Origin: a virus | Lineage: Duplodnaviria; Heunggongvirae; Uroviricota; Caudoviricetes | Reading direction: 5' to 3' (one strand) | Length of the DNA stretch: 38,265 nucleotides | Virus record (IMG/VR): IMGVR_UViG_2917870735_000001 | Coordinates: 1-38,265 of that record | In this document: positions 1 through 38,265 of the stretch, in pieces | Position numbering within the stretch: the stretch's first letter is position 1 | Layout: the number at the start of each line of letters is the position of its first letter | Position numbers and translations under genes: made by a program | Notes under the pieces: generated by a model | What the model was told of the DNA's origin: nothing | The model's database searches: none | What the model saw: only the letters and a program-made list of their open reading frames with translations

Positions 1-690
1 TCAGGAAGTTGATAACAACTTTAATTCTGACTCAAGTTCTTCAACTCTTTCAGTCAGTTTCTGGATATGGTGAATCAGTGGAACAACCAGACGTTCGTAC
101 ATTACACCTTCGGCAACAAGGCCATTGCTGGAAATAGCTTCAGGAGCATCATTCTCGTTAGCTGGTCGCCAGTGTACAAACTGAGGGGCAATTTCTCCTA
201 CTTCCTCGGCAATCAACCCGTAGAATCCCCAGTCACGCCTGTCATTTTCGCATTGCGACCTGTACCATACAGGGCGCATCTTGAAAATGAGATCGGCGTG
301 CTCTGAATCTATCGTCTCTACTGAATGTTTATAGCGAATAGACGATGTTGACCGCAGTACAGACGAAATTGCAGGGTCAGGATTAAGATAAAGGTTTGCC
401 GCCGCTGTAGTCATGCCCAATCCCCATAAATAAAACGCTTCACGACCTGTCAGTGGATAAAAATCTCCGCCATAACGACCGCTTTCCAGATCGTTCACTT
501 CCACTTTGTTTTTCAGCTTATTATCAACTTCAGTTTTTGTGTATCTGGTGCTGATATCCTGCTTTGCACTGGTCATATCAGTCTGAAGCGTTGATACTTT
601 TACGTTAATTGAGGAAATATCTTCCTTTGCCTTACTGACATCTCCCTTTAGCGTTTTGATGTCATCAGGAATTACTGTCGATGTAGCCAT
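1..690 (-). CDS. tail fibre-like protein with C-terminal intramolecular chaperone (peptidase S74-like) domain
   Basis: 229-aa ORF; ATG at 690 preceded by GAGGAAG RBS; stop TGA at 3..1. N-terminal coiled-coil-like region; C-terminal segment (..LIFKMRPVWYRS..DWGFYGLIAEEVGEIAPQFV..) resembles the autocleaving chaperone domain of phage tail spikes/fibres (recalled pattern, not searched). Confidence 0.5.
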   Translation of the reverse strand: MATSTVIPDDIKTLKGDVSKAKEDISSINVKVSTLQTDMTSAKQDISTRYTKTEVDNKLKNKVEVNDLESGRYGGDFYPLTGREAFYLWGLGMTTAAANLYLNPDPAISSVLRSTSSIRYKHSVETIDSEHADLIFKMRPVWYRSQCENDRRDWGFYGLIAEEVGEIAPQFVHWRPANENDAPEAISSNGLVAEGVMYERLVVPLIHHIQKLTERVEELESELKLLSTS

Positions 691-699
691 TTTTCTTCC

Positions 700-981
700 T
701 CACATCCAGCTACGGAGTTGATGCTCAACAGCAACCGCGTGTTCATCGAATAATGACGATATTTGCGAATCATTAATGATGCGCACATTTACAAAATATC
801 CGTCTTCCTTAGCACATACCGGCTCGCCATCTTCAGTCAGTTCTCCGGTTTCTTTGTACACGTTACCTATCACGTCAATAAGAATATCATCCTGCATCAA
901 CTCGTCATCATAATAGCCAATGCTCTCCATAAAGGCCGAAAAGTCGGCCCTGTCTGCAAATTTGAGTGTTAAATCTTTCAT
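700..981 (-). CDS. hypothetical protein in tail-fibre cassette
   Basis: 93-aa ORF whose ATG (981..979) overlaps the TAA stop of the upstream fibre gene by one base (TAATG), suggesting translational coupling; acidic protein, no recognised motif. Confidence 0.4.
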   Translation of the reverse strand: MKDLTLKFADRADFSAFMESIGYYDDELMQDDILIDVIGNVYKETGELTEDGEPVCAKEDGYFVNVRIINDSQISSLFDEHAVAVEHQLRSWM

Positions 982-3044
982 TAGATTGACTCCCCCATCT
1001 GAGCATCAGTCAATGCCTTGTGCCATATTCTGAAATTCCTGATATGACCAAATAAATGACGTAATCCGGCTGTAGTCTGGCCTCCAATACGGATAACTGC
1101 GGTGCTCTGAATACAGGACCATGTGGTTTTTGTTTCGCTGGATATACGCCCGTTACTTACTGCGCATGTAGACTGATCAGACTTTACACGCATCCCCATA
1201 ACCATTTTTTCAAGTGATGCATTTTCGTTTATCCGTCTGTTAGACCCACCAATATCGCAATAAGGAAATCCGTCGTAATCTGCTGAAGAACCGAAGCCAA
1301 GAATAATAGCCGCTCCGGTTTGATGACCGCCGGTATCAAAAACACGCGGTGCTGCATTTGGCGTTTTATACCAGTTCTTATGTACCTCACAAAGAACCGT
1401 AAAAGGAAGATTATAAAGATTATTCTTAATTGGGACTGTAACTATATCGCTTGCCCGTGTTACCGGTGCAGCCCCCGTAACAATAAAAGATGATGCGCCT
1501 GTACCAGCCTCAATCTGGGGAGTGGTTACATCGAGACAATCCCCTGATGCCACCATCTGACCTGTATCCGGAGAATACTGGACGAAACCACCAACCGTAT
1601 TTTCTGTTGTATCTGCTTTTAATGTAGCCTCAAAAAATATCCAGCCAGTTGCATCATCCTTAACAGACCTTGCTGTAACACGGCTTGTCTGGCCTGTCTT
1701 GCCAATTATGCGGGTGGTAAGGTTCAGGCTTGCTGCTCCTATTGATGTCCTTACATCCCCATCATAATGTTCAAATAAAATACGAACGGCGATATTATCA
1801 ACTTCACTTTTTACCCGACAGGATATAGTTACATACTTTTCGTCACCTGAAGTATCAACCCCTCCGGTACTTGAATACAGCCCTATAATGGTATGCGCTT
1901 TACTTGTGCCAACAATCGAATCCTGTACGACAAACCGGCCATAATTAAAACCGAAACTATCTGTGCCTGTTTCTGTAACGTCCAGTGAAGTTGACTTATT
2001 CCACTTCGAAGGGTCTGTACTGTTCGGGAAGAAGTTCGTTCTTTGCCCCTCAATAAGCAGGCCATCACGTTCAAATCGTGGCTCGTCAATGGCAGCCTCT
2101 GTCAGCACACCAGATTTATTAATGTAAGTTGCTTTTGATGCGCGTTTAAACTTTACAATCTTGTCGCCAGGCATTGTTATTTCATCGTCGCCAATAACAA
2201 TCTTTTTATATGACGGCGAAAAGCCCGTAATCATATCCAGTGAATCATTAAACGGAATCCAGACATCAGGCAGCGGCGGAACTATATTCACATATGGTTT
2301 TACAGCCACTTCCGCTGCAGCTTCTGCGCGGTCTGCCGCCGCTTCAGAACGTGTCGCCGCCGCGACGGCTTCATCCTTTTTCTGCCCGGCCTTTGTTGCC
2401 TCTGCTGCGGCCTCCTGCGCTTTTGTGGTGGCAGTTTCAGCCGCTGTTGTCGCTGATAATGCTTCACGACGTGCTGCGTCAGCATTTTCTGCAGATTTCT
2501 CCTCTGACGCCCGGGCATTAGTCTCTGAAAGTGATGCTGCTGTTGCTGCTTTTTCTGATGCTGTTTTAGAAGATGCAGCAGCTTTCTCGCTGTTGGCTGA
2601 ATTCGTCTCTGACGTTTTCGCCGCGTTCTTCGATGAAGCCGCTGCAGTTTCGGATTTCTTTGCCGCCGCTGCGCTCTGAGAGGCGGCTTCGGCGTTGCGT
2701 GCCGCTTCTTCCACCATTTCCTCAAAACGACGCAATGCCTCCGGCATGACATCATCTTCCGTCATGGCACCGAGAAAATCATTCAGCGTACCTGGTCTGG
2801 AACCTTCATAGACGGTAATGGTCCCGGCATGTGAAGGCGGAAAACCTTCAACCAGCAGGATAACGCTGTACTGGCCATACTCAACATCCATGCTGTAACG
2901 CCCGGCTTCATCCGGATTTTCAGAGGCCACCGTGTTCACCAGTACCGTGGTGCTGTTACGCTTTGCCTTCAGTTGAATAGTGCAGTTCTGTATTGGTTTT
3001 CCCGCACCATCTTTCAGCACACCTGAGATTTTTACTGCTGCCAT
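981..3044 (-). CDS. stf: side tail fibre protein (lambda Stf-like N-terminus, Ala/Ser-rich central repeats)
   Basis: N-terminus MAAVKISGVLKDGAGKPIQNCTIQLKA.. matches remembered lambda Stf N-terminus; ATG at 3044 (a GTG lies 6 nt upstream at 3050); long low-complexity A/S/T/E-rich collagen-like middle; position downstream of lom as in lambda. Confidence 0.85.
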   Translation of the reverse strand: MAAVKISGVLKDGAGKPIQNCTIQLKAKRNSTTVLVNTVASENPDEAGRYSMDVEYGQYSVILLVEGFPPSHAGTITVYEGSRPGTLNDFLGAMTEDDVMPEALRRFEEMVEEAARNAEAASQSAAAAKKSETAAASSKNAAKTSETNSANSEKAAASSKTASEKAATAASLSETNARASEEKSAENADAARREALSATTAAETATTKAQEAAAEATKAGQKKDEAVAAATRSEAAADRAEAAAEVAVKPYVNIVPPLPDVWIPFNDSLDMITGFSPSYKKIVIGDDEITMPGDKIVKFKRASKATYINKSGVLTEAAIDEPRFERDGLLIEGQRTNFFPNSTDPSKWNKSTSLDVTETGTDSFGFNYGRFVVQDSIVGTSKAHTIIGLYSSTGGVDTSGDEKYVTISCRVKSEVDNIAVRILFEHYDGDVRTSIGAASLNLTTRIIGKTGQTSRVTARSVKDDATGWIFFEATLKADTTENTVGGFVQYSPDTGQMVASGDCLDVTTPQIEAGTGASSFIVTGAAPVTRASDIVTVPIKNNLYNLPFTVLCEVHKNWYKTPNAAPRVFDTGGHQTGAAIILGFGSSADYDGFPYCDIGGSNRRINENASLEKMVMGMRVKSDQSTCAVSNGRISSETKTTWSCIQSTAVIRIGGQTTAGLRHLFGHIRNFRIWHKALTDAQMGESI

Positions 3045-3055
3045 ATCCACTCCAC

Positions 3056-3082
3056 AAAAAGGCCCGCCTGAACCGGCGGGCT
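3056..3082 (-). terminator. rho-independent terminator downstream of lom
   Basis: GC stem (cccgcc / ggcggg, about 7 bp) with a run of A on the plus strand at 3056..3060, i.e. T-run after the stem on the minus strand; 27 nt after the lom stop. Confidence 0.55.
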
Positions 3083-3108
3083 GTCATAACACTGTGTTAC
3101 CTGGCTAA

Positions 3109-3708
3109 TCAGAATTTATAACCGACACCCACGATGAAACCGTCAGTGCGCCAGTCGTCACTGCCGGAACCTTCATATGCAAGGTCAATGGCCACGGATT
3201 CGGTCGGGTTAAACTGCACACCCGCCCCCCACGCCAGAGACGTGTTGCTGTGGCGGTTGTCATCGCTTCCGGTCAGCACATCATGCATTTTCCCCTTGTT
3301 GTCGGTCACCTGAAGATAATCCCCGGAAAAAGTCGAAACACGGCTGTAAGCCACACCCGCCATCGCATAAGCACTGAACCATTCATTCACGCGTACAGAC
3401 GGCCCCGCCATCACGCTGAACCAGCGGTTACGCACTGAATCTTCATGCCAGCGGGTATCGCTGTAACGGGTAATCTGGCGATTCTTGTCTCCTGCATAGC
3501 TGAATGACGTCACCAGCCCCAGCGTGTCCGTAAATTCATAACGGTATTTCACGTTAATGCCCTTCAGGTCATCGTTGCCGGGCATATCAGTATGGGACTG
3601 AAGATACCCGCCGCTTAGTGTGGACTGATGCTCTGCTGCACTCGCTGGCGTACCAGCGGCGACCAGCCAGACTACTGCAGACAGAATAACAGCACATAAT
3701 TTACGCAT
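3109..3708 (-). CDS. lom: Lom/Ail-family outer membrane beta-barrel protein
   Basis: 199 aa with signal peptide ([24 protein letters not shown]) and C-terminal ..[25 protein letters not shown] identical in pattern to remembered lambda Lom; located between J and stf as in lambda. Confidence 0.9.
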
Positions 3709-3730
3709 AATTACCTCTCGCTTTTCTGCA

Positions 3731-3756
3731 ATAAAAAAGGCGCCATTTCTGGCGCC
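3731..3756 (-). terminator. rho-independent terminator between J and lom
   Basis: Perfect stem ggcgcc / ggcgcc (3739..3744 and 3751..3756) with a 6-nt loop, preceded on the plus strand by AAAAAA (3733..3738), i.e. T-run following the stem on the minus strand. Confidence 0.6.
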
Positions 3757-3775
3757 CGTATTTGGGTTATAAAAT

Positions 3776-6700
3776 TCAACTGATACTGATACCGGCTGTT
3801 GATTTCTTCATCACGACAACAAGAAGGTCGCTGATACTGGTCGTTGGCGTCCAGTTATTAGCACCATATGAAGAAACATTGAAAGTCAGGGTGACATGAC
3901 CGTGTCCGGCAGGCATATCAATGACGGATGAAAATACCCTGCTGACATCCGTCGCGGGTTGCTGAAAGATTTCCTGTCCGTTCTTCAACACCTGCAGCTT
4001 ACAGGTTGAATACCAGTATGACTGTTGGTTGTTGCTGTTGAAGTTTTCATGCTTACCACCGCGAAACAGAACGGGTGGGATTACTATCTGACGGTCAAAA
4101 GCCTGGTCATCGTACACAGTGACCGTTATTGTACCGCTGGCATAACTGCCATTTCTCGGAAAGGCTTTTCCCACCGTTTTGACAATATCACCTTCAATCT
4201 GGTTGGCAGACAGTTTTCCCAGAATCCGACAGTTCTGGTTAATCGTGACATTGTTGAGCGTCCCGGAGTTCGCATTCACGTTACCGCTGATATCGGCATT
4301 TTTCGCCGTCAGCCGCCCGTCCGGTGTCAGGGAAAATACCGGAGGATTACCGCCGCTGGTAATGGTTGGAGCCGTCAGATACTTCAGGAACACCTCGTTC
4401 ATGAATATCTGGTTGCCCTGCGCCACAAACATCGGCGTTTCATTTCCGTTTGCCGGGTCAATAAACGCGATACGGTTAGCGGCAACCAGGAACTGGCTCA
4501 GTTTACCTTCCTCCGTATCCTCCATGCTGAGGCCAAGCCCCGTGACATAATGCCTGCCGTCTTCGGTCTGCTCAATTTTGACGCCCCACATGGCATTCCA
4601 TTTATCGTTGGCATCTTTCCACTCTTTCGAAAACTCCTCCAGTTTGCTGGCGTTATCCTCCGTCAGCTCGACTTTTTCCAGCAGCTCCTTGCCGAGATGG
4701 GATTCAGTTATCTGGCCTTTGAAAAAATCCAGGTAACCTTCCGCATCATCGCTCGCCTGACCGACAGCCTCCACGAATGCCGATTTGCCAACAGTATTCA
4801 CACTGCGGATATAAAAATAATAATCATGGCCCGGCTTAATATTGATACTGGCAGCTATCCAGTACAGCGCCGTGCCAAGATAGCGGGCTGTGGTTTCAAC
4901 CTGCCTGATATCCGCAATCCGCTTTTCCGAGAACCAGAATTCAAACTGTACCGTCGGGTCATAAACGGCAAGATGCGGCGTTGCGGTTATCTGAAAATAG
5001 CCCGGCGTCAGATCAATCCTCGACGGTGCTGCCGGTGCGGCAATCCGGAACGATACCGACGCCGGATCGCCCTGCTGCCCCCACGCATTTACCGCCCGGA
5101 CTGTCAGCCTGTAGTTCCCCAACGCCAGTTGTGTGAAGCGGTATGTGGTTTCCGTCGTCCTGGCAGTGCTGACCAGCCGCTCACTGCCGTCATCCGCTGT
5201 CACGGTCAGACGGAGCAGGAAGCTCACGCCCTTCACCACCTTTGGTGTGTCCCATCGCGCCAGCACCTGATATTCCCCGCTATCTGCAGTGACTTCTGCG
5301 GTCAGGTGCTGCACTGCTGGCGGTGTGACACCGTTCACCGTGCCGCTCTGGTCACCGTCAAAGTGCGCCCCGTTATCCACGATGGCTTCTTTTTCCGGTA
5401 CATGCTGCACGGCGGTGATGGCATACGTACCGTCATCGTTCTCCCGGATACTCACACAGCGGAACAGGCGCTGGCGCAGCGTCGGCAGCTTCAGCCCCCA
5501 CACGCTGTATTCGGCAACGCCGTCAGGAACACGGCTCACTTTCACCTTCACGCCGTCGGTGACGGACTGGACCTCCACGCTGACCGGATTACCCTGCCCG
5601 TCAACCAGGCTTATCAGCGTGGTGCCGGAGGATGGCAGCGTGATTTCACGGTCGAGCGTCAGTGTCCGCGTCTGGCTGTTCACCGCCAGCACGCGCCCGC
5701 CGGTGCTGATACCGGCATAGTCATCATCACAGATTTCAATGACATCGCCCGGCACATGGCGAAGCCCTTCTGCGCCCACGCTGAAGTCCACGGTCTGCGT
5801 TTCCAGCAGCTCCGTTTTAATCAGCCACAGCCCGGCGCGGTGCGCCTGCCCCCGGCTGGTACAGCCAAAGGCATCCATCTTCGTGACGTTACGACCGTAA
5901 CGGGCAATGGCCTGTGTGTCCTCCACAAGCTCTGTCGCCGTCTCCCAGCCGTTATTCGGGTCAATCCAGTTCACCTCAACGGCAGTATGGCGGTCCTTCA
6001 GGGCGCTGAAGCTGTAGCGGAACGGCGCGCCATCATCCGGCATCACCACATTACTGCGGTTATAGGTCCACACCTTATCCGACGGTCGGTCCTGCACGAA
6101 CGTCAGCGTCTGCCCGTTCCATACCGGCATACAGCGCATCGCCGAGCAGAAATCACTGAGAACATCCCACGCCTTACGCTGTGTGGTCAGATACGCATTA
6201 CAGGTGATACGCGGCTCCGTGCCGCCAAAACCGTCCGGCACCGACTGATCGCAATGCTGGCCGATGACATACAGCGCCCATTTGTCCACATCCGCCGCAC
6301 CAAGACGTTTCCCCATGCCGTAGCGCGGATGGGTCAGCATATCCCACAGACACCATGCCATGTTGTTGCTGTATGCTGGCTTAAACGTTCCGTCCCAGAT
6401 ACCGCTGTATTGCCGCGTCTGCGGGTTATAGTTCGACGGCACCTGCAGAATGCGCCCGCGAAGATGATAATTACGGCTCACCTGCTGGCTGCCGAACTGC
6501 TCCGAGTCCACCTGCACGCCGACCAGTGCCGTGTTCGGGTAGCACTGTTTCACATCGATGATTTCGGTGTATGACGACCAGAGCGTTTTGTTCTGCAGCT
6601 GGTCTGTGGTGCTGTCCGGCGTCATCCTGCGCATCCGGATGTTGAACGGGCGCGGCGGCAGGTTATCCACCACCACCGAGGCCAGATACTGTGAAGTTGT

Positions 6701-7174
6701 TTTGCCCTTAATGGTGATGTCTTTTTCCGTCACCCAGCCACCATTACGCTGTATCTGAACCAGCAGGCGGACTTCCGATGGATTCCTGTCCCCCTTTGAG
6801 GTGGTTTCCACCAGTGCCTGCACACCGAAGGTAAAGCGCAGACGGTCGATGTTTGCCGACGTGATGGTCCGGGTGATCGGCGTGTCATATTTCACTTCCG
6901 TACCCAGCACCGTCTCGGAGCCGGAGGATTCAAATCCCTCCGGCGGTGTCTGCTCCTGCTCACCTGCCCGGAACACCACCGTGACACCGGAGATGTTGGT
7001 ATTCCCCTCACTGTCCAGCACCGGTGTACTGTTCAGCAGCACGCTTTTTAATCCATCCACCGGACCTTCAACCGGCCCTTCGCTGATGGCATCAATCACA
7101 CTCAGTAACTGCGTGGATTTCAGGTTGTCCTTCGCTTCGCGCGGGGTATGCCCCTTACTGCTGCCTTTACCCAT
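3776..7174 (-). CDS. J: tail tip host-specificity protein J
   Basis: 1132 aa, the same length as lambda J; N-terminus [34 protein letters not shown].. and most of the body match remembered lambda J almost residue for residue; C-terminal about 150 aa (receptor-binding region) diverge. Confidence 0.95.
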
Positions 7175-7234
7175 TCGTCATGCTCCATAAACGACAAAAC
7201 CGCCCGCAGGCGGTTTCACATAAAATATTTTGCA

Positions 7235-7882
7235 TCATCGACCAATCACCACAACCTGACCACCGTCCCCTTCATCTGCCGTGCTGATCTCCTGAGATAC
7301 CACACGTGACCCCACGCGCATTTCACCATACAGAACGGGCAGAACATTGCCCTGGGCAACCATGTTATCCAGTGAGGAGAAATAGGTGTTCTGCTTACCG
7401 TTATCCGTTGTCTGTGTGCGGGGAGTTCTGGCTTTCGGTGCCAGCATCTGCGCCACACCGCCCAGGATCATACTGGCCCCTGCCGCATACATACCCGATA
7501 CAGCCGCGGCACCCAGCCAGCCCACAGGGTTCCACCATGCCACCGCAATCAGCGCAGCCCCCAGCACTGCCTGAAAAACACCACCACTTTTGGCACCCGC
7601 CAGACGCGGTACTATGTGGATCACGGCACCATTTGCCAGCGGCTCATTAAGACGGGCAGATAATTCGTTTTCGCCTGCATCACGCCCGGCAATGCGCACC
7701 TGATACCAGCCGTCGCTCAGTTTCTGGCGAAACGACGGTAGCTGCGTGGCCAGCGCCAGGATGGCTTCGGCCCCCGTTTTCACACGAAGGTCGATGCGGC
7801 GGCCAAATCGTTGCAAATCCCCGTAAAGGCAGATGCGTGCCATGCCCGGTGACGCCAGAGGGAGTGTGTGCGTCGCTGCCAT
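7235..7882 (-). CDS. I: tail assembly protein I
   Basis: N-terminus MAATHTLPLASPGMARICLYGDLQRFGRRIDLRVKTGAEA.. and C-terminus ..VSQEISTADEGDGGQVVVIGR match remembered lambda I; overlaps K 3' end as in lambda. Confidence 0.9.
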   Translation of the reverse strand: MAATHTLPLASPGMARICLYGDLQRFGRRIDLRVKTGAEAILALATQLPSFRQKLSDGWYQVRIAGRDAGENELSARLNEPLANGAVIHIVPRLAGAKSGGVFQAVLGAALIAVAWWNPVGWLGAAAVSGMYAAGASMILGGVAQMLAPKARTPRTQTTDNGKQNTYFSSLDNMVAQGNVLPVLYGEMRVGSRVVSQEISTADEGDGGQVVVIGR

Positions 7883-8523
7883 TTGTCGGTATACCTCTCT
7901 CGTTTGCTCAGTTGTTCAGGAATATGGTGCAGCAGCTCGCCATCACCACAGTAAATGGCGGCATGATTCGGCACCGATGAACCAAAGCAGCACAGCAGCA
8001 CATCGCCCGGTTGTGCCGCTGACAACGGCACCTGATACAGCCCCGTCGCCTCCATATTGTCAAGATAGAGATTCTGACCGTGACGCCACCAGTCATCCCC
8101 GCGATTAAAATCCGGCATCTCAATTCCCGCCAGATGGTAAGCATCCCGGAACAGCGTGTAACAGTCCGTCACCCCGTGCTCAAAGCGCCGCCCGGTGAGA
8201 TGCGGCACACAGCGGAATTTATGGATCGCCCCCCGGCAGACCAGCCACCACGGCAAATCACTCTGCACCTGCAGCCGCCGGTCGGCCTCACTCAGCCAGG
8301 GCAGACCACCGGGGTGGCTGTGGACCAGCGCCACAATCTCACCCTGCATCTCTGCCTGCAGCCAGTCCTCCGGAGCCATCCGGAAATACTCCTCCGGCTC
8401 ACCGGAAATATTCACGCAGGGAAAATATCTTTCCCCCTCCGGCGTTCTCACCACGAAGCCGCACGACTCCGCTGGCGCACATCGCCGGGCGTGCGCCAGA
8501 ATCGCTGATTCTGTCTCTGTCAT
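7780..8523 (-). CDS. K: tail assembly protein K (JAB/MPN plus NlpC/P60-like domains)
   Basis: Sequence ..AILAHARRCAPAESCGFVV..EIVALVHSHPGG.. matches remembered lambda K; HSHP metalloprotease-like motif present. Confidence 0.9.
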   Translation of the reverse strand: MTETESAILAHARRCAPAESCGFVVRTPEGERYFPCVNISGEPEEYFRMAPEDWLQAEMQGEIVALVHSHPGGLPWLSEADRRLQVQSDLPWWLVCRGAIHKFRCVPHLTGRRFEHGVTDCYTLFRDAYHLAGIEMPDFNRGDDWWRHGQNLYLDNMEATGLYQVPLSAAQPGDVLLCCFGSSVPNHAAIYCGDGELLHHIPEQLSKRERYTDKWQRRTHSLWRHRAWHASAFTGICNDLAAASTFV

Positions 8524-8528
8524 GGGAT

Positions 8529-9227
8529 TTACTGCGAAAGTTTGTTAATGGAAAGGAAGCCGCCAAAGTTGCCGACGTTATTGCGAAACTTACAGCCACT
8601 CAGGCATTTGCTACATTTATCCTTCGTGATATCGGACGTCGGCTGGTCATATTCATCCGCGACAGCCGGACCATTATAACCGCACTCATCACCGCGATAG
8701 GTCCAGGTGCAGGTGTTGGCCAGCATGATGCGCCCCGGAAAAACGGCACCATCCGTTTCCGTCGGTGTGGACAACACAAAAGAGGCACTGACCGCGCTCA
8801 GTTCGCTGCACTGCTCGATGCGCCAGCGGCTGATCACCTCCTGCTCCGGATCGGCGTCACTGTTTCCGTTGACGAAGTTCACCGCATCCAGAAAACGGGC
8901 GTAAACCTTACGCCTGACCACCGTTCCGCCGACCAGACTTTGCAGGTCTTCCGCCATCCCGGTGACCATGCCGTGCAGGTTAGAGACTTTCAGTGTTGGT
9001 CTTGCACTGGCTCCTTTGCCGTTCATCTCAAAGCCGCTTCCCTGAATAGGGTACGCCTGATACTGTCGCCCCTGCCAGGTGACCGACTCACCTTTTTCGT
9101 TCTGCTCATTACAGAAAAAATAACGCTCTCCGCCGACCTCTGTCAGATCGACTTCCCAGAGCACGACCAGCGCGGATTGCTCCGATTTTGTACACTCATT
9201 CAGTGTTTCCTGCTGTATATCCTGCAT
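8529..9227 (-). CDS. L: minor tail protein L
   Basis: 232 aa; MQDIQQETLNECT.. and C-terminal ..CSKCLSGCKFRNNVGNFGGFLSINKLSQ match remembered lambda L; ATG overlaps the M stop (ATGA). Confidence 0.9.
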   Translation of the reverse strand: MQDIQQETLNECTKSEQSALVVLWEVDLTEVGGERYFFCNEQNEKGESVTWQGRQYQAYPIQGSGFEMNGKGASARPTLKVSNLHGMVTGMAEDLQSLVGGTVVRRKVYARFLDAVNFVNGNSDADPEQEVISRWRIEQCSELSAVSASFVLSTPTETDGAVFPGRIMLANTCTWTYRGDECGYNGPAVADEYDQPTSDITKDKCSKCLSGCKFRNNVGNFGGFLSINKLSQ

Positions 9228-9526
9228 CAGTGAGTGACCTCTTCAAAGGTACAGTTAAAATCGGTATACATGGCATTATCCGAAATACTCCACTCCCTGC
9301 AGACAACCCGGACGGTCCTGTTGTATTTTGGCGGACGCCACAAAAAAGCACGCATCCCGGCATGACGGGATAAAAAACTGTCCAGCGTAGCGCGGGAATA
9401 TTCATCTGTGACCCGAAATACCGGTTTAAACGTTTTCAGATCCGCATTCAGACCACCAGCCCGTCGCTGTTCATATCCGTCACCGAACTTTACCGTAATA
9501 ACAGATGGCTTTCGTGTCGTCTCCAT
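9227..9526 (-). CDS. M: minor tail protein M
   Basis: Internal ATG at 9526 gives METTRKPSVITVKFGDGYEQRR.., matching the remembered lambda M N-terminus; the longer ORF to 9613 would overlap the tape measure 3' end and lacks an RBS. Confidence 0.8.
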   Translation of the reverse strand: METTRKPSVITVKFGDGYEQRRAGGLNADLKTFKPVFRVTDEYSRATLDSFLSRHAGMRAFLWRPPKYNRTVRVVCREWSISDNAMYTDFNCTFEEVTH

Positions 9527-9560
9527 CCCCTCGCGGGGGAGCCAGTTAAAAACTTCAGAC

Positions 9561-12500
9561 TCAGGCACTGCATAATCCTCCGTCCCGACGTGATGACTGC
9601 ATAATTGACACAACCCTGCTGTCGATCAGATCCACCAGCCCCCTGGCTGACTGCGTATCTATCTCGCCATTGCTCCCTTTATTCTGAATACTGATGTGAT
9701 ACACGGGAGAATAGACAAATCCCCCGCCACCACTCACATTCCCAATGGCTCTGACCCCTAGGGAGCCGTCCGCTGCCCGAGTCAGTGGCATGATAGCTTC
9801 AGGCCCGGCCTCGCCCATCAGCCCGGCACCTTTCGCAAAAGCAAAATACGTCGGTGTATCCACAATGGTGTTACTGTAAGCACTCAGATTTGCCGATGTG
9901 TAAACACCGCCTTTTGCGTTCGCTACTGCACCGGAAAGCCAGTCGCCAACACTACCAATCCATCCCCCCGCTCCCGACATTGTCCCGGAGAGTGATTTCA
10001 GCCCGTTAACAATGGCCGCGTTCATCAGGATTTTTGAAACTTCCTGAAGGATCGAACTCCCCCAGTTTCTCCAGTCCACAACGTTGCCGGCCAGTGCCTC
10101 AGAAATATTTGAAACCAGACCATCCATAGTGGAAACGACCGCATCTGCCGCTTGTGAAGCATAATCAGTGGCACTGTCTGCCCAGTTCGTCAGCCCCTCT
10201 TTGAGCCCGGCATTCCAGTTACTGCGTAAAGCATCGGCCTTTGCATAATAATCCTGCTGATCGTTGAGACGCTCCTCCAGATATTTTTCATTCAGCGTTT
10301 TTTCCTGTTTCCACAGGGCTTCTTCGATTTCTCCGGTCTGGTACTGTCTCAGCAACTCATTATTTTTCTGCTCAAACTCCTGTCGGATGTTCCACATTTC
10401 CTGAAGCCGCTCACGTATTCGTGTTCCGTCTCCATACCCTAACAACTGAGCCTCATTTGATGCCCTGACACTGGCGTTACTGTCCGCCAGGCTGCTTTCA
10501 TAAGCAGCAATTTGCTCACGAATTTTTTTCTGGTCGATGAGTGCTGCATTCTGTAAAAGGGTTTGTTTCTGCGCTTCTGATAAGGTTAATAATTCGCCCT
10601 GGCTGACCTGGTATTTCATCTTAGCCAGTTCAGTATTCTGTCCTGCCAGTGCTATTTGTTCTTTTTGTTGTTTAATCAGTCTGTTATAAGCATCTTCCGT
10701 TTTTTCTGCTTCCGATTTTCCACCACGTACTTTTGGCTTATTCGCCTGGTTGTTACGCCATGCTTCCAGCGCGTTGTTGATATAAGTTTGCCTTGCCGTC
10801 TGATAGGCATCCCCCACAAAACCGAGATCATCCGCTACATAGCCCAGACGAGTACGCTCACGCGCTTCCCCCTTCATACGGGATAAGGTCAGCTCTCGCT
10901 CAGTGTTATTCAGCGCGTTCTGCTGTTTATCATCCAGAGCAGCCTGTGGCAGCCGTAACGGTACATTCACCAGCCCCTGTCGCTGCTGAAGTAATTCATT
11001 ACCAAGCCCAAGAAGACGATTAAACTCGGTATGTTGGCCATTCATGATCAGTAATGACTGATATGCTTTGTTTTGTTCCGCTGCCTGTTGGCGGATCAGC
11101 ACCACTCGTCGTTCTTCCAGCCCGGCAAGCACATCCTGGATTGACTGGGCTTTTTCCTGCATTCCGGAAAGTCGGGACTGCTCAACAGCCAGCTGACTTG
11201 TTGCTTCTGCAAGCCCTTCTGTGACAGTTTTCACCGACGTCATGTGGTTAATCATAAAACCGTTATCGGTTGTCCAGCCCGGGTTTGCCAGGACATACTG
11301 ATAGCCAGCAATTTTTTCCTGTAAGGATTTAATCTTACTTTTCTGCTCGTCAATTAACCTGTTCTGCTCCTCCAGAGCCTGCCGCGTCTTTTCTTCATTA
11401 TCTGCCGCTTCAGGAAGTGACATTGCAGACGTTTTCTGGCGAATTTCGTCGATTGTTGCGGCATACTGACGCGCTGATTCTCTGGCCTGCTCCTGGTTCT
11501 GATACATTGTGTACCAGGCCGCCGCCCCCAGCATGACAAGTCCAGGCACACCACCAACCAGCCCCAGAGCACCACTTAACAACCGACTACTAACTGACGT
11601 AACGTTATTCAGCGTTGCCTGTGCCGCTGTTCTGGCGGCAATATTACGGGTAAGTGAAGCCTGTGCGGTTGCCAGTTTCGCTTCTGCTGCAGCCTGTTTT
11701 TCTGTACCACGGGCAGCCACAACCGCCTGCTGCGCACGATACAATGCCGCCCGCGCTCTGGCTGTTGCTATCTGTGTCCCTCTGAGCTGTGCCTCAGCAA
11801 GAGCCACTTCGTTTCTGGCAGCAGTGATTAACCCGGCAGTTGCAGAGCCCGCAGAAGACGCCATATTGCCAAAATATCGGGCTACACCAATTGCAACCAG
11901 AGCTCCCGCCGCCGTGGCAACCGTATCAATATTATTCGCAACACCATTCATTATTCCGGTAAGCGTTTTCGTTGCACCGCTGGCATCATTCGCACCACCA
12001 ACCCAGGCCATAAAGGCGTTTTCAACTTTGGTTGCAGAGGATGATACGGTATCAGGCATGGCTGCATATTCATCCCGCAGCGTACCAAGCTGGCTAATCA
12101 GTGCAGGAACAACCTTATCGGCGGTCAGCTTTCCATCATCCGCCATTGCCTTCAGATCTTTACGGGCAACCCCCATTCCTGCAGCCAGAGCACGAATAAC
12201 ACGATCACCGCTTTCATTTACTGAATTAAACTCTTCACCGCGCAGAACCCCTTGCGCCAGTGCCTGGCTGAACTGAGTGATCACCGAGCTGGCTTCCGCA
12301 GAACTGGCTCCGGACAATTTCAATCCTGTAGAAATGGCCTCGGTAACTTTCAGTACTTCCTCAGACCTGTAACCATATTCCCGCATGGAAGAAGCCGAAC
12401 GTGCAAAAAGACTGGCGTTATCAGCAAAAGCAGTACCCGTTCTCTGGCTGATCGCCATTAATTCGCGCTGTGATGCCTGGAAATCATCGCTGGACTGCGT

Positions 12501-12803
12501 GGCCTGCTTCAGACGGGCATTTACTGAGCTCCATTCATCCGCAAGAGATATAAGATGTCCAGTGGCAAAAGCACCGGCAAATGCGCCAGCCATATTCATT
12601 GCCGAAGACTTCGCCGTATTTATCTGCTCGGTCACTTCTGCCAGTGCTCGCCGCATATCACGGGATGCAGCTGCAGACTGTCGACCTCCGTTCTGCATGG
12701 TACGGTAGTACTCCTGTCCCATACGTGAAGCTCGCGCAATTTCTGACTGGAATGACTGCGAATTTGCCGAGATTTTTATAATCAGTTCGCGTAGTGACGC
12801 CAT
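9561..12803 (-). CDS. tail tape measure protein
   Basis: 1080-aa ORF with ATG at 12803 and GGAGAA RBS; highly alpha-helical Ala/Gln/Glu-rich composition; positioned between the G/G-T chaperone pair and M. Longer than, and not obviously colinear with, lambda H. Confidence 0.85.
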   Translation of the reverse strand: MASLRELIIKISANSQSFQSEIARASRMGQEYYRTMQNGGRQSAAASRDMRRALAEVTEQINTAKSSAMNMAGAFAGAFATGHLISLADEWSSVNARLKQATQSSDDFQASQRELMAISQRTGTAFADNASLFARSASSMREYGYRSEEVLKVTEAISTGLKLSGASSAEASSVITQFSQALAQGVLRGEEFNSVNESGDRVIRALAAGMGVARKDLKAMADDGKLTADKVVPALISQLGTLRDEYAAMPDTVSSSATKVENAFMAWVGGANDASGATKTLTGIMNGVANNIDTVATAAGALVAIGVARYFGNMASSAGSATAGLITAARNEVALAEAQLRGTQIATARARAALYRAQQAVVAARGTEKQAAAEAKLATAQASLTRNIAARTAAQATLNNVTSVSSRLLSGALGLVGGVPGLVMLGAAAWYTMYQNQEQARESARQYAATIDEIRQKTSAMSLPEAADNEEKTRQALEEQNRLIDEQKSKIKSLQEKIAGYQYVLANPGWTTDNGFMINHMTSVKTVTEGLAEATSQLAVEQSRLSGMQEKAQSIQDVLAGLEERRVVLIRQQAAEQNKAYQSLLIMNGQHTEFNRLLGLGNELLQQRQGLVNVPLRLPQAALDDKQQNALNNTERELTLSRMKGEARERTRLGYVADDLGFVGDAYQTARQTYINNALEAWRNNQANKPKVRGGKSEAEKTEDAYNRLIKQQKEQIALAGQNTELAKMKYQVSQGELLTLSEAQKQTLLQNAALIDQKKIREQIAAYESSLADSNASVRASNEAQLLGYGDGTRIRERLQEMWNIRQEFEQKNNELLRQYQTGEIEEALWKQEKTLNEKYLEERLNDQQDYYAKADALRSNWNAGLKEGLTNWADSATDYASQAADAVVSTMDGLVSNISEALAGNVVDWRNWGSSILQEVSKILMNAAIVNGLKSLSGTMSGAGGWIGSVGDWLSGAVANAKGGVYTSANLSAYSNTIVDTPTYFAFAKGAGLMGEAGPEAIMPLTRAADGSLGVRAIGNVSGGGGFVYSPVYHISIQNKGSNGEIDTQSARGLVDLIDSRVVSIMQSSRRDGGLCSA

Positions 12804-12818
12804 TCTCGTTCTCCAGGC

Positions 12819-12845
12819 AAAAAAAAACCGCCGAAGCGGTTTTTG
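12819..12845 (-). terminator. rho-independent (potentially bidirectional) terminator between the moron ORF and the tape measure gene
   Basis: Stem accgc / gcggt with loop cgaa, flanked by a 9-A run (12819..12827) and a T run (12840..12844); on the minus strand the stem is followed by nine T. Confidence 0.7.
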
Positions 12846-12848
12846 CTT

Positions 12849-13190
12849 TTAAAGAAGCCCAGCCTTACGCCTTGCTTCTTCAAGATATTCATCATCCGTT
12901 TTTTGCGAAACGGTACTATCAGGGTTATGTGTTAAATCACTACCGCAATGCTTACACTTAATGGCTTCTTCTTTGATCAACTCCGCACAGTAAGGGCATT
13001 TTTTCATGCCATTGCTCACCATTTGTTGCTCATGCGTTTTTTCATCTTTTTGGATTACAAGTGAATGAACCAGGGCAACGATAAAGAGTAAGGCTCCGTA
13101 TATCCACCATCCCCAAAATGAACGCCCTTTACTTTGCGCGATAATAGCCGGAATTAACCCCAGGACTAGCGCAATAAGAATAACTTCCAT
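12849..13190 (-). CDS. small membrane protein with C-terminal zinc-ribbon (CPYC..CKHC); moron
   Basis: ATG at 13190 with strong AAGGAGA RBS; two predicted TM helices then CPYCAELIKEEAIKCKHCGSDL; AT-rich relative to flanking tail genes; own terminator downstream; inserted between the G-T chaperone and the tape measure gene. Confidence 0.6.
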   Translation of the reverse strand: MEVILIALVLGLIPAIIAQSKGRSFWGWWIYGALLFIVALVHSLVIQKDEKTHEQQMVSNGMKKCPYCAELIKEEAIKCKHCGSDLTHNPDSTVSQKTDDEYLEEARRKAGLL

Positions 13191-13248
13191 CAATATCTCC
13201 TTATTTACTTAATAAAAATCGGAATCATAATCCAGTAAAGTAAGAAGA

Positions 13249-13560
13249 TCATTGTGTCGCTGCAAATAATGCATTTTCAAACGCTGTAAACGGATCTTTA
13301 ATATTATTTGCAGGAACGACCTCCCACTGAAGAATCGCTTCATTCAGTGGAACTTTGACACCCTGCGCCCCGTAAACTGCAGAAACTATCTGGGCAGCCC
13401 GGATATCAGCCCGCTCGTCACCCAGCGGGCTGATCCTGTCAAATTCTGCCCACATCATGATTTCCGATGCAGACATTTCCCGGCGTAACTCTGACAATGT
13501 GCGCCCCATCCTGAGCGCCAGCATCATCAGAAAACGAATACCCGGAAGTGCTACTTTTTT
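13249..13560 (-). CDS. T-like extension of tail assembly chaperone (expressed as G-T fusion by -1 frameshift)
   Basis: ORF in the -1 frame relative to G, open from the slippery site through to 13249; the T-frame stop TAA at 13563..13561 lies just upstream of the slip site. Confidence 0.6.
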   Translation of the reverse strand, partial: KKVALPGIRFLMMLALRMGRTLSELRREMSASEIMMWAEFDRISPLGDERADIRAAQIVSAVYGAQGVKVPLNEAILQWEVVPANNIKDPFTAFENALFAATQ

Positions 13561-13931
13561 TTAATAACTTCAGCATCAGTGATCAGTTCCAGTGACTGAC
13601 GAAGCAGTCGCGCATGTACCGGACCATATACTGTAAGTACCTGCTCCCGATCATCCGCTGAAAACACGGGTTGCATCCCGGTATCACACAGAACATCGAT
13701 GAACAGTTCAACATCCGCTTCCAGATTTCGGCGGGCACGCTCCGCAACTGATAACGGTGTATCATCATCTCCGGTTTTAACGATCTCCTGCCAACGTAAC
13801 CAGGCTTCTGCAGAGGGTTCCCGTAATACAACCGTTGTACCTTCCCACTCAGGAACATCAACTGTTTTGTGGCGAAAACCAGACATCGTCGCCAGTGCCA
13901 GATTGCGGATATTTTTAGACATAGATTTCAT
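13551..13931 (-). CDS. tail assembly chaperone (G-like)
   Basis: 126-aa acidic protein immediately downstream of the major tail gene, ending in KKK-stop at the slippery site; conserved synteny major tail - G - G-T - tape measure. Confidence 0.7.
   Translation of the reverse strand: MKSMSKNIRNLALATMSGFRHKTVDVPEWEGTTVVLREPSAEAWLRWQEIVKTGDDDTPLSVAERARRNLEADVELFIDVLCDTGMQPVFSADDREQVLTVYGPVHARLLRQSLELITDAEVIKKK
13554..13560 (-). other. programmed -1 ribosomal frameshift slippery heptamer A AAA AAG
   Basis: Minus-strand sequence GAA GTT ATT AAA AAA AAG TAG at the 3' end of G; the heptamer A-AAA-AAG is a classic -1 slippery site and the -1 frame continues ..KKVALPGYSFLMMLALR.. without stops. Confidence 0.7.
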
Positions 13932-13936
13932 CCTCC

Positions 13937-14641
13937 TTAACTGACAGTTACGGTGCAGGAAGTGGAGGTCACCTTATTAACCGGGCTTGCTGAATCAGAA
14001 ACCTCACAGGTATACGCACCGGCATCTCCGGATGTCACAGAGGCCTTGTTGAAAGTTGCCGATGTCTGCCCGGAAACTGGAGAGCTGCCTTTCTTCCAGA
14101 CATATGAATAAGGAGGCACACCACCTGATGCCTCAACAGACATATTCAGCGTTTCACTGGCAGAAACCTGTAGTGTACTTTTCAAATCAGAGAGGAGTTT
14201 CAAAGGTTCAGTGGTCAGAGAGGGCTTTCCTTTCAGGCGCAGGGAAAATGTGGCAGCAACAACACCGTTGGTTCCCACAGACCAGGTATGCTGGCGAACT
14301 TCTGCCATAAAGGTAAATCCATTTCCTGACGGGAAAATAACTTTGAAACCGTATGTGGTGTCGTTGTCATAAGCACTACGCAACGCGTTCTGGGCAGCGT
14401 TGAGATAAAAGTTTCCTGACATGGAAATCTCTGAAGCAGCCCCAAGACCGTTGATATTCTCCTGCTCGGTAGAACACAGCGTAGTGACATCAATATCCTG
14501 TTTCTGCCCGGCGGTAAACTGAACCTCTTTAATCGTACAGCTCAGTTCAAGAAAACTGGCAGAACTCAGCGTTTCTGCCGTTACCGGTGCAGACGAGATC
14601 ATGACTTTGGTCTGCTGAGAACGTTCAAAATTAGAGGACAT
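13937..14641 (-). CDS. major tail protein with C-terminal Ig-like domain
   Basis: ATG at 14641 with AGGAGA RBS (the longer ORF to 14692 overlaps a terminator hairpin); C-terminal ..SGGVPPYSYVWKKGSSPVSGQTSATFNKASVTSGDAGAYTCEVSD.. is an Ig-like (Big_2-type) pattern common on major tail proteins. Confidence 0.75.
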   Translation of the reverse strand: MSSNFERSQQTKVMISSAPVTAETLSSASFLELSCTIKEVQFTAGQKQDIDVTTLCSTEQENINGLGAASEISMSGNFYLNAAQNALRSAYDNDTTYGFKVIFPSGNGFTFMAEVRQHTWSVGTNGVVAATFSLRLKGKPSLTTEPLKLLSDLKSTLQVSASETLNMSVEASGGVPPYSYVWKKGSSPVSGQTSATFNKASVTSGDAGAYTCEVSDSASPVNKVTSTSCTVTVS

Positions 14642-14653
14642 ACTCGTCTCCTG

Positions 14654-14680
14654 AAAATAAAAAACCCGCCAGCGGCGGGT
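14654..14680 (-). terminator. rho-independent terminator-like hairpin upstream of the major tail gene
   Basis: 7-bp GC stem acccgcc / ggcgggt with a 3-nt loop; on the minus strand followed by TTTTTTATTTT. Confidence 0.55.
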
Positions 14681-14700
14681 GGGTAAAATCATTAACGACC

Positions 14701-15045
14701 TCAGGCAATTACCTGAAATTCAAGCGTAGCTCTGCTCAGACGGGAATCAGGATCATAACCCTGAGTTTTAGAAATAACGGATGGTGCCAGTTCCCTTACC
14801 GCATCAAGCGCCTGCTCACGGATATCATCTGCGTCATCAGGAGCCGTTGCCCAGATATCAATCTGCACTGTGATTCTGGATTCAGCCTGACCATCAAGCA
14901 CATCAGACGCGATGTCAGACACCACTGAAAACACCAGCCATGGTGGAAATACCGCAGGCTTTCCCTCCGTCAGCGGGACCACATAAGGATAAACCTGCCC
15001 TCCGGCCAGTTTGGACAGAAGAGCATACAGCGTGGCTTCTCTCAT
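14701..15045 (-). CDS. tail completion/terminator-like protein
   Basis: 114 aa; ATG overlaps upstream stop (ATGA); position between head-tail joining genes and major tail gene. Function assigned by synteny only. Confidence 0.45.
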   Translation of the reverse strand: MREATLYALLSKLAGGQVYPYVVPLTEGKPAVFPPWLVFSVVSDIASDVLDGQAESRITVQIDIWATAPDDADDIREQALDAVRELAPSVISKTQGYDPDSRLSRATLEFQVIA

Positions 15046-15491
15046 TTACTCAGCACCCCATCAATAGCCTGATTCATACGCTTCATGGCAACCTGTGCTG
15101 CCAGCTCCTCTGTCATATCAAAGGCCGGGCGAATGAACGGATGGGCAGGCATATTGATAGTCCCCAGCTCCACGAAACGCCAGTAAAACGCGTTTCGCGG
15201 ATCGCTGGCTTTCATGCTGTTATCACTGTTTCCGGTTCGCAGATTCCGCCCACGAATGTGGACACCAGAGATAATTTCACCACGACGCCGTGAACGCTGA
15301 GTCAGAATAACCACGTTTTTCTTCAGTTTTCCGGTTCGCTCTGGCGCATGGTCAATAACCGCCTCCCGGATAACCTCTGCACCGGCACGGGAGGCATCGC
15401 GAAGCACCTTATTACTCTCTGCTCTGCTGAGAAGTTCCAGATCTCTTGCAATATCCGCCAGGCCAGAAAAATCCAGACTAAAATCTGTCAC
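15042..15491 (-). CDS. HK97 gp10-like head-tail joining protein
   Basis: Synteny and size; likely GTG start at 15491 with AGAGGTGG RBS, overlapping the upstream stop (GTGA); the ORF track's TTG start at 15512 has no RBS. Confidence 0.55.
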   Translation of the reverse strand: MTDFSLDFSGLADIARDLELLSRAESNKVLRDASRAGAEVIREAVIDHAPERTGKLKKNVVILTQRSRRRGEIISGVHIRGRNLRTGNSDNSMKASDPRNAFYWRFVELGTINMPAHPFIRPAFDMTEELAAQVAMKRMNQAIDGVLSK

Positions 15492-15826
15492 ATTCCACCT
15501 CTCTGGCTGCAAAGTATTTCAAGCCTGGAGGATCGTGCGTCCGGGATCGGCGGCCCGTCAATATTCAGAATGGCTCCCTTGAATGCCCCGGTCAGCACTT
15601 TCAGACGTGAGGCGGCCGTCACATCGCGCCGAAATCGCATCCAGACTCTTACTGTTGTCTGCGCGGTTTCCGCACCGCCCGATATACGTTCCCGCCCACT
15701 GATCCCCTTAACCTCTGCCCATACCGTAGCCCCCTCTTTCAGGGTTTCCTCCGGGTGACCGGAAGGGGTACGGGAGGTCGTAATATTCAGAATAACCACG
15801 CGATCACGTAATCTTCCTGCCTGCAT
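15488..15826 (-). CDS. head-tail adaptor / head closure protein
   Basis: 112 aa, ATG at 15826 with strong AGGAGGA RBS; synteny downstream of capsid gene. Confidence 0.55.
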   Translation of the reverse strand: MQAGRLRDRVVILNITTSRTPSGHPEETLKEGATVWAEVKGISGRERISGGAETAQTTVRVWMRFRRDVTAASRLKVLTGAFKGAILNIDGPPIPDARSSRLEILCSQRGGM

Positions 15827-15835
15827 GAAATCCTC

Positions 15836-16141
15836 CTATGTTCCGGGATGAAACCGATACATTCGGAGTCCGGTATAGAAAAAATCAGGTACAGCATCCT
15901 GCATTTCCCTGTTCTCGTACCAGTAGCCAACCAGTTGCATAAGACGCAACTTTATCAGCGGTGTTATTACAAGCCCGGTCGTATCCTGATCAGGAACAGT
16001 TTCATCGTGAAGTGTCCGGTTTAAAAACTTTTCAGCCTCTTCTCTGGCTGCTGCCAGATACATCATAAGAAGTGCATTCTCCTGTTCATTGTCATCATCA
16101 ATCCGGCACTGAACACGAAGCTCTTCCAGAGTAGGCATCAT
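15836..16141 (-). CDS. head-tail connector (gp6-like) protein
   Basis: 101 aa acidic protein; synteny directly downstream of capsid gene. Confidence 0.55.
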   Translation of the reverse strand: MMPTLEELRVQCRIDDDNEQENALLMMYLAAAREEAEKFLNRTLHDETVPDQDTTGLVITPLIKLRLMQLVGYWYENREMQDAVPDFFYTGLRMYRFHPGT

Positions 16142-16152
16142 TTGGGCTACCT

Positions 16153-16341
16153 CTATGAATGCTGTTTTTTAGCCTTATCAGATACCCGTGCAACAGGTGT
16201 TCTCTTATCAGAAACAATCCCTGCTGCAGTGGCAATTTCACGTACCCGTTCGGGTAATTCTTTATCTTCATACTCACCAGCACGAATGATCTCAACGCGC
16301 ATACCGTCCGGTGACCATTTCAGATCTTGTTTCAGGATCAT
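16153..16341 (-). CDS. small hypothetical protein
   Basis: Internal ATG at 16341 with AGGTGA RBS gives about 62 aa; the longer version would overlap the capsid gene 3' end. Confidence 0.35.
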   Translation of the reverse strand: MILKQDLKWSPDGMRVEIIRAGEYEDKELPERVREIATAAGIVSDKRTPVARVSDKAKKQHS

Positions 16342-16390
16342 GATTCTTTCACCTGTCAGAACAGTGGCGCAATTCAGCGCCCCTGAGTGA

Positions 16391-17596
16391 TTACGCCGCT
16401 GCAATCTTCAGCAGTTTGATGGCCTGCGAATCGACCAGCATGCCGCCGGTGCGCTTGGTGGTATAAAAACCGACAAACGGTTTATTGGTGTACGGATCAC
16501 GCAGAATGCGGGTACCGATACGGTCAACGATGGTGTAACCCCGTTTGAAGTTACCAAATGCAATAGCTTTCGCATCAGCGGCGATATCCGGCATCTGTTC
16601 GTTTTCAGCGATACCGTAACCCGCCAGAGAGGACGGTTGCCCCAGCTCCAGCCCCGGACGCCACAGATAGTTACCCTCGGTGTCTTTCAGCAGACGGATG
16701 GCAAACAGGCTGTTGTTGTTCATCATGAACTTCGCGCCAGTGCGGTGTGCCTTACGCAGCGTGTAAATCAGTTTGATAATGGCGTCTGCGGTCACCGTCG
16801 TCGCTTCACCGGATACAATATGCTGAAGTTTACCGAACGCACGAACCTTATCGGTTTCATCGGTGGATTCATACGCCAGGAACCCTTTTGGCTTCTTGGT
16901 ACCATCACCGGTGGTAAAGGCAATTTCTTCCTGTTCGGCAAATTCGGTCGCCAGCTCGCTGTTGATCCAGACCTCCACGTTGAAGAAGGCATCATCCAGC
17001 ATTTTCTGAGTGGCCTGCGGGTTACCGTAGATTTCCCCCATGAAAGGTTCAATCAGTCCCAGTTTTGAGGTGGCAGTCTGGGAGCGCGCGTCAGTCTCGC
17101 CCACCCATCCGGAAGCCGTGCCGCCCAGATTCACCAGTTTTTTGTAGTCGGAACCGCCAACAGTGATCACCGTGGCTTCCTGGCGCATCACCACTTCATC
17201 TTTCAGCAGGGTGAGAATGTTGCGATCCAGTGCTTCCGGCACGGCATAGCCACCGTCTTCATCGGTGCCCACCTGCAATGCCTTGCGCTCCAGATCGCGC
17301 AGACCGTCTTCACGGCCTTTACGCAGAAAGCCCACAAACGCCTCTTTGTGCTCTGTGGCCAGTTTATTTTGCGCACCACCTGCCGGACGTTTCAGCTCAA
17401 GCAGCTCTTTTTCAAGGTCGCTTTTGAGATTTTCCAGCTCGCTGAGTTTCCCGTTCAGGGTTTCCACCTGCCCGGCAAGTTTGCCTTTTTCCTGCTCAAT
17501 CGCATCCACGCGCTTGTCGTTCTTTGCCCTGAAGTCGTCAAACTTCTGCTGCAGCTCCTGCGCGACCTGTTCCACATCTTTAATATCAACCGCCAT
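16391..17596 (-). CDS. major capsid protein, HK97 fold with N-terminal delta (scaffold) domain
   Basis: 401 aa; N-terminal about 100 aa strongly coiled-coil (..ELQQKFDDFRAKNDKRVDAIEQEKGKLAGQVETLNGKLSELENLKSDLEKELLELK..) followed by capsid body; sits after the prohead protease as in HK97-type modules. Confidence 0.9.
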   Translation of the reverse strand: MAVDIKDVEQVAQELQQKFDDFRAKNDKRVDAIEQEKGKLAGQVETLNGKLSELENLKSDLEKELLELKRPAGGAQNKLATEHKEAFVGFLRKGREDGLRDLERKALQVGTDEDGGYAVPEALDRNILTLLKDEVVMRQEATVITVGGSDYKKLVNLGGTASGWVGETDARSQTATSKLGLIEPFMGEIYGNPQATQKMLDDAFFNVEVWINSELATEFAEQEEIAFTTGDGTKKPKGFLAYESTDETDKVRAFGKLQHIVSGEATTVTADAIIKLIYTLRKAHRTGAKFMMNNNSLFAIRLLKDTEGNYLWRPGLELGQPSSLAGYGIAENEQMPDIAADAKAIAFGNFKRGYTIVDRIGTRILRDPYTNKPFVGFYTTKRTGGMLVDSQAIKLLKIAAA

Positions 17597-17610
17597 CGTA
17601 TTTCTCCTGA

Positions 17611-18261
17611 TTAGAAGTTCAGATTTTTCAGTGCATTCAGTGCAGAGCCCACATCCTCAGCGTCGCGCAGGGACAGTGCGCCATAGCCCCCGGCCATGAA
17701 TGCTTTGGCCTGGGTACGGGAGAGTCCGACATCACGCAGGACTCTTTCGATTTTTTTCTGTTCGGGGATTTCCCCGCGGGCCAGTGCGTTCTTGACGTCG
17801 CTGATCCGCGCCTCGTCGTTAGACGGGAACGTCACCAGGCTGACTTCCCAGAGGTCGATTTCTTTCAGCAGAAAGGCTTCTTTGCTCCGGTCGTATTCCC
17901 AGTCTTTCAGGACGTACCCAATAGAAAGGCCGGTTAACGAACCAGCCTTCATGTGTGCATGTGCGCGTTTTGCGAGGGGATCATCATCAATAAGCAACCG
18001 TCCCCTGACGTAAAGCCCGACATCGTCTTCCTTCATTTCGGTGTAAACACCGATGGGTTCATCCATGCGGTGCTGCCAGAGCAGCGCAGGTAACGCTTTT
18101 CTGTCACTCCACGCCCGCAGGGAAGCAGCAAATGCCCCGGACATCACCACATCATCGTGGCTGTCCTTTACACCAAAGACGGAGCCATACCCTTCAAACT
18201 CACCGGAGTCACTGACAGATTTCAGACTCAGCGGTACATCAAGACGTTGTTTCGTCTGCAT
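17611..18261 (-). CDS. prohead protease (HK97 family, peptidase U35-like)
   Basis: Position between portal and capsid; ATG at 18261 with AAGGA RBS, overlapping portal 3' end; alternative ATG at 18297 lacks an RBS. Confidence 0.75.
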   Translation of the reverse strand: MQTKQRLDVPLSLKSVSDSGEFEGYGSVFGVKDSHDDVVMSGAFAASLRAWSDRKALPALLWQHRMDEPIGVYTEMKEDDVGLYVRGRLLIDDDPLAKRAHAHMKAGSLTGLSIGYVLKDWEYDRSKEAFLLKEIDLWEVSLVTFPSNDEARISDVKNALARGEIPEQKKIERVLRDVGLSRTQAKAFMAGGYGALSLRDAEDVGSALNALKNLNF

Positions 18262-19480
18262 TGGCGTTATCCTTCTGCTTACCGGCTTTACTGCCATCGG
18301 AGGGTTTCGTGGTCATGTTCATCGGTGTGAGATAGACATCACCACCGGGACGCGGATTCATATCTTCCAGGTCGCGGCAATCATTGGGAGAGTAAATTCC
18401 CCAGTTGATCCCGGTGGCGTAGGCTTCAAAACGGGACTTCATATCCCCGCGCAGTAACGCCCCGGCGTTAAATTTGGCGTAATAAACGCCCTGCTTACTT
18501 TTTCGTACCAGTCCGGTGTTGATCCGCTGTTCGATGCGGGTCAGATACGGCACCAGTGAATAGTTGATAAATCCCAGCCCCAGCTCTTCGATATTGTTGA
18601 AGGTGGCGCGATCGGTGTTCTGCACCATGTGCAACGGCACCCGGAACAGACGACAGATTTCTTCAAGCTGAAACTTGCGGGTTTCCAGGAACTGGCTGTC
18701 CTCGGCGTTCAGCGCCATCGACTTCCAGTCCAGCCCCATCTCAAGGATCATCGGGCGGTGAGCATTGCCAAGCCCGGTGTGACGCTCCTCAAAATCTTTC
18801 TTCAGGCGCTCATAAGCCTGATCTGACAGCGTCTGCTCTGTACGCAACACACCCGACGTCACCGCGCCATTGCTGAACAGTCTGGCCCCGTGCTCTTCGG
18901 TCGCTGCCGCCAGCGATATTGCCTCGCGGGCATAGGCGATGGGATTCAGCCCCACCAGTCCGTCCAGCGTCAGCGTGCGCACATGCCAGATATCCTCCTG
19001 GCTCAGTACATCCGTGGAGCCATCCGGGAATGTGACCTGATAGACCGGCTCCCAGCTACTGTTAAGCTTCGGTACCACACAGCCGGGATCGACGGGCAGC
19101 AGTTCAGCCACTTCGCCAAATGCTTTCACTTTGTAGGCGTAAAAGTTTCCCCGCAGGCACAGACAGGTGACCACCAGCTCCCAGAACTCCTGCGGCGTCA
19201 TATAGCCATTGGGATGCGTGGAGATCAGCTTATGCAGACGTTCGCCAGTGGCTCTCTGCTTCAGGCTGCCGTTCAGGTGATACAGGTTGCAGGGCAACAT
19301 CCCGACCGACTCCGCCAGCACCCTGACACAGGAAAAAACCGCCGTCAGTCGCATGGCCCGCTGGCTGCTGATCTGCTTTCCGGTATAGGTGTCGTAGGAC
19401 AACCCGATAGCATCCGCCAGCTCTGCTGGCGTGGTCACCGGTGCGTCACTTTTTCGTTGAAATAATCCCGAAAAGAACAC
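18239..19480 (-). CDS. portal protein (HK97 family)
   Basis: 413 aa; GTG start at 19480 with GGAGGT RBS; position between terminase large subunit and prohead protease. Confidence 0.85.
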   Translation of the reverse strand: MFFSGLFQRKSDAPVTTPAELADAIGLSYDTYTGKQISSQRAMRLTAVFSCVRVLAESVGMLPCNLYHLNGSLKQRATGERLHKLISTHPNGYMTPQEFWELVVTCLCLRGNFYAYKVKAFGEVAELLPVDPGCVVPKLNSSWEPVYQVTFPDGSTDVLSQEDIWHVRTLTLDGLVGLNPIAYAREAISLAAATEEHGARLFSNGAVTSGVLRTEQTLSDQAYERLKKDFEERHTGLGNAHRPMILEMGLDWKSMALNAEDSQFLETRKFQLEEICRLFRVPLHMVQNTDRATFNNIEELGLGFINYSLVPYLTRIEQRINTGLVRKSKQGVYYAKFNAGALLRGDMKSRFEAYATGINWGIYSPNDCRDLEDMNPRPGGDVYLTPMNMTTKPSDGSKAGKQKDNANADETTS

Positions 19481-19662
19481 TATTTACCTCCGCCGACAGA
19501 CGACTGTGTACGGTCGAGATATCGCGCCACCAGCCACGACCAGAACAGGCACAACGCCCCGGCAACAACAAACCCCGCCGGGGGATAAATCAGCCAGGCA
19601 CCATACGCCAGCAAAAGCGCCCCCAGCACGCCCACCAGAGGCGCGAGAATCAGCATGATCAT
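19480..19662 (-). CDS. small hydrophobic protein (60 aa)
   Basis: ATG at 19662 with GAGGT RBS; predicted two TM segments; lies exactly between terminase large subunit stop and portal start. Confidence 0.35.
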
Positions 19663-19673
19663 AATTACCTCAG

Positions 19674-21407
19674 TTAAAGCGAGCGGATCCCATAGGACTC
19701 AATGTGGTCAGACAACGTGTCTTCTTTCTCGTACAGCATGGCTCTGCCAACCGCCATAATCAGCGCAACTGCACCATCGATTTTGTTTTCCGCCTGCTCT
19801 TTGACGGGCTTCACCACATCATCGTTACCCGGAATGGTTTTGCCGACCACGTTGCCGATACACCAGGTCATGATGGGATTGCCATCATGATGAAAGCGCC
19901 CCGATTCAATTGCCGCTTCCAGCTCTTTCATCGGGTCGGACATGTTGGTGTAGTTCTGAATGATAGTGATGGGGTTCAGGTCTTCATCAGCAAGGTCATG
20001 TGACAACCCGGTCGCCCCGAAGGGGTCGATGGGTGACTCACTGACCGGGCTGATTTTGTTCGCCGCTTTGGCCTCCTCGAGGATGTAGCGATAATCCACC
20101 TCCGCACCATCGGTAACGGTCAGAACCCCCATCTCCACCCATTTCTGAAAGCGTTCGGCTGTCCGTCGATCTTCATTTTTCTCGACGCTGTACACCGTGT
20201 CATACGGTACCCAGAAACGCGGGGCCACACTGTAGTAATGCGTTTTACCGTCAATCTCGCGGGTATAAAGTCGCGCCATGCTGTTCATATCCAGCTTACG
20301 CGCCAGGTCAAAGGCCAGAATGCACGGCTGCCCCTCGAACTGCTCAAGGGTCAGTGATTTATCCTCGCAGCTCTGCCAGCTCACCAGGTTGAAATACGCC
20401 GAACGCGCCGACACCCAGATATTGAGGTGTTTTGTTTTAAAGACGTTTGCCAGACGGGCATTATTTTTCGCACGCTGCTGCTGACTTAACAAAAATTCGC
20501 GATAAACCGACACGCCAATATTTGGATTGGCTTTTTCCAGCACCTGCGGGTCGGTCCAGTCGTCACCTTCATCAACGGTATAGATGATCCCGAACAGTTC
20601 ATCGTTGGGAACCGAGCCATTGAGCATCTCGATAACTTCCCGCCGCTTGTCGTAGCACGGCCCCTCAATGTTGTACCCGGCGGTGGTGATAGCCCACATC
20701 AGTGGCTGGCGTCGCGCCCCCATCCCGGTAAGCATTGTGGTGTAAAGCGCATCGGTGGCGTGCTCGTGATATTCATCCACCACCGCACAGTGGGGTGATG
20801 AACCATCACCGGGGTTACCGATCAGTGGTTCAAACCGCGCACCATCCTCCTGACGGTTCATGTTTGAGGCGTTAACCTCAATCCCGAACGCTTCCGTCAG
20901 CATGGGTGTGCGTTTACACATCAGTCGCGCCGGGCGAAAGACTTCCCACGCCTGTTTCTCCGTCGTGGCACCGGAATACACTTCCGCGCCAAACTCGTTA
21001 TCACAGGCAAAACAATACAGGGCAACACCGGCAGAGATTGCCGATTTGCCGTTCTTACGGGGGATTTCGGTATACACCTCACGGAAGCGGCGCAGCCGGG
21101 AGCCTTTATTGACCCAGCCAAACGCACAGCAGATCACAAATAGCTGCCACGGCTCCAGCGTGATGGGCATCCGTTTGAATGCCCACTCACCCTTGGTGTG
21201 CGGCAACAGCTGAATAAATTTCGCGGCCCGTTCAGCCAGGTCCTTGTCGAAGCGGTAACGAAACGACTTACTTTTTTCCGCCATCAGGTCATCAAGATGG
21301 CGCTGGCAGGCCTGAATCACAAACTGGCAGGCAACAATCTTTCCGCGCACGACATCCCGGGCATACTGATTGGCAGCATTTACGTTGGGGTAAGATTTCC
21401 GGCTCAT
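19674..21407 (-). CDS. terminase large subunit
   Basis: 577 aa; ATG overlaps small-subunit stop (ATGA); size and position upstream of portal. Confidence 0.9.
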
Positions 21408-21898
21408 GATTCGATGATTTTCAGAAACGGGTTAGTGGCTTTCTTCTTCCCCGCCAGGCCAATCAGACGCTGGCGGCTGCTGGGGTCGAGTCCGAGCATT
21501 GCCCCCGTACTGCTCATCTCGGACTCCTGTTCTTTTTTGGCGGTCAGCTCCGGATTTTTGACCATACCGCCCATTGCACCGGTGATGGTGTTGCCCTGTC
21601 TGGCAATATTTTTCACGGCACGTCGCCAGAACTCGTAGGCCACGCACCACCGCTCAAGCACTGCGAGGTCAGTCACGCACAGCAGGCCCTGACCGCAGAG
21701 TTCTTTGGTTGTCAGTTGCCACATGATCGTGGCGAGAGGGAGATCTTCTTCTGCGAACCACTCCGGTGGCTCAACACCTTTGATGGGCGTAAAAACAGGT
21801 TCATCTTTATTCAGGGCTCGCTTGCCGGGGTTTCCGGCCAGCGCCTTGCGCGCCGTTGGCTTGGGGCGACGCCCGGAACGCCCCGCCGTTCCAGCCAT
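21404..21898 (-). CDS. terminase small subunit (P27-family-like)
   Basis: Basic N-terminus (..[29 protein letters not shown]..); ATG at 21898 (ORF track GTG at 21907); immediately upstream of large subunit and downstream of HNH gene. Confidence 0.75.
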
Positions 21899-21944
21899 AT
21901 GCGGCACTCCTGGTTAAATTTCATTTTTCGCGGGTATAAAAAAA

Positions 21945-21965
21945 CGATGGGGCGGGCAGTCCGGA
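21945..21965. other. candidate cos / terminase recognition region (G-rich motif ggggcgggcagtcc)
   Basis: G/C-rich motif in the HNH to terS intergenic region, loosely resembling the lambda cohesive-end sequence GGGCGGCGACCT (recalled); location is where cos sites sit in HNH-terS-terL phages. Confidence 0.25.
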
Positions 21966-22028
21966 AGGATGCGGGCTGCAGGGATTTACCCTCCCCCTCC
22001 CCTAGGTGGATTCAGATGATAGTTATTA

Positions 22029-22379
22029 TCACTTAAGACGTTCACGCGCGGTCTTCGTGGCGTGACACGACCAGCACAGGCTTTCGAGGTTGCGGTCATC
22101 ATCAGTACCGCCGTGAGCTTTCGCGATGATATGGTCGACACAAGACGCCTGTTTCACCACGCTCCGCCGGAGATGTTCCTGGCACAGCCCTTTGTCACGC
22201 TTCAGGATACGGGCCCGGATGACTTCCCATTTGGTACCGTAGCCGCGCTGGTGACGGGATTGTCCTGGCTTGTATTGTTTCCAGCCTTCGCTTTTGTGGC
22301 TTTCGCAGTAGCCTGACGGGTCAGTGGTGGTTTGGCGGCAGCCGCGAACGCGGCAGGCTTTTGGGGTTCGTGGGGGCAT
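22029..22379 (-). CDS. HNH endonuclease
   Basis: Cys-rich N-terminus (CRVRGCRQTT..CESH) and HNH core (..CVDHIIAKAHGGTDDDRNLESLCWSCHATK..); ATG at 22379 with GGAG RBS; adjacent to terminase small subunit. Confidence 0.8.
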   Translation of the reverse strand: MPPRTPKACRVRGCRQTTTDPSGYCESHKSEGWKQYKPGQSRHQRGYGTKWEVIRARILKRDKGLCQEHLRRSVVKQASCVDHIIAKAHGGTDDDRNLESLCWSCHATKTARERLK

Positions 22380-22444
22380 GCTGGCTCCAATAAAAAGCCC
22401 CGCGACGCGAGGCTTAGACAGAAAAAACACCGGATAAGATCTGG

Positions 22445-22648
22445 TCATTCTTCCTTTTTAATAATGACTTCTCGAGGGCGCAATTGTTGGATAGCACGAC
22501 AAATACAATATGGAATAACTGCCCATGCTACTCCCATTGCTGCACCTGCAGCCTGTTGTGGAGCACTCTGAGCACCGAAAACCCCGAGGATTCCTTCAAT
22601 AAATCCAATAGCACTACACAAAAGACTGATGACCCAGAGAATTTTCAT
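22445..22648 (-). CDS. small membrane protein (67 aa)
   Basis: ATG at 22648 with AAGGAG RBS; hydrophobic N-terminal and central segments; AT-rich; upstream AT-rich promoter-like region. Confidence 0.4.
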   Translation of the reverse strand: MKILWVISLLCSAIGFIEGILGVFGAQSAPQQAAGAAMGVAWAVIPYCICRAIQQLRPREVIIKKEE

Positions 22649-22765
22649 AAACCCAAACTCCTTTTAAATAAACACTTTACTAGGATAATTCTCATAAAAT
22701 GTTAGTAAAGTATTTTCAGGAAAATAGCGTATCACTGCCTATTTTTGACACTGATGCTGGGATAA

Positions 22766-23140
22766 TTATTCCGGTCGCTGGAGTTGCTCATGATGATACA
22801 GAGCGAGAATCAGGTCATAAGACCCTTGCCTGTCTTTGTAACCAGTTTTATCAACCAATTCAGCTTTACTGATTCCGGGTAAATCAAGAATCAGATTCGC
22901 AACTTCAATTGCCCTTTGGTACAACTTACCGCCCTTTTTCTCCCCATGCAGTGGTTTTACATTCTTGAGGTAACCTCTATCCGCCAGGGCGAGAAATGTT
23001 GCCCTTGGGCATATCTTCTTTCGTGACGATTCGCTTTCTGTAACCTCTGCGACAGCTGCATCCCATGCATCACGAGGAGGCATTGAGCTATCAGCAACCA
23101 AATGATAAGCGATTAAAGCGGCGCGCGCGTATTGAGACAT
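22766..23140 (-). CDS. hypothetical protein (no recognised domain)
   Basis: ORF of 124 aa from ATG 23140 (141 aa from ATG 23191); located between the spanin genes and the packaging module; soluble, no signal peptide. Confidence 0.45.
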   Translation of the reverse strand: MSQYARAALIAYHLVADSSMPPRDAWDAAVAEVTESESSRKKICPRATFLALADRGYLKNVKPLHGEKKGGKLYQRAIEVANLILDLPGISKAELVDKTGYKDRQGSYDLILALYHHEQLQRPE

Positions 23141-23178
23141 AATGCATCCATATACAAAAATCTCATGATAAGACTTTT

Positions 23179-23622
23179 CTAATATGAACACTGTGATCTC
23201 ACATACTCTTGCAGGCCATTCAATTGGTTAGTTATGGTTTCGATGCGCTCTCTGAGAACGAAATAATCCCGTTGAGCGGTGTCAGTAAGTCTGGGGCTGG
23301 AAGCATCATCCACGCCGGAGGCGGCGGTGGTTTTATGCATGTCCGGACAGACTGCTTTGACGTGCAGCCACTTACGACCAGCAGAAACATCAGCACGAAG
23401 ACTTTCGATAGTCGCGTTAGCATCAGCAAGCTCCTTTGTATATCTGGCATCGAGTTCAGCTACATTACTTTGACGTTTCTGCATGTCAGCGATAATGGAT
23501 GCGGCCTTATCGCGCTGCTTTTTGTAGGTGATGGCGTTATCACGGTAATGATTAACCGCCCATGACAGGCAGACGATGATGCAGATAACCAGAACGGAGA
23601 TAATCGCGGTGACTCTGCTCAT
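23179..23622 (-). CDS. Rz: i-spanin Rz
   Basis: 147 aa with N-terminal TM helix ([18 protein letters not shown]) and coiled-coil periplasmic domain; contains embedded Rz1 in another frame; follows the endolysin gene. Confidence 0.85.
23232..23423 (-). CDS. Rz1: o-spanin Rz1 (lipoprotein) embedded in Rz
   Basis: Embedded ORF with lipobox ..LLVVSGC followed by [22 protein letters not shown], matching remembered lambda Rz1; start taken at the internal ATG giving about 63 aa. Confidence 0.7.
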
Positions 23623-24095
23623 ACCTCAATCTCTCTGACCGTTCCGCCCGCTTCTTTGAATTTTGCAATCAGGCTGTCAGTCTTATGCTCGAACTGACCA
23701 TAACCAGCGCCAGGCAATGAGGCCCAGATATTGCTGCAACGGTCGATTGCCTGACGGATGTCACCGCGATCAATCATTAGTAAAGCGCCACGCTCCTTAA
23801 TCTGCTGCAATGCAACAGCATCCTGGCTTTTAGGAGAGAAGTCTGTCAGCCCTAACTGCTTGCGGTAAGCATCCCACCAGCGTGAAAGAAGTTGATAACG
23901 GCCTGCGGCTGTTGATTTGAGTTTCGGGTTTAGCGTGACAAGTTTTCGAGGGTGATCGGAGTAATCAGTGAAGAGTTCGCCACCGACAATAACGTCATAA
24001 CCGTGGTTACGTGTCGGTTGTCGCCCGTTATCCGTTCCTTCTGACCAGGCCACCATATCAAGGAAAGCTTTACGCTGAGGATTTAGTACCTGCAT
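23619..24095 (-). CDS. R: endolysin (lambda R-type lytic transglycosylase)
   Basis: 158 aa; ..[146 protein letters not shown] matches remembered lambda R nearly throughout. Confidence 0.9.
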
Positions 24096-24098
24096 AAA

Positions 24099-24425
24099 TT
24101 ACTCCTTCGAGCTACCAAATTTGTTACCGATTACTCGCATTGCAGCCCCACGAATAGCATCGACACCGATCAGCCCAACGCCGCCACCAATGGCAACAGA
24201 AAGAGATTTAGGCCATCCGACATACTCAAGAGCGGATGCAAAAGTCAGCGTCAGAGCACCACAGAGCAAAATCTCGAGCGTTTTTCGCTTCCAGCCACCA
24301 CCACCGCCAAAATAGGCAATGCGCAATCCAGCCATAACAATCGACATAATCACTGCGCCCAGTGGTGTGTCTCCACGCCACCAGCTCTGGAGCAAGTCCA
24401 GCCAGGTATTTGGGTTATGAGGCAT
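24099..24425 (-). CDS. holin (not lambda S-type)
   Basis: 108 aa with at least two hydrophobic TM segments and charged C-terminus; immediately upstream of the endolysin with 3-nt spacing. Confidence 0.7.
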   Translation of the reverse strand: MPHNPNTWLDLLQSWWRGDTPLGAVIMSIVMAGLRIAYFGGGGGWKRKTLEILLCGALTLTFASALEYVGWPKSLSVAIGGGVGLIGVDAIRGAAMRVIGNKFGSSKE

Positions 24426-24577
24426 TTGTAGTTATCTCTCACCTCGCTGATACAGCAGGTGCAAATTGAGGGAACATCATGTACCGCAAATCAGAAGCGG
24501 AAACGTCAAAGAAGCCGAACCAATGGATAACTGCGGAATAGGCCAGGCCCAACGAATCCCCAGCCACAGAAACGACA

Positions 24578-24599
24578 AAACCCGCTCGACGGCGGGTTT
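24578..24599 (-). terminator. hairpin with partial U-tract upstream of the holin (candidate tR'-like terminator of a short late leader)
   Basis: 8-bp stem aaacccgc / gcgggttt; on the minus strand followed by TGTCGTTTCTG. U-tract is weak. Confidence 0.3.
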
Positions 24600-24722
24600 A
24601 AGCTGTGTGGCGAAGTAACCACTCTTAACAGATTACAAGAATTTTTGCGGACCGCGTTAATGATTTTTAATCCCAAAGTCGTATTATTCGTTTTTTACTG
24701 TAGGAGTTAACAGGTTTATATT

Positions 24723-26054
24723 ATGTTAGATACACTATCTTTCACTGAACGTGACGAGTTCCAACGAAGAAACATCGCTGAAAATATCATCAAGTTGCTA
24801 AAACCAGAGGCAGACATTTCACCACTGGTAATAGACGGCGCATGGGGAACAGGGAAAACAGAATTTAGTATCAAACTGAAAAATCTCATTATTGAGCAAG
24901 AAACCGAATCTAAAGTTGTTTATATTGATGCCTTTAAAGGGGATCATGCAGAATCTCCATTACTTCTCATAACCTCTGCAATTGCTAGCATTTTGCCTGA
25001 GGAAGAAAAACAACACTTCATTAAGAGATCACTTCCTGCAATTCGATTTGGTTTAAAAACGGTACTAAAAGCTGGTGCAGGTTGGTTTTTACGACAGGAG
25101 GCTAGTGAAGTTGCCGAAGAATTCCAAGATGCGATGAAGAAAGCAAGCAATGCAGCAATAGATGGGACTATTGAAAATTTGCTTGAAGACCATATGGAAT
25201 CAGAGAAAAACATAAATTCACTTAAATCTTGCATCGAAAGTATTTCAGAAAATCAAAAGATAGTAATTATAATTGATGAATTAGACCGATGTAAGCCGAG
25301 TTTTTCAACAAATGTCATTGAAACAATAAAACACATTTTTGACATCAATAATGTCTTTTTTATTTTAGTTACAAACACAGAACAATTAAAAGCATCGATA
25401 AATCATATTTATGGTTATAGTATTAACTCACAAAAGTATCTTGACAAGTTTATAAAATATACCATCACGCTTCCAGACACATGTTTAATAAATGGTCACG
25501 TCGTATGTAAAACATCTGCTATATATTGGAATTACCTTGTAGACAAGACAAAATCACTAAATGAAATTAATAGTTTATCTGGTAGATTTATCCGTGATTT
25601 AATTCAACGAACCAACTTATCCTTACGTGAAACACAAACTTTTTCACGCAATCTTAACATTTTTCAACTGTTAAACGACGAGGAGTACAAAAGCAGTGCT
25701 CCTTTAATAAATAGGATCTTTGTCGTAGCTGTCTTCATACATTGCTTTGGTGACAAGGAAAAAATAAAACAAGAAATTACCGCTGAATCTATATCTCATT
25801 TAGCAGACCTGCTTAACATAAAAGAAATACCTTATTCTTATGAGAGAAGATCGCAAATTCCTGAAATATCTATTGTATTCTTCGGAATAATTAAAGACAG
25901 CATTACTCTTAATGCGCGATTTGCCCCTAAAAGTGATGAAGAACTTAAAAGATTCACAAATGTTTATACTAATTATGATCACCTAAATTTTTGGAGTACT
26001 ACACCCAGAGAGTTATTGATAAAATATATCAATCAAATGTCATTCATTCAGTAA
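24723..26054 (+). CDS. KAP-family P-loop NTPase
   Basis: 443 aa; Walker A GAWGTGKT (about residues 39-46) and the KAP-characteristic Walker B ..IVIIIDELDRC..; markedly AT-rich relative to flanking phage genes; opposite strand to the late operon; strong terminator immediately downstream. Confidence 0.8.
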   Translation: MLDTLSFTERDEFQRRNIAENIIKLLKPEADISPLVIDGAWGTGKTEFSIKLKNLIIEQETESKVVYIDAFKGDHAESPLLLITSAIASILPEEEKQHFIKRSLPAIRFGLKTVLKAGAGWFLRQEASEVAEEFQDAMKKASNAAIDGTIENLLEDHMESEKNINSLKSCIESISENQKIVIIIDELDRCKPSFSTNVIETIKHIFDINNVFFILVTNTEQLKASINHIYGYSINSQKYLDKFIKYTITLPDTCLINGHVVCKTSAIYWNYLVDKTKSLNEINSLSGRFIRDLIQRTNLSLRETQTFSRNLNIFQLLNDEEYKSSAPLINRIFVVAVFIHCFGDKEKIKQEITAESISHLADLLNIKEIPYSYERRSQIPEISIVFFGIIKDSITLNARFAPKSDEELKRFTNVYTNYDHLNFWSTTPRELLIKYINQMSFIQ

Positions 26055-26056
26055 AT

Positions 26057-26088
26057 AATACGCCCCTGCATGGGGCGTATTTTATTAA
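26057..26088 (+). terminator. rho-independent terminator after the KAP NTPase gene
   Basis: Perfect 10-bp stem aatacgcccc / ggggcgtatt with a 5-nt loop (26057..26081), followed by TTATT; overlaps the 3' end of Q on the other strand. Confidence 0.7.
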
Positions 26089-26450
26089 ACGTCCAAATCT
26101 AATGTTAGATCTAGCATGGAAAGGCAGCCATCAATAAATCCTTCGGCTAGCTGTATTTCTATACGTATCAATTTCTCATCCTTTCCACGCGCCTTTGCAA
26201 TCTTACGCTTGGATATTCTGTATAAATAATGTGCCACAAGAAGCGAATGCTCATAAGGTCTTTTTTGCTTTAGACGAGCAAGACAACCTTCAATAATTAA
26301 TGCATCACTATCCGAACAAGCCAAGCGTTTCTTGCTGGTATAGGGAAGAAGCCCTTTAAACCCAGCAGCTATAGGAGAATAGTCTACTCCTGAACTATCA
26401 CTCGCCGCCCATGCTCCCCAACGATCCAGAACCATCTGAATATCACGCAT
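26085..26450 (-). CDS. late-gene antiterminator Q-like protein
   Basis: About 121 aa from ATG 26450 (ORF track GTG at 26465); sequence MRDIQMVLDRWGAWAA.. resembles the Q-antiterminator family of phage-82-type prophages as I recall it; conserved position upstream of the lysis genes. Confidence 0.65.
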   Translation of the reverse strand: MRDIQMVLDRWGAWAASDSSGVDYSPIAAGFKGLLPYTSKKRLACSDSDALIIEGCLARLKQKRPYEHSLLVAHYLYRISKRKIAKARGKDEKLIRIEIQLAEGFIDGCLSMLDLTLDLDV

Positions 26451-26467
26451 CAACTTTCTCCACAAAA

Positions 26468-27463
26468 TCAGGCCAGCACGCCAGTTGCCAGCGCACGATC
26501 GATAAAACGAAATATCAGCTCCAGTTGGGAGCCATACTTCTCTTCAAATGCCACGGTATCTGCATGCAGCTCGTCGTGATGCTTTCTGCACAAAGGCAAC
26601 ACAAAGAGGTCATGCGCTTTTGTCCCCATTCCTCCCTGACCGTGACCTATCAGGTGGTGAGGATCATCAGCAGACTTTCCACAACATGCACACGGCTGCG
26701 TCTTAACCCAGCGCGTGTACTTTTCGTTAACCCAGCGGCAACGTTTGGGGCGTAACATAAAAGACTCCGGCGACTCCGGATCCACTTTCAGCGCCAGCAC
26801 CTTTTTCGCTTTATCCTGGATGATGCTGGTGGCAGGAACCGAAGGAACAAGGTCACTTTCCCGGGTGACAGACGGCACAACAGGCTTCGGTAATCTCAGT
26901 GCCTTACGGGCTGCACTTTCCGGTAAGGCATCCGCCAGGTCATTACGAACCAGCCACCAGCATAGTTCCGGCATTGTCACAACGTGACTATCATCAAAAC
27001 CGAGATCCCGACGCACAACAGACAACATCCAGCGGGCACAGTTATCCGTTGCCATTGATTCCAGCCGTTCCGTGAACTGATCGTGCAGCTGGTTATCGCA
27101 GTGCCAGCACAGACGGATTGCGCCCGGCGCGTGTCGCATTGTGGTCATGTTCTCGCTGTGCCAGTCGGAATGAGGCCACTGGCAGCCTTTTTCACGAAGT
27201 AACCAGCTTTCAAGACATTCCACTCCACCAGCACGACGGATCACTGCCTCATTGCGGAACACGGCCCGAACGGCAGGATCATCCGCCAGCGGTTGTGATG
27301 CTGCCGGAACGGCACCACTGGCGAAAGATGAATAACGTTCCGGCTCAGGCTCCAGCAGGACACGCCCCTGCATAAACAGGGGCATCAGCTCTGAACCTGG
27401 TCTGAACAATACGATCCCCATACGCGGGGCAATTTCAGGGGTCAGTAGAGCTCTCACGGTCAC
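26468..27463 (-). CDS. DUF968-like protein (Cys/His-rich C-terminus)
   Basis: 331 aa; C-terminal ..QPCACCGKSADDPHHL..HDLFVLPLCRKHHDELH.. Zn-binding/HNH-like pattern typical of nin-region proteins in E. coli cryptic prophages (recalled); start could be GTG 27463 or ATG 27421. Confidence 0.5.
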   Translation of the reverse strand: MTVRALLTPEIAPRMGIVLFRPGSELMPLFMQGRVLLEPEPERYSSFASGAVPAASQPLADDPAVRAVFRNEAVIRRAGGVECLESWLLREKGCQWPHSDWHSENMTTMRHAPGAIRLCWHCDNQLHDQFTERLESMATDNCARWMLSVVRRDLGFDDSHVVTMPELCWWLVRNDLADALPESAARKALRLPKPVVPSVTRESDLVPSVPATSIIQDKAKKVLALKVDPESPESFMLRPKRCRWVNEKYTRWVKTQPCACCGKSADDPHHLIGHGQGGMGTKAHDLFVLPLCRKHHDELHADTVAFEEKYGSQLELIFRFIDRALATGVLA

Positions 27464-27464
27464 C

Positions 27465-28274
27465 TCAATGAACGGTATCGAGCAGCTTTAACAGCTCAGG
27501 GAATCGGGATTCGAAGAAATGCGGCTGCGTCTCGCGCGGATTTGCGGGACTGGTGATGTTCTTGCCGAACATGCAGCCTTTCGCTGTCAGCGACCAGAAT
27601 TTTTTGATGTTGTTAATCGCGGTACGGCTGTATCGTTCGCGTTGTTCAACGATCCCCAGCTTCACCATCTGGTGATATGCCTGATTAGCCGTCAGGCGGA
27701 TACCATACTGCTTCAGCAGTGCACTCAGCGACAGCGTGGGGCGACTTGAGCCATCGTGTGCATCAGCAGGAGCATCAATGGCATAGCGCGGTGCCAGATT
27801 CGGTAATCCAACAGCCTCCTGGAGTTTCTGACAGGCCCCAAGCACAGATGAGTTAGACAGGTTTAACTCCCGACGCATAAAGTCCAGCAGAATCACTCCA
27901 GCCTGCATCTTGTCAGCAGCCTGTCCGGATAATTTTTCCGGTGCGCTGGTTACCATGTCGAAAGTACGGATCACCTTCAGATGGAATGACGGGCTGATCC
28001 ACATTGCATAGGCATACACCAGTTCCTTACAGACATACGTTCCCCGTTCATTTCCCCCATGAATCACACTCACCGGGTCAACACCCAAATTCTGGGTGTT
28101 GGTCAATTCATGAACAAGCTCAACAGTTTGTTGGCTGGAAAGAAACTTTCCTGGCTCCTTGGTTCTTGCATTTGCACCAGATGCTACTGCTGCGCGATGC
28201 AGATCGTTCAGGCTGTAACGACCATAAGCATCACGACGAACTTCAATACCATCAATGACCATCAGATTATTCAT
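27465..28274 (-). CDS. KilA-N domain protein (antirepressor-like)
   Basis: 269 aa; ATG at 28274 with AGGAGAA RBS; N-terminal region with the KilA-N-like pattern (..IDGIEVRRDAYGRYSLNDLHRAA.. ..YAMWISPSFHLKVIRTF..). Confidence 0.55.
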   Translation of the reverse strand: MNNLMVIDGIEVRRDAYGRYSLNDLHRAAVASGANARTKEPGKFLSSQQTVELVHELTNTQNLGVDPVSVIHGGNERGTYVCKELVYAYAMWISPSFHLKVIRTFDMVTSAPEKLSGQAADKMQAGVILLDFMRRELNLSNSSVLGACQKLQEAVGLPNLAPRYAIDAPADAHDGSSRPTLSLSALLKQYGIRLTANQAYHQMVKLGIVEQRERYSRTAINNIKKFWSLTAKGCMFGKNITSPANPRETQPHFFESRFPELLKLLDTVH

Positions 28275-28293
28275 ACTTCGTTTCTCCTCTTAA

Positions 28294-28683
28294 TCAGGCG
28301 GCTGCACCCGCCGTTTTCTCGTACTTACTTATAGTGATCTCGACCTTCCCTTCCGGGATAACCGGTCCCCACTCCACCAGCATTCTTTTCACCTGGCTGT
28401 CGTCTTCCCACACACCCGCGTGGGTCAGGGCGTCAAACAGCGCCTTGTTATAGTTATCCAGATCGCGGATCCGGTTATCCGGTGGAAACAACACGATCTC
28501 CACTGAAGCAGGTGCCGACGTTGGTTTCGGCAGACGACGTAACTGCTCAATGATGGCGGCACACGCCGCGCCCTGGAATTTGCGCCCCGCCGCGCTTATC
28601 AGGCTCTTACCTGCAAACGCCCCTTTGTTGGGGTGTCGCCAGTACGTGTTCACGCTGGGCGGAAAAGGCAGAATCAGCTTCAT
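28294..28683 (-). CDS. rusA: RusA-family Holliday junction resolvase
   Basis: 129 aa; ..RDLDNYNKALFDALTHAGVWEDDSQV.. matches the remembered RusA catalytic core (DLDN..K..DAL...W.DD.QV); ATG overlaps upstream stop (ATGA). Confidence 0.8.
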   Translation of the reverse strand: MKLILPFPPSVNTYWRHPNKGAFAGKSLISAAGRKFQGAACAAIIEQLRRLPKPTSAPASVEIVLFPPDNRIRDLDNYNKALFDALTHAGVWEDDSQVKRMLVEWGPVIPEGKVEITISKYEKTAGAAA

Positions 28684-29006
28684 ACTTTCAGGCCCCTCTC
28701 ATGTAACCAGTAGGCTGCACGCAGCCTAGCGTTTTCCTCACCGGCAAGCAGTGCGCGGATAATCCCGACCGCCTCGCTGTCGTCGTCCTTCACCGCGGTA
28801 TGAAGCGTGATCCCCCGGGCCACGCCACGCTTTATCGTGATGACGCCTTTTTTCTCCAGTGCGCGAAGATGCTCCACCGCTGCATTCACTGAACGGTATC
28901 CCAGCATGGTTGCCACCTCCTGATTGGTTGGCGGGAAGCCACGTTCTTTCTGATAAGAAATCAGCATATCCAGCACCTGCTGCTGGCATTGAGTTAACGT
29001 CGTCAT
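28680..29006 (-). CDS. LexA N-terminal DNA-binding-domain-only protein
   Basis: From ATG 29006: MTTLTQCQQQVLDMLISYQKERGFPPTNQEVATMLGYRSVNAAVEHLRALEKKGVITIKRGVARGITL.. closely parallels the remembered E. coli LexA N-terminal winged-helix domain ([66 protein letters not shown]); no S24 peptidase domain follows. ATG overlaps the upstream TAA (TAATG). Confidence 0.6.
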   Translation of the reverse strand: MTTLTQCQQQVLDMLISYQKERGFPPTNQEVATMLGYRSVNAAVEHLRALEKKGVITIKRGVARGITLHTAVKDDDSEAVGIIRALLAGEENARLRAAYWLHERGLKV

Positions 29007-29494
29007 TAAGCCCCCACGTAATTCCCTGACAGATACCACTCTTCACCCGATGCAGCGCGCTTGCTGCTTTTCCGTAAACACCGCTCACGACGCGCAAGAA
29101 AATTGTTTCGCTCTTGCTGGGAGTGGCTTTCACGGAATGCCGCCATCCACACCGTTGCAGCACGACGAAATAAGCCCCTGGACTCCAGTTCTTCAGCCTG
29201 GCGGGTCAGGCACAAAATCACCCGCGGGTCGTTAGTGCCGACATAGAAATTGCGCACAGGTCTGGATTCACGAACTGGTTGCGGTTCCGGCTCCTGCGGT
29301 ATCTCAGTCAGGCGAGGGAAATGTCTGCGTGTATCCCCTTCACAACGGTGAGCCACACGCCCACTCTGACGTAACTTGCTTGCTGACTGCAGAACGCGCT
29401 GTCGTGAGTAACCTGCAAAAGCATCCGCAATGTCTCCGGAAGTACACCCCGGATGGGCTTCAATGAATTTCTGAACGTCATTCAAAAGACTCAT
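29006..29494 (-). CDS. hypothetical protein of replication module
   Basis: About 162 aa from ATG 29494 (2 nt after the initiator stop); basic, Arg-rich C-terminus; no recognised motif. Too short to be a helicase loader. Confidence 0.45.
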   Translation of the reverse strand: MSLLNDVQKFIEAHPGCTSGDIADAFAGYSRQRVLQSASKLRQSGRVAHRCEGDTRRHFPRLTEIPQEPEPQPVRESRPVRNFYVGTNDPRVILCLTRQAEELESRGLFRRAATVWMAAFRESHSQQERNNFLARRERCLRKSSKRAASGEEWYLSGNYVGA

Positions 29495-29496
29495 GA

Positions 29497-30438
29497 TCAC
29501 CCCCTGAATCCTGCCGGGATCTGGCTGTAGTCCACGTTGTCGTAACTGGCTTTAAAGTACGGGTCTTCGCGTTTTTCTGTGTACGTGCTGACGGACGGTG
29601 ATAAGCGCAGGGAAAGTTCATCCCATTTTTCCCGCAATTTCGATGGGCTGAGGACGTTACGGCACCAGAACGGGTCACGACTGACGCGGCTGTACATCTC
29701 GCAGATTTGTTTGTGAGTGCGACCATCCTGAACACACATCAGGCGAATTTCGTTTGCCCAGGCTGTCCAGTTTGGTTCTTTGGGACGAACCACCTCGCCG
29801 TCACATTCGGCGGCCTGCTCGTACAGGGCGATGATTTTTTTCCAGAGCCACTGTGCACAGGTCAAATCATCCTGCGTTCCCCACTGGCGCTTTTTAGGGC
29901 TGAATACAACCGCATCAGGATGGCGAGTTAAAAAATCCTGTTCAGCCTTCTGCGTGTCCGGTTGCGAAGCGTCCGGACGAGAAGTTTTTTTATCTGACGG
30001 ATCATGTTTTGATTTTACTGACGGATCCCCGCCAGATTCTGACGGGTGAAAACCCGCTTTTTTGCCAGATTTCGACGCATCAAATTTTGACGGGTCAGAT
30101 TTTGATGCGTCAGATTTTGACGGGTCAGAATCTGACAGTTGAGAAAGTGCCGCAGCCTGAAGCTTTGCAACGTTAAGCTGATAGACGTTCGACGCATTGC
30201 GGTTACCCTGGCGACGCGCCTTACGCGTTAACCAGCCTTCTGCTTCCAGCCGTGCGATAGCCGTTCTTACAGTACTCACCCCTGCGCCAATCTGGCGGGC
30301 AATGGTTTCAATTGATGGCCAGCACACACCTTCGTCATTACTGAAATCAGCCAGGCGGGCCATAATTGCCACACTGGATAATTTCATGCCTGACGCTGCG
30401 CAACCATCCCATACATAGCCGGTTAATTTAGTGCTCAT
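29497..30438 (-). CDS. replication initiator (O-like) with N-terminal winged-helix DNA-binding domain and internal origin iterons
   Basis: 313 aa; N-terminal HTH (..WPSIETIARQIGAGVSTVRTAIARLEAEGWL..); central low-complexity linker DPSKSDASKSDPSKFDASKSG encoded by tandem DNA iterons, as in the lambda O architecture. Confidence 0.65.
   Translation of the reverse strand: MSTKLTGYVWDGCAASGMKLSSVAIMARLADFSNDEGVCWPSIETIARQIGAGVSTVRTAIARLEAEGWLTRKARRQGNRNASNVYQLNVAKLQAAALSQLSDSDPSKSDASKSDPSKFDASKSGKKAGFHPSESGGDPSVKSKHDPSDKKTSRPDASQPDTQKAEQDFLTRHPDAVVFSPKKRQWGTQDDLTCAQWLWKKIIALYEQAAECDGEVVRPKEPNWTAWANEIRLMCVQDGRTHKQICEMYSRVSRDPFWCRNVLSPSKLREKWDELSLRLSPSVSTYTEKREDPYFKASYDNVDYSQIPAGFRG
29990..30140. 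repeat. replication origin iterons (tandem roughly 15-bp repeats, consensus about ATTTTGACGGGTCAG) inside the initiator gene
   Basis: Plus-strand copies at about 30067..30082, 30083..30098, 30099..30113, 30114..30128, 30129..30138, with further degenerate copies at 29993..30050; adjacent T-rich stretch at 29985..29992. Confidence 0.6.
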
Positions 30439-30447
30439 GACCGACCT

Positions 30448-30786
30448 CTATTTCCCTGAATTTACGACGAAACTGTTCGAGCGGACTGAAGCATTCATGC
30501 TCATAGCCTTCGCGGAGGTAGATAACCCGTTGTGTTTCCGGCTCCCAACGAATGACTCTGACGGGTACTCCGTAGTGATCTTTGAACCAGCGGTTAACTT
30601 GTCGCAAAGGACTGTCTCCTTCTGCCGGTTGAAATCACCCACAGCCCACTCTGCAAAGCTGTGGGTTACAATTTCCCTGTCACCTGGTACATTCACTGCA
30701 TAGCAATACTCCACCTTCGCTTTTCCACCCGGTACAGGAAGCGCAATCAGTTGCGAGCGACGGTAGGGTGTTGTTAAACTGTTCAT
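30448..30786 (-). CDS. hypothetical protein
   Basis: 112 aa; ATG at 30786 overlaps the upstream stop (ATGA) indicating coupling within the early-right operon; no recognised motif. Confidence 0.45.
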
Positions 30787-31340
30787 GCGTTAGTTTCTCC
30801 ACAATTAGAAGCAATCGACGCCACGACGCCCGGAGCTGCACACTCGCGGGCGTCATTACTTTCTGAAATGCAAAAGATTTTGTAGACCAGTGCTGCATGC
30901 TCCTGCAGCTTCGAAATTGACAGGTACAGTTCGTCGTTAATTGCTGCCTGCTCGTGTGGTTCCACCACCCCATCTTCAATTGCTGAACGAATCTGTTTTG
31001 AATAACTGCCGATCTGTTCAATGACCTCCAGCAGGCGTTGATTGATATCGGCGTTCTCTACTTCCTCAATTTCAGGAAGCGATACAAACACCCCACCAGC
31101 AGACTGTGCGACTGCATCCGCAATGTGGTGAGTGCCAGCAGCACGCTGTAAAACCATTGCCCATCCCAGCGGGAAAATCTGATCGCCATCGGCACGAAGG
31201 CGGTTGAATAAAGCGTTCTCTGTTACATCCAGCCAGTCAGCAGCTTCAGCGTACCCCCCCGGCAACGCCGCGATAGTTTTTCTGACAGCTTTCACGTACC
31301 ACTCAGGCTGTTTTTCTACTTTCCAGTGATGCTTACCCAC
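30783..31340 (-). CDS. early regulatory protein in CII position (possibly YdaT-like)
   Basis: 185 aa; GTG start at 31340 with AGGAGG RBS, overlapping cro-like 3' end; assignment rests on synteny (cro, then this gene, then replication genes), not on sequence recognition. Confidence 0.4.
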
Positions 31341-31593
31341 GGCTTACCTCCTGTTCCTGTGGTTTAAACTCATTCCGGTTTTGACTAGATTGAAAACGAG
31401 CAGGGTAGAGAATCTGCATTTCGCTGATTTCGCCCTTAAAAAAATTGGCCAGACGTTCTGCAAGATCGATAGATGGAATTTGTTCCAGTCTCTCAATACG
31501 ACTCAGCGTCGCTGGATTGACCTGAACGCCCGCAGCAACATGCTGCAAAGTGAATCCATGCGCCTTACGCACATTTCGTAATGGTGATTGCAT
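31333..31593 (-). CDS. Cro-like HTH (XRE-family) repressor
   Basis: 86 aa; HTH ..HGFTLQHVAAGVQVNPATLSRIERLEQIPS..; ATG at 31593 with GGAGG RBS; divergent from cI across an operator-containing intergenic region. Confidence 0.7.
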   Translation of the reverse strand: MQSPLRNVRKAHGFTLQHVAAGVQVNPATLSRIERLEQIPSIDLAERLANFFKGEISEMQILYPARFQSSQNRNEFKPQEQEVSRG

Positions 31594-31690
31594 ATAACCT
31601 CCACATATTGCGTGATAAGCATATTATTTCACGCAAAAAATTTGCGCAAGTTGATTTGCTTAACGCGCAATAAAGAAATGTAATAAACGC
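31594..31690. promoter_or_regulatory. immunity operator/promoter region (OR-like) with divergent promoters
   Basis: Inverted repeat TTGCGTGA (31608..31615) / TCACGCAA (31629..31636); palindrome TTGCGCAA (31642..31649); further CGCAA half-site at 31666..31670. Candidate rightward-genes promoter on minus strand: -35 TTGCGC, 17-nt spacer, -10 TAATAT. No SD before cI ATG. Confidence 0.6.
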
Positions 31691-32383
31691 ATGAACATAG
31701 GAAACCGAGTCAGACAACTTCGCCAGGCGAAGAACATGAAAATCGCCGATCTTGCTGAAGCAATAGGAGTGGATGCGGCGAACATCTCACGTTTGGAAAC
31801 AGGCAAGCAGAAACAATTTACCGAACAAGCACTGAGCAATATTGCCAAGAGCTTAGGTGTTGATATTGCTGATCTCTTTACCATAGACATCAAAAGTAAT
31901 ACTGTATATAAAAACAGTATTAATGAGGATGTTACGCAGGTGAAGGATGTGTTCCGTATTGAAATGCTGGATGTCAGTGCCAGTGCGGGAAATGGCCTTA
32001 TCCAGGGCGGTGATGTCATTGATGTGATTCATGCCATCGAATACAGAACTGATAATGCTGTATCGATGTTTGGCGGACGACCAGCCAATCACATTAAAGT
32101 TATCAACGTTCGTGGAGACAGTATGTGTCCAACCATAGAGCCAGGAGATCTAATCTTCGTTGATGTCAGTATCAATCAGTTTGATGGAGATGGTATCTAT
32201 GTATTTGGTTTTGATGATAAAATTTACGTCAAACGACTGCAAATGATACCTGACAAATTGCTGGTGATTTCTGATAACCAGATTTACCGCGAATGGGGAA
32301 TTACCAGCGAAAATGAACACCGATTCATGGTCTTTGGAAAGGTCTTAATCAGCCAGTCACAAACCCTTAAGCGACACAATTAA
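31691..32383 (+). CDS. cI: CI-type repressor (HTH_XRE plus S24 LexA-like autopeptidase domain)
   Basis: 230 aa; N-terminal HTH (..MKIADLAEAIGVDAANISRLETGKQ..), C-terminal S24 domain with Ser motif (..VRGDSMCPTIEPGDLIFVD..) and Lys (..YVKRL..); divergent from cro-like gene. Confidence 0.9.
   Translation: MNIGNRVRQLRQAKNMKIADLAEAIGVDAANISRLETGKQKQFTEQALSNIAKSLGVDIADLFTIDIKSNTVYKNSINEDVTQVKDVFRIEMLDVSASAGNGLIQGGDVIDVIHAIEYRTDNAVSMFGGRPANHIKVINVRGDSMCPTIEPGDLIFVDVSINQFDGDGIYVFGFDDKIYVKRLQMIPDKLLVISDNQIYREWGITSENEHRFMVFGKVLISQSQTLKRHN
31900..31919. promoter_or_regulatory. SOS-box-like palindrome TACTGTATATAAAAACAGTA inside the cI coding sequence
   Basis: Matches the LexA box consensus TACTG(TA)5CAGTA at 18 of 20 positions, with both CTGT/ACAG arms and TA flanks intact; lies in the linker-coding part of cI. 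Confidence 0.4.
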
Positions 32384-32402
32384 CCCCACATCCCCATCAT
32401 TT

Positions 32403-32427
32403 AGCCACTAGAAGGTGGCTTTTCATT
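32403..32427 (+). terminator. terminator-like hairpin downstream of cI
   Basis: Stem agccac / gtggct (6 bp) with 6-nt loop followed by TTTTCATT; 20 nt after cI stop. Confidence 0.5.
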
Positions 32428-32436
32428 GCCCACAAC

Positions 32437-32490
32437 ATTGCACATTACGCAATAAAATACTTGCACAGCACGCAATTTAATTTTATCTTT
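32437..32490 (+). promoter_or_regulatory. second operator cluster (OL-like) with candidate rightward early promoter
   Basis: Same half-sites as OR: ATTGC..GCAAT (32437..32453) and TTGCA..CGCAA (32461..32475); candidate -35 TTGCAC (32461..32466) and AT-rich -10 around 32481..32490. Confidence 0.35.
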
Positions 32491-32941
32491 CTTTCCAGAC
32501 CAACAAACAAGGTCCTAACAAAATTTGGTTGTAACACGGCGTATGGCACATGCGTCATTAGCGGTCTGGAGACGTTAAAGGGGACAATCCACTCCTTGCT
32601 CGGGCAAACAAACCAGGTAGCCGGAATGTGCAAGTCAATGATGATGCTGACAAGACGCCTAACCAGCGTGGCGATTCGGTTTGACGCCTGGGAAGAGACC
32701 AGGGTGCAACGATAAGAGCATTTATGGAGCCGCAACAAAGTGTGGTGCCGTAACGGGCTAAGTGCTCTCAGCGTTGTGGTAATCCGCGAAATGGCGCGGC
32801 GGTAAGTATGGCGGGGTTACTCTTTCCCCGTTGAGGACACCGGGTTGTCAGGCTGACCATACGCCTGAGTGACAACCCCGCCACAACAGCCACTGCCTTG
32901 GCGGTATCAGTTTGTACCATTGCTTCCGGCTGGTACCGCTC

Positions 32942-33040
32942 TTTTTACAAAACAGAGAAGAGCATCACCGGACGACGGGCTCATAACCCAATCCATCCGG
33001 GCGGCTACTACCGCAGGTGTTCTTCTCTGTTTTGTGGAGA
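32942..33040. repeat. long inverted repeat: perfect 15-bp arms ACAAAACAGAGAAGA / TCTTCTCTGTTTTGT separated by 59 bp
   Basis: Arms at 32947..32961 and 33021..33035, extendable with G-U/A-U pairs to about 20 bp (32942..33040); lies in an ORF-poor leader upstream of the early-left genes. Confidence 0.5.
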
Positions 33041-33160
33041 AACTAACCGCCCCTGCGGGGGCATCTATTGAAACGTAATTGACTCAATAATCGCCGGATG
33101 GCGAGGGCTTCCTTTTCCCAAAATTCAGCGCGGTGCAGCGCATATAAAGTGGAGAACGAA

Positions 33161-33697
33161 ATGTCATTTATTAAAACTTTTTCCGGGAAGCATTTTTATT
33201 ATGACAAGATAAATAAAGACGACATCGTTATTAACGATATCGCGGTTTCCCTTTCAAATATCTGTCGCTTTGCTGGTCATCTTTCACACTTCTACAGCGT
33301 TGCCCAACATGCGGTGCTTTGCAGCCAGCTGGTACCGGAGGAGTTTGCTTTTGAAGCGTTAATGCATGATGCAACAGAAGCGTATTGCCAGGACGTCCCC
33401 GCACCACTGAAACGCCTTCTTCCTGACTATAAACGGATGGAAGAAAAAATAGACACCGTAATCCGTGAGAAATACGGGTTACCCCCGGTTATGAGTACGC
33501 CCGTGAAATATGCCGATCTCATCATGCTGGCAACCGAACGCCGCGATCTCGGGCTTGATGATGGCTCTTTCTGGCCTGTACTGGAAGGCATCTCGGCAAC
33601 AGAGATGTTCAAAGTGATTTCACTGGCACCGGGCCATGCCTACGGGATGTTTATGGAACGCTTCAACGAGTTATCGGAGTTACGCAAATGCGCATAA
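33161..33697 (+). CDS. HD-domain phosphohydrolase (YfbR-like 5'-deoxynucleotidase family)
   Basis: ATG at 33161 with GGAGA RBS; H..HD signature (..HAVLCSQLV..ALMHDATEAYCQDVPAPLKRLL..) parallels the remembered E. coli YfbR pattern (..YHDASEVLTGDLPTPVK..). Confidence 0.65.
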   Translation: MSFIKTFSGKHFYYDKINKDDIVINDIAVSLSNICRFAGHLSHFYSVAQHAVLCSQLVPEEFAFEALMHDATEAYCQDVPAPLKRLLPDYKRMEEKIDTVIREKYGLPPVMSTPVKYADLIMLATERRDLGLDDGSFWPVLEGISATEMFKVISLAPGHAYGMFMERFNELSELRKCA

Positions 33698-34566
33698 CTC
33701 ATGTAGTTAGTTTTTCTGGCGGGAGAACATCAGCATATCTTGTTCACCTGATGGAAGAACAAAGAAAGGCTGGTAACAGCGTCTGCTACATCTTTATGGA
33801 TACCGGTTGCGAACATCCGCTGACATATCGCTTTATTCGGGAGGTTGTGAAGTTCTGGGACAGACCACTAACTGTGTTGCAGGTAAATATCAATCCAGAG
33901 CTTGGGCAGCCAAATGGTTATACGGTATGGGAACCAAAGGATATTCAGACGCGAATGCCGGTGCTCAAGCCGTTTATGGACATGGTTAAAAAATATGGCA
34001 CGCCATACATCGGCGGCGAGTTCTGCACTGACAGATTAAAACTCGTCCCCTTCACCAAATACTGCGATGACCATTTCGGGAGAGGGAATTACATCACATG
34101 GCTGGGTATTCGCGCAGATGAACCCCGCAGACTGAAACCGAAATCGGGTGTCCGGTATCTTGCCGAGCTGTCAGATTTTGATAAGTCGGATGTTATCCGG
34201 TGGTGGCGTAAACAACCTTTTGATTTGCAAATCCCGGAGCACCTCGGGAACTGTGTTTTCTGCATCAAAAAGTCAACGCAAAAGCTGGGGCTTGCATGTA
34301 AAGACGAACCGGGTCTGATGCGAGTTTTTAAGGAACTGGTTACGGGTAAACACGTCAGAGATGGTCATCGCAGGACAGGTAAAGACGTTATGTACCGTTG
34401 TCACCTGACGCTTGACGGGATTGCCAGAATGTATACCGACAGTGACTACAAAAATTTGTATCAGGCGATGGTGCAGGCCAGGCGATTTGATACCGGGTCG
34501 TGTTCAGAGTCATGTGAAATCTTTGGTGATCAATTGGAATTGAAATTCGAAGAGGTAGGGGTATGA
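33688..34566 (+). CDS. PP-loop ATP pyrophosphatase superfamily protein (PAPS reductase-like)
   Basis: 292 aa; N-terminal PP-loop-like motif ..VVSFSGGRTSAY..; GGAG RBS; start overlaps HD gene 3' end by 10 nt. Confidence 0.6.
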   Translation: MRITHVVSFSGGRTSAYLVHLMEEQRKAGNSVCYIFMDTGCEHPLTYRFIREVVKFWDRPLTVLQVNINPELGQPNGYTVWEPKDIQTRMPVLKPFMDMVKKYGTPYIGGEFCTDRLKLVPFTKYCDDHFGRGNYITWLGIRADEPRRLKPKSGVRYLAELSDFDKSDVIRWWRKQPFDLQIPEHLGNCVFCIKKSTQKLGLACKDEPGLMRVFKELVTGKHVRDGHRRTGKDVMYRCHLTLDGIARMYTDSDYKNLYQAMVQARRFDTGSCSESCEIFGDQLELKFEEVGV

Positions 34567-34898
34567 CAACAAAAATTAACGACCATGCACTGCGTGAGCG
34601 CGCGCGGAATAAAGTGCAGAGCATTGAATTCGCCTTAACACATAGTGCATTCGCTGAGATTCGCGCTGAGCTTGAAGATGATTTAGAACTGGCACGGATT
34701 CTGGAAGTAGAGCCAGATGAACGCGCAGCCTATGAATTATTCATGGAAAAGCGTTTCAGCGACTCAGTAGATCGTCGGAAATCGGAAAATGGCGATAACG
34801 AGTACATGGCATGGGATATGACTCTCGGCTTGGTTGTCTGGCAGCAACGCGCTGGAATGAGTCTTTCAACTGTACAACCGCTGGAGAGTCAGCAATGA
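34563..34898 (+). CDS. hypothetical acidic protein
   Basis: 111 aa; ATG overlaps upstream stop (ATGA); GAGGTAGGGG RBS; no recognised motif. Confidence 0.45.
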   Translation: MTTKINDHALRERARNKVQSIEFALTHSAFAEIRAELEDDLELARILEVEPDERAAYELFMEKRFSDSVDRRKSENGDNEYMAWDMTLGLVVWQQRAGMSLSTVQPLESQQ

Positions 34899-35089
34899 AC
34901 AACTTAATGACAACCAAACAAGTCGCCGACTTCTGTGGCGTTTCAGTATCGACAGTTCTTCGCTGGAACAGCGTAAACAGGAGAACTGGCCAGAAATACA
35001 GGCCTGACTTTCCAGATCCTGATATTAAATCCTGCCCAAATAAATGGGCATCACGCAAGATATACAGGTTTGCGGGAGTTATTGAGTAA
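34895..35089 (+). CDS. AlpA/excisionase-like HTH protein
   Basis: 64 aa from ATG 34895 (GGAGAG RBS; overlaps upstream stop ATGA): MNNLMTTKQVADFCGVSVSTVLRWNS.. is the typical AlpA/Xis-family winged-helix pattern; lies near the integrase. Confidence 0.6.
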   Translation: MNNLMTTKQVADFCGVSVSTVLRWNSVNRRTGQKYRPDFPDPDIKSCPNKWASRKIYRFAGVIE

Positions 35090-35322
35090 TACGTAGTAGT
35101 TCAGATGTGAGCTAACACATCTATGGCACAGAGCTAAACCTAATCAGACTGTCTACTCTGTGCCTAAAGTGGATGTTGCAAATACCACCAGCGAAGAACC
35201 AAAATTAATGGTGCAGGATGATGCAGATAATTCTGATGAAAACACCCAGAATTTGTTACAATAAGTACATAGCATTAAAGTTTGTTATGAATGTCTAAAT
35301 GTAGCTTAATTCAGAGGTGATA

Positions 35323-36870
35323 ATGGGTGCCAATGGTTTACTAGCAGTCTTCGCCATACTTATTGCTTGGTATACTCTCTTAACGGATGAGAGACGTGTT
35401 GATTTAAGGTTACGCATATCTAAAATTAATATTATATTCATTATCTTTTTTATATCAACAATCTTAACAATTATATATTCTAAGGTATTGCTAAGTATTT
35501 TTCCGATAAAACCGATCCCTTGGATACTCGGTTTTAACGAAGATACATTGGCTTTTACTTGTCTTTGTATCATAATTACATTTTTTGGAATTAAAGTACT
35601 GGGCAAAAGACTACCAAAAGCAAACCTTACCTGTTGGATCAGCGTTTCAGAAATGTATCTGCGCGCAAAAAAAATAGAACAACTGGGATATCTTTTTGAT
35701 AAATATCACGAACAGCTATTTAATATAATTAGTAATAAAAAATGGTATGTTCGCGTACATAATTACTTAGTCCCTTCATTATCTTCCATTATAATGGATA
35801 AAGAGAAGGCAAAAAAAATACGATTCAAAAAAGCTAGAAAATTTCTGTCAAAGTTTTTCCCTTATGAAGACAAAAGACAAAATGCTATTCAATTAAATAT
35901 ATCCAATCTTCTGAAATCAAAGGTTTTTTCACATTATTTAATTGATACTTACCCTCACGTAGCTATGAAGGCCACCTGCTTACAGCTTAGATATAATTAT
36001 GAGTATAATACAAATTTCTTTACGTATTTAATATCTAACCCAAACAGCATTATGTATAGGGAGTTACGAGACAACCAAAATCGTTCATATACAGGGGAGT
36101 ATGCACTCGACGAAAGTAATGCCTTGCTTAATTTTTATTTAAATGATATTCGTATGGCGATAAATTTAGAAATATGGAAACCTGTGGGTGATTATGTCAT
36201 TAGCTACATAAAAAAACAAAAAGGGAGTTCTTGCTTTTACAATCATCCAGATAATTACTATTCAAGTAGTGATGAGCGTTGGGAATGCCCAATCTTCGTT
36301 GGATTGACGTTTTTCGATGTTATGGTATCTACAGCAATATTCAAACGCTCAAAAAACAATATGTGGCTCATGTATTATCGTTTTTTCCTAAAGGAAATTC
36401 TTGAGAGCTATGAAAAATCTAGCAGCATAGATATAAATAGAGAGTTCCCCATGCGATTTGATTATTTAATATATGAGCTAATCAGCCGTTGTAATATATG
36501 GGTAGGTGCAACAGAACACCTCAATTATGATAACTGGACAACAGAAGAGAAAGAGCAATCCCCAGAGTTCTTTGCCTCTACAACCTTGGGGGAAATGATG
36601 TATCTGATTATTACTTCAGAAAAAATGCATAACAATCAAAAGACATATCTTTTAGAAATCATTATTCAAAGAATGAACTCTCTTGATCAAAACAAGAAAC
36701 CTGCTTACTCCAAGGAAATCTTCAACAATCTTATCCGAGCATTCTCCCCTACTTCCATTGATATAAATGCAGTAAATAAATTACGGCAACTTTATAAAGG
36801 TGTTGATCATGTTCTAAAAAACAAAAATTCAACTTTTGAAGTTGAACTATCAAAATATCTTGACCAATAA
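35323..36870 (+). CDS. AT-rich membrane-anchored protein of unknown function (3 predicted N-terminal TM helices plus about 400-aa soluble domain)
   Basis: ATG at 35323 with AGAGGTGA RBS (ORF track GTG at 35317); GC content far below the prophage average; hydrophobic segments about residues 5-22, 36-58, 70-92; no recognisable catalytic motif; located between xis-like gene and integrase, convergent with int. Confidence 0.7.
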   Translation: MGANGLLAVFAILIAWYTLLTDERRVDLRLRISKINIIFIIFFISTILTIIYSKVLLSIFPIKPIPWILGFNEDTLAFTCLCIIITFFGIKVLGKRLPKANLTCWISVSEMYLRAKKIEQLGYLFDKYHEQLFNIISNKKWYVRVHNYLVPSLSSIIMDKEKAKKIRFKKARKFLSKFFPYEDKRQNAIQLNISNLLKSKVFSHYLIDTYPHVAMKATCLQLRYNYEYNTNFFTYLISNPNSIMYRELRDNQNRSYTGEYALDESNALLNFYLNDIRMAINLEIWKPVGDYVISYIKKQKGSSCFYNHPDNYYSSSDERWECPIFVGLTFFDVMVSTAIFKRSKNNMWLMYYRFFLKEILESYEKSSSIDINREFPMRFDYLIYELISRCNIWVGATEHLNYDNWTTEEKEQSPEFFASTTLGEMMYLIITSEKMHNNQKTYLLEIIIQRMNSLDQNKKPAYSKEIFNNLIRAFSPTSIDINAVNKLRQLYKGVDHVLKNKNSTFEVELSKYLDQ

Positions 36871-36972
36871 TGATGTATTTATCCATCACCTGCTTATATT
36901 GCAGGTGGTATCCTGATCCCAGTTGATCTATCAGTCAAAAAATCAGTCATATAGCGTTCAAATGTAAGAATA

Positions 36973-37008
36973 ATGGCAGCACCCGCTTTACGCTCAAAGC
37001 AGGCTGCC
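36973..37008 (-). terminator. hairpin downstream of integrase gene (candidate terminator)
   Basis: ggcagc..gcttt / aaagc..gctgcc imperfect stem (36975..37008); on the minus strand followed by ATTATTCTTACATTT; 34 nt after int stop. Confidence 0.35.
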
Positions 37009-37041
37009 AAATTTGATTACGTACTGGCTACGCATACTGTG

Positions 37042-38265
37042 TCAATTGGAGCATGAGTTAGTACAAGTAACAATCGATTCAACTCTCTCCCACCATGCCT
37101 GGTAGGCTTTACGCTGTTCTTCTAAATAATCGCACTTGTCATAAACCTGCCATACCCCTGGCAGTTTATGACCTAGCATTATTTCTGCAATATGAGGCGC
37201 AGTAAGATCAGAAAAGTTTGTTCGTGCTGTTCGCCTCAAATCATGAAGAGACCAATGAGGGAATTGATACCCCAAACGCCGCCATGCGTACTGCATTAAA
37301 TTGTAAGGCAGCGACTGCAATGATGTCCGACCAACGGGTTCCCTGCTTCCTTCCTTAGTAAAAAGCATATCGGAACCATTGTTCATAGAAATAGCGTACT
37401 TTATAAGCTCTTCAACCGGTTCAATAATGGGCCGCTTTAGCGGTTCGCCTGTTATCTCCCCAGTCTTATGTCGTTCTGGTGGTACAGTCCATACTTTATT
37501 AATGAAATCAAAATCGTCCACCCTGGCGGTAATTAGCTCTGAACTACGGCAGCCAAAATGCAGCAATAGTTTAATGAATGCCCGGTATTTAGGAACCATT
37601 CGAGAACCATCGATCGCAGCATAAAGGATTTTAATTTCATCATGTGTCAGAAACCGTTTCTTCTGACCTTTACGGATATCCATATCTTTACCCGTGATAT
37701 CCGACAGCGGGCGAGTTTCAATGAGCTTTCTCTTATACGCCCAGACATGGGCCTGCTTTGCGTTAATTAGCAATCGGTCTGCTATTGCTGGAGTCTTAGT
37801 GCTAAGAGGCTCCAGGACTTCTAACCAATCATGCAATGTAGCTGCATCGTGAGGGATATTCCCGATTTTAGAGAACAGGTGCAGCTCAAACGAGCGGAGT
37901 ATCTGTTCAGAACCTTTTTTATTTTTTACACAATATGCTTCATACCAGGCACGGATCACAGACTCTACCGTCATGGCTTCAGTAGCTTTTCGTTTTTCAG
38001 CCTGCTTGACTAATCGTGGATTGCGGTTTGACTCGAGTTCACCACGGAGACGGATAACTTCTTCTCTGGCCTCTTTTAATCCAGTTGCCGGGTAAGTTCC
38101 GATATCAAGGCGCTCACCTTTCCCTGCCCATTGATAACGATATTGGAACACTACGCGACCTTTCGGTGATACTCTGACAGACAGACCATCACGATCGGAT
38201 TTAACCAAAACCTTATCACGTTCCTTTCCAACGACTGAACGCAACCACGCATCAGACAGCGCCAT
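37042..38265 (-). CDS. int: tyrosine integrase (P4-like, N-terminal arm-binding domain)
   Basis: 407 aa; N-terminus ..GLSVRVSPKGRVVFQYRYQWAGKGERLDIGTYP.. typical of P4-family integrase arm domain; C-terminal catalytic motifs ..HDLRRTARTNF.. and ..LGHKLPGVWQVYDK.. (His/Arg and Tyr). Start ATG is the last three bases of the window, so upstream context is unseen. Confidence 0.9.
   Translation of the reverse strand: MALSDAWLRSVVGKERDKVLVKSDRDGLSVRVSPKGRVVFQYRYQWAGKGERLDIGTYPATGLKEAREEVIRLRGELESNRNPRLVKQAEKRKATEAMTVESVIRAWYEAYCVKNKKGSEQILRSFELHLFSKIGNIPHDAATLHDWLEVLEPLSTKTPAIADRLLINAKQAHVWAYKRKLIETRPLSDITGKDMDIRKGQKKRFLTHDEIKILYAAIDGSRMVPKYRAFIKLLLHFGCRSSELITARVDDFDFINKVWTVPPERHKTGEITGEPLKRPIIEPVEELIKYAISMNNGSDMLFTKEGSREPVGRTSLQSLPYNLMQYAWRRLGYQFPHWSLHDLRRTARTNFSDLTAPHIAEIMLGHKLPGVWQVYDKCDYLEEQRKAYQAWWERVESIVTCTNSCSN

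Follow-up and report, generated by a model that had tools for sequence, protein, structure and literature searches.

A zinc-ribbon membrane protein in the moron slot of an HK97-like tail operon as a candidate superinfection-exclusion factor

The tail operon of the HK97-like prophage analysed here carries, between the genes of the G-T tail chaperone and of the tape measure protein (TMP), a short AT-rich gene whose 113-aa product is predicted to join a two-helix transmembrane hairpin to a Cys4 zinc ribbon. On the comparison of junctions in related phages this is a true accessory gene of the moron type, and the T-TMP position that it occupies is the archetypal moron slot. The function for which the data speak best, with a chance that we would set a little below even, is that of an inner-membrane exclusion protein, expressed from the prophage and blocking the TMP-mediated genome entry of related siphophages. 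This reading, reached by analogy, is based on the precedent of the slot, the envelope-directed nature of its cargo, a promoter-like element, the homology and architecture of the zinc ribbon and the repeated adjacency of the family to TMP genes. The moron concept and the slot precedent are already known; new is the occurrence, in that slot, of a large uncharacterised family.

The window, that is, the whole stretch of 38,265 nucleotides that was analysed (IMG/VR record IMGVR_UViG_2917870735_000001), shares 99.7% identity with an HK97-like prophage adjoining dusA in E. coli FDAARGOS_497, in which the identical gene bears the RefSeq name 'zinc ribbon domain-containing protein'. All the features described below are located on the minus strand. 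The coding sequence extends over 12849..13190, stop codon included, begins with ATG and is preceded, 6 nt 5' of the start codon, by the ribosome-binding site AAGGAG (13197..13202), as read off the sequence. Upstream are found the tail chaperone gene G (13551..13931; Pfam Phage_TAC_1), with an A8G slippery run at its 3' end, and T (13249..13527; Phage_tail_T, 2.1e-17), whose product forms the distal portion of the G-T frameshift protein. The downstream neighbour is the gene of an HK97-type TMP of 1,080 aa (9561..12803), recognised by Phage_HK97_TLTM (7.6e-93), TMP_3 and Tape_meas_lam_C. The original prediction of an AT-rich 113-aa ORF with a strong ribosome-binding site, placed between the G-T chaperone and the tape measure gene, is in agreement with these coordinates, with the Pfam assignments of the flanking ORFs, with the RefSeq counterpart and with the GC content, which is 0.37-0.43 over 12800-13400 versus 0.50-0.57 in the flanks. 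Such a base composition, unlike that of the surrounding genes, is one of the marks of a moron.

The gene can be regarded as real and constrained because its product matches both Pfam and PHROG profiles, because its homologues are numerous (1,761 at E<=1e-3) and because dN/dS is about 0.08 when computed against two E. coli alleles, a value which, on these sequences, corresponds to strong purifying selection. In particular, the match to phrog_8436 covers the full length of the protein (E 3.2e-51, with residues 1-111 aligned to positions 1-108 of the 110-position profile). PHROG annotates no function for this family, and a literature search by accession, PHROG number and keywords found no paper on it.

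The accessory status of the gene emerges from empty and filled junctions with identical G, from the numbers of each, from its frequency in complete genomes and from the dip in GC content. Specifically, among the 74 closest T relatives in IMG/VR with a scorable T-TMP junction, 66 have an empty junction, 7 a filled one and a single one a truncated, decayed copy of the gene. In E. coli WP2-S18-ESBL-07 the junction is empty, with just 45 bp from the T stop codon to the TMP start, while in CREC-2, which has the same G protein, it is filled with an 86%-identical copy; the insert measures roughly 400 bp in both the window and CREC-2. Near-identical tail modules can hence be found with and without the 113-aa gene, and the two genes that flank it are adjacent in related phages, as is expected for a moron. 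Moreover, the gene occurs in 54 of 5,426 complete E. coli genomes, always on the chromosome, as compared with 903 of the same 5,426 for the G/T module. The earlier suggestion that the ORF is an insertion, and a moron, finds support in this presence and absence, in the deviating GC content and in a promoter-like element that is conserved alongside the gene. The picture of a one-off insertion does not hold, since the modules that have orthologues (66-71% identical) in this slot share only 38-72% identity in G, T and TMP.

Likewise, the assumption that HK97-like phages normally have no gene in this slot has to be abandoned. In HK97 itself gene 15, annotated as 'moron product', lies between G-T and the TMP gene and is followed by an annotated putative terminator; according to PMC3594210, it is the element that gave rise to the word 'moron'. 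Its product, gp15, is an inner-membrane superinfection-exclusion protein, whose block is lifted when the tail region is exchanged (Juhala et al. 2000 and Cumby et al. 2012, as summarised in PMC3594210; PMC10883804). Other relatives carry different cargo at this position: a YebO-like protein in Klebsiella ST101-KPC2phi6.3, a 137-aa lipoprotein in Salmonella SW-37, a 116-aa secreted Cys-rich protein in Aeromonas AsXd-1 and, in Pseudomonas phage D14Q, a BamE-like lipoprotein together with a homologue of the 113-aa gene. Judged from their sequences, all the cargo types of the T-TMP slot are envelope-directed.

The resemblance between gene 15 and the 113-aa gene is one of position and organisation. 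Both are found in exactly the same slot, between the G-T chaperone and the TMP of an HK97-type tail operon; both encode a small inner-membrane protein (a prediction in the case of the 113-aa product); both are low-GC inserts with a ribosome-binding site of their own and a putative promoter region directly past the T stop codon; both have a GC hairpin with a T-run just 5' of the TMP start, and both are missing from related phages. The proteins themselves are different. Gp15 has 62 aa and one transmembrane segment and lacks a ribbon, whereas the protein of the window has 113 aa, two transmembrane segments and a Cys4 ribbon. A kinship with gp15/YebO was considered and rejected, as the two proteins show no sequence similarity (BLASTP E = 5), PF13974 does not match and the PHROGs are distinct (5031 for gp15, 8436 for the window). 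In addition, the exclusion exerted by gp15 has been demonstrated experimentally, while that of the 113-aa protein is a prediction.

The strong terminator with nine T that had been noticed immediately downstream of the gene is indeed present, but it is not carried by the cassette, which to that extent is not self-contained. It consists of the hairpin AAAAACCGC-UUCG-GCGGUUUUU at 12844..12823, with a C(UUCG)G tetraloop, and of a nine-T run at 12827..12819 (overall feature 12819..12844, from folding), and begins about 6 nt past the stop codon. Its minimum free energy of -12.2 kcal/mol (z = -1.5) is, as energy alone, unexceptional, and the support for a terminator comes instead from conservation and covariation across loci. 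When filled and empty junctions are aligned, the insert is seen to start right behind the T stop codon and to stop just short of the hairpin; hairpin ACCGCTTCGGCGG and T-run are found unchanged at the empty site. The same hairpin and T-run precede the TMP start in all 66 empty junctions. More generally, a GC hairpin followed by a T-run is found 10-25 nt 5' of TMP across this class of tail modules, whether the junction is empty or holds gp15, YebO-like, lipoprotein, secreted or zinc-ribbon cargo. The stems vary by paired changes (CCCCGC/GCGGGG, CCTCAC/GTGAGG, GCCCCAC/GTGGGGC, ACCGC/GCGGT), from which it follows that the hairpin structure is selected. The occurrence of the hairpin in empty junctions and behind every type of cargo implies that it is resident in the junction and that cargo has been inserted 5' of it. 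Thus, the factor-independent terminator that a moron is held to carry belongs here to the junction, and a resident terminator with exchangeable cargo on its 5' side refines the textbook definition of the moron as a self-contained unit of promoter, gene and terminator. Late transcription would presumably read through this hairpin, as is usual for lambdoid late operons; the prophage does code for an antitermination protein.

The AT-rich, promoter-like region that the original prediction had seen at 13194..13248 stands in its comparative aspect. Across orthologues, 23 of 24 upstream regions, all distinct and mutually differing at 5 or more positions, share the arrangement [G/T/A]TGA[C/T]N, exactly 17 nt and TA[G/T/A][G/T/A]AT, with the last hexamer placed 27-34 nt 5' of the ATG; both hexamers stay conserved while the spacer and the leader (5'UTR) sequences vary. 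In the window the -35-like hexamer is ATGATC (13247..13252), which overlaps the TGA stop codon of T and has only a 3/6 match to TTGACA; among orthologues it is usually GTGACA, whose TGA is again the T stop codon. The -10-like hexamer is TATGAT (13224..13229), TAGGAT in most orthologues, with conservation of its position and of the TA...AT frame. The pair in the window is therefore a weak -35 with a good -10. A simple promoter scan, on the other hand, returned no site inside 13194..13248 and a site count for the region no higher than that of shuffled sequence. The only minus-strand site that it placed near the gene is an alternative promoter-like sequence within the 3' end of T, TTGAAA-18-CACAAT (13251..13280; 9/12 matches in the consensus scan), of which the CREC-2 allele retains little. 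From the orthologue comparison we predict that a sigma-70-type promoter travels with the 113-aa gene.

The protein architecture agrees with what had been anticipated, namely two transmembrane helices followed by a C-terminal CPYC..CKHC zinc ribbon. The ribbon, KKCPYCAELIKEEAIKCKHCGSDL (residues 62-86; 12933..13007), is recognised by Pfam Zn_ribbon_3 (PF13248) with E 1.1e-8 and 34.6 bits, above the gathering cut-off of 27 bits, and its cysteines C65, C68, C79 and C82 are invariant across the family. In the AlphaFold2 model (pLDDT 81.5) a hairpin of helices 2-20 and 25-45, both with pLDDT >90, leads via a short helix into the ribbon, and a helix at residues 99-109 comes after a disordered stretch. 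The hairpin (residues 2-45; 13056..13187) contains the invariant loop/TM2 motif IPAxIAxSKGRSFxxWWxYG...ALxHS, as defined by alignment invariants and consistent with the model. The last helix, EYLEEARRKAG (12864..12896), is amphipathic and, in the alignment, specific to the short form of the family found in the T-TMP slot. As regards orientation in the membrane, the loop holds on average 2.2 K+R per sequence and the C-flank 2.4, near-equal counts in terms of the positive-inside rule. Multi-domain relatives, such as P0264 with an HTH and two hairpins, were tried as a guide to topology and discarded, their orientations being contradictory depending on how transmembrane segments are counted. If the ribbon is cytoplasmic, it cannot directly touch an incoming TMP, and contact would have to be made through the hairpin.

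A further indication comes from proteins that combine the Imm_superinfect domain (PF14373) with a zinc ribbon, a common architecture. One of them, gp065 of Pseudomonas phage YMC11/02/R656, is encoded in the slot between chaperone and TMP, contains Imm_superinfect (1.6e-18) and Zn_ribbon_3, and also matches phrog_8436 across both parts. The two families resemble each other in architecture and size, with a transmembrane hairpin, a linker and the same ribbon, CPYCAExIxxxAIKC[KR]HCGSDL; in a TM1 motif, (hydrophobic)-P-A-I-I-A-x-x-(K/R); and in their alternative partner domains, zinc ribbon, SHOCT and GYF_2. A profile-profile comparison of the whole proteins (hhalign) gives a probability of 99.6% and E 1.7e-24. 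The hairpins compared separately, however, score 18.1 against a maximum of 18.7 in 30 column-shuffled controls, i.e., within the shuffled range, which on these profiles indicates that the overall match is carried by the zinc ribbon. Accordingly, the ribbon is, by profile comparison, homologous to that of the Imm_superinfect plus zinc-ribbon proteins. PF14373 has no match at E<=1 to the 113-aa protein, nor any among its best 145 hairpin relatives, and TM2 of the window protein is shorter and lacks the LGWTxxGW motif. Since the hairpin similarity, tested apart from the ribbon, is not significant, and with no HMM match, the protein was not filed under PF14373. T4 Imm itself, which lacks a zinc ribbon, binds the T4 TMP and thereby blocks genome translocation; gp15 has been suggested to work in the same way, and for Imm and TMP an analogy with colicin immunity has been drawn (bioRxiv 10.64898/2026.03.06.709160).

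The hairpin appears, on profile searches, to be a distinct domain outside Pfam coverage. Used alone as a query, it retrieves 1,904 cluster representatives (clusters at 50% identity), and among the best 145 of these no Pfam model covers the hairpin part. The partner domain is a zinc ribbon in 73 of these 145 best relatives; SHOCT and GYF_2 are also found.

Across Enterobacterales, the core of the family (residues 1-86) is almost invariant, with G11, P14, A15, A18, K21, G22, R23, F25, W28, W29, Y31, G32, F36, A39 and H42, followed by the ribbon KCPxCAE...KCKHCGSD. Past this core the proteins have either a short tail, for a total of about 113 aa, or an extra domain of ~90 aa, for a total of about 173-190 aa. 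The short form lies between G/T and the TMP gene in 80 of 80 IMG/VR loci. Its identity remains at 66-71% while that of G and T falls to 47-68% and that of TMP to 38-72%; this steadiness within diverged modules suggests that the association with the slot is old and broad, with recent gains and losses inside E. coli. The long form is found directly 5' of a TMP of a different family (TMP_2/TMP_4) at 13 loci and in E. coli P0073, and distant homologues (31-36% identity) directly 5' of TMP in Klebsiella ST846-OXA48phi9.2 and in two types of Pseudomonas phages. Taken together, members of the family directly precede TMP genes of three Pfam classes in phages of E. coli, Salmonella, Klebsiella and Pseudomonas. 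A rule that the gene is always next to TMP was rejected, as long forms also occur between TMP and M (2 loci), between L and K (4 loci) and after K (5 loci: 2 between K and I, and 3 with another downstream gene that has no assignment); the context has no name in 12 further loci. As for the Imm plus zinc-ribbon genes, only 8 of 71 loci precede a long ORF.

Of the roles that the original prediction had listed (exclusion, signalling or host interaction), exclusion is the one that fits best. How the gene might work can be outlined as follows. An optional, horizontally exchanged moron with its own sigma-70-type promoter would sit between the T stop codon and the fixed hairpin. In the lysogen, transcripts from this promoter would be monocistronic, some 400 nt long, and would stop at the resident hairpin; in the lytic cycle, the gene would be transcribed along with the antiterminated late operon as well. 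The product would enter the inner membrane through its two-helix hairpin, bearing the Cys4 ribbon and the short C-terminal helix, and would interfere at the moment when the TMP of an incoming siphophage opens a channel in the inner membrane, so that the DNA of related phages would be kept out. HK97 gp15, encoded in the same slot, and T4 Imm serve as models for this proposed action. Transcription in the lysogen, topology in the membrane, exclusion activity and the TMP as target are all steps that we infer.

A different possibility, which we consider unlikely albeit deserving of attention, is that the gene acts in lysogenic conversion of host envelope physiology, apart from phage exclusion, with the cellular role of its homologues being kept. 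For example, the product could associate with a membrane complex (an SPFH/FtsH-type assembly, for instance) or regulate it; alternatively, it could serve as an adaptor in stress responses or signalling, in either case to the lysogen's benefit. Homologues with 40-60% identity over the core are encoded in many phyla beside ordinary cellular genes. A prophage context was sought for the non-enteric ones and none was found, their neighbours being mostly ordinary cellular genes. The Pantoea copy lies in a decayed, non-phage chromosomal region, and 7-8 loci from metagenome-assembled genomes (MAGs) have a conserved two-gene cassette of SPFH/Band_7 and a homologue. It is from these contexts and this cassette that a cellular membrane role unrelated to phages becomes possible, and the promiscuity of the hairpin, which is joined to many unrelated domains, points in the same direction. 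There is also precedent, in that morons are often of cellular origin and gp15 derives from the cellular YebO (PMC3594210); by analogy, the phage gene may have been taken over from a cellular membrane module. What such a generic role leaves unexplained is that the copies in phages of Enterobacterales and Pseudomonas are found almost exclusively among tail and TMP genes, and mostly directly 5' of TMP. In addition, the nearest architecture that has a functional name is of the superinfection-immunity type.

The same closeness to TMP would also suit a late-expressed helper of the phage's own lytic cycle, a reading that we hold to be rather improbable. The protein would shield the producer membrane from the pore-forming TMP of its own phage, as a form of self-immunity, or else keep progeny genomes from being wasted on already infected cells or membrane debris. 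In several unrelated tail modules the gene lies within the late tail operon, in the same orientation and immediately before TMP; its degree of identity rises and falls with that of the tail genes on either side, and the colicin-immunity analogy drawn for Imm and TMP (bioRxiv 10.64898/2026.03.06.709160) would apply to this case as well. Nevertheless, the gene is dispensable, given that most close relatives with near-identical G, T and TMP do without it and one has a pseudogene, and a conserved promoter-like element would be needless for a purely late gene.

Least probable of these readings is an abortive-infection or toxin-like effector, in which infection would trigger the two-TM protein to depolarise the membrane or make it permeable, and the cell would die before progeny are made: it is a small hydrophobic hairpin protein on a prophage and in one relative the hairpin is joined to a SIR2-like domain, a domain with known occurrences in defence systems, but the T-TMP slot holds no companion sensor or antitoxin gene, no PADLOC model matches beyond zinc-ribbon noise, and the core is strongly conserved and widespread in cellular genomes, in place of the patchiness typical of toxins. 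Specifically, the defence models of PADLOC-DB 2.0 gave only weak partial matches, to homing-endonuclease and LmuB models, over residues 46-105, that is, the zinc-ribbon region, and the NCBIfam models gave only generic zinc-ribbon noise against the 113-aa protein.

Returning to the exclusion reading, a wider conjecture can be attached to it, which is speculative and, as we see it, unlikely to be right. The KGRSF-WW-YG hairpin with its ribbon could represent a large, unrecognised sister class of the immunity proteins of the T4 Imm type. In phages, its members would be TMP-specific entry blockers, kept next to TMP as a co-evolving specificity pair and recruited from a cellular membrane module for which some bacteria have an SPFH protein as partner. 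The fixed hairpin of the junction would be a docking site for swaps of cargo that spare the expression of the late operon.

If the 113-aa protein is an entry blocker, a widespread and unstudied family would join the short list of proteins that stop phage DNA at the inner membrane, and would provide a second probe, unrelated to gp15, of the passage of HK97-type TMPs across this membrane. Moreover, prophages of clinical Enterobacterales frequently carry members of the family, which could therefore affect host range in phage therapy.

Further proteins with which the 113-aa protein can be compared are TP-J34 Ltp, Tuc2009 Sie2009 and P22 SieA, prophage-expressed membrane proteins or lipoproteins of the envelope that halt genome entry. 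The likeness is a functional analogy only: their folds and hosts are unrelated, their genes lie outside the tail operon and they have no zinc ribbon. In the case of TP-J34 Ltp, exclusion is overcome through changes in the TMP (PMC10883804).

The junction between tail gene T and the tape measure gene (TMP) carries a GC hairpin followed by a T-run, at 12819..12844 on the minus strand. Such an element lies 10-25 nt 5′ of the TMP start at all T|TMP junctions of this HK97-like tail-module class, independently of what the slot contains, that is, whether it is empty or occupied by any of five unrelated cargo genes. Moreover, the stems covary among loci, the hairpin being located, for example, at about 3460-3490 in comparison locus L005 and at 1399-1423 in L007, and occurring also in L262, L263 and L264. 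In phages with no cargo, this structure could operate as an attenuator or as an mRNA stabiliser, or could represent a relic or a docking site for morons.

A second strong terminator-like hairpin is found on the minus strand at 14654..14680 (ACCCGCCGCTGGCGGGT and then TTTTTATTTT), within the intergenic space that separates the tail-completion gene (14701..15045) from the major tail gene (13937..14641). In HK97, a putative terminator is annotated between the major tail gene gp12 and gp13, one gene beyond the position of the hairpin described here. In addition, gene G ends in a slippery A8G run (GTT ATT AAA AAA AAG TAG; 13553..13562, minus strand), where the -1 frameshift that yields the G-T fusion is expected to occur.

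In L189 (IMG/VR UViG_2778261301_000008), a copy of the zinc-ribbon gene reduced to 57 aa (MEFVLISIILGLIPAIITKSKGCSF...) lies between T and TMP, whereas the rest of the tail module is intact; this decayed copy points to ongoing loss. Klebsiella phages KP12 and ST15-VIM1phi2.1 (L002 and L003) possess homologues with 54-57% identity, unannotated in the latter phage, in a virion-gene cluster differing from the T|TMP slot, with genes for SLT-transglycosylase-domain proteins upstream and DUF2612 and baseplate-like genes downstream. Among Pseudomonas phages related to YMC11/02/R656, L270-L277 (relatives at 79% identity) were compared with L269. In these relatives, the ORF that begins 63 bp after the Imm_superinfect plus zinc-ribbon gene has a length of about 190-200 aa and is not the 1,006-aa TMP ORF; it may represent additional cargo or a disrupted TMP reading frame.

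The TM hairpin of the window protein (residues 1-50; 13041..13190, minus strand), covered by no Pfam model, is a discrete and widespread domain: it retrieved 1,904 representatives at E<=1e-3 when used alone as query. It is occasionally present twice within a single protein and, in some proteins, is fused to HTH, pentapeptide-repeat, ankyrin, SHOCT, SIR2-like or OB-fold domains. Furthermore, a homologue of the window protein, about 90 aa long, forms a conserved two-gene cassette with an SPFH/Band_7 gene, starting about 47 bp after it, in L041, L053, L059, L060 (5076-5954 and 5989-6261), L063, L066 and L079. The MAGs bearing this cassette are labelled Thermodesulfovibrionales, Nitrospirota, Ignavibacteriales and Desulfobacterales, and their SPFH proteins share 77-85% identity between nominally distant bins.

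Finally, an Ail/Lom-family outer-membrane protein gene maps, from the L004 annotation, to about 3029..3628 on the minus strand, flanked by the J-like tail-tip gene and tail-fibre genes. This site, too, is a classical moron position, the second one in the prophage that carries the zinc-ribbon gene.

What the first reader, a model, noticed from the sequence alone, without database searches (positions are those of the whole stretch)
24426..26090. KAP-family P-loop NTPase moron inserted between antiterminator Q and the holin, antisense to the late operon
The only plus-strand gene in the late region encodes a 443-aa protein with Walker A GAWGTGKT and the KAP-type Walker B IVIIIDELDRC. It is AT-rich, has its own perfect 10-bp-stem terminator (26057..26088) and occupies the Q-to-S slot where lambdoid phages carry lysogenic-conversion cargo (stx genes in Stx phages). 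The KAP family is named in part after PifA, the F-plasmid protein that aborts T7 infection, so a prophage-borne KAP NTPase is a plausible phage-exclusion factor. The layout also poses a puzzle: only 30 bp separate the Q stop from the KAP stop, so the Q-dependent late promoter must lie either inside the KAP 3' end (an extended -10-like TGATATATT reads on the minus strand at 26031..26023) or in the 297-bp region upstream of the holin (tR'-like hairpin at 24578..24599). In the first case late transcription runs antisense through the whole KAP gene.
Basis: partly seen in the sequence, partly recalled or inferred. Interest (0 to 1): 0.75.

Follow-up and report, generated by a model that had tools for sequence, protein, structure and literature searches.

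The report
Prophage KAP ATPase defence-candidate cargo gene
A lambdoid E. coli prophage carries a foreign, self-contained gene for a KAP-type ATPase (a known but untested anti-phage candidate, PADLOC PDC-S20) in a swap-slot between the late-gene activator Q and the late promoter, a slot that in related prophages holds many other defence-like genes.

Summary
ORF 24723..26054 (+) encodes a 443-aa KAP-family P-loop NTPase with the stated Walker motifs, about 33% GC against about 52% in the flanks, and a 10-bp hairpin in the 30 bp between its stop and the Q stop. It matches PADLOC's untested candidate PDC-S20 full length (E 3.5e-176). It resembles PifA and QatA only in the NTPase core, and RADAR RdrA and BREX BrxC in fold.

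A conserved 92-bp block (24668..24577, minus strand) abuts Q in empty-site phages and always lies on the late-gene side of the cargo. It is homologous to the 933W/Sp5 pR' region. By homology the late start is about 24623 (-), so late transcription runs away from KAP.

The Q-to-pR' gap is a hotspot. Of 76 related loci, 7 are empty and 69 carry 13 classes of low-GC cargo. Three further classes occur in other loci, and 14 of the 16 are antisense to Q. They include TIR, HNH, NYN, PDC-M53, DUF262+HEPN and the DLP12 nmpC porin.

KAP relatives also sit between CI and integrase in P2/186-like prophages and persist in prophage remnants. dN/dS is 0.16-0.27, with a fast-evolving C-terminus. The most likely function is a lysogen-expressed anti-phage sensor ATPase, but this is unproven. 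Verdict: a new member of a known kind.

The parts
24723..26054 (+). KAP-family P-loop NTPase gene (443 aa), PADLOC PDC-S20 type. Walker A at nt 24837-24860, Walker B/DELDRC at nt 25260-25292. Variable helical C-terminal region from about residue 264/318 (nt about 25512/25674 onward).
24669..26084 (.). Cargo module (1,416 bp, GC 0.33) inserted between the Q stop codon and the late-promoter block. It holds the KAP promoter region, the KAP ORF and the terminator hairpin.
   Evidence: Flank mapping against empty-site phage 1720a-02 and against phages with alternative cargo. 76-locus survey. Composition.
24682..24687 (+). Candidate -10 hexamer (TATTAT) of the KAP promoter. The predicted start is about 24694, with a weak SD (AGG) about 9 nt before the ATG. 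This promoter lies back-to-back with pR'.
   Evidence: A TAnnnT hexamer is kept at the same position in KAP modules whose proteins are only about 65% identical (TATCGT in L064, L089, L091). The consensus scanner did not call it. Inference only.
26057..26081 (.). Perfect 10-bp GC-rich hairpin between the convergent KAP and Q stops. Candidate bidirectional terminator that insulates the cargo from Q/pR read-through and Q from the KAP transcript.
   Evidence: Sequence. The enclosing stretches fold at -18.3 (+ strand, 26045-26100) and -20.6 (- strand, 26100-26040) kcal/mol. A comparable, unrelated GC hairpin follows the Q stop in all 15 other cargo modules folded, spanning about 11 cargo classes, and in DLP12.
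24577..24668 (-). Conserved Q-cognate late regulatory block (pR' region plus leader plus first intrinsic terminator).
   Evidence: It abuts the Q stop in empty sites and lies on the late-gene side of the cargo in 76 of 76 loci where both ends are on the contig. The motif occurs once per locus, and once in the window against 0.02 expected. It is homologous to the annotated pR' region of 933W-type phages.
24647..24655 (-). Invariant palindrome GCGGTCCGC in the promoter spacer, a candidate Q-binding element.
   Evidence: Identical in all 70 Q loci of this allele group that were scanned for it. Replaced by GCGTACGC, ACGATCGT or ACGTACGT where the Q allele is 45-53% identical and differs in the HTH region. 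Inference.
24630..24635 (-). Predicted pR' -10 hexamer (TAATCT). The predicted late transcription start is about 24623 (-).
   Evidence: A TAnnnT hexamer is conserved directly upstream of GTTAAGAGTGG in nearly all aligned loci; three empty-site loci read CAGTAT. It aligns with the annotated pR' -10 TATCAT of SC370. In Sakai Sp5, the A 7 nt downstream of TATCAT lies 258 nt from the second terminator's T-tract, matching the dRNA-seq/Term-seq distance in PMC7547250.
24568..24599 (-). tR'-like intrinsic terminator: hairpin 24599..24578 at about +25..+46 of the late transcript, then a T-tract.
   Evidence: Scanner call. RNAalifold finds 7 pairs, 6 with compensatory double changes across 24 distinct sequences. 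Caveat: in Sp5 the mapped stable 3' end is at a second terminator at +258.
26085..26465 (-). Antiterminator Q of the 933W/QuuD family (Pfam PF06530). RefSeq homologues start about 4 codons later.
   Evidence: Pfam E 7.9e-51. 45% identical to 933W-type Q. Weakly similar to Q21 structures, E 0.12.
24099..24425 (-). Lambda-family holin S, the first late gene downstream of the block.
   Evidence: Pfam Phage_holin_3_1 and TIGR01594.

Best explanation
The gene is horizontally acquired, self-contained accessory cargo of a lambdoid E. coli prophage. It encodes a soluble KAP-family (AAA+/STAND-like) NTPase of the PDC-S20 type.

Shown:
- The module sits in a recombinational swap-slot between the Q stop codon and the Q-dependent late promoter pR'.
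- It is oriented against Q and bounded by a hairpin on the Q side.
- It lies outside the late transcription unit.

Inferred:
1. The gene is transcribed from its own weak sigma-70 promoter (-10 at 24682-24687), back-to-back with pR'. It would therefore be made in the lysogen independently of Q.
2. The protein acts as a single-gene anti-phage (or anti-mobile-element) immunity factor.
3. The conserved NTPase core is an ATP-driven switch, probably ring-forming like RdrA.
4. The fast-evolving helical C-terminal region recognises a component of an infecting phage.
5. Activation stops the infection, either by abortive infection or by direct ATP-dependent interference.

No effector domain is recognisable, so the killing or blocking step is the least certain part.
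For: Family: Pfam KAP 237.5 bits. PDC-S20 HMM matched full length, E 3.5e-176. PDC systems are candidates found embedded in BREX, DISARM and type I RM loci.

Sensor-like C-terminus: mean identity 23% for residues 318-443 against about 60% for the core. dN/dS is 0.28-0.43 against 0.07-0.14.

Context:
- The slot holds 16 cargo classes, 14 of them antisense. They include TIR-TM, HNH CBASS-effector-like, NYN, PDC-S42-like, PDC-M53 and DUF262+HEPN.
- Relatives at 44-46% identity sit between CI and integrase of P2/186-like prophages, on the CI strand.
- The Q-KAP pair persists at 45-65% identity in Citrobacter and Cronobacter, and intact in prophage remnants, including a Salmonella SPI-12-type locus.

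Precedent: other KAP NTPase single-gene proteins block phages in a Walker B-dependent way and need their C-terminal region (PMC13552941). A KAP single-gene system, 'Reve', from the P4 hotspot is also protective (PMC13586616).

Promoter geometry.
Against: - No phenotype exists for this protein or for any PDC-S20 member. There are no hits for the name in the library, and PDCs are described as untested.
- The protein has no recognisable effector domain, no TM segment and no partner gene, unlike RdrA, QatA and BrxC.
- The promoter assignment for KAP is weak. The scanner does not call it, and the -35 is poor.
- AT-rich genes of this kind are often H-NS-silenced (general knowledge), so expression in the lysogen is not shown.
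- Guilt by association with hotspot neighbours is indirect. The same slot also holds a porin (nmpC) and methyltransferases.
- The 80 surveyed loci are the closest relatives of this Q, so they are not an unbiased sample.
Confidence: 0.6

Rival explanations
1. Lysogenic-conversion cargo that benefits the host in some way other than phage defence, such as in-host fitness or stress physiology. The ATPase would act on a host process.
For: A 91%-identical copy lies in a Salmonella phage remnant with the gene order of SPI-12, next to an SspH2-like NEL effector and an oafA-like gene. The neighbouring Q there (STM2239) is SsrB-regulated and affects in-host fitness (PMC7380047). STM2238 ('putative phage protein') appears in a PreA regulon list. 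The same slot carries the nmpC/lc-type porin in DLP12.
Against: The protein is cytosolic, with no signal peptide or TM segment. The family is tied to BREX/DISARM/RM loci by how PDCs were defined and to prophage accessory slots. Other cargo in the slot is mostly nuclease, TIR or HEPN type. That STM2238 equals KAP is inferred from gene order only, and the primary SPI-12 paper could not be read.
Confidence: 0.15
2. A phage life-cycle function for this prophage itself, for example an initiator- or loader-like AAA+ protein acting on phage DNA replication, or control of induction and lysis timing.
For: Fold hits after RdrA and BrxC are Orc1/Cdc6, DnaA, TnsC, MuB and DnaC-type initiator/loader ATPases. 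The gene sits at the early/late boundary.
Against: The gene is absent from sibling prophages that share the early region at about 95.6% identity and carry other cargo in the slot. Empty sites exist. The gene has foreign composition, also occurs in P2/186-like prophages in a different slot, and is kept in remnants that lack replication and structural genes.
Confidence: 0.08
3. One reading: the Q-dependent late promoter lies in the KAP 3' end or at the Q stop, so late transcription runs antisense through the whole KAP gene.
For: A TGATATATT match exists on the minus strand at 26031..26023. A weak promoter-like match lies at 26108..26079 (-). Antiterminated read-through from the early operon through Q could still cross KAP during lytic growth.
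Against: The sequence right of the cargo is not conserved among cargo types beyond the Q stop. The conserved Q-associated block with the allele-matched palindrome, -10, leader and covarying hairpin lies left of the cargo in every locus and abuts Q in empty sites. It is homologous to the mapped or annotated pR' of 933W/Sp5. Promoter-like hits inside KAP are at chance level.
Confidence: 0.03
4. A neutral or decaying passenger with no current function.
For: Some copies in the survey are disrupted: L005 and L007 show split or truncated ORFs. The gene is rare in E. coli (50 of 5,426 genomes).
Against: dN/dS is 0.16-0.27 overall and 0.07-0.14 in the core. The catalytic motifs are invariant across 38-91% identity. 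The family is broad: 270 clusters at E <= 1e-30.
Confidence: 0.05

Closest known systems
PADLOC PDC-S20 (single-gene 'phage defence candidate'; Payne et al., bioRxiv 10.1101/2024.01.29.577857)
   Same: Full-length HMM match: PDLC04956, residues 3-442 on model positions 4-449 of 450, E 3.5e-176. Three sister PDC-S20 models also match. Single gene, about 445 aa.
   Different: PDC-S20 was defined from copies embedded in BREX, DISARM or type I RM loci and is untested. Here the context is a prophage Q-to-pR' slot, and in relatives a P2/186-like CI-int slot.
PifA of the F plasmid (T7 exclusion), a founding KAP member
   Same: KAP NTPase core with the same Walker A and DELDR Walker B. The PADLOC PifA model matches residues 7-252 (E 4.4e-18).
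   Different: Only the first 255 of 720 PifA model positions match. The long PifA C-terminal part is absent, and the gene is chromosomal/prophage rather than on F. It is not an orthologue.
RADAR RdrA and BREX BrxC (defence-system ATPases)
   Different: RdrA (about 800 aa) works with the RdrB deaminase, and BrxC works within multi-gene BREX. This protein is half the size and has no partner gene in any context seen. Sequence identity is 9-14%.
EF_KAP and other KAP NTPase single-gene defences (PLoS Biol 2026, PMC13552941); 'Reve' (NAR 2026, PMC13586616)
   Same: Architecture of a KAP NTPase domain plus a C-terminal region of unknown function. In those proteins the Walker B motif and the C-terminal region are both needed for defence.
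   Different: EF_KAP is modelled with two TM helices, and this protein has none.
nmpC in DLP12 (the PA-2 lc porin is recalled as an analogous case) and stx morons of lambdoid phages
   Same: nmpC occupies the identical slot in DLP12: antisense to quuD, with a GC hairpin after the quuD stop, and upstream of the homologous pR' block. This is the classical moron layout.
   Different: stx genes lie downstream of pR'/tR', on the late strand, under Q control. KAP is upstream of pR' and outside Q control.
P2/P4 prophage defence hotspots (Rousset et al. 2022, PMC9122126)
   Same: Conserved flanks, discrete interchangeable low-GC cargo, known defence genes among the cargo, and empty sites.
   Different: The element is different (lambdoid, with a 933W/QuuD-family Q) and so is the position (between Q and its own promoter). 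There is a strong orientation bias and a hairpin in every module folded. I found no description of this slot as a defence hotspot in the searchable library.

Membership tests
KAP family P-loop NTPase (Pfam PF07693) | Profile match above the curated threshold across the whole domain | tested here: met
   237.5 bits against a cut-off of 20. Residues 15-317 match model positions 1-292 of 293.
KAP family P-loop NTPase (Pfam PF07693) | Walker A GxxGxGK[ST] and Walker B hhhhDE(L)DR | tested here: met
   GAWGTGKT (residues 39-46) and IVIIIDELDRC (residues 180-190). G42, G44, K45, D185, E186, D188 and R189 are invariant in 51 homologues.
KAP family P-loop NTPase (Pfam PF07693) | Transmembrane helices inserted within the NTPase domain (present in many but not all KAP proteins; my own knowledge of Aravind et al. 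2004) | tested here: not met
   Kyte-Doolittle 19-residue maximum is 1.6, and no segment exceeds it. The insert 113-155 between the Walker motifs is helical or disordered in the model (pLDDT below 50) yet well conserved. This is a soluble variant.
PADLOC PDC-S20 | Full-length match to a PDC-S20 HMM, as a single gene | tested here: met
   PDLC04956 E 3.5e-176, residues 3-442. There is no conserved partner gene across contexts.
PADLOC PDC-S20 | Demonstrated anti-phage activity | not testable with these tools
   PDCs are described as untested candidates. The library has no paper hit for the name.
PifA (F-plasmid T7 exclusion) | Full-length similarity to PifA, including its C-terminal two-thirds | tested here: not met
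   Only model positions 13-255 of 720 match. The protein is 443 aa.
QatA (Qat system) | Equivalog-level score and QatBCD neighbours | tested here: not met
   NCBIfam 35 bits against a cut-off of 600. The neighbours are Q and the holin.
RADAR RdrA | An adjacent RdrB adenosine deaminase and an ATPase of about 800-900 aa | tested here: not met
   The fold is similar, but there is no partner gene in the module and the protein is 443 aa.
Lambdoid Q-dependent late regulatory cassette (Q gene, pR' with QBE, pause element, terminator, late genes; defined in bioRxiv 10.1101/651190) | Promoter plus terminator unit that travels with Q and immediately precedes the late genes | tested here: met
   The block is present once per locus, downstream of Q, and adjacent to Q in empty sites. 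The hairpin shows covariation. The block is homologous to the annotated pR' of SC370 and consistent with the 258-nt PR'-tR' distance in Sp5.
Lambdoid Q-dependent late regulatory cassette | A Q-binding element specific for the Q allele | tested here: inconclusive
   The palindrome in the promoter spacer changes with the Q allele in four allele groups. That is few independent events, and there is no binding data.
Lambdoid Q-dependent late regulatory cassette | Experimentally mapped start site and sigma-dependent pause | not testable with these tools
   The start at about 24623 (-) is inferred by homology only. No pause element could be assigned.
stx-type Q-controlled late-operon moron | Located downstream of pR'/tR' on the late strand | tested here: not met
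   KAP is upstream of the pR' block and on the opposite strand. stx is downstream of it.
Prophage defence hotspot (in the sense of the P2/P4 hotspots) | Conserved flanks with interchangeable cargo that includes recognised defence genes, plus empty sites | tested here: met
   Of 76 loci, 7 are empty and 69 carry 13 cargo classes. Three more classes occur in other loci. Hits include TIR-TM 1.8e-57, PDC-M53A 2.1e-32 and PDC-M53B 2.8e-54, PDC-S42 7.6e-29, HNH effector 4.8e-21, NYN, and DUF262+HEPN.

The most novel reading that the evidence does not exclude
Two linked claims. (1) The gap between the Q stop codon and pR' in lambdoid prophages with 933W/QuuD-family antiterminators is a general, orientation-locked defence hotspot. 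Each cargo module brings its own hairpin terminator and fires back-to-back with the constitutively active late promoter. (2) The PDC-S20 KAP protein is an effector-less, RdrA-like ring ATPase that confers immunity on its own. It would use a hypervariable C-terminal sensor and a mechanism not yet seen in defence ATPases, for example ATP-driven sequestration or remodelling of a phage protein or DNA, or ATP depletion. Most of the other cargo families in the slot match no known system (the 340-aa family in 12 loci, the DUF6731-like + TM pair in 20 loci, the 379+142-aa pair and others). They would then be new defence systems.
Probability: 0.3. Interest if true: 0.7.

Novelty: new member of a known kind. 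Interest (0 to 1): 0.45.

Why it matters
If the KAP protein is shown to block phages, it would validate a widespread untested candidate family: 270 clusters at 50% identity at E <= 1e-30 across Enterobacterales, including the ETEC reference strain H10407 and a Salmonella SPI-12-type locus. It would also give a minimal model, a 443-aa soluble protein with no effector domain and no partner, for how KAP/RdrA-like ATPases sense and stop infection.

Separately, the Q-to-pR' slot is a practical place to look for new defence genes. It is easy to recognise because the flanks are conserved and a 35-nt motif occurs once per locus. In a small sample it already yielded about ten cargo families with no match to known systems.

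The layout also corrects a common assumption. Not everything between Q and S is Q-controlled like stx. Cargo upstream of pR' is insulated from late transcription, which matters for predicting when such genes are expressed.

Tried and rejected
1. Late promoter inside or right of KAP: rejected on comparative grounds.
2. An alternative model in which the TAnnnT hexamer is the sigma-dependent pause element, with the true -10 in the A-tract and the -35 in cargo DNA. Rejected after the block proved homologous to the annotated SC370 pR', and the Sp5 geometry reproduced the published 258-nt PR'-tR' distance.
3. A canonical -35 could not be assigned. The spacing from the homologous '-35' to the -10 would be 17, 19 or 20 bp depending on palindrome length. 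This is left open.
4. No sigma-dependent pause element could be identified with confidence.
5. Rfam (gathering threshold) and tRNA scans of the window found nothing.
6. A genome-contig scan with the single KAP protein returned nothing confirmed, probably because there is one genome per species and only close relatives can be found that way.
7. No sequence relative of KAP has a solved structure.
8. The name PDC-S20 returns no paper. The supplements of the P2/P4 hotspot paper are not held. Vassallo et al. do not mention KAP.
9. The primary SPI-12 paper (Tomljenovic-Berube 2013) could not be fetched by DOI, PMID or a guessed PMC id. The STM2238 = KAP equation therefore rests on gene order alone.
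10. Coordinates in Sy et al. refer to an older Sakai record. Only the PR'-tR' distance could be used, not absolute positions.
11. A separate fold search of the C-terminal domain was not attempted, because fragments of homologues cannot be submitted.
Full report

Yes. The window has an ORF at 24723..26054 on the + strand encoding 443 aa. It contains GAWGTGKT at residues 39-46 and IVIIIDELDRC at residues 180-190. GC content is 0.32 across 25001-26000, against 0.50-0.57 in the flanking kilobases.

The gene is convergent with the antiterminator Q gene (26085..26465, -). Exactly 30 bp separate the two stop codons. That interval holds a perfect 10-bp stem (26057-26066 / 26072-26081), and the surrounding stretch folds on either strand at -18.3 and -20.6 kcal/mol. 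The simple terminator scanner did not list this hairpin because the T-run after the full stem is short. I therefore call it a terminator-like bidirectional hairpin, not a proven terminator.

Upstream of KAP lie 297 bp and then the lambda-family holin (24099..24425, -). Within them the scanner calls a minus-strand terminator at 24599..24578.

The rest of the window is a lambdoid prophage: integrase, a CI-like S24 repressor, an HK97-type capsid gene, TerL, an HNH gene and tail fibre genes.

The same Q-KAP-holin arrangement is found in 42 of 5,426 complete E. coli genomes, including ETEC H10407. The KAP gene is found in 50, always on the chromosome. RefSeq already labels it 'KAP family NTPase'.

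**2. What the protein is**

- Pfam places it in KAP_NTPase at 237.5 bits (cut-off 20) over residues 15-317.
- PADLOC's model PDLC04956 for the candidate system PDC-S20 matches it end to end (E 3.5e-176). Three sister PDC-S20 models also match.
- The PifA model matches only the NTPase core (positions 13-255 of 720, E 4e-18). QatA matches weakly: PADLOC E 4e-12, and NCBIfam 35 bits against a cut-off of 600.
- PHROGs files it in family 8614, of unknown function.
- PDC systems are 145 candidates that Payne et al. predicted because copies are embedded inside BREX, DISARM or type I RM loci. Their authors and later users describe them as untested. The name PDC-S20 returns no paper in the library.

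The family is broad. 2,377 proteins score E <= 1e-5 among the 8,000 candidates the word-indexed search scored. In the exhaustive search, 270 clusters at 50% identity score E <= 1e-30. Nearly all are 440-470 aa, and they come from Escherichia, Salmonella, Citrobacter, Enterobacter, Klebsiella, Yersinia, Serratia, Kosakonia and Cronobacter.

An AlphaFold2 model built on 51 homologues has pLDDT 81.4 and pTM 0.77. It shows a P-loop alpha/beta core, a low-confidence insert at residues 113-155 between the Walker motifs, and an all-helical region from residue 264 to the end. No transmembrane segment is predicted. This is therefore a soluble KAP variant. Classical KAP proteins carry TM helices at the place where this insert sits.

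Conservation is very uneven along the protein. Mean identity to the window protein is about 59-64% for residues 1-263, 39% for 264-317 and 23% for 318-443. All invariant residues lie before position 310. Pairwise dN/dS against E. coli and Salmonella alleles is 0.16-0.27 overall. It is 0.07-0.14 in the core and 0.28-0.43 in the C-terminal part. The gene is therefore maintained by selection, and its C-terminus evolves several-fold faster. That pattern is typical of a specificity or sensor domain.

**3.

Comparison with related phages answers this.

- *Empty site.* In phage 1720a-02, window 24577-24668 aligns directly against the Q stop codon.
- *Alternative cargo.* Phages cdtI and SfII have different two-gene cassettes in place of KAP. 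These are also antisense to Q, and the same block follows them.
- *Survey.* I fetched the 80 IMG/VR loci closest to this Q. In all 76 where both ends are on the contig, the block lies downstream of Q. It is 0-7 bp from the Q stop in 7 loci, and 820-3,100 bp of cargo precedes it in 69 loci.
- *Specificity.* A 35-nt motif from the block occurs exactly once per locus, always on the Q strand. It occurs once in the window against 0.02 expected.

Read on the late strand, the block consists of:
1. an A-tract;
2. an invariant palindrome, GCGGTCCGC (24655..24647);
3. about 11 variable bases;
4. a TAnnnT hexamer (TAATCT, 24635..24630);
5. an almost invariant GTTAAGAGTGGTTACTTCGCCACA;
6. a hairpin whose stem sequence varies while pairing is kept (7 pairs, 6 with compensatory double changes in 24 distinct sequences);
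7. a T-tract.

The leader and hairpin half of the block is 81-91% identical to the region just downstream of Q in many phages, including 933W-type Stx phages. The SC370 record annotates pR' there as GTTTAC, 17 bp, TATCAT, directly upstream of GATAAGAGTGGTTAC. That is the counterpart of the TAnnnT hexamer in the window. Its Q protein is 45% identical to the window's Q (E 1e-35).

In Sakai Sp5, the A 7 nt downstream of TATCAT lies 258 nt from the T-tract of the second terminator. That equals the PR'-to-tR' distance measured by dRNA-seq and Term-seq in PMC7547250. By homology the window's late start is therefore about 24623 on the minus strand, and the hairpin spans about +25 to +46. Late transcription runs from there towards the holin, away from KAP.

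One caveat applies. In Sp5 the mapped stable 3' end is the second terminator at +258, not the first hairpin. How efficiently the first hairpin terminates is therefore unknown. In the window it is the only terminator-like element before the holin. In Cronobacter relatives the only T-tailed hairpin I noted by eye lies about 170 nt into the leader.

A by-product concerns the palindrome in the promoter spacer, which changes with the Q allele:

| Q allele group | Identity to window Q | Palindrome |
|---|---|---|
| Window type | 73-86% | GCGGTCCGC |
| SfII and the 18SZHZ655Rt prophage | 47-53% | GCGTACGC |
| 933W type | 45% | ACGATCGT |
| DLP12 QuuD | 47% | ACGTACGT |

The alleles differ mainly in the predicted helix-turn-helix region. 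This makes the palindrome a good candidate for the Q-binding element, at the place where lambda and 21 have theirs (framework from bioRxiv 10.1101/651190). It rests on four allele groups only, and there are no binding data.

**4. The slot is a cargo hotspot**

The cargo module in the window is 24669..26084, 1,416 bp at GC 0.33. The 76 surveyed loci break down as follows:

| Cargo class | Loci |
|---|---|
| Empty | 7 |
| KAP (two copies only 39-75% identical in protein) | 12 |
| cdtI-type pair: about 313 aa (the cdtI member matches DUF6731) + a small hydrophobic protein | 20 |
| 340-aa protein with no hit | 12 |
| Three-gene set whose large protein matches PDC-S42 (E 7.6e-29) | 6 |
| HNH protein matching CBASS endonuclease effectors and PDC-M68A | 4 |
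| TIR protein matching PADLOC TIR-TM (E 1.8e-57) | 4 |
| NYN-domain protein | 3 |
| 379+142-aa pair with no hit | 3 |
| Singletons, including a ClpP-like SDH protease | 5 |

Three further classes come from other loci:
- SfII carries PDC-M53 (PDC-M53A E 2.1e-32, PDC-M53B E 2.8e-54).
- A sibling prophage shares the window's early region at 95.6% identity. It carries DUF262, a HEPN-like nuclease and a cytosine methyltransferase.
- DLP12 of E. coli K-12 has the nmpC porin gene in this exact place. It is antisense to quuD, has a GC hairpin after the quuD stop, and has the homologous pR' block between nmpC and essD.

That makes 16 cargo classes. Fourteen are antisense to Q and two (L066, L078) are sense. 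All are low in GC (0.32-0.44). All 16 modules I folded, covering about 12 of the classes, have an unrelated GC-rich hairpin right after the Q stop. The 80 loci are the nearest relatives of this Q and share ancestry. The counts therefore describe diversity, not independent events.

This slot is distinct from the stx slot, which lies downstream of pR'/tR' on the late strand. I found no paper describing the Q-to-pR' gap as a defence hotspot. The library is limited, so this is absence of evidence only.

**5. Other contexts of the family**

- The 65%-identical Citrobacter protein and the 45%-identical Cronobacter protein are again convergent with a PF06530 Q gene, with the pR' block between KAP and the late genes.
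- Some Cronobacter copies lie in short remnants that keep only DUF968, Q, KAP and lysis genes.
- The 91%-identical Salmonella copy (a cluster of 2,139 member sequences) lies in a remnant next to a 788-aa NEL/LRR effector and an oafA-like gene. This is the gene order of SPI-12, whose Q gene STM2239 is discussed in PMC7380047. By order, KAP would be STM2238, but I could not read the primary paper.
[quoted passage not shown] In coliphage 186 that strand is the lysogenic transcript (my own knowledge).

Two unrelated prophage types thus carry the family in accessory slots, and remnants keep it intact. Both facts point to a benefit for the lysogen.

**6. How it most likely works**

*Shown:*
- family membership;
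- intact and selected catalytic motifs;
- a fast-evolving C-terminus;
- a fold closest to defence ATPases;
- a self-contained module outside the late transcription unit;
- a slot rich in defence-type cargo.

*Inferred:*
1. The gene is expressed in the lysogen from its own promoter. A TAnnnT hexamer (TATTAT, 24682-24687) is kept at the same place in modules whose proteins are about 65% identical. It lies about 71 bp from the predicted pR' start and points the other way. The -35 is poor and the scanner does not call this promoter.
2. The protein is a single-gene immunity factor. Its C-terminal domain senses a phage component, and its ATPase core, probably as a ring like RdrA, switches on an anti-phage state.

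*Precedent:* other KAP NTPase single-gene proteins protect against phages, need Walker B and need their C-terminal region (PMC13552941). A KAP single-gene system from the P4 hotspot, 'Reve', is also protective (PMC13586616).

*Unknown:* the effector step. The protein has no nuclease, TIR, protease or membrane domain and no partner gene. Candidates are ATP depletion, sequestration or remodelling of a phage protein, filament formation on phage DNA (the initiator/loader-like fold), or recruitment of a host factor. I put 0.6 on the overall defence reading.

**7. Rivals**

- *A non-defence host-fitness role (0.15).* The SPI-12 context and the porin precedent in the same slot keep this alive.
- *A role in the phage's own cycle (0.08).* This is unlikely. 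Sibling prophages lack the gene, empty sites exist and remnants retain it.
- *A neutral passenger (0.05).* The dN/dS values contradict this.
- *Late transcription through KAP (0.03).* The comparative data contradict this. Antiterminated read-through from the early operon across the hairpin during lytic growth remains possible and was not tested.

**8. Novelty and verdict**

The gene is already annotated as a KAP NTPase and already catalogued as an untested defence candidate. The finding is therefore a new member of a known kind.

This analysis adds the following:
- the exact anatomy of the module;
- the recognition that the Q-to-pR' gap is a recurrent, orientation-biased cargo slot that also explains nmpC in DLP12;
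- a candidate Q-binding palindrome that co-varies with the Q allele;
- evidence that the KAP C-terminus behaves like a sensor.

Interest is moderate (0.45). It is a good experimental lead and a useful slot for finding new defence genes, but not a surprise to specialists.

Noticed in passing
window 35317-36870 (+): A second low-GC island (0.31-0.35) next to the integrase holds a 517-aa ORF with no Pfam, PADLOC or PDB match, only PHROG 13820 of unknown function. A hypothetical gene of matching size and position is annotated in the sibling prophage (L095 16003-17550). It is another candidate accessory or defence cargo gene.
   Followed up: partly
window 24647-24655 (-); L003 about 3147-3154; L096 about 498-505; L098 about 4697-4704: The palindrome in the pR' spacer changes with the Q allele: GCGGTCCGC, GCGTACGC, ACGATCGT and ACGTACGT. 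The -10, leader and hairpin stay conserved. This is a candidate Q-binding element for the 933W/QuuD Q family.
   Followed up: partly
L097 769-790 and 975-1003 (Sakai Sp5); window 24599-24578: The conserved first hairpin with its T-tract, at about +25..+46 of the late transcript, looks like a strong terminator. Yet published Term-seq places the stable 3' end of the Sp5 leader (StxS) at a second terminator at +258. Either the first hairpin is leaky or the short RNA escaped detection. The window has no second terminator before the holin.
   Followed up: partly
KAP residues 113-155 (window about 25059-25187): The insert between Walker A and Walker B has pLDDT below 50 in the model, yet it is the best-conserved part of the protein (64% mean identity; conserved motif LKAGAGWxLKQ). 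It lies where classical KAP proteins have TM helices. It may be a flexible functional element, for example a pore loop, a membrane-peripheral helix or an oligomer contact.
   Followed up: no
L026, L048-L054, L063, L065, L067, L075, L083 (cargo between Q and the pR' block); also L016-L022, L028-L034: Two abundant cargo families in the slot match no defence model. One is a protein of about 340 aa with no Pfam or PADLOC hit (12 loci). The other is a pair of about 313 aa plus a small hydrophobic protein of about 150 aa (20 loci); its cdtI-phage member matches Pfam DUF6731. A 379+142-aa pair and several singletons are also unmatched. They are candidate new defence systems by position.
   Followed up: partly
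L098 2030-4326 and 4708-4776 (E. coli K-12 DLP12): The IS5-disrupted porin gene nmpC occupies the same Q-to-pR' slot. It is antisense to quuD, with a GC hairpin after the quuD stop, and the homologous pR' block lies about 120 bp upstream of essD.
   Followed up: yes
L099 (Salmonella, GCA_016958335.1) 6375-12428: A 91%-identical KAP copy lies in a prophage remnant with the SPI-12 gene order: SspH2-like NEL effector, DUF968, Q, KAP, holin, and an oafA-like gene nearby. By order it would be STM2238, next to the SsrB-regulated Q gene STM2239. The primary paper could not be read.
   Followed up: partly
window 22766-23191 (-): A DUF6979 gene (PHROG 5039, unknown function) sits in a dip to 41% GC between the Rz/Rz1 lysis genes and the HNH/terminase genes. 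This is another small accessory position.
   Followed up: no
window 33098-34566 (+): A YfbR-like HD-domain gene is followed by a PAPS-reductase-like gene that also hits the PADLOC SspD model (E 7e-15). Both are on the early-left side of the prophage. I read them as ordinary yfdR-region early genes rather than an Ssp system, but this was not examined.
   Followed up: no

What the first reader, a model, noticed from the sequence alone, without database searches (positions are those of the whole stretch)
29985..30140. Origin-like iterons embedded in the replication initiator gene
At least five tandem copies of a roughly 15-bp unit (about ATTTTGACGGGTCAG) at 30067..30138, with degenerate copies further upstream and a T-rich stretch nearby, lie inside the initiator ORF and encode its repetitive DPSKSDASKSD linker. 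This is the lambda O/ori architecture, although the initiator N-terminal domain does not resemble lambda O.
Basis: partly seen in the sequence, partly recalled or inferred. Interest (0 to 1): 0.4.

Follow-up and report, generated by a model that had tools for sequence, protein, structure and literature searches.

The report
Replication-origin repeats inside phage initiator gene
A prophage's replication-initiator gene carries a conserved array of short palindromic DNA repeats in the stretch that encodes its floppy linker; this is almost certainly the phage's replication origin, the classic lambda layout in a different protein family, so it is well supported but ordinary.

Summary
The 313-aa initiator gene (29497..30438, minus strand) of an SfIV/SfII-like lambdoid prophage holds five tandem 15-bp units at 30063-30145. 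Three spaced copies lie at 30038-30051, 30017-30030 and 29993-30006, next to the local GC minimum.

Each unit is a dyad: half-sites TCTGAC/GTCAGA. The repeats encode a linker that the structure model predicts to be disordered, between an N-terminal winged-helix domain (Pfam HTH_36) and a C-terminal domain. That C-terminal domain is homologous to the one in phage phi80 gp15.

Selection acts on the DNA, not only on the peptide. Across 42 diverged Enterobacterales loci, identical codons at identical amino acids are 90% in the linker and 42% in the N-terminal domain.

Sister initiators with other N-terminal domains carry their own repeats at the same place, often in all three reading frames. An Arg-to-Ile change in the recognition helix goes with a symmetric change in both half-sites. 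The mosaic junction lies just past the last repeat.

The lambda O/ori reading is therefore supported, although binding and initiation were not tested. It is a new member of a known kind.

Side note: the initiator ends in the C-terminal peptide of host DnaT, and no loader gene follows it.

The parts
29497..30438 (-). Replication initiator gene, 313 aa (96-97% DNA identity to Shigella phage SfIV gp41 and SfII 'primosomal protein / replication protein O')
   Evidence: ORF list; megablast against phages; phrog_391 'replication initiation O-like', E 2e-134; Pfam HTH_36
30142..30438 (-). Codes for the N-terminal winged-helix DNA-binding domain (aa 1-99), the presumed iteron reader
   Evidence: Pfam HTH_36 at aa 23-70, E 3e-12. 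AF2 model: helices plus a beta-hairpin wing, pLDDT 72-89. Foldseek best matches are MarR/ArsR-type winged helices
30063..30145 (.). Tandem array: five 15-bp units, the outermost degenerate. It can be read as 14-bp dyads TYTGAC-SC-GTCARA, or as 13-bp dyads GTCARAWTYTGAC separated by 2 bp
   Evidence: dyad symmetry from position counts over 264 units in 45 loci
30031..30051 (.). Spaced copy 6 (gene strand TTTCACCCGTCAGAATCTGGC). Part of the segment whose DNA is nearly invariant across genera
30017..30030 (.). Spaced copy 7 (gene strand GGGGATCCGTCAGT), with a conserved GATC at 30024-30027
29993..30006 (.). Spaced copy 8 (gene strand CATGATCCGTCAGA), with a conserved GATC at 30000-30003
29981..30024 (.). 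A/T-richer stretch interleaved with copies 7 and 8 and ending in the run of seven T at 29985-29991. Candidate DNA-unwinding region, but weak
   Evidence: The GC minimum, 0.38, is at 29975-30024 in a 2-kb scan; sequence
29960..29993 (.). Mosaic junction. Homology to phiNP (same N-terminal module) ends here and homology to mEp460_4F5 (same C-terminal module) begins here
29605..29934 (-). Codes for the C-terminal helical domain (aa 169-278), homologous to the C-terminal domain of phi80 gp15
   Evidence: BLASTP 36% identity, E 4e-25; AF2 pLDDT 85-93
29500..29526 (-). Codes for the C-terminal peptide SQIPAGFRG, which matches 8 of 9 residues of the extreme C-terminus of E. coli DnaT
   Evidence: conserved at the end of most relatives whatever their C-terminal domain

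Best explanation
The repeats are the initiator-binding sites (iterons) of the phage's replication origin, placed inside the initiator's own gene as in lambda, phi80 and P22.

Inferred mechanism:
1. After derepression, rightward early transcription (here leftward on the + strand) makes the 313-aa initiator.
2. Dimers of its N-terminal winged-helix domain bind the dyad-symmetric sites. There are five contiguous sites at 15-bp pitch plus three spaced sites.
3. The nucleoprotein complex destabilises the adjoining A/T-richer DNA around 29981-30024.
4. The C-terminal domain and tail bring in the host DnaB helicase. No phage helicase or loader gene is present, so this probably goes through host DnaC.

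Shown here: the repeats exist; their DNA sequence, not merely the peptide, is under selection; they belong to the same inherited module as the DNA-binding domain; they change together with that domain.

Inferred, not shown: binding, unwinding, helicase loading, and that replication starts here.
For: 1. Repeat statistics.

2. Selection on the DNA.
- In 264 units from 45 loci, the Ser after P/A is TCA in 231 of 264, against 12-21% of Ser codons elsewhere in the same genes.
- Lys is AAA 164:1 over AAG, and Glu is GAA 58:0 over GAG.
- Asp is GAC 139:41 and Pro is mostly CCG, so this is not simple AT bias.
- At conserved amino acids the modal-codon fraction is 0.93 in the linker (14 columns) and 0.53 in the N-terminal domain (61 columns); Mann-Whitney p = 4e-8.
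- Identical codons at identical residues are 90% against 42%, and 87% against 38% for pairs with under 80% N-terminal identity.
- Against phiNP the repeat region is 93-100% identical, while the N-terminal coding DNA is 70-87%.

3. The core motif occurs 203 times in the linker DNA and twice in the rest of the 45 ORFs.

4. The unit is a 14-bp dyad, which a peptide repeat does not require.

5. Co-variation. Loci whose recognition helix reads STV-I/T-T instead of STV-R-T have TCTGAACGTTCAGAA units instead of TCTGACSCGTCARAA, a symmetric change in both half-sites. Seven proteins against 120 follow this rule.

6. Other N-terminal types have other repeats at the same place.
- mEp460_4F5 has six GGTCAAARTG copies every 23-24 bp, in all three frames.
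- SfV has four GCAGGAGATTCACC copies.
- Pseudomonas and Pigmentiphaga relatives have 4-7 CACCCCCGCAG copies every 17-22 bp, in all three frames.

7. The module boundary lies just after the last repeat.

8. The AF2 model puts the repeats in a predicted disordered linker, aa 103-160 with pLDDT below 50.

9. The C-terminal domain is homologous to that of phi80 gp15, whose record annotates four gp15 sites at nt 365-441 of its own gene.

10. PMC8022706 states the general rule for lambda O, P22 gp18 and L gp18.
Against: - There is no experimental binding or origin mapping for this family in the literature I could reach.
- All eight copies in the window are in one reading frame, so a contribution from peptide-level selection cannot be excluded for this type.
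- Copy number of the tandem units varies from about 2 to 9, and some homologues (P0015, P0029, P0063, P0068) lack most of the tandem array. So the tandem part may be dispensable, or those prophages may be defective.
- The A/T-rich element is weak: 38% GC over 50 bp.
- A 15-bp pitch puts neighbouring sites on nearly opposite faces of the helix. From my knowledge, lambda's iterons are phased differently.
- Sequences share ancestry, so the codon counts are not independent events.
Confidence: 0.78

Rival explanations
1. The sites are bound by the initiator, or by another phage DNA-binding protein, for regulation rather than initiation. Examples are autorepression or a transcriptional roadblock inside the gene, or copy-number control by handcuffing. 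The origin would then lie elsewhere.
For: The units are palindromes. From my knowledge, in iteron plasmids palindromes are typically the operator form bound by Rep dimers. Several small HTH proteins are encoded nearby: cII-like, PerC-like and LexA-DBD-like. The DNA-level conservation shows a cis element, not its function.
Against: The sites are mid-gene, not at a promoter, and the scan found no promoter-like site there. They co-vary and travel with the initiator's own DNA-binding domain. The same position holds the annotated gp15 sites of phi80. No other repeat array of comparable score exists in the 38-kb window.
Confidence: 0.1
2. The repeats are only a slippage-prone, low-complexity peptide linker (DPSKS)n. 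The DNA regularity would be a by-product of recent duplication and gene conversion.
For: All copies are in frame; copy number varies; some homologues lack the tandem part.
Against: Synonymous sites are fixed across genera from Escherichia to Providencia and Yersinia, while the N-terminal domain's synonymous sites are randomised. Amino-acid replacements keep the nucleotides (S to F as TCT to TTT, K to E as AAA to GAA). Dyad symmetry is unexplained by a peptide. Where the peptide changes to SERSE, the dyad is kept. Sister types have out-of-frame repeats.
Confidence: 0.05
3. The element works as a folded single strand, RNA or DNA. Candidates are an mRNA structure, a cruciform, or a primosome-assembly-type hairpin.
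For: The 171-nt region folds far better than shuffles: DNA z = -5.2, RNA z = -5.5.
Against: Strong folding follows automatically from an array of inverted half-sites. The equivalent regions of other types fold less well or not at all: mEp460_4F5 z = -3.2, Pigmentiphaga z = -2.5, SfV z = -0.5. Copy-number changes would shift the long-range pairs. The only Rfam hit is a below-threshold miRNA model, 30.7 bits against a gathering score of 97.
Confidence: 0.05

Closest known systems
Phage lambda O protein and ori-lambda (four ~20-bp dyad-symmetric iterons plus an AT-rich region in the middle of gene O)
   Same: Repeated dyad-symmetric sites in the middle of the initiator gene, encoding the interdomain linker. 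N-terminal DNA-binding domain and iterons form one type-specific module, with a separate C-terminal module. Same genome position, downstream of cro and cII.
   Different: The N-terminal domain is Pfam HTH_36, not Phage_rep_O. There are eight sites of 13-14 bp, five of them abutting at 15-bp pitch. The AT-rich part is weak. No P-like gene follows. There is a DnaT-like tail.
Phage phi80 gene 15 / gene 14 replication module
   Same: The C-terminal domain is homologous (36% identity, E 4e-25). Four annotated gp15 binding sites lie inside gene 15 at nt 365-441, the same relative position as here, nt ~300-445.
   Different: phi80 gp15 has a Phage_rep_O N-terminus, different iterons at 20-21-bp pitch, no GFRG tail and a lambda-P-like gp14.
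P22 gene 18 and phage L gene 18
   Same: Distantly related initiators that each carry their own repeats inside the coding region; for L these are predicted from sequence only (PMC8022706).
   Different: Those modules pair the initiator with a DnaB-type helicase (gp12). Here no helicase gene is present.
SfV orf39, Stx2a_1447 'replication protein O' and mEp460_4F5 'primosomal protein I'
   Same: Same gene slot and the same C-terminal tail. mEp460_4F5 also shares the C-terminal domain. Each has its own in-gene repeat array.
   Different: Different N-terminal domains and different repeat sequences and spacings (23-24 bp; 21-45 bp).
Iteron plasmids (Rep proteins with winged-helix domains binding direct repeats at oriV)
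   Same: A winged-helix initiator and multiple repeated binding sites next to an unwinding region (my knowledge; quotes the general description).
   Different: Plasmid iterons are usually intergenic ~20-bp direct repeats bound by monomers. Here the sites are intragenic dyads.

Membership tests
Lambdoid 'origin inside the initiator gene' architecture | Initiator with an N-terminal sequence-specific DNA-binding domain, a flexible linker and a C-terminal recruitment domain | tested here: met
   Pfam HTH_36 at aa 23-70. AF2 model: wHTH aa 1-99, predicted disorder aa 103-160, helical domain aa 189-278. The C-terminal domain is homologous to that of phi80 gp15.
Lambdoid 'origin inside the initiator gene' architecture | Three or more repeated sites in the middle of the gene, in the DNA that encodes the linker | tested here: met
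   Eight copies at 29993-30145, which is gene nt ~294-446 of 942.
Lambdoid 'origin inside the initiator gene' architecture | Repeats conserved as DNA beyond what the protein needs | tested here: met
   Codon identity at identical residues is 90% against 42%; modal-codon fraction 0.93 against 0.53, p = 4e-8.
Lambdoid 'origin inside the initiator gene' architecture | Repeats are specific to the type of DNA-binding domain and are inherited with it | tested here: met
   Three N-terminal types in coliphages and a Pseudomonas type each have their own repeats. The junction is at 29960-29993. The helix R-to-I change goes with a half-site change.
Lambdoid 'origin inside the initiator gene' architecture | Adjacent AT-rich unwinding element | tested here: inconclusive
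   The local GC minimum is only 0.38 over 50 bp at 29975-30024, interleaved with two repeat copies.
Lambdoid 'origin inside the initiator gene' architecture | The initiator binds the repeats and replication starts there | not testable with these tools
   Needs EMSA or footprinting and origin mapping. No paper found for this family.
Lambda O protein family (Pfam Phage_rep_O, PF04492) | N-terminal domain matches Phage_rep_O | tested here: not met
   No PF04492 hit at E <= 0.01, whereas phi80 gp15 hits it at 6e-25. hhalign against the phi80 gp15 N-terminus: probability 0.8%, E 0.067.
Lambda O/P or phi80 15/14 type two-gene module | A P-like or DnaC-like helicase-loader gene directly downstream | tested here: not met
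   The downstream genes are PerC-like, LexA-DBD-like, RusA, KilA-N, DUF968 and Q. No helicase or loader was found among the early-region ORFs scanned. Some relatives (L088) do have a DnaC-like gene.
PHROG 391 'replication initiation O-like' / HTH_36 phage initiators | Full-length match to the family profile | tested here: met
   phrog_391, E 2e-134, aa 1-313 over profile positions 1-298 of 298. 2373 homologous clusters, nearly all with PF13730.

The most novel reading that the evidence does not exclude
These phages run an 'initiator-only' replicon. The initiator binds its in-gene dyad array and then uses a copy of host DnaT's extreme C-terminal peptide (SQIPAGFRG against DnaT SQIPPGFRG) to capture the host DnaC-DnaB complex or the restart primosome, which would make a phage-encoded loader unnecessary. 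If so, the phage would point to the still undefined step by which DnaT hands DnaB/DnaC to DNA. It would also give a simple genetic system, phage growth, in which to test that step.
Probability: 0.3. Interest if true: 0.6.

Novelty: new member of a known kind. Interest (0 to 1): 0.3.

Why it matters
- It gives a well-founded origin annotation for a very common prophage replication gene that databases currently label 'helix-turn-helix domain-containing protein', 'GntR family regulator', 'primosomal protein' or 'replication protein O'. The nearest protein cluster alone has more than 5,000 member sequences, mostly Escherichia and Shigella, including serotype-converting phages; Stx-converting phages carry sister forms of the gene.
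- It shows that the lambda rule, an origin inside the initiator gene and inherited with the DNA-binding domain, extends to HTH_36-type initiators from Enterobacterales to Pseudomonas.
- It offers a clean natural example of protein-DNA co-variation: Arg to Ile in the recognition helix with GAC/GTC to GAA/TTC in both half-sites.
- It does not change how phage replication is understood.

Tried and rejected
- DnaA boxes: TTWTNCACA has no match within 5 kb of the array, and 2 in the whole window against 3.5 expected.
- Known RNA families: only a below-threshold miRNA hairpin hit.
- A terminator-like hairpin on the + strand at 30043-30056: its stem is not kept in relatives, so I rejected it.
- Alternative-frame ORFs through the array (30009..30176 on the + strand, 30015..30197 on the - strand): these are treated as by-products of a stop-free repeat. 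They were not tested further.
- Single-strand structure: significant here but not general in the family.
- GATC: not enriched in the window overall. Only the two sites inside copies 7 and 8 are conserved.
- Literature: the SfV genome paper is not held. The SfIV paper says nothing on the origin. Searches for 'initiator-solo' and for DnaT-like phage proteins gave nothing relevant. Two reviews and a 2026 PriA paper give no function for DnaT's C-terminal peptide.
- Tail versus loader gene: most relatives have no loader gene downstream whether or not they have the tail, so the simple idea that the tail replaces the loader is not supported by gene context alone.
- Solved structures by sequence: only weak MarR hits.

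Full report
**What the window is.**
The region is the early-right operon of a lambdoid prophage, read on the minus strand. In order it holds:
- cI-like repressor, 31691..32383 (+ strand)
- cro-like, 31333..31593
- cII-like, 30783..31340
- two small ORFs
- the 313-aa initiator, 29497..30438
- PerC-like, 29006..29500
- LexA-DBD-like, 28680..29039
- RusA, 28294..28683
- KilA-N, 27465..28274
- DUF968/HNH, 26468..27463
- Q, 26085..26465

An integrase lies at 37042..38265. The initiator gene is 96-97% identical in DNA to gp41 of Shigella phage SfIV, and to the same gene of SfII and several Escherichia phages. There it is annotated 'primosomal protein', 'replication protein' or 'DNA replication protein O'. 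It matches phrog_391 'replication initiation O-like' over its full length (E 2e-134).

**The observation.**
It is correct.
- Tandem Repeats Finder gives 30066-30129 as 15 bp x 4.3 copies, or equally 30 bp x 2.1. This is the best-scoring array in the window.
- With the degenerate outer copy there are five tandem units at 30063-30145. Three further copies follow at spacings of 33, 21 and 24 bp (30038-30051, 30017-30030, 29993-30006).
- Motif counts exceed every shuffle.
- All copies lie in one frame of the initiator ORF and encode ...SDSDPSKSDASKSDPSKFDASKS...HPSES..GDPSVK..HDPSDK.
- The T runs and a modest GC minimum (0.38 at 29975-30024) are there too.

**Anatomy of the unit.**
Position counts over 264 units from 45 loci give, on the gene strand, T-Y-T-G-A-C-S-C-R-T-C-A-R-A-A.
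- This is a 14-bp dyad, TYTGAC SC GTCARA, plus one base.
- In a tandem array it can equally be read as 13-bp dyads, GTCARA-W-TYTGAC, separated by 2 bp.
- Which register is the protein's site cannot be decided from sequence. The second register puts the TGAC/GTCA cores 9 bp apart, as is usual for dimeric helix-turn-helix proteins (inference).
- The single strand therefore folds well (z about -5). That is a consequence of the dyads and is not a general property of the family.

**Is the DNA itself under selection?**
A genome scan with the N-terminal 95 residues returned 45 Enterobacterales loci with 67-93% identical N-terminal domains, from Citrobacter to Yersinia, Proteus and Providencia. All but two truncated or disrupted loci (L038, L050) keep the full linker motif, with 2-8 matches to the strict core motif per locus. 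The core motif occurs 203 times in the linker DNA and twice elsewhere in those ORFs.

Codon use inside the units is extreme:
- Ser after P/A is TCA in 231 of 264, against a background of 12-21%.
- Lys is AAA 164:1 and Glu is GAA 58:0.
- Asp is GAC 139:41 and Pro is mostly CCG, so this is not AT bias.
- Replacements keep the nucleotides: S to F is TCT to TTT, and K to E is AAA to GAA.

In the alignable distal part (F-D/H-P-S-E-S-G-G-D-P-S-V-x-S-x-x-D-P-S):
- The modal-codon fraction at conserved residues is 0.93, against 0.53 in the N-terminal domain (p = 4e-8).
- Identical codons at identical residues are 90% against 42%. For pairs under 80% identical in the N-terminal domain the figures are still 87% against 38%.
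- The stretch CAGAATCTGG(N)GGGGATCCGTCAGTAA is almost invariant across genera.

So the most conserved DNA is the spaced distal part, not the tandem array, whose copy number drifts.

**Do the repeats belong to the DNA-binding domain?**
- *Mosaicism.* Citrobacter phage phiNP shares the N-terminal domain and the repeats but has an unrelated C-terminal domain (Pfam Phg_2220_C). mEp460_4F5 shares the C-terminal domain but has another N-terminal domain and other repeats. The two homology blocks meet at 29960-29993, just past the last repeat copy.
- *Other types, other repeats, same place.* mEp460_4F5 has six GGTCAAARTG copies every 23-24 bp in all three reading frames. SfV orf39 has four GCAGGAGATTCACC copies. 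The 35-40% identical HTH_36 initiators of Pseudomonas, Pigmentiphaga and others have 4-7 CACCCCCGCAG copies every 17-22 bp in all three frames. Out-of-frame repeats cannot be peptide repeats.
- *Co-variation within the type.* Where the recognition helix reads STV-I-T (or T-T) instead of STV-R-T, the unit is TCTGAACGTTCAGAA instead of TCTGACSCGTCARAA, the same change in both half-sites. The peptide becomes SERSE. Seven proteins against 120 follow this rule. They may be one clade, so this is one or a few events. Arg-to-Ile paired with G:C-to-T:A is what a direct base contact would predict (inference).

**Protein architecture.**
The AlphaFold model built on 42 homologues shows:
- a winged helix at aa 1-99 (pLDDT 72-89)
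- a low-confidence, presumably disordered stretch at aa 103-160, which is exactly the part encoded by the repeats
- a helical domain at aa 189-278 (pLDDT 85-93)
- a floppy tail

Foldseek matches the N-terminal domain to MarR/ArsR-type winged helices, which bind dyads as dimers. The C-terminal domain is 36% identical (E 4e-25) to that of phi80 gp15. The phi80 record annotates four gp15 binding sites inside gene 15 at nt 365-441 and a lambda-P-like gp14 downstream. The N-terminal domains are not detectably related: HTH_36 against Phage_rep_O, hhalign probability 0.8%. The gene is thus a chimera in the usual lambdoid sense: a different origin-recognition module on a phi80-type C-terminal module.

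**Comparison with what is known.**
PMC8022706 sets out the rule that lambda O, P22 gp18 and L gp18 each bind different iterons lying within their own coding regions. For phage L that paper infers the origin from repeats alone. The present case is another instance of the rule, in a family where I found no published origin mapping (the SfV paper is not held).

It differs from lambda in four ways:
- the family of the DNA-binding domain
- the tight 15-bp pitch of five sites
- the weak AT-rich element
- the absence of any helicase or loader gene

It fails membership of the O protein family proper, but it works like it.

**Rivals.**
- A purely peptide repeat is contradicted by the synonymous-site data, the dyad symmetry and the SERSE variants.
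- A regulatory operator array cannot be excluded by computation, but nothing points to it: there is no promoter-like site, and the sites sit mid-gene.
- A structured RNA or DNA element is not supported across the family.
- A weak supporting item: PLSDB holds a 16-kb circular record made only of cI-cro-initiator-DnaC-like...Q-lysis genes of a 53% identical relative, which resembles a lambda-dv plasmid. It could also be an assembly artefact.

**Verdict.**
It is a new member of a known kind and of modest interest. The more unusual lead is the DnaT-like C-terminal peptide on an initiator that has no loader gene. I list it separately because it is not part of the finding and rests on a 9-residue match plus conservation.

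Noticed in passing
window 29500-29526 (minus strand), aa 305-313 of the initiator: The initiator ends in SQIPAGFRG, matching 8 of 9 residues of the extreme C-terminus of E. coli DnaT (SQIPPGFRG). Most relatives end in (I/V)PxGFR(G/S/T) even when their C-terminal domains are unrelated. phi80 gp15, which has a P-like partner, lacks the peptide. One relative (L088) has the tail followed by a DnaC-like gene, mirroring the host dnaT-dnaC operon. Reviews say it is unknown how DnaT recruits DnaB/DnaC.
   Followed up: partly
window 30428-30786 (minus strand): Two same-strand ORFs overlap in different frames just upstream of the initiator. One is a 112-aa 'MNSLT...' ORF (30448..30786, phrog_1170). The other is a 59-aa DUF4222 ORF (30428..30607) that also overlaps the initiator start. 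About 25 of 43 diverged loci keep both ORFs open across the ~170-nt overlap, and in three loci the frames are swapped. This could be overlapping genes or a frameshift site.
   Followed up: partly
window 30000-30003 and 30024-30027; L002, L003, L004 and many loci: The two distal repeat copies each contain a GATC that is invariant across the family. In many relatives (SfV, mEp460_4F5, phiNP, L010, L018, L019 and others) a Dam-type adenine methyltransferase gene follows the initiator or lies close downstream in the same module. This suggests methylation-dependent control of the origin.
   Followed up: no
L087 (phi80) about 6786-6812: Just before its C-terminal domain, phi80 gene 15 has two TCTGACG copies (gaattctgacgaatcctctgacgcacg, peptide NSDESSDA). 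They resemble the window's iteron core and may be a relic of a type-A linker left by module exchange.
   Followed up: no
window 24723-26054 (+ strand): A KAP-family P-loop NTPase gene (Pfam E 2e-70) sits on the opposite strand between the antiterminator Q gene and the late region. That is a typical moron slot, so it may be a defence gene.
   Followed up: no
L091 = NZ_CP148542.1 (16-kb circular 'plasmid', E. coli): The record consists only of a lambdoid early-right and lysis segment: cI, cro, a 53% identical HTH_36 initiator, a DnaC-like gene, Q and lysis genes. It is either a lambda-dv-like autonomous element or an assembly artefact.
   Followed up: partly
L054 (E. coli ECGI0523, CP178306.1): The initiator ORF is identical for 79 residues and then runs into unrelated sequence. 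This is a deletion or fusion, so this copy is a prophage remnant.
   Followed up: no
proteins P0015, P0019, P0029, P0063, P0068: Natural variants of the initiator lack most or all of the tandem 15-bp units but keep the distal ...SGGDPSVKSKHDPS part. This fits the distal sites being the indispensable core, or these being decaying prophages.
   Followed up: no

Follow-up and report, generated by a model that had tools for sequence, protein, structure and literature searches.

Phage 434 has short, symmetric operators whose outer bases are conserved and whose centres vary. Of the five leaderless mRNAs of E. coli K-12, three code for prophage repressors, and the ymfK mRNA of prophage e14 was mapped as leaderless (PMC4681348). 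The switch analysed here belongs to a family that also comprises those of mEp460, SfII, Stx2a_1447/WGPS2, and ST64B. These phages have the same type of cI and cro, the same 97-bp spacer, and the same operator positions as our window (the whole stretch of 38,265 bp that was analysed), with small differences inside the operators; ST64B and several others also carry a strong extra site within cro, which is weak in the window. The operators are unannotated in the records of these phages, and the mEp460 record starts cI at Met16. At the DNA level, the 1-kb cro-cI block of the window is 92-95% identical to mEp460, several Stx2a-converting phages, and SfII, and a similar block (90-98% DNA identity) occurs in 1040 of 5426 complete E. 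coli genomes (19%). In the literature searched, no description of the operators of the mEp460/SfII/ST64B immunity type was found, nor were reports of CI binding or transcription starts for the phage in the window or its relatives. Thus, this appears to be an ordinary and very common lambdoid switch whose operators were apparently undescribed before. Judged by sequence comparison, the region is probably the OR of a lambdoid prophage whose immunity type is that of mEp460/SfII/ST64B, with 15-bp operators and a cI gene that is likely leaderless.

The window contains a lambdoid prophage in reverse orientation (Table 1). The divergent cro and cI genes are separated by a short control region, as in a lambdoid switch, and a CP76/YmfL-type CII gene and replication genes lie leftward of cro. 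This gene layout, the protein domains, and the relatives bear out the proposal of the sequence-only reading that the spacer is an OR-type control region of a lambdoid immunity module. In CI, the Pfam domains HTH_3 and Peptidase_S24 cover residues 7-62 and 104-218, respectively, and UmuD matches residues 137-219. The solved structure nearest by sequence to the N-terminal domain is that of the 434-repressor derivative 1sq8 (E = 7e-4). The motifs SASA99-G100, GDS144M, and VK181RL are present, and A99-G100, S144 (in GDSM), and K181 (in VKRL) are invariant in the CI alignment of the relatives. CI has the architecture of a self-cleaving HTH plus S24 repressor with an Ala-Gly site and a Ser/Lys dyad, and its cleavage is predicted. 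The CI N-terminal domain and Cro gave no BLASTP alignment. Read directly, the cores of their recognition helices are S-R-L-E in CI and S-R-I-E in Cro, and because this S-R-x-E core is common to both, Cro presumably uses the CI sites. A scan of the window against Rfam returned zero matches.

Table 1. Features of the immunity region and its surroundings in the window. Operator, promoter, and LexA box names denote predicted functions.
Feature	Position	Strand	PWM score (rank in window)	Remarks
cro-like gene	31333-31593	-		86 aa, HTH_3 domain
Shine-Dalgarno of cro, GGAGG	complement of 31598-31602	-		4 nt upstream of cro ATG
Weak operator-like site ATGCGCCTTACGCAC	31558-31572		9.9 (10)	Inside cro ORF, 50 bp from OR1
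OR control region	31594-31690			cro/cI spacer, 97 bp, two back-to-back promoters
OR1, TTGCGTG-A-TAAGCAT	31608-31622		14.9 (2)	About -8 to +7 of PR
PR -10, TAATAT	31621-31626	-		Abuts OR1; relatives have TAATAT, TAACAT, or TATTAT at the same position
Extra half-site TCACGCAA	31629-31636			Lineage-specific; right arm of the inverted repeat of the sequence-only reading
Central element, TTGCGCA-A-GTTGATT	31642-31656		4.4	Centre 42 bp before cI ATG
PR -35, TTGCGC	31644-31649	-		17-nt spacer to -10
OR3, TTGCTTA-A-CGCGCAA	31656-31670		14.7 (4)	Centre 28 bp before cI ATG
Candidate PRM -35, TTGCTT	31656-31661	+		17 nt upstream of TGTAAT; relatives have TTGCNN
Candidate PRM -10, TGTAAT	31679-31684	+		Followed by AAACGC (6 nt) and cI ATG
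cI repressor gene	31691-32383	+		230 aa, N-terminal HTH_3/XRE, C-terminal Peptidase_S24
LexA (SOS) box TACTGTATATAAAAACAGTA	31900-31919			cI interdomain linker, codons 70-77
Intrinsic terminator of cI	32403-32427	+		SfII record annotates a terminator at the same place
OL2, TTGCACA-T-TACGCAA	32438-32452		16.3 (1)	Outside the training set
OL1, TTGCACA-G-CACGCAA	32461-32475		12.6 (6)	Overlaps candidate PL -35 and spacer
Candidate PL, -35 TTGCAC, -10 TATCTT	32461-32466 and 32484-32489	+		17-nt spacer

The sequence-only reading had listed several repeats in the spacer, and on direct reading every motif it named was found where it had been placed. TTGCGTGA (31608-15) and TCACGCAA form a perfect 8-bp inverted repeat with arms 13 nt apart, TTGCGCAA at 31642-49 is a palindrome, and the extra CGCAA half-site lies at 31666-70. 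Absent from that reading were the TTGC at 31656-59, which is the partner of this 'extra' CGCAA, and the fact that the entire region is an imperfect inverted repeat with 32-nt arms centred at 31639. It is barely conceivable that these repeats arose by chance or from the composition of an AT-rich spacer and play no part as operators. An 8-bp palindrome is not rare in 97 bp and has no significance by itself, and TTGCG-N19-CGCAA, with one mismatch allowed, shows no window-wide enrichment. However, TTGCG/CGCAA occurs five times in 63 bp and at most twice elsewhere in the 38-kb window, a density reached by one of 400 first-order Markov surrogates, and the four matches to [AT]TGC-N7-GCA[AT] within 900 bp are equalled in none of the 400. 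Besides these clustering statistics, the window-wide PWM ranks (Table 1) and the positional conservation over a range of 46-97% cI identity speak against chance, which the comparative data have effectively refuted already. The significance of the repeats rests on the one motif common to all of them and on its conservation in relatives. Clustering and conservation likewise support the earlier view of TTGCG/CGCAA as repeated half-sites.

The comparison covered 33 related immunity regions whose cI products are 46-97% identical. The more distant cI homologues, taken with their flanks, came from ST64B (82% at the protein level), Klebsiella phages (71%), a Yersinia phage (48%), and 30 genomic loci of Citrobacter, Klebsiella, Pantoea, Erwinia, Proteus, and others, with identities down to 46%. 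The cI gene of ST64B corresponds to STMMW_20241 (D23580, 2098186-2098881) and SL1344_1967, and 2098186 (+) in D23580 is the counterpart of 31691 in the window. Most relatives have a spacer of equal length, and the alignment could therefore be ungapped. Three blocks are conserved in the relatives: WTGCG-N5-CGCAT (31608-22), TTGCGCAAG(T/G)(T/C)G(A/C)TT (31642-56), and TTGC-N7-GCAW (31656-70). Sites at -83 (OR1) and -35 (OR3) from the cI ATG were present in 30 of 30 relatives at a fixed distance of 48 bp, and in the ungapped comparison of about 30 non-identical relatives these 15-mers keep the outer WTGC/GCAW bases and vary in the inner ones. We infer that the operator unit is a 15-bp palindrome, WTGC-N7-GCAW, with the family consensus TTGCGTA-N-TACGCAA, to which binding is predicted. 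Only the relatives' -83 and -35 sites went into a symmetric PWM, with the window and all OL sites excluded, and its ranks were taken among all 38,251 positions of the window. The predicted symmetric operators overlap both promoters of the control region, with OR3 covering the -35 element and spacer of PRM, and a second cluster is found at PL. OR3 is seemingly as strong as OR1, and positive autoregulation is therefore not evident. The 48 bp between OR1 and OR3 correspond to about 4.6 helical turns, a spacing ill-suited to simple side-by-side cooperativity. The position of the weak site ATGCGCCTTACGCAC scores 14-17.6 in many relatives, a signal that is confounded with the cro coding sequence. 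PWM matches outside the immunity region (15935, 35044) were dismissed, their number being within chance expectation.

Of the claim that the operators are built from TTGCG/CGCAA, the half-site holds but the pairing does not, as the conserved units are 31608-22 and 31656-70. In its exact form, the sequence-only reading took TTGCGTGA-N13-TCACGCAA (29 bp) as the operator, with TTGCGCAA as a separate element, and TAATAA, 4 nt before the ATG, as the -10 of cI. This model is improbable, even though the 8-bp arms of the 29-bp unit are a perfect inverted repeat, a second TTGCG-N19-CGCAA unit at 31642-70 lets the region be read as two such units, and positions 25623-51 resemble the left one (22/29). Each 29-bp unit amounts to a full 15-bp site plus a half-site, and OL is made of plain 15-bp sites. 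Moreover, the right arm TCACGCAA is present in the window, mEp460, SfII, and the Citrobacter relatives but absent in the ST64B, Klebsiella, Yersinia, and Pantoea relatives, with TCATACAG at its position in ST64B and CTACGCTA in a Klebsiella phage. The helix-turn-helix of CI is nearly invariant across the relatives, including ST64B and the Klebsiella phage. Because the right arm is unconserved despite this conserved recognition domain, the 29-bp repeat is unlikely to be the operator unit, and TTGCG-N19-CGCAA, also unenriched, was rejected as such. Another 15-bp candidate, CGCAA-N5-TTGCG at 31632-46, has the opposite polarity and lies exactly halfway from OR1 to OR3; it was discarded as well (PWM score -28, unconserved). 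The look-alike at 25623-51 lies inside a KAP NTPase gene and has no homologue in the phage collection.

At the centre of OR, TTGCGCAA comprises the PR -35 element and two overlapping half-sites. The leftward register (31635-49) has a PWM score below 3.5 in the window. Among the relatives, the half-sites are completed rightward, in the 31642-56 register, with scores of 9-12.7 at six loci (L011, L014, L023, L028, L033, and L037), and leftward, by 7 bp, with scores of 10-13.5 at five (L004, L011, L016, L017, and L018). The centre may thus be regarded as a degenerate OR2, which in the window would at best be weak and dependent on cooperativity. The conservation of the central element is confounded with that of the PR -35 and may simply reflect the promoter. 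In the rightward register, its distance from the cI start corresponds to the position, relative to PRM, of the lambda OR2 from which lambda CI activates PRM.

The assignments of PR, PRM, and PL are inferred from conservation and geometry. By consensus, PR and PRM are weak: their -35 hexamers match at three of six positions, and TGTAAT carries a G at the critical -11 A position. All three candidates scored below the threshold of the tool in the promoter scan. The cro promoter sequence TTGCGC-17-TAATAT that the sequence-only reading had proposed is present, and its class and spacing are kept in about 30 relatives. Its predicted start at about 31613-31614 would give cro a leader of about 20 nt. 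OL and PL (32438-32489) had escaped that reading, as had the other sites recognised at the family level. In most relatives a pair of sites follows the cI terminator; the spacing is 22-24 bp in the E. coli group, and in the Pantoea/Erwinia/Yersinia group the two OL sites abut, 15 bp centre to centre. The stretch 'TTATCTT' at the -10 element of the putative PL is conserved in the E. coli, Citrobacter, and Klebsiella relatives. OL1 is centred at -28 of the candidate PL and OR3 at -28 of the candidate PRM, so that the layouts of PL and PRM would be alike. The ORF-free PL leader showed no convincing similarity to a put-like (HK022) antiterminator RNA, with only a short 'CATTAGCG' stretch in common with HK022 put and a fold z-score of -0.9.

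Codons 1-15 of cI show conservation of the coding type, with Gly4, Arg8, and Arg11 invariant via four to six different codons, whereas several relatives have Ile or Leu as residue 16. The HTH_3 match, which begins as early as residue 7, agrees with an upstream start. Because residues 1-15 are conserved synonymously and residue 16 is not always Met, cI starts at Met1, and the start at Met16 in the mEp460 record was rejected on the same evidence. The claim that this ATG lacks a Shine-Dalgarno sequence is well founded: its anti-SD duplex has an energy of -0.9 kcal/mol, compared with -10.0 for cro, and by this measure few of the 30 gene starts compared in the window are weaker. No Shine-Dalgarno sequence was found before cI in relatives with the same OR. 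Three relatives with an unrelated upstream region (L020-L022) have a GGAGG-like Shine-Dalgarno sequence and thereby provide a natural control.

Upstream of the start codon, a T-N-N-A-A-T hexamer keeps a gap of 6 nt (rarely 7 nt) to the cI ATG, and the gap sequence and the flanks vary. This agrees with the earlier suggestion of a -10-like element hard against the ATG, but the element is probably not the one that had been named. TAATAA is indeed present at 31681-86, followed by ACGC and the ATG, and it has the -11 A that TGTAAT lacks. However, the conserved hexamer is TGTAAT, which overlaps TAATAA, and the conserved columns near the ATG are T31679, A31682, A31683, and T31684. TAATAA is unlikely to be the -10 because 4 nt to the ATG are too few for a start at the A of this codon; with a -10 ending there, the usual start would fall inside or past the start codon. 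The promoter of lambda cI, PRM (TAGATT-N6-ATG), and that of e14 ymfK (TTTAAT-N6-ATG) have the same geometry as TGTAAT-N6-ATG of the cI gene studied here. The lack of a Shine-Dalgarno sequence, combined with a putative -10 element that precedes the ATG by about 6-7 nt, is what would be expected of a leaderless repressor gene such as lambda cI, e14 ymfK, Rac racR, or Qin dicA, with the caveat of the G at -11. By analogy, the cI mRNA is probably leaderless and starts at the A of the cI ATG.

It seems unlikely that cI is expressed from leadered transcripts only, which would originate at the plus-strand promoter TCCACA-16-TATTAT (31600-27, start near 31634) or at a CII-dependent promoter of the PRE type inside or beyond cro, and whose translation without a Shine-Dalgarno sequence would be aided by the A/U-rich upstream region. 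TCCACA-16-TATTAT was the single promoter that the scan reported in OR and the only one in the region to pass the consensus threshold, and the 25 nt before the cI ATG are in fact A/U-rich. The presence of a CII homologue also makes an additional, leadered establishment transcript probable. On the other hand, 1.0 +/- 0.9 matches of this quality are expected by chance, and the hexamers are unconserved, as relatives have TCCTTC or TCCTAT at the -35 and TGTTAT at the -10 position; TCCACA-16-TATTAT was rejected on these grounds. The conserved T-N-N-A-A-T and its fixed 6-nt gap match two promoters known for leaderless cI-type mRNAs, and the relatives with a different upstream region acquired a Shine-Dalgarno sequence, which also argues for the leaderless reading.

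The switch may then work as follows. A CI dimer would bind the twofold-symmetric 15-bp operators. On OR1, with little or no help from the centre, it would block PR and keep cro and the early genes off; on OR3 it would block PRM, resulting in negative autoregulation; and on OL1 and OL2 it would block the early-left promoter PL. PRM (TTGCTT, 17 nt, TGTAAT, 6 nt) would start at the A of the ATG, so that the cI mRNA of the lysogen would have no leader and would be translated in the absence of a Shine-Dalgarno sequence. RecA-stimulated self-cleavage at A99-G100 by the S144/K181 dyad would relieve repression, and binding of Cro to OR3 is the likely route to silencing of cI.

A further element lies inside cI. 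The LexA box TACTGTATATAAAAACAGTA is the only strong match to CTG-N10-CAG in the window, agrees with the consensus at 18 of 20 positions, and is identical to the LexA box of E. coli umuDC. In about 28 of the 33 relatives a box is found at +207/+210 from the cI ATG. The surrounding linker is hypervariable in protein sequence, except for the residues that CTGT and ACAG encode. Furthermore, all 17 lineages with a retained box, of 19 in total, use ACT as its Thr codon (background 0.27; p = 2e-10). Synonymous codon choice has thus preserved the box throughout the clade. It was absent from the distant CI genes inspected (HK022, e14, and the Xenorhabdus and Gilliamella loci), and a limited literature search found no published description of a LexA box inside cI. 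TTTACC (31877-82)-17-TACTGT copies the umuDC layout TTGATC-17-TACTGT, with a -35 match of four in six positions that falls within conserved Leu-Phe codons. An antisense promoter at the box was ruled out, as the minus strand offers no -35 candidate. About 20-40 nt downstream of the box, where the S24 domain starts, an in-frame GTG (V84 or V87 in the window) follows a Shine-Dalgarno-like stretch, whose energy in most lineages is -6 to -12 kcal/mol. Of 15 lineages, 13 use GTG for the Val at this proposed start (background 0.21; p = 1e-7).

Tentatively, cI of this clade could hold a nested, in-frame, SOS-controlled gene for a UmuD-like CI fragment that consists of the C-terminal domain only. In that case, DNA damage would remove LexA and lead to production of the fragment, which could pair with full-length CI and weaken its binding to the operators. 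The fragment would be a built-in antirepressor and would add a LexA input to RecA-stimulated self-cleavage. Alternatively, LexA bound to the box may be a roadblock in the lysogen and hold down the transcription of cI, or the box may have been left behind in evolution when an HTH domain was fused to a umuD-like SOS gene. If functional, the box could change the view of induction in these phages, several of which carry Shiga toxin genes. Irrespective of the box, the analysis provides an operator consensus and a site map for an immunity type that occurs in about one fifth of the complete E. coli genomes and includes Stx2a-converting phages, the Shigella serotype-converting phage SfII, and Salmonella ST64B. 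It also corrects the annotation of the cI start to Met1, which has sometimes been replaced by Met16.

Compared with known systems, the locus resembles lambda in its divergent cI and cro genes and back-to-back promoters, which are about 77 bp apart here and 82 bp in lambda. Other likenesses are predicted operators over both promoters, a second operator cluster at PL after cI, a CI protein with a LexA-like S24 domain, and a putative cI -10 element located 6 nt before an ATG without a Shine-Dalgarno sequence. However, the operators proposed here have 15 bp (TTGC-N7-GCAA), whereas those of lambda have 17 bp (TATCACCGC...), and OR would consist of two strong sites 48 bp apart with a half-site at the centre, as against three sites spaced 23-24 bp in lambda. 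Also unlike lambda, the site that overlaps PRM apparently equals the PR site in strength, Cro is an XRE-type HTH protein, no rexAB follows cI, and many relatives have a fourth strong site in the cro ORF, 50 bp beyond OR1. The ymfK-ymfT region of e14 shares with this locus a divergent repressor/cro pair followed by YmfL-/YmfM-like genes, a palindromic operator immediately before the gene for the repressor, and a -10-like hexamer separated by 6 nt from the ATG. It was nevertheless rejected as a member of the same immunity type, as its CI is 23% identical, its Cro is unalignable, and its operators are of the TGTACC type. The operators of 434 have 14 bp (ACAA-N6-TTGT) and occur three per region, and the similarity of CI to the 434 repressor is marginal.

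The coding sequence of the repressor gene cI carries a LexA box, which lies at an offset of +207/+210 from the cI ATG among the related loci L001-L039. Throughout the clade, the choice between synonymous codons preserves this box. Some 20-40 nt 3' of it, a Shine-Dalgarno-like stretch is followed by an in-frame GTG, which is situated at the start of the S24 peptidase domain. Judged from this arrangement of sequence signals, cI may contain a putative nested gene under SOS control that would yield a CI fragment consisting of the C-terminal domain only. The start of full-length cI differs in the GenBank record of mEp460 (L007, JQ182728.1, 1546-2193), where the repressor is annotated from Met16; the probable reason is that no Shine-Dalgarno sequence precedes Met1. 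A repressor initiated at Met16 would be devoid of helix 1 of the helix-turn-helix domain.

Features in and around the immunity region (scores from a matrix trained on relatives only)
Feature	Position	Location	Remarks
LexA box	31900-31919	cI codons 70-77, interdomain linker	same sequence as E. coli umuDC operator
Operator-like 15-mer ATGCGCCTTACGCAC	31558-31572	within cro ORF, 50 bp from OR1	score 9.9, weak in window
Operator-like 15-mer ATGTAATAAACGCAT	31678-31692	across -10 of candidate cI promoter PRM and first two bases of cI ATG	score 9.3
TTACGTGAAACACAAACTTTTTCACGCAA	25623-25651	inside KAP-family P-loop NTPase gene, 24723-26054 (+)	

Operator-like sequences also occur outside the inferred operators OR1 and OR3 of the cro-cI spacer (OR). 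The site within cro is found at -133/-134 from the cI ATG in relatives, its CGCAT being preserved by the codon choices TCG/GCG and CAT, and in ST64B, Klebsiella, Citrobacter, Kluyvera, and other relatives it scores 14-17.6, on a par with OR1/OR3. At the cI start, the motif CGC-ATG is retained in most E. coli, Citrobacter, and Klebsiella relatives, and the operator-like stretch there includes a start-stop mini-ORF, ATG-TAA (31678-83); both the operator match and the mini-ORF may be coincidental. The look-alike in the KAP-family NTPase gene, for which no homologue was found in the phage collection, agrees with the left-hand part of OR (29 bp, 31608-36) in 22/29 positions and contains both 8-bp arms of the inverted repeat proposed there by the sequence-only reading, with one mismatch. 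By a rough estimate, ~0.01 matches of this quality are expected by chance per window.

Downstream of cI, the predicted operators of the OL pair adjoin without a spacer, 15 bp centre to centre, in Pantoea, Erwinia, Atlantibacter, and Yersinia relatives (L024-L028, L033, L037, L005; for example ATGCGCTTGACGCAT|ATGCGCAAGACGCAT), an unusually tight layout for helix-turn-helix repressor dimers. In these relatives, the -35 TTGACG of the predicted PL falls within the first OL operator.

The ~600 nt 3' of the candidate PL (32490-33097) contain neither a convincing ORF nor an Rfam match, and, according to the SfIV paper (PMC3851460), an N gene is absent from these phages. Likeness to HK022 putL is confined to a short CATTAGCG stretch. 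With the Salmonella relative ST64B, where the sRNA STnc1310 is annotated 326 nt past the cI stop, this region shares a single stretch, 32941-33047, at 84% identity.

Follow-up and report, generated by a model that had tools for sequence, protein, structure and literature searches.

A LexA-type operator in the linker-coding region of a phage cI gene and a predicted nested SOS gene

The cI locus and the embedded operator

The window, that is, the entire stretch of 38,265 nucleotides from a virus of the class Caudoviricetes analyzed here, includes an immunity region with a gene for a cI-type repressor (Table 1). This gene goes by the name of cI or prophage repressor in the annotations of the phages mEp460 and SfII and of Stx2a phages, and the immunity region is syntenic, with cro on the minus strand, a cII-like CP76 gene, and operator repeats, both inverted and direct, at OR and OL; the SfII annotation names the equivalent genes cI, cro and cII. 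In an alignment of six diverse homologues, the Ala99-Gly100 cleavage site, Ser144 and Lys181 are invariant, which suggests a lambda-type cI with intact cleavage and catalytic residues, for which RecA*-stimulated self-cleavage is predicted. The comparison of 56 homologues places [AT]TGTAAT 7 nt before the cI ATG, and no Shine-Dalgarno (SD) sequence was detected at this true start in any of the 56; an mRNA from PRM would begin at or beside the ATG and thus, probably, be leaderless.

Table 1. Positions of the genes and of the known and predicted signals considered in this work
Feature	Position	Strand	Remarks
Phage LexA-DBD-only protein, 108 aa	28680..29006	-	LexA_DNA_bind (PF01726), E 3e-19
cro-like gene	31333..31593	-	Divergent from cI
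Operators TTGCG...CGCAA	31606-31672		Intergenic, cI/cro
Probable PRM	31656..31684	+	-35 TTGCTT 31656-61; -10 TGTAAT 31679-84
cI-type repressor gene, 230 aa	31691..32383	+	HTH 7-65 (Pfam HTH_3/HTH_26), linker, Peptidase_S24 104-218
Candidate sense promoter P-a	31877..31905	+	-35 TTTACC 31877-82; 17 bp spacer; -10 TACTGT 31900-05; PWM score 7.3
Alternative sense promoter P-b	31884..31912	+	-35 TAGACA 31884-89; 17 bp spacer; -10 TATAAA 31907-12; score 7.0
LexA (SOS) operator TACTGTATATAAAAACAGTA	31900..31919	.	Embedded in cI codons 70-76; predicted from sequence
Internal Shine-Dalgarno GAGGA	31925..31929	+	Duplex with the 16S 3' end, -6.4 kcal/mol
Predicted nested ORF, 147 aa	31940..32383	+	Begins with GTG, codon 84 of cI, and shares the cI stop
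Intrinsic-terminator-like hairpin	32403..32420	+	Would end cI transcripts and any nested transcript; annotated terminator in SfII

The initial annotation had singled out a 20-mer within cI that matches the LexA operator consensus TACTG(TA)5CAGTA at 18 of 20 positions, and we obtained the same count from the window sequence. This is the only site in the window with three or fewer mismatches to the consensus, none of 100 shuffles yielded any such site, and no further good LexA boxes were found in the 38,265 nucleotides. The strict core, CTGT-N8-ACAG, occurs twice in the 38 kb compared with 0.35 occurrences expected; the second one, at 24698, has a GC-rich spacer. The relaxed pattern CTG-N10-CAG is found 26 times in the window, versus 9.3 expected, but trinucleotide content predicts 23.6 and accounts for the excess, so that this surplus was not taken to represent additional LexA boxes. 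No Rfam family matched anywhere in the window.

The seven codons that encompass the operator read N-T-V-Y-K-N-S and, because the HTH comprises residues 7-65 and Peptidase_S24 residues 104-218, codons 70-76 indeed belong to the linker-coding part of cI, as originally proposed. The umuD and sbmC boxes are high-affinity LexA operators. The 20-mer in cI, TACTGTATATAAAAACAGTA, is identical to the SOS boxes given for these two E. coli genes (PMC3009722 Table 4). Judged from its sequence, the stretch 31900-31919 is a genuine LexA-type operator in the linker-coding region of cI.

Conservation of the operator and its likely ligand

We compared the operator across 187 distinct homologous coding sequences (CDS) of 49-100% nucleotide identity from at least 15 enterobacterial genera, including Escherichia, Shigella, Salmonella, Citrobacter, Klebsiella, Kluyvera, Pantoea, Mixta, Rosenbergiella, Proteus, Serratia and others. 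CTG-N10-CAG is kept at the same codons in 185 of the 187 CDS and CTGT-N8-ACAG in 171, with the caveat that the sequences share a phylogeny, so that these counts overstate independence. Conservation of the palindrome had been suggested as a check on the proposed box, and neither arm is disrupted in the 80 near-identical homologues (33 distinct CDS). The accompanying concern, that an AT-rich linker might match by chance, is laid to rest by the shuffles and by the conservation of the arms across homologous CDS. All box-bearing loci with named hosts come from Enterobacterales, the LexA proteins of which share the CTGT-N8-ACAG motif, except for a 1.4-kb contig (L032) filed under Actinomadura.

Altogether, 47 different box 20-mers, encoding TV[YCHFS][KINEL][NHSDYTP]S, are present among the homologues, and the residues encoded by the box are free to vary, as is the linker on either side. 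Codon 75 specifies seven different residues, always with C as the third base, and is the sole codon that is variable as an amino acid yet fixed at the third base; Thr71 is encoded by ACT in every box-bearing sequence and Ser76 by AGT in all but one (AGC, Dryocola L028). The third-position entropy of the seven-codon box window, 0.84 versus a gene mean of 1.41, is the lowest in the gene (rank 1 of 224), and the mean pairwise identity is 92.5% in the box arms, compared with 56% and 41% in the flanks and 45% over all third positions. The logo built from 54 non-redundant sequences, TACTGTATATA[AT][AT]nACAGT[AG], reproduces the LexA consensus, with invariant arms and a spacer that is AT-rich but free. 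Given that the arms and the C of codon 75 are fixed while the encoded residues vary, we conclude that selection for a LexA site acts at the DNA level. It is highly improbable that the box has no regulatory role and reflects, instead, a protein-level need for T-V-x-x-x-S in the linker or a recombination joint between exchangeable N-terminal and C-terminal modules. At the amino acid level, Thr71, Val72 and Ser76 hardly vary, but the fixed synonymous sites (ACT, AGT, and the third base of codon 75 over seven residues) led us to reject protein-level constraint as the cause of the conservation, and a recombination joint would not give the logo pattern described above.

The initial annotation also tied the box to a phage-encoded protein that carries only the LexA DNA-binding domain (LexA-DBD). 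It seems very unlikely that the operator serves chiefly this uncleavable protein, as an early-operon product that would bind the box along with host SOS boxes during lytic growth. The protein does possess a full LexA DNA-binding domain with a conserved recognition helix (RSVNAAVEHL, versus RSPNAAEEHL in E. coli LexA, to residues 2-70 of which it aligns), and its gene accompanies this type of cI in many E. coli/Shigella phages (SfII, mEp460, Stx2a_1447, 1720a-02 and PhiR phages). However, the dimerizing C-terminal domain of LexA is missing, and among phage records the gene is essentially confined to E. coli/Shigella phages, with few matches, of less than 60% identity, in Salmonella and Klebsiella phages. 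Among 23 genome loci of family members (a 24th, from Acinetobacter, lies outside the family), the gene is located within 4 kb of cI in only three, as far as the available flanks show, from Shigella, one Citrobacter and Phaseolibacter, and the last of these, the one distant lineage with the gene nearby, has lost the box; the other 20 loci include many lineages that keep it. The box itself is conserved in prophages of Salmonella, Klebsiella, Citrobacter, Pantoea, Proteus, Serratia and others. That the box and the phage LexA-like gene are inherited together is thus unsupported outside E. coli/Shigella phages and, because the box is conserved in lineages without such a gene nearby, host LexA appears to be the general ligand; in this phage lineage only, the phage protein may bind the box as well. 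Of the SOS-linked or phage-LexA control envisaged in the initial annotation, the LexA-type operator in the cI linker stands, whereas the tie to the LexA-DBD protein does not.

Internal initiation site and candidate promoters

Downstream of the box, an in-frame GTG or ATG with an SD (duplex of -5 kcal/mol or lower, start 7-23 codons after the box) was identified in 45 of the 54 non-redundant box-bearing genes, compared with 9.3 of 54 expected when synonymous codons are resampled with the protein kept (maximum, 20 of 54 in 20,000 simulations); elsewhere in cI, the background is 0.067 per equivalent window. The internal SD differs by lineage (GAGGA, GGAGAGG, AAGGA, CAGGAG, AGGAGGGAGG, AAGGGGGGG), and the initiation site is missing in both box-less lineages and in the Dryocola sequence, the box of which is GC-rich and degenerate. 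Over 56 genes, the SD duplex averages -5.9 kcal/mol at the internal site versus -1.3 kcal/mol at the true cI start and, because the latter lacks an SD and looks leaderless, a general use of SD sequences does not account for the internal one. In the window, the codon-84 start falls past the HTH and ahead of the S24 domain, and the 147-aa predicted isoform is devoid of the DNA-binding domain while its S24 domain is complete and the cleavage site is still present.

The distance from the box to the start is 20 nt in the window and 29-38 nt in other homologues; for tightly LexA-controlled Salmonella genes, a distance of 21.6 +/- 5.8 bp has been reported (PMC8072944). A LexA operator with an SD and a start codon 20-38 nt downstream corresponds to the usual layout of SOS genes. 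The NCBI and ENA gene callers independently picked the internal start in two cases (P0001 and P0098), which we rejected as stand-alone S24 proteins, because they reflect how the start was called in cI genes that are intact or truncated. No stand-alone S24 relatives with an upstream box of their own were present among the best 120 of 1008 matches to the C-terminal domain of cI. Nine box-bearing sequences, from a Klebsiella-type clade, lack an initiation site at codons 84/87; their sole counterpart is GAGGT-N7-GTG at codon 95, a sequence that the encoded protein itself may dictate; in the window, the spacing from the SD to the start codon, GTG, is long (10 nt). The internal site could equally serve the full-length mRNA from PRM, independently of LexA. 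The predicted probability that the SD is unpaired is 0.29 with the 5' flank in the RNA and 0.58 in an RNA starting inside the box, and the pairing of the SD with the 5' flank, 0.54 versus 0.32 in synonymous controls (32 of 45 sequences), amounts to a moderate family-wide signal that would weakly support occlusion of the SD by the 5' flank; the window's own sequence gives no such signal.

Two candidate sense promoters overlap the operator. The -10 of P-a is the left arm of the operator, and the arrangement TTTAC[CATG]-17-TACTGT is present in 38 of the 54 homologues. P-b, with the operator centre as its -10, is the best match in this window only, and its -35 is not conserved; the box centre is TATAAT, TATAAA or TATATA in 34 of the 54 homologues, and 27 of the 54 have TATAAT or TATAAA there, read on the sense strand. 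Promoter scores of 7.0-7.3 are ordinary, arising about twice per kb per strand, so that P-a is consistent but not significant alone; nor do the conserved promoter parts represent independent evidence, because they fall on the box itself and on Phe-Thr codons that are conserved anyway. The conserved in-frame SD and start codon downstream lend indirect support to a promoter within cI.

A possible nested SOS gene and its alternatives

From what is observed, namely, the sequence, its identity to proven operators, the conservation of the operator at the DNA level and the codon-independent conservation of the internal SD and start, we infer that LexA binds, that there is an internal promoter with its own start site, that the isoform is translated and in which direction it acts. 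In our estimate, the chances are slightly below even that cI harbors a nested SOS gene, in which LexA would repress an internal sense promoter and derepression would yield an isoform without the DNA-binding domain that antagonizes cI. The operator would be placed in the interdomain linker as the only part of cI that tolerates a fixed DNA sequence. In an undamaged lysogen, host LexA would sit on the operator and thereby silence a weak sense promoter, the -10 of which coincides in part with the operator. Upon DNA damage, RecA* would cause self-cleavage of LexA, the internal promoter would fire at approximately 31912-31920, and on the resulting short mRNA, with a leader of 20-28 nt, ribosomes would start at GAGGA...GTG (31925/31940) and produce a 147-aa protein, the C-terminal domain of cI with the cleavage site, the S24 active site and the dimer interface but no HTH. 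Such an isoform might oppose full-length cI by forming mixed dimers with one DNA-binding domain, by trans-cleavage of cI, or both, and would then be a self-encoded, LexA-controlled antirepressor that reinforces the RecA-stimulated autocleavage of cI; it could either promote induction or damp it as a RecA* decoy. Somewhat more doubtful is the fuller version, in which a complete SOS unit in the cI linker would make a LexA-gated antirepressor, a fast input atop slow autocleavage, with re-silencing by the phage LexA mimic during lytic growth in E. coli/Shigella.

The main rival of the nested gene is control of cI transcript elongation by a roadblock, which is a live alternative even if an unlikely one. 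LexA bound 210 bp inside cI would stop some of the polymerases coming from PRM or PRE, and the internal SD and start would be unrelated to the box; cI would be held down in healthy cells and go up after LexA cleavage, a consequence that, with similarly limited likelihood, would shield the lysogen from SOS signals that are brief or weak. The operator, of umuD grade, is certainly within the transcribed cI ORF, the linker as the sole place for a fixed 20-mer explains its position equally well, and no statistically significant promoter is needed. However, a roadblock in a translated gene usually has little effect when it is distant from the promoter, the codon-independent conservation of the SD and in-frame start and their joint loss with the box are left unexplained, and raised cI under SOS would oppose the S24 autocleavage module kept in the same protein. 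Distinctly less probable is a LexA-repressed antisense promoter, from which an SOS-induced minus-strand transcript would run from the box through the 5' half of cI and PRM into cro, lowering cI and raising cro. The palindromic operator has -10-like hexamers on both strands, the centre of the Pantoea-type box also reads TATTAT on the minus strand, and in the window the minus-strand match TTCACC-17-AATACT (score 7.2) adjoins the box, but the best minus-strand promoter matches lie at inconsistent positions among the homologues, the would-be -35 region is hypervariable, with indels, and the sense-strand SD and start would again go unexplained. We rejected a consistent antisense promoter, none being found across the homologues, as well as a conserved antisense small ORF resembling the SOS toxins TisB and DinQ, given that no minus-strand ORF after the box is conserved among the homologues.

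The proposed nested gene shares features with several known systems. In umuD, the gene of an S24-family protein, the operator overlaps the -10 and precedes the start codon by about 20-30 nt. Among solved structures, UmuD/UmuD' is the nearest in sequence to the C-terminal domain of cI (E 3e-4), a likeness at the level of the S24 domain only. Unlike the umuDC and sbmC operators, with which it shares the 20-bp sequence, the cI operator is intragenic and has to specify seven codons as well, and the downstream product would be the C-terminal domain of a phage repressor rather than a subunit of polymerase V. In phages 186 (Tum), N15 (AntC) and Gifsy (GfoA/GfhA), host LexA represses the gene for a protein that inactivates the phage repressor (PMC8044961; PMC3121763); tum is also found in BTP5. 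These systems and the one proposed for cI have in common that host LexA gives the prophage switch its SOS input. However, Tum, AntC and GfoA are products of separate genes with their own promoters and are unrelated to the repressors, which are not RecA-cleavable, whereas the cI candidate would be an in-frame isoform of the repressor, and cI keeps the Ala-Gly, Ser and Lys residues. Differing from the family on two of its criteria, the candidate is not a member, although it would work like one.

An in-frame internal start also gives rise to Inh of IS50/Tn5, a transposase without the N-terminal DNA-binding part that poisons the full-length protein in mixed oligomers. Computationally, the cI isoform has the sequence features of the Inh type, that is, an internal in-frame start with its own SD, loss of the DNA-binding part and retention of the oligomerization part, but Inh represents a different protein family, and LexA is no switch for its short form. 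The C-terminal fragments of lambda cI and LexA show negative dominance, and Kim and Little reportedly described, in 1993, trans-cleavage by the C-terminal domain of LexA. These fragments are a precedent for an S24 protein without a DNA-binding domain acting on the intact repressor, although they arose by cleavage or engineering, and we know of no dedicated promoter or initiation site for the C-terminal fragment of lambda cI. The PurR operator inside purB is likewise intragenic, about 200 bp from the start, and acts as an elongation roadblock; it differs from the cI operator in that there is no downstream initiation site and the outcome is simple attenuation. In the phage immunity region of GIL01, host LexA binds directly, together with gp7. 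The rstA promoter in the immunity region of CTXphi is bound by host LexA plus RstR (PMC8044961). The CTXphi and GIL01 operators belong to intergenic promoters of lytic or replication genes, whereas the cI box is inside the repressor ORF.

Induction of prophages by DNA damage is usually described as following one of two routes, self-cutting of the repressor, as in lambda, or a separate antirepressor controlled by LexA, as in 186, N15 and Gifsy. The cI locus appears to join both routes in a single gene, whose repressor CDS also contains a LexA operator of top-affinity sequence and a ribosome-binding site. If so, this would be a compact new switch design, in which overlapping protein, DNA-operator and translation signals are under simultaneous selection. 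In the full-text literature open outside subscription journals, neither a LexA site within a cI gene nor an internal start site of ST64B sb38 was found to be described. A survey of the LexA regulon was limited to boxes at most 400 bp upstream of start codons (PMC8072944), and LexA-regulon surveys that are restricted in this way to boxes upstream of start codons overlook intragenic sites by design. The proposed arrangement, if real, would matter for how common Stx2-converting, Shigella serotype-converting (SfII) and Salmonella (ST64B) prophages are induced. This type of cI is present in 1040 of the 5426 complete E. coli genomes (19%).

Selection on a LexA operator within the cI gene

The 20-mer TACTGTATATAAAAACAGTA, which departs from TACTG(TA)5CAGTA at two spacer positions, is the sole site within three mismatches of this consensus in the 38-kb window, and none of 100 dinucleotide-preserving shuffles yielded one. 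The strict core CTGT-N8-ACAG occurs twice in the window (0.35 expected), the second time at 24698 with a GC-rich spacer, and the abundance of the looser CTG-N10-CAG (26 sites, 23.6 predicted) is due to the CTG and CAG content of the window. Exactly the same 20 letters constitute the SOS boxes of E. coli umuD and sbmC (PMC3009722, Table 4). The box spans codons 70-76 (N-T-V-Y-K-N-S) of cI, between the HTH (residues 7-65) and Peptidase_S24 (residues 104-218) domains, and therefore lies in the interdomain linker, in agreement with the initial annotation.

Homologous cI genes were collected from annotated phages, one genome per species and IMG/VR viral contigs, resulting in 305 genes (187 distinct coding sequences, 49-100% nucleotide identity to the window) from hosts including Escherichia, Shigella, Salmonella, Citrobacter, Klebsiella, Kluyvera, Pseudescherichia, Trabulsiella, Buttiauxella, Pantoea, Mixta, Rosenbergiella, Dryocola, Proteus and Serratia. 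In codon alignments, CTG-N10-CAG is kept at exactly the box codons in 185 of the 187 sequences and CTGT-N8-ACAG in 171, with 47 distinct 20-mers at this position and a hexapeptide varying as TV[YCHFS][KINEL][NHSDYTP]S. A set of 54 non-redundant sequences (<92% nucleotide identity) gives the consensus TACTGTATATA[AT][AT]nACAGT[AG], with 2 bits of information at CTGT and CAG and mostly well under 1 bit in the flanks, except for the conserved upstream Phe-Thr codons. This conservation pattern tracks the LexA logo rather than the protein. In all box-bearing sequences, Thr71 is encoded by ACT and, with one exception (AGC in a Dryocola locus, L028), Ser76 by AGT. Codon 75, which encodes seven different amino acids, always has C, the first base of CAG, in the third position and is the only codon of the gene that combines high amino acid entropy with low third-position entropy. 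No other seven-codon window of the gene has a third-position entropy as low as that over the box (0.84 compared to the mean of 1.41; rank 1 of 224). Pairwise identity averages 92.5% across the eight arm bases, compared to 56% in the left and 41% in the right linker flank, 68% over the gene as a whole and 45% at third positions overall.

Synonymous disruption of the arms in near-identical genes, which the initial annotation had named as grounds for rejecting the box, was found in none of 80 close relatives (33 distinct coding sequences), where variation is confined to spacer position 9 (Tyr/Cys/Phe). The box was lost in two lineages, Dryocola clanedunensis KV18 and Phaseolibacter flectens. The distant prophage homologue from P. 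flectens (L031/L195, 39% identity) lost, together with the box and the internal initiation site described below, the Ala-Gly site, the catalytic Ser (GDSM to EDNM) and the Lys (KR to RR); this lineage may have changed to another induction mechanism. A LexA-DBD-like gene is located about 3 kb from this homologue. As a DNA element, the box agrees with gammaproteobacterial LexA operators in its core sequence, its identity to known boxes, the conservation of the arm bases and its hosts; it is a genuine feature, far from random, that is kept across one order of bacteria, and these data show selection at the DNA level on an operator identical in sequence to proven ones.

Codon-level selection for an internal initiation region

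We scanned each in-frame ATG, GTG and TTG codon for pairing of the 14 upstream nucleotides with the 3' end of 16S rRNA. Aside from the conserved GDSM methionine, the scan singled out one place, codon 84 in the E. coli/Salmonella group and codon 87 in most others. An SD with an in-frame start is present 7-23 codons 3' of the box in 45 of the 54 non-redundant box-bearing genes, against a background of 0.067 per equivalent window elsewhere in the same genes. Synonymous-codon resampling with the protein kept gave 9.3 expected occurrences in 54 genes (maximum of 20 in 20,000 draws), so that the signal stems from codon choice, not amino acid composition, showing codon-level selection for this region. 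The SD differs by lineage (GAGGA, GGAGAGG, AAGGA, GGAGA, CAGGAG, AAGGGGGGG, AGGAGGGAGGGA, GAGGT), and so do the encoded residues. The site is absent from all three sequences in which the box is lost or GC-rich/degenerate. The nine box-bearing genes without a site at the usual place all belong to a Klebsiella-type clade that has GAGGT-N7-GTG at codon 95 instead, which may simply be dictated by the protein.

At the true cI start, none of the 56 genes has an SD (mean duplex energy -1.3 kcal/mol vs -5.9 kcal/mol at the internal site), and a conserved [AT]TGTAAT is located 7 nt upstream (31679-84 in the window, with a possible -35 element, TTGCTT, at 31656-61). Together, these sequence features suggest that PRM yields a leaderless cI mRNA, as in lambda. 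Two annotation pipelines chose the internal start: NCBI called a 147-aa protein on contigs starting within cI (entry P0001), and an ENA metagenome annotation a 144-aa protein from codon 87 despite an intact full-length ORF (P0098). The predicted 147-aa product retains the whole S24 domain and lacks the HTH. Many database entries of this repressor are 215/216 aa (from Met16) or 144/147 aa (from the internal GTG) long (P0003-P0009, P0021, P0022, P0098, P0001), with the 230-aa ORF intact in the DNA where checked (locus L307). The start sites annotated for this family cannot be relied on, probably owing to the missing SD at the true start.

Partition-function folding predicted an unpaired probability of 0.29 for the internal SD in RNA with the 5' flank vs 0.58 in RNA beginning inside the box, and pairing with the 5' flank at 0.54 vs 0.32 in synonymous controls (32 of 45 sequences); in the window itself, these folds gave no difference in accessibility. 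This lower predicted accessibility is a further weak hint for the nested gene proposed below. The palindrome in the window reaches past the LexA box (arms 31887-31905 and 31914-31932, 79% complementary), its outer stem extending to the internal SD; in the full-length cI mRNA, the corresponding hairpin could make this SD inaccessible.

A candidate nested SOS gene and competing explanations

SOS genes are typically built as an SOS operator followed by an SD and a start codon and, given this layout, we propose as the likeliest reading that an SOS gene is nested inside the cI ORF; its binding by LexA, its transcription start, its isoform product and whether this product would act against cI are inferred. 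The box is 20 nt from the start codon in the window and 29-38 nt in other lineages; in Salmonella genes under tight LexA control, this distance is 21.6 +/- 5.8 bp (PMC8072944). Host LexA would repress an internal sense promoter with its -10 element within the operator, and LexA cleavage would release a short mRNA, translated into a cI C-terminal domain without the DNA-binding domain. Such a product might antagonize cI via mixed dimers, trans-cleavage or both, activities known for C-terminal fragments of lambda repressor and LexA.

In 27 of the 54 genes, the sense strand has TATAAT or TATAAA at the box center. The candidate internal promoters score 7.0-7.3, a level reached about twice per kb on each strand; values for the likely PRM and PR are 6.5-8.0. 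A candidate internal promoter is compatible with the sequence and is the weakest link of the nested-gene proposal. The initial annotation had suggested an internal promoter or control of elongation; the former, given the SD and start 3' of the box, is the best-supported mechanism and is here extended to a nested isoform, although the promoter scores are ordinary. Codon 67 (31889-31891), in the spacer between the candidate -35 element and the box, is hypervariable even in near-identical E. coli genes (CTC/GTC/TTC/ATC/CAC, encoding L/V/F/I/H), with the first base varying and the adjoining codons fixed.

LexA could alternatively act as a roadblock that attenuates PRM/PRE transcription of cI and buffers the lysogen. 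This would require no promoter and would account for the box position, but it gives no reason for the internal initiation site and runs counter to the retained autocleavage module of cI, so we regard it as unlikely. An antisense promoter directed to cro appears still less probable: the palindrome permits either direction, yet minus-strand promoter matches are inconsistent across homologues, which share no conserved antisense ORF, and the region that would have to hold the -35 element is hypervariable. The 108-aa phage LexA-like protein, which the initial annotation had tied to the box, is a genuine LexA DNA-binding domain whose recognition helix is conserved; however, its gene is within 4 kb of cI in only 3 family-member genome loci, one of them without the box, so that the tie is not general and a role as the principal ligand is very improbable. 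Protein constraint or a recombination joint hardly deserves credence as the source of the conserved stretch, a view at odds with the way in which synonymous sites are fixed.

In architecture, the proposed isoform comes nearest to the IS50 inhibitor, an in-frame truncated protein, and the intragenic operator to the PurR operator within the purB ORF. In function, the proposal most resembles the LexA-controlled antirepressor modules of 186, N15 and Gifsy phages (PMC8044961; PMC3121763) without belonging to this kind: the candidate antagonist would be encoded within the repressor gene rather than by an unrelated gene of its own, and the repressor is predicted to be cleavable. SOS input via LexA into a prophage switch is already known; what would be different here is the nesting within the repressor ORF. 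Full-text searches, mostly of papers outside subscription journals, turned up no published account of a LexA site inside a cI gene. Among solved structures, UmuD/UmuD' is the closest sequence match to the cI C-terminal domain (E 3e-4), a domain-level similarity only, and a curiosity because umuD carries the identical operator.

The phage LexA-like protein and the immunity region

The 108-aa protein aligns to E. coli LexA residues 2-86, has an "LLAGE" stretch opposite the LexA VAAGE cleavage site and ends before the catalytic domain; judged by this alignment, it looks like a truncated LexA that would be uncleavable or only trans-cleavable. The protein shares 100% identity with that of SfII and occurs in 60 phage records, nearly all from E. 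coli/Shigella. In this lineage, it may have an accessory role rather than account for the existence of the box and, expressed from the early operon, could re-repress SOS boxes in lytic growth, including those of LexA-controlled antirepressors of rival prophages. No LexA box was found in the window upstream of the PerC-family-like or KilA-N genes.

Features of the cI region and the early-right operon
Feature	Coordinates	Strand	Comment
LexA operator-like box	31900-31919		
cI ORF	31691-32383	+	230 aa
Candidate promoter TTTACC-17-TACTGT	31877; 31900	sense	TTTACx-17-TACTGT in 38/54 genes
Candidate promoter TAGACA-17-TATAAA	31884; 31907	sense	additional, this window
Internal SD GAGGA	31925-29	+	
Internal start GTG	31940	+	cI codon 84
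Predicted nested product	31940-32383	+	147 aa; starts 15 residues before Ala99-Gly100
cro-like HTH gene	31333-31593	-	divergent from cI
CP76/cII-like gene			neighbor of cI in immunity region
Terminator			3' of cI
Operator-like TTGCG...CGCAA repeats			flank cI on either side
Putative cI/Cro operators	31606-31672		32-nt imperfect inverted repeat of TTGCG...CGCAA units, between cro and cI
Putative cI/Cro operators	32438-32481		two direct 21-mers TTGCACAnnACGCAAT, 23 bp apart, 3' of cI terminator; probably OL/PL
LexA-DBD-only protein gene	28680-29006	-	108 aa
PerC-family activator-like protein gene	29006-29500	-	early-right operon
KilA-N domain protein gene	27465-28274	-	early-right operon

The neighbors of cI match a lambdoid immunity region, and cI itself, as a protein, has the hallmarks of a lambda-type autocleavable repressor. 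The phages closest to the window are SfII, mEp460 and several Stx2a phages, followed at a greater distance by ST64B, Klebsiella prophages and Citrobacter phiNP; their annotations name the gene cI or prophage repressor. This repressor type is present in 1040 of 5426 complete E. coli genomes, and also in Stx-converting, Shigella serotype-converting and Salmonella prophages.

What the first reader, a model, noticed from the sequence alone, without database searches (positions are those of the whole stretch)
32430..33160. Roughly 730-bp ORF-poor, hairpin-rich leader between the immunity region and the early-left genes
After cI and its terminator there is no convincing gene until 33161: the three track ORFs here have no RBS and overlap one another. 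The stretch contains an 8-bp inverted repeat GGTTGTCA/TGACAACC (32843..32877) enclosing a nested CAGGC/GCCTG pair, a CCGCC/GGCGG pair (32878..32905), the long 15-bp perfect inverted repeat at 32947..33035 and a GC hairpin at 33047..33062. A long structured 5' leader in this position is where N-independent lambdoid phages place cis-acting antitermination RNAs (put-type elements in HK022). No N-like gene is evident in this window, so a structured RNA element or a small regulatory RNA is a reasonable hypothesis.
Basis: partly seen in the sequence, partly recalled or inferred. Interest (0 to 1): 0.5.

Follow-up and report, generated by a model that had tools for sequence, protein, structure and literature searches.

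The report
Prophage early leader encodes structured RNAs
The 730-base "empty" stretch after the prophage repressor gene is a chain of four conserved, tightly folded RNA modules: one is a relative of the cell-division regulator DicF, and one is a large RNA with no Rfam family, present in about a third of complete E. coli genomes, whose function is unknown.

Summary

The stretch is a mosaic of conserved non-coding RNA modules on the + (PL-sense) strand:
- **Module B (32536-32776):** about 240 nt, multi-helix, at least one covariation-supported pseudoknot. It has no Rfam family. It occurs in 1832 of 5426 complete E. coli genomes, in P1-like phages and in Uetakeviruses.
- **Element C (32773-32887):** a 115-nt pseudoknotted fold. 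It is homologous to the 5' domain of the known 190-nt "long DicF" RNA of prophage Qin.
- **D1 (32888-32946):** a diverged DicF-type hairpin that is an intrinsic terminator.
- **D2 (32942-33040):** a 25-bp hairpin with a conserved branched top, plus a small GC hairpin.

No similarity to HK022 put was found, and there is no second copy in the PR operon. The put-type reading is therefore unsupported as homology, though still possible as an analogy.

My best reading is that the leader is a polycistronic non-coding RNA precursor. RNase III and RNase E, plus termination at D1, would cut it into stable RNAs, as shown experimentally for the Qin homologue. The function of module B is unknown.

The parts
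32403..32420 (+). cI terminator hairpin (AGCCAC-TAGA-AGGTGGCT followed by TTTTCATT)
   Evidence: Terminator scan. Annotated as a putative rho-independent terminator in the SfII homologue.
32438..32489 (+). OL/PL: two operator-like sites TTGCACATTACGCAA (32438) and TTGCACAGCACGCAA (32461). Putative -35 TTGCAC 32461-66 and -10 TATCTT 32484-89. Inferred transcription start near 32497.
   Evidence: The pattern TTGC-N7-GCAA occurs only 4 times in the window. Two are here and one is in the cI/cro intergenic region. The promoter hexamers were read by eye and were not found by the consensus scan.
32536..32776 (+). Module B: about 240-nt conserved structured RNA.
- Ha 32538-45/32549-56.
- Hb 32562-69 with 32613-16 and 32620-23.
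- Invariant CCGGAAUGUGCAAG 32621-34.
- Hd 32655-58/32666-69.
- Pseudoknot AACC 32661-64 x GGUU 32678-81.
- He 32687-91/32699-703, with loop GAAGAGA.
- Terminal helix, strands 32707-22 and 32760-76.
   Evidence: Core helices: 95.9% of cells paired, 13 pairs with changes on both sides (shuffles 6.9 +/- 1.1; slid controls at most 6), covariation score 0.295 vs 0.129. Terminal helix: 14 pairs, 3 compensatory. Covariance model hit of 149 bits, + strand only. 42 representatives below 93% identity. No Rfam hit.
32773..32887 (+). Element C: 115-nt structured RNA, homologous to the 5' domain of the 190-nt long DicF.
- P1 32773-79/32881-87.
- P2 32784-88/32795-99.
- P3 32800-03/32839-42 plus a variable hairpin 32813-16/32826-29.
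- P4 32843-53/32863-77.
- Pseudoknot GUAUGG 32806-11 x CCAUAC 32857-62.
   Evidence: About 91% identical to Qin, immediately upstream of dicF. Also in the P1/P7 ban leader, where it overlaps P1's annotated 'dicF-like region'. 95.4% of cells paired, 8 pairs with changes on both sides vs 2.5 +/- 1.3 in shuffles. Pseudoknot 100% paired, with U-A / U.G / C-G at one position.
32888..32946 (+). D1: DicF-type unit. A 12-nt single-stranded 5' segment (32888-99), a 13-bp hairpin 32900-32940, and a U-run 32942-46 form an intrinsic terminator.
   Evidence: Fold -18.6 kcal/mol. Shares GGCGGUAUCAGUUU and the GGCGGUA/UACCGCY stem base with DicF. The Rfam DicF model gives only 11.7 bits against a gathering score of 48.
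32942..33040 (+). D2: 25-bp near-perfect stem capped by a conserved two-hairpin junction. It is a candidate RNase III substrate, and its 5' arm includes the terminator U-run.
   Evidence: z = -9.1. Conserved in e14 (annotated there as 'ymfH'), SfII, mEp460 and others, with compensatory changes in the stem such as A-U to C-G and G-C to C-G.
33049..33062 (+). Small GC hairpin (CCCC-UGCG-GGGG core)
   Evidence: Fold. The stem covaries among homologues: CGACC/GGUCG, GGCGG/CCGCC, GCCCC/GGGGC.
33063..33160 (+). 5' UTR module that travels with the downstream HD-domain gene (RBS GGAG about 10 nt before the ATG at 33161)
   Evidence: In mEp460 this segment lies 1.3 kb further downstream, directly before the homologous gene.

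Best explanation
The leader is the 5' non-coding part of the repressor-controlled early-left (PL) transcript. It works as a polycistronic precursor of stable non-coding RNAs, not as a put-type element.

Proposed sequence of events:
1. When cI is inactivated, PL fires at about 32497 (inferred from the operators).
2. Module B folds. Its long terminal helix uses GUUG(UG) at 32773-78.
3. RNase III cuts that helix, which frees GUUGUGG to close P1 of element C. The cleavage is shown for the homologous helix in Qin, where it creates the 5' end of the 190-nt DicF RNA. It is inferred here.
4. Many polymerases stop at the D1 terminator, giving a roughly 170-nt 'element C + DicF-like' RNA. RNase E may trim this to a short base-pairing sRNA whose 5' segment differs from DicF's. 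This is shown in Qin and inferred here.
5. Read-through transcripts carry D2. RNase III probably cuts it, separating the RNA array from the mRNA for the HD hydrolase, the PAPS-reductase-like protein and Xis (inferred).

Module B is an autonomous, mobile RNA domain that needs only host factors. Its activity is unknown.
For: **The stretch is non-coding and structured**
- Covariation supports the helices.
- Indels are not multiples of three and no frame is conserved.
- The leader ORFs have no Pfam hits.

**Homology to the processed Qin RNA**
- Element C aligns to Qin immediately upstream of dicF.
- The 190-nt RNase III-dependent and 53-nt RNase E-dependent DicF species are experimentally established (PMC10448788).
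- Qin keeps a roughly 22-bp helix that uses GUUGUGG, homologous to the module B terminal helix. The 190-nt 5' end falls in its 3' strand.

**The modules are independent units**
- The leader is a mosaic whose segments occur separately in other phages.
- Of 104 unique module B contexts, about 22 are fused at the 3' end to tRNA-Arg and about 12 at the 5' end to tRNA-Ile2. This implies release by tRNA-processing enzymes.
- In Uetakeviruses the unit module B - tRNA - DicF-like hairpin ends in two tandem terminators, as a self-contained RNA operon would.
- mEp460 carries a different insert, and TL-2011b a tRNA, in the slot of element C. mEp460 keeps the same closing stem.

**Strand and terminator**
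- Many G.U pairs fit only the + strand.
- D1 is a hairpin followed by a U-run.
Against: - There are no transcript data for this phage.
- RNase III and RNase E cleavage is extrapolated from Qin.
- The exact Qin cleavage site was placed from the 190-nt length, not from the primary mapping data.
- The D1 hairpin fails the Rfam DicF threshold, and no target was predicted for it.
- Nothing shows that module B is stable or acts in trans.
- Module B sits in PL leaders of phages that lack N, upstream of a terminator that must be read through to express xis. That position fits a cis-acting antiterminator equally well.
- 20 of 89 contexts have no downstream terminator.
Confidence: 0.5

Rival explanations
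1. Module B, possibly with element C, is a protein-independent processive antiterminator. It would work like HK022 put or Bacillus EAR: the nascent RNA binds and modifies RNA polymerase so that it reads through D1, the GC hairpin and Rho-dependent sites in the 660-nt untranslated leader. This would replace N in these phages.
For: - The position is right after a repressor-controlled early promoter. That holds in lambdoid phages of E. coli and Klebsiella, and in one recorded as a Stenotrophomonas phage. All lack an annotated N. It also holds in the C1-controlled ban operon of P1.
- The window has Q but no N.
- A strong terminator lies between PL and every early-left gene, including xis.
- 69 of 89 contexts have a sense-strand terminator within 500 nt downstream.
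- The fold needs no phage protein partner, since neighbouring genes vary.
Against: - No sequence or structural similarity to put.
- There is a single copy and none in the PR operon.
- In P1 it lies 2.6 kb downstream of the promoter and after the leader terminator, directly before ban.
- In Uetakeviruses it is followed by a tRNA and two tandem terminators that look like a true end of the unit.
- SfII and e14 keep D1/D2 upstream of xis/int without module B.
- In the terminator scan, the antisense control also scored in 50 of 89 contexts.
Confidence: 0.22
2. Element C and/or module B is a ligand-sensing riboswitch or attenuator that sets how often transcription stops at the D1 terminator.
For: - Both have pseudoknotted, aptamer-like folds with invariant unpaired nucleotides.
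- Element C is followed within 15-60 nt by an intrinsic terminator in the window, Qin, P1 and pPE4.
Against: - The sequence between the fold and the terminator is not conserved, and the candidate antiterminator pairing is absent in F1055-type homologues.
- Downstream genes differ completely between contexts.
- Module B is followed variously by a tRNA, element C, another insert or an RBS.
- The 190-nt RNA accumulates as a stable species.
Confidence: 0.08
3. The modules are RNA-processing devices. Module B would be a self-cleaving ribozyme, or element C a tRNA-like RNase P substrate. Their only role would be to define the ends of neighbouring tRNAs and sRNAs.
For: - Module B abuts tRNAs with no spacer.
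- Element C occupies the slot of a tRNA and is closed by a 7-bp acceptor-like stem followed by A-rich, CCA-like sequence.
- Double-pseudoknot folds are typical of small ribozymes.
Against: - ARAGORN finds no tRNA-like gene.
- No Rfam ribozyme or tRNA hit at E up to 10.
- About half of module B copies have no tRNA neighbour.
- The closing stem P1 varies mainly through wobble changes.
Confidence: 0.1
4. The stretch encodes small proteins, as public annotations suggest (e14 ymfH, mEp460_036/037, cdtI orf40).
For: ORFs of 57-97 codons exist on both strands. Several GenBank and RefSeq records annotate CDSs here.
Against: - The ORFs have no RBS and overlap each other.
- No Pfam hits.
- Stops appear in every frame in most homologues.
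- There are 3- and 4-nt indels and base-pair-preserving substitutions.
- The annotated CDSs differ in strand and frame between records.
Confidence: 0.02

Closest known systems
Long (190-nt) DicF RNA and the dicBF operon of prophage Qin (Faubladier 1990; Ragunathan 2023, PMC10448788)
   Same: Element C is about 91% identical to the sequence just upstream of dicF. It sits in the same place in the early-left operon behind a cI/DicA-type repressor and is followed by a GGCGGUA...UACCGCC terminator hairpin. The upstream RNase III-type helix uses the same GUUGUGG.
   Different: The 5' seed of DicF (UUUCUGGUGACGUUU) is replaced, the hairpin loop differs, and the Rfam DicF score is 11.7 bits. The papers read here do not describe the fold of the 5' domain. 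Qin has ydfABC instead of an intact module B.
HK022 putL/putR antiterminator RNAs
   Same: A cis-encoded structured RNA at the start of the early-left transcript of a lambdoid phage that lacks N. No phage protein partner is needed.
   Different: No sequence similarity. Size is 240 and 115 nt against about 70 nt. The fold has multiple helices and pseudoknots rather than two stem-loops. There is one copy rather than two. The modules also occur in non-leader, tRNA-linked contexts.
P4 CI RNA and P1/P7 C4 RNA (Rfam C4, RF01695)
   Same: Small structured RNAs cut out of the leader of a phage early or immunity operon by host RNases, with tRNA-like features.
   Different: The C4 model scores 14 bits on the wrong strand. 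No complementary target repeats were seen. P1 carries C4 elsewhere in addition to these modules.
Prophage anti-sRNAs AsxR/AgvB and related EcOnc sRNAs (Tree 2014, PMC4104026)
   Same: Families of prophage sRNAs with a conserved 3' hairpin/terminator and variable 5' seeds. D1-type units show the same pattern.
   Different: Those lie downstream of PR' in the late region and are 51-60 nt primary transcripts. Here the unit is in the PL leader behind a 115-nt structured domain.
RNase III processing hairpins of phage early transcripts (lambda N leader, lambda sib, T7 R sites)
   Same: D2 and the module B terminal helix are long, nearly perfect helices placed between functional units of an early transcript.
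   Different: Cleavage is untested here. D2 carries a conserved branched top that simple processing sites lack.
Bacillus EAR RNA (eps-associated processive antiterminator)
   Same: A structured RNA of more than 100 nt embedded in a long operon. This is the precedent for the antitermination rival.
   Different: Different phylum, with no similarity detectable by Rfam.

Membership tests
HK022 put RNA | Sequence/structure similarity to putL/putR (about 70 nt, two stem-loops) | tested here: not met
   BLAST of 32481-32950 against HK022 24000-31000 gives only 10-25-nt chance matches (E 0.11 or worse). The putL region was read directly. Covariance model R1 finds nothing in HK022. The folds here are 115 and about 240 nt with 5-7 helices.
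HK022 put RNA | One copy downstream of PL and one downstream of PR | tested here: not met
   A self-BLAST of the leader against the window finds only a 16-nt repeat. R1 finds a single hit at 32532-32719 on the + strand.
HK022 put RNA | Suppresses terminators in cis through the beta' zinc-binding domain | not testable with these tools
   Needs reporter fusions and rpoC mutants.
DicF (Rfam RF00039) | Covariance-model score at or above the gathering score (48 bits) | tested here: not met
   11.7 bits, E 4.4, model positions 13-52 only, at 32898-32941 on the + strand. The Qin copy scores 76.7 bits.
DicF (Rfam RF00039) | Located in the early-left operon, downstream of the conserved 115-nt domain, and ending in an intrinsic terminator | tested here: met
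   Alignment with Qin, P1 and pPE4. Hairpin plus U-run.
DicF (Rfam RF00039) | Base-pairs with ftsZ, xylR or pykA mRNAs | not tested
   The 5' seed is replaced and no target prediction was run.
5' domain of the 190-nt long DicF (element C) | Homology to Qin sequence between the RNase III site and dicF | tested here: met
   Window 32773-32891 matches at 90-92% identity in the K-12-type and most other listed E. coli genomes, at L004 3001-3118. The fold is shared and covaries.
C4 / P4 CI antisense RNA (RF01695) | Covariance-model score at or above 45 bits on the sense strand | tested here: not met
   14 bits, on the minus strand. A true C4 hit of 83.6 bits exists elsewhere in mEp460.
tRNA / tRNA-like | Cloverleaf recognised by ARAGORN or the Rfam tRNA model | tested here: not met
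   No tRNA in the window. The same slot in TL-2011b holds a real tRNA-Arg.
Riboswitch | Conserved aptamer linked to a conserved expression platform or gene family | tested here: not met
   The folds are conserved, but what follows them varies: tRNA, element C, another insert, an RBS, or different genes.
Any Rfam 15 family | Hit at gathering score, or a convincing sub-threshold hit | tested here: not met
   0 hits in the whole window. Only chance-level hits at E up to 10 in 32300-33300 and 32770-32960. None over module B in six other phages.

The most novel reading that the evidence does not exclude
Module B (32536-32776) is a previously undescribed class of large, pseudoknotted phage RNA. It is shared by N-less lambdoid phages, P1-like phages and Uetakeviruses, and it would act directly on a host machine. 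The most interesting possibility is that it acts on RNA polymerase as a protein-independent processive antiterminator unrelated to put. That would explain how this large group of lambdoid phages does without N. Element C would likewise be a functional domain of 'long DicF' rather than precursor scrap.
Probability: 0.3. Interest if true: 0.85.

Novelty: new variant of a known kind. Interest (0 to 1): 0.66.

Why it matters
**DicF.** It is one of the oldest known bacterial sRNAs. Yet the 115-nt domain attached to it in the 190-nt form is conserved more strongly than DicF itself. Some part of the 777-nt leader query matches 4758 of 5426 complete E. coli genomes. In the sampled rows that part is most often element C. 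It has a pseudoknotted fold that none of the papers I read describes. This suggests the long form has its own function.

**Module B.** It is a complex RNA present in about a third of complete E. coli genomes and on P1-type plasmids. It is unannotated in every listed row and absent from Rfam.

**Antitermination.** Module B sits where N-less lambdoid phages would need an antitermination device. How these phages (the SfV, mEp460, cdtI and Stx2a_1447 type) read through early terminators is, to my knowledge, unresolved. Module B gives a concrete, mutable candidate for testing that.

**Annotation.** Several 'hypothetical proteins', including K-12 ymfH, probably need to be re-annotated as RNA.

Tried and rejected
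- **Rfam.** Scans of the whole window at gathering score, of two sub-regions at E up to 10, and of six related loci found nothing relevant.
- **tRNA/tmRNA.** The ARAGORN scan was negative.
- **HK022 put.** BLAST and the covariance model gave no relation.
- **Protein coding.** Rejected.
- **Second copy in the PR operon.** None was found, only a 16-nt repeat of doubtful meaning.
- **RNase III literature.** One global RNase III paper had no supplementary text held. The main text of the other mentions neither ymfH nor e14, and its supplements were not searched.
- **Faubladier & Bouché 1994.** Not held.
- **Other literature.** Searches for a prior description of these folds ('dicF-like', lambdoid structured RNA, AgvB/Pas sRNAs) found none, but the library is incomplete.
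- **5S rRNA loop E resemblance.** I noticed this by eye in element C and dropped it. The 3' strand is not conserved and the Rfam 5S model did not hit.
- **Terminator enrichment downstream of module B.** The result is suggestive, but the antisense control was noisy.
Full report
**Setting**

The window is a lambdoid prophage.
- A Cro-like HTH gene (31333-31593, minus) and a CII (CP76) gene (30783-31340, minus) diverge from an S24/HTH repressor cI (31691-32383, plus).
- Replication genes, RusA and a Q antiterminator (26088-26465, minus) lie further along the PR operon.
- A YfbR-like HD hydrolase (33161), a PAPS-reductase-like gene (33688), an Xis-like HTH (34811) and a P4-type integrase lie on the other side.
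- No N-like gene was recognised.
- cI is followed by a terminator hairpin at 32403-32420.
- Two TTGC-N7-GCAA sites follow at 32438 and 32461. The window has only four such sites, and one of the others is in the cI/cro intergenic region.
- By eye, the second site overlaps a -35 TTGCAC, with TATCTT 17 nt downstream. The early-left (PL) transcript should therefore start near 32497 and run rightwards on the + strand. This promoter assignment is an inference.

**Observation**

- The 686-nt leader folds at -258 kcal/mol against -222 +/- 6 for dinucleotide shuffles. That is z -5.6 on the + strand and -4.5 on the - strand.
- The 15-bp perfect repeat is the core of a 25-bp stem at 32942-33040, with z -9.1.
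- The leader ORFs (84, 69 and 57 codons on +, 97 and 50 on -) overlap one another and have no Pfam match.

**The leader is a mosaic of widely distributed modules**

BLAST of 32384-33160 hits 134 phage records and 4758 of 5426 complete E. coli genomes, but mostly in pieces. Only 441 genomes carry at least 80% of the whole leader. Local BLAST against fetched loci shows that each segment has its own set of carriers. The segments are 32517-32779, 32780-32890, 32891-32946, 32947-33062 and 33063-33160.

**Element C (32773-32887)**

*Where it occurs*
- The sampled rows suggest this is the most widespread piece.
- In K-12 it lies in prophage Qin between ydfC and dicB, at L004 3001-3118. That is immediately upstream of dicF, which Rfam places at L004 3133-3184 with 76.7 bits.
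- Published work shows that DicF exists as two species. The 53-nt form has a 5' end that needs RNase E. The 190-nt form has a 5' end that needs RNase III. Both accumulate in stationary phase (PMC10448788).
- Counting 190 nt back from the DicF terminator puts that 5' end 1-6 nt before GUUGUGG. Element C is therefore the 5' domain of long DicF.
- The element also lies about 45 nt downstream of the C1-controlled Pban promoter of phages P1 and P7, overlapping P1's annotated 'dicF-like region'. It is also in Salmonella phage F1055, in a phage recorded as Actinobacillus pPE4, and in 120 IMG/VR contigs.

*Fold*
- 23 non-redundant copies support this fold: closing stem P1, hairpin P2, and P3 (CGGU/ACCG plus a hairpin).
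- The P3 hairpin changes sequence while keeping its pairs: CGGGG/CCCCG, CUGGG/CCCAG, CCAGGU/ACCUGG. Hairpin P4 completes the fold.
- I added a 6-bp pseudoknot between the invariant GUAUGG in the P3 internal loop and CCAUAC in the P4 loop. P1 phage has GCAUGG/CCAUGC, and two others have the G.U intermediate.
- Counts: 95.4% of cells paired, and 8 pairs changed on both sides against 2.5 +/- 1.3 in shuffles and 0-3 in slid controls.
- P1 itself varies mostly by wobble, and the P1/P7 rows are poorly aligned there, so that stem is the weakest.
- No Rfam family matches.

**D1 (32888-32946)**

After P1 come 12 unpaired nucleotides, a 13-bp hairpin (32900-32940, -18.6 kcal/mol) and CUUUUU. Together these form an intrinsic terminator. 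D1 shares GGCGGUAUCAGUUU and the stem base with DicF, but DicF's 5' seed is replaced and the loop differs. The Rfam DicF model gives 11.7 bits against a threshold of 48. Homologous units in Qin, pPE4, TL-2011b, e14 and SfII keep the GGCGGU...ACCGCC-UUUUU frame around different interiors. This matches the pattern of a conserved 3' end with variable 5' ends described for prophage anti-sRNAs (PMC4104026). I treat D1 as a DicF-type sRNA/terminator variant, not as a member of the Rfam family.

**D2 (32942-33040) and the GC hairpin (33049-33062)**

The 25-bp stem is kept by compensatory changes in diverged copies, for example A-U to C-G and G-C to C-G in L341. It is capped by a strongly conserved two-hairpin junction. 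The small hairpin also covaries. In e14 this unit is annotated as the protein YmfH, just upstream of xisE/intE. Its length suggests an RNase III substrate, which is an inference. I could not find it in the RNase III literature available to me.

**Module B (32536-32776)**

*Where it occurs*
- BLAST finds it in 97 phage records and in 1832 of 5426 complete E. coli genomes, with 546 places on plasmids. It is unannotated in every listed row.
- Its contexts fall into three kinds:
  - About 200-300 nt downstream of cI, on the same strand, in lambdoid phages of E. coli (mEp460, cdtI, Stx2a_1447, mEp390) and Klebsiella, and in a phage recorded as Stenotrophomonas. None of these has an annotated N.
  - Between tRNA-Ile2 and ban in P1, P7 and D6.
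  - In Uetakeviruses (TL-2011b, phiV10, SPN9TCW, Tyrion), at the head of a small operon. There its last nucleotides run straight into tRNA-Arg(UCU). A DicF-type hairpin and a second terminator follow.
- A scan for the invariant 14-mer CCGGAATGTGCAAG returned 120 IMG/VR contigs. This gave 42 representatives below 93% identity.

*Fold*
- The alignment shows variable hairpins, indels that are not multiples of three, and many base-pair-preserving changes.
- For six helices of the core: 95.9% of cells pair, and 13 pairs change on both sides against 6.9 +/- 1.1 in shuffles and at most 6 in slid controls. 56 cells show double changes against 16.5. The covariation score is 0.295 against 0.129.
- These helices include a pseudoknot between the loop yCACCA and GGUGUGAC. 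In the window and one other lineage it reads AACC/GGUU, a clean double change.
- A second pseudoknot, GCACAU with AUGUGC, is possible. Both strands are invariant, so it cannot be tested.
- The module is closed by a 14-18-bp terminal helix, with strands at 32707-22 and 32760-76. It covaries: GAGAGCA/UGCUCUC, GAGCGCAC/GUGCGCUC, AGGUAAGAGCA/UGCUCUUUCC.
- No frame is open in more than 10 of 42 representatives.
- A covariance model of the core (R1) hits the window once, at 32532-32719 on the + strand, with 149 bits. It hits nothing in HK022, Qin, e14 or SfII.
- Rfam has nothing over module B, in the window or in six other phages.

**How the modules connect**

- The 3' strand of the module B terminal helix ends in GUUG(UG). 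These are the same nucleotides that begin P1 of element C, so the two pairings are mutually exclusive.
- Qin has lost most of module B but keeps a roughly 22-bp helix, CCAUAAC..AAAGCGCAUGG / ACCGUGCGCUU..GUUGUGG. The RNase III-dependent 5' end of the 190-nt RNA falls in its 3' strand.
- The simplest reading is that RNase III cuts the terminal helix, and that frees GUUGUGG to close element C.
- In mEp460 and Tyrion a different insert of about 118 nt, also absent from Rfam, sits between the same GUUGUGG...CCACAAC stem. In TL-2011b a tRNA sits there.
- The arrangement therefore behaves like a cassette: [module B]-[tRNA or structured insert]-[DicF-type hairpin/terminator].

**Mechanism**

I commit to the precursor model in the Best explanation section: PL transcription, RNase III cleavage at the module B terminal helix, termination at D1 giving a roughly 170-nt long-DicF-like RNA, optional RNase E trimming, and RNase III cleavage at D2 on read-through transcripts.
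- *Shown by experiment, but only for the Qin homologue:* the 190-nt and 53-nt species and their RNase dependence.
- *Shown here by computation:* non-coding status, strand, folds, homology and modularity.
- *Inferred:* the promoter, the cleavages in this phage, and any trans activity.

The main rival is that module B is a put- or EAR-like processive antiterminator.
- *For:* its position in N-less phages, and the D1 terminator standing between PL and xis.
- *Against:* the single copy, its place in P1 (2.6 kb from the promoter, after the leader terminator), the tandem terminators that end the Uetakevirus unit, and the survival of D1/D2 upstream of xis/int in SfII and e14 without module B.

I give the precursor model 0.5 and antitermination 0.22. 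The rest goes to riboswitch, processing-device and coding readings.

**Comparison and novelty**

The region is not a put element. It contains a variant of the known DicF locus. It also contains two folds with no Rfam family: element C and module B. Element C is known only as part of a precursor. For module B I found no description in the literature I could search. That library is incomplete, and Faubladier & Bouché 1994 could not be read.

I rate the whole as a new variant of a known kind: phage early-leader RNAs processed by host RNases. Module B may prove to be a new class in its own right.

Noticed in passing
window 33032-33047 (+) and 30789-30804 (-): There is a 16-nt exact repeat, UUGUGGAGAAACUAAC, in the sense orientation of both early transcripts. 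On the PL side it is the 3' foot of hairpin D2. On the PR side it covers the last codons of the CII-like gene and the RBS of the next gene. BLAST E is about 0.025 within the window. It could be chance, a recombination joint or a shared signal.
   Followed up: partly
L001 (mEp460) 2893-3026; also L257 (Tyrion) and several IMG/VR loci: A different insert of about 118 nt sits between the same closing stem GUUGUGG...CCACAAC that closes element C in the window. It starts GUUGUGGUGAAU and has a covarying hairpin GCGCAGGCUGAUGCGC / GCACAGGCUGAUGUGC. It has no Rfam hit. It is probably another undescribed structured RNA.
   Followed up: partly
L003 (e14 ymfH), L001 (mEp460_036/037), L251 (cdtI orf40), L002 (SfII_35), L259 (mEp390_036), L257 (Tyrion gp54): Public records annotate hypothetical proteins over modules B, C, D1 and D2, on different strands and in different frames. 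Given the covariation and the stop codons in homologues, these CDSs, including K-12 ymfH, are probably spurious.
   Followed up: partly
window 35317-36870: A 517-codon ORF rich in I, K, N and Y has no Pfam match. It lies between the Xis-like gene and a P4-type integrase encoded on the opposite strand. It looks like a moron or a candidate defence gene.
   Followed up: no
Qin has CCGCU and pPE4 has CCGCC, but F1055-type homologues lack it.
   Followed up: partly
L259 (mEp390) 1688-1819: A weak second hit of the module B model (11.5 bits, E 0.037) lies just downstream of the strong copy. It may be a degenerate duplicate.
   Followed up: no
L001 (mEp460) 359-446 and 471-547: Rfam C4 antisense RNA (83.6 bits) and isrK (67 bits) lie in the rha antirepressor region of mEp460. 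The window has neither.
   Followed up: no
L254 (Stenotrophomonas phage BUCT708), L006 (Actinobacillus phage pPE4): Phages recorded for non-enterobacterial hosts carry module B or element C at 74-86% identity to the E. coli copies, within Klebsiella/E. coli-like immunity regions. Either the host labels are doubtful or these modules travel widely.
   Followed up: no
window 28683-29039 and 29009-29500: The PR operon carries a protein with a LexA DNA-binding domain and a PerC-like activator domain protein, between the replication genes and RusA.
   Followed up: no
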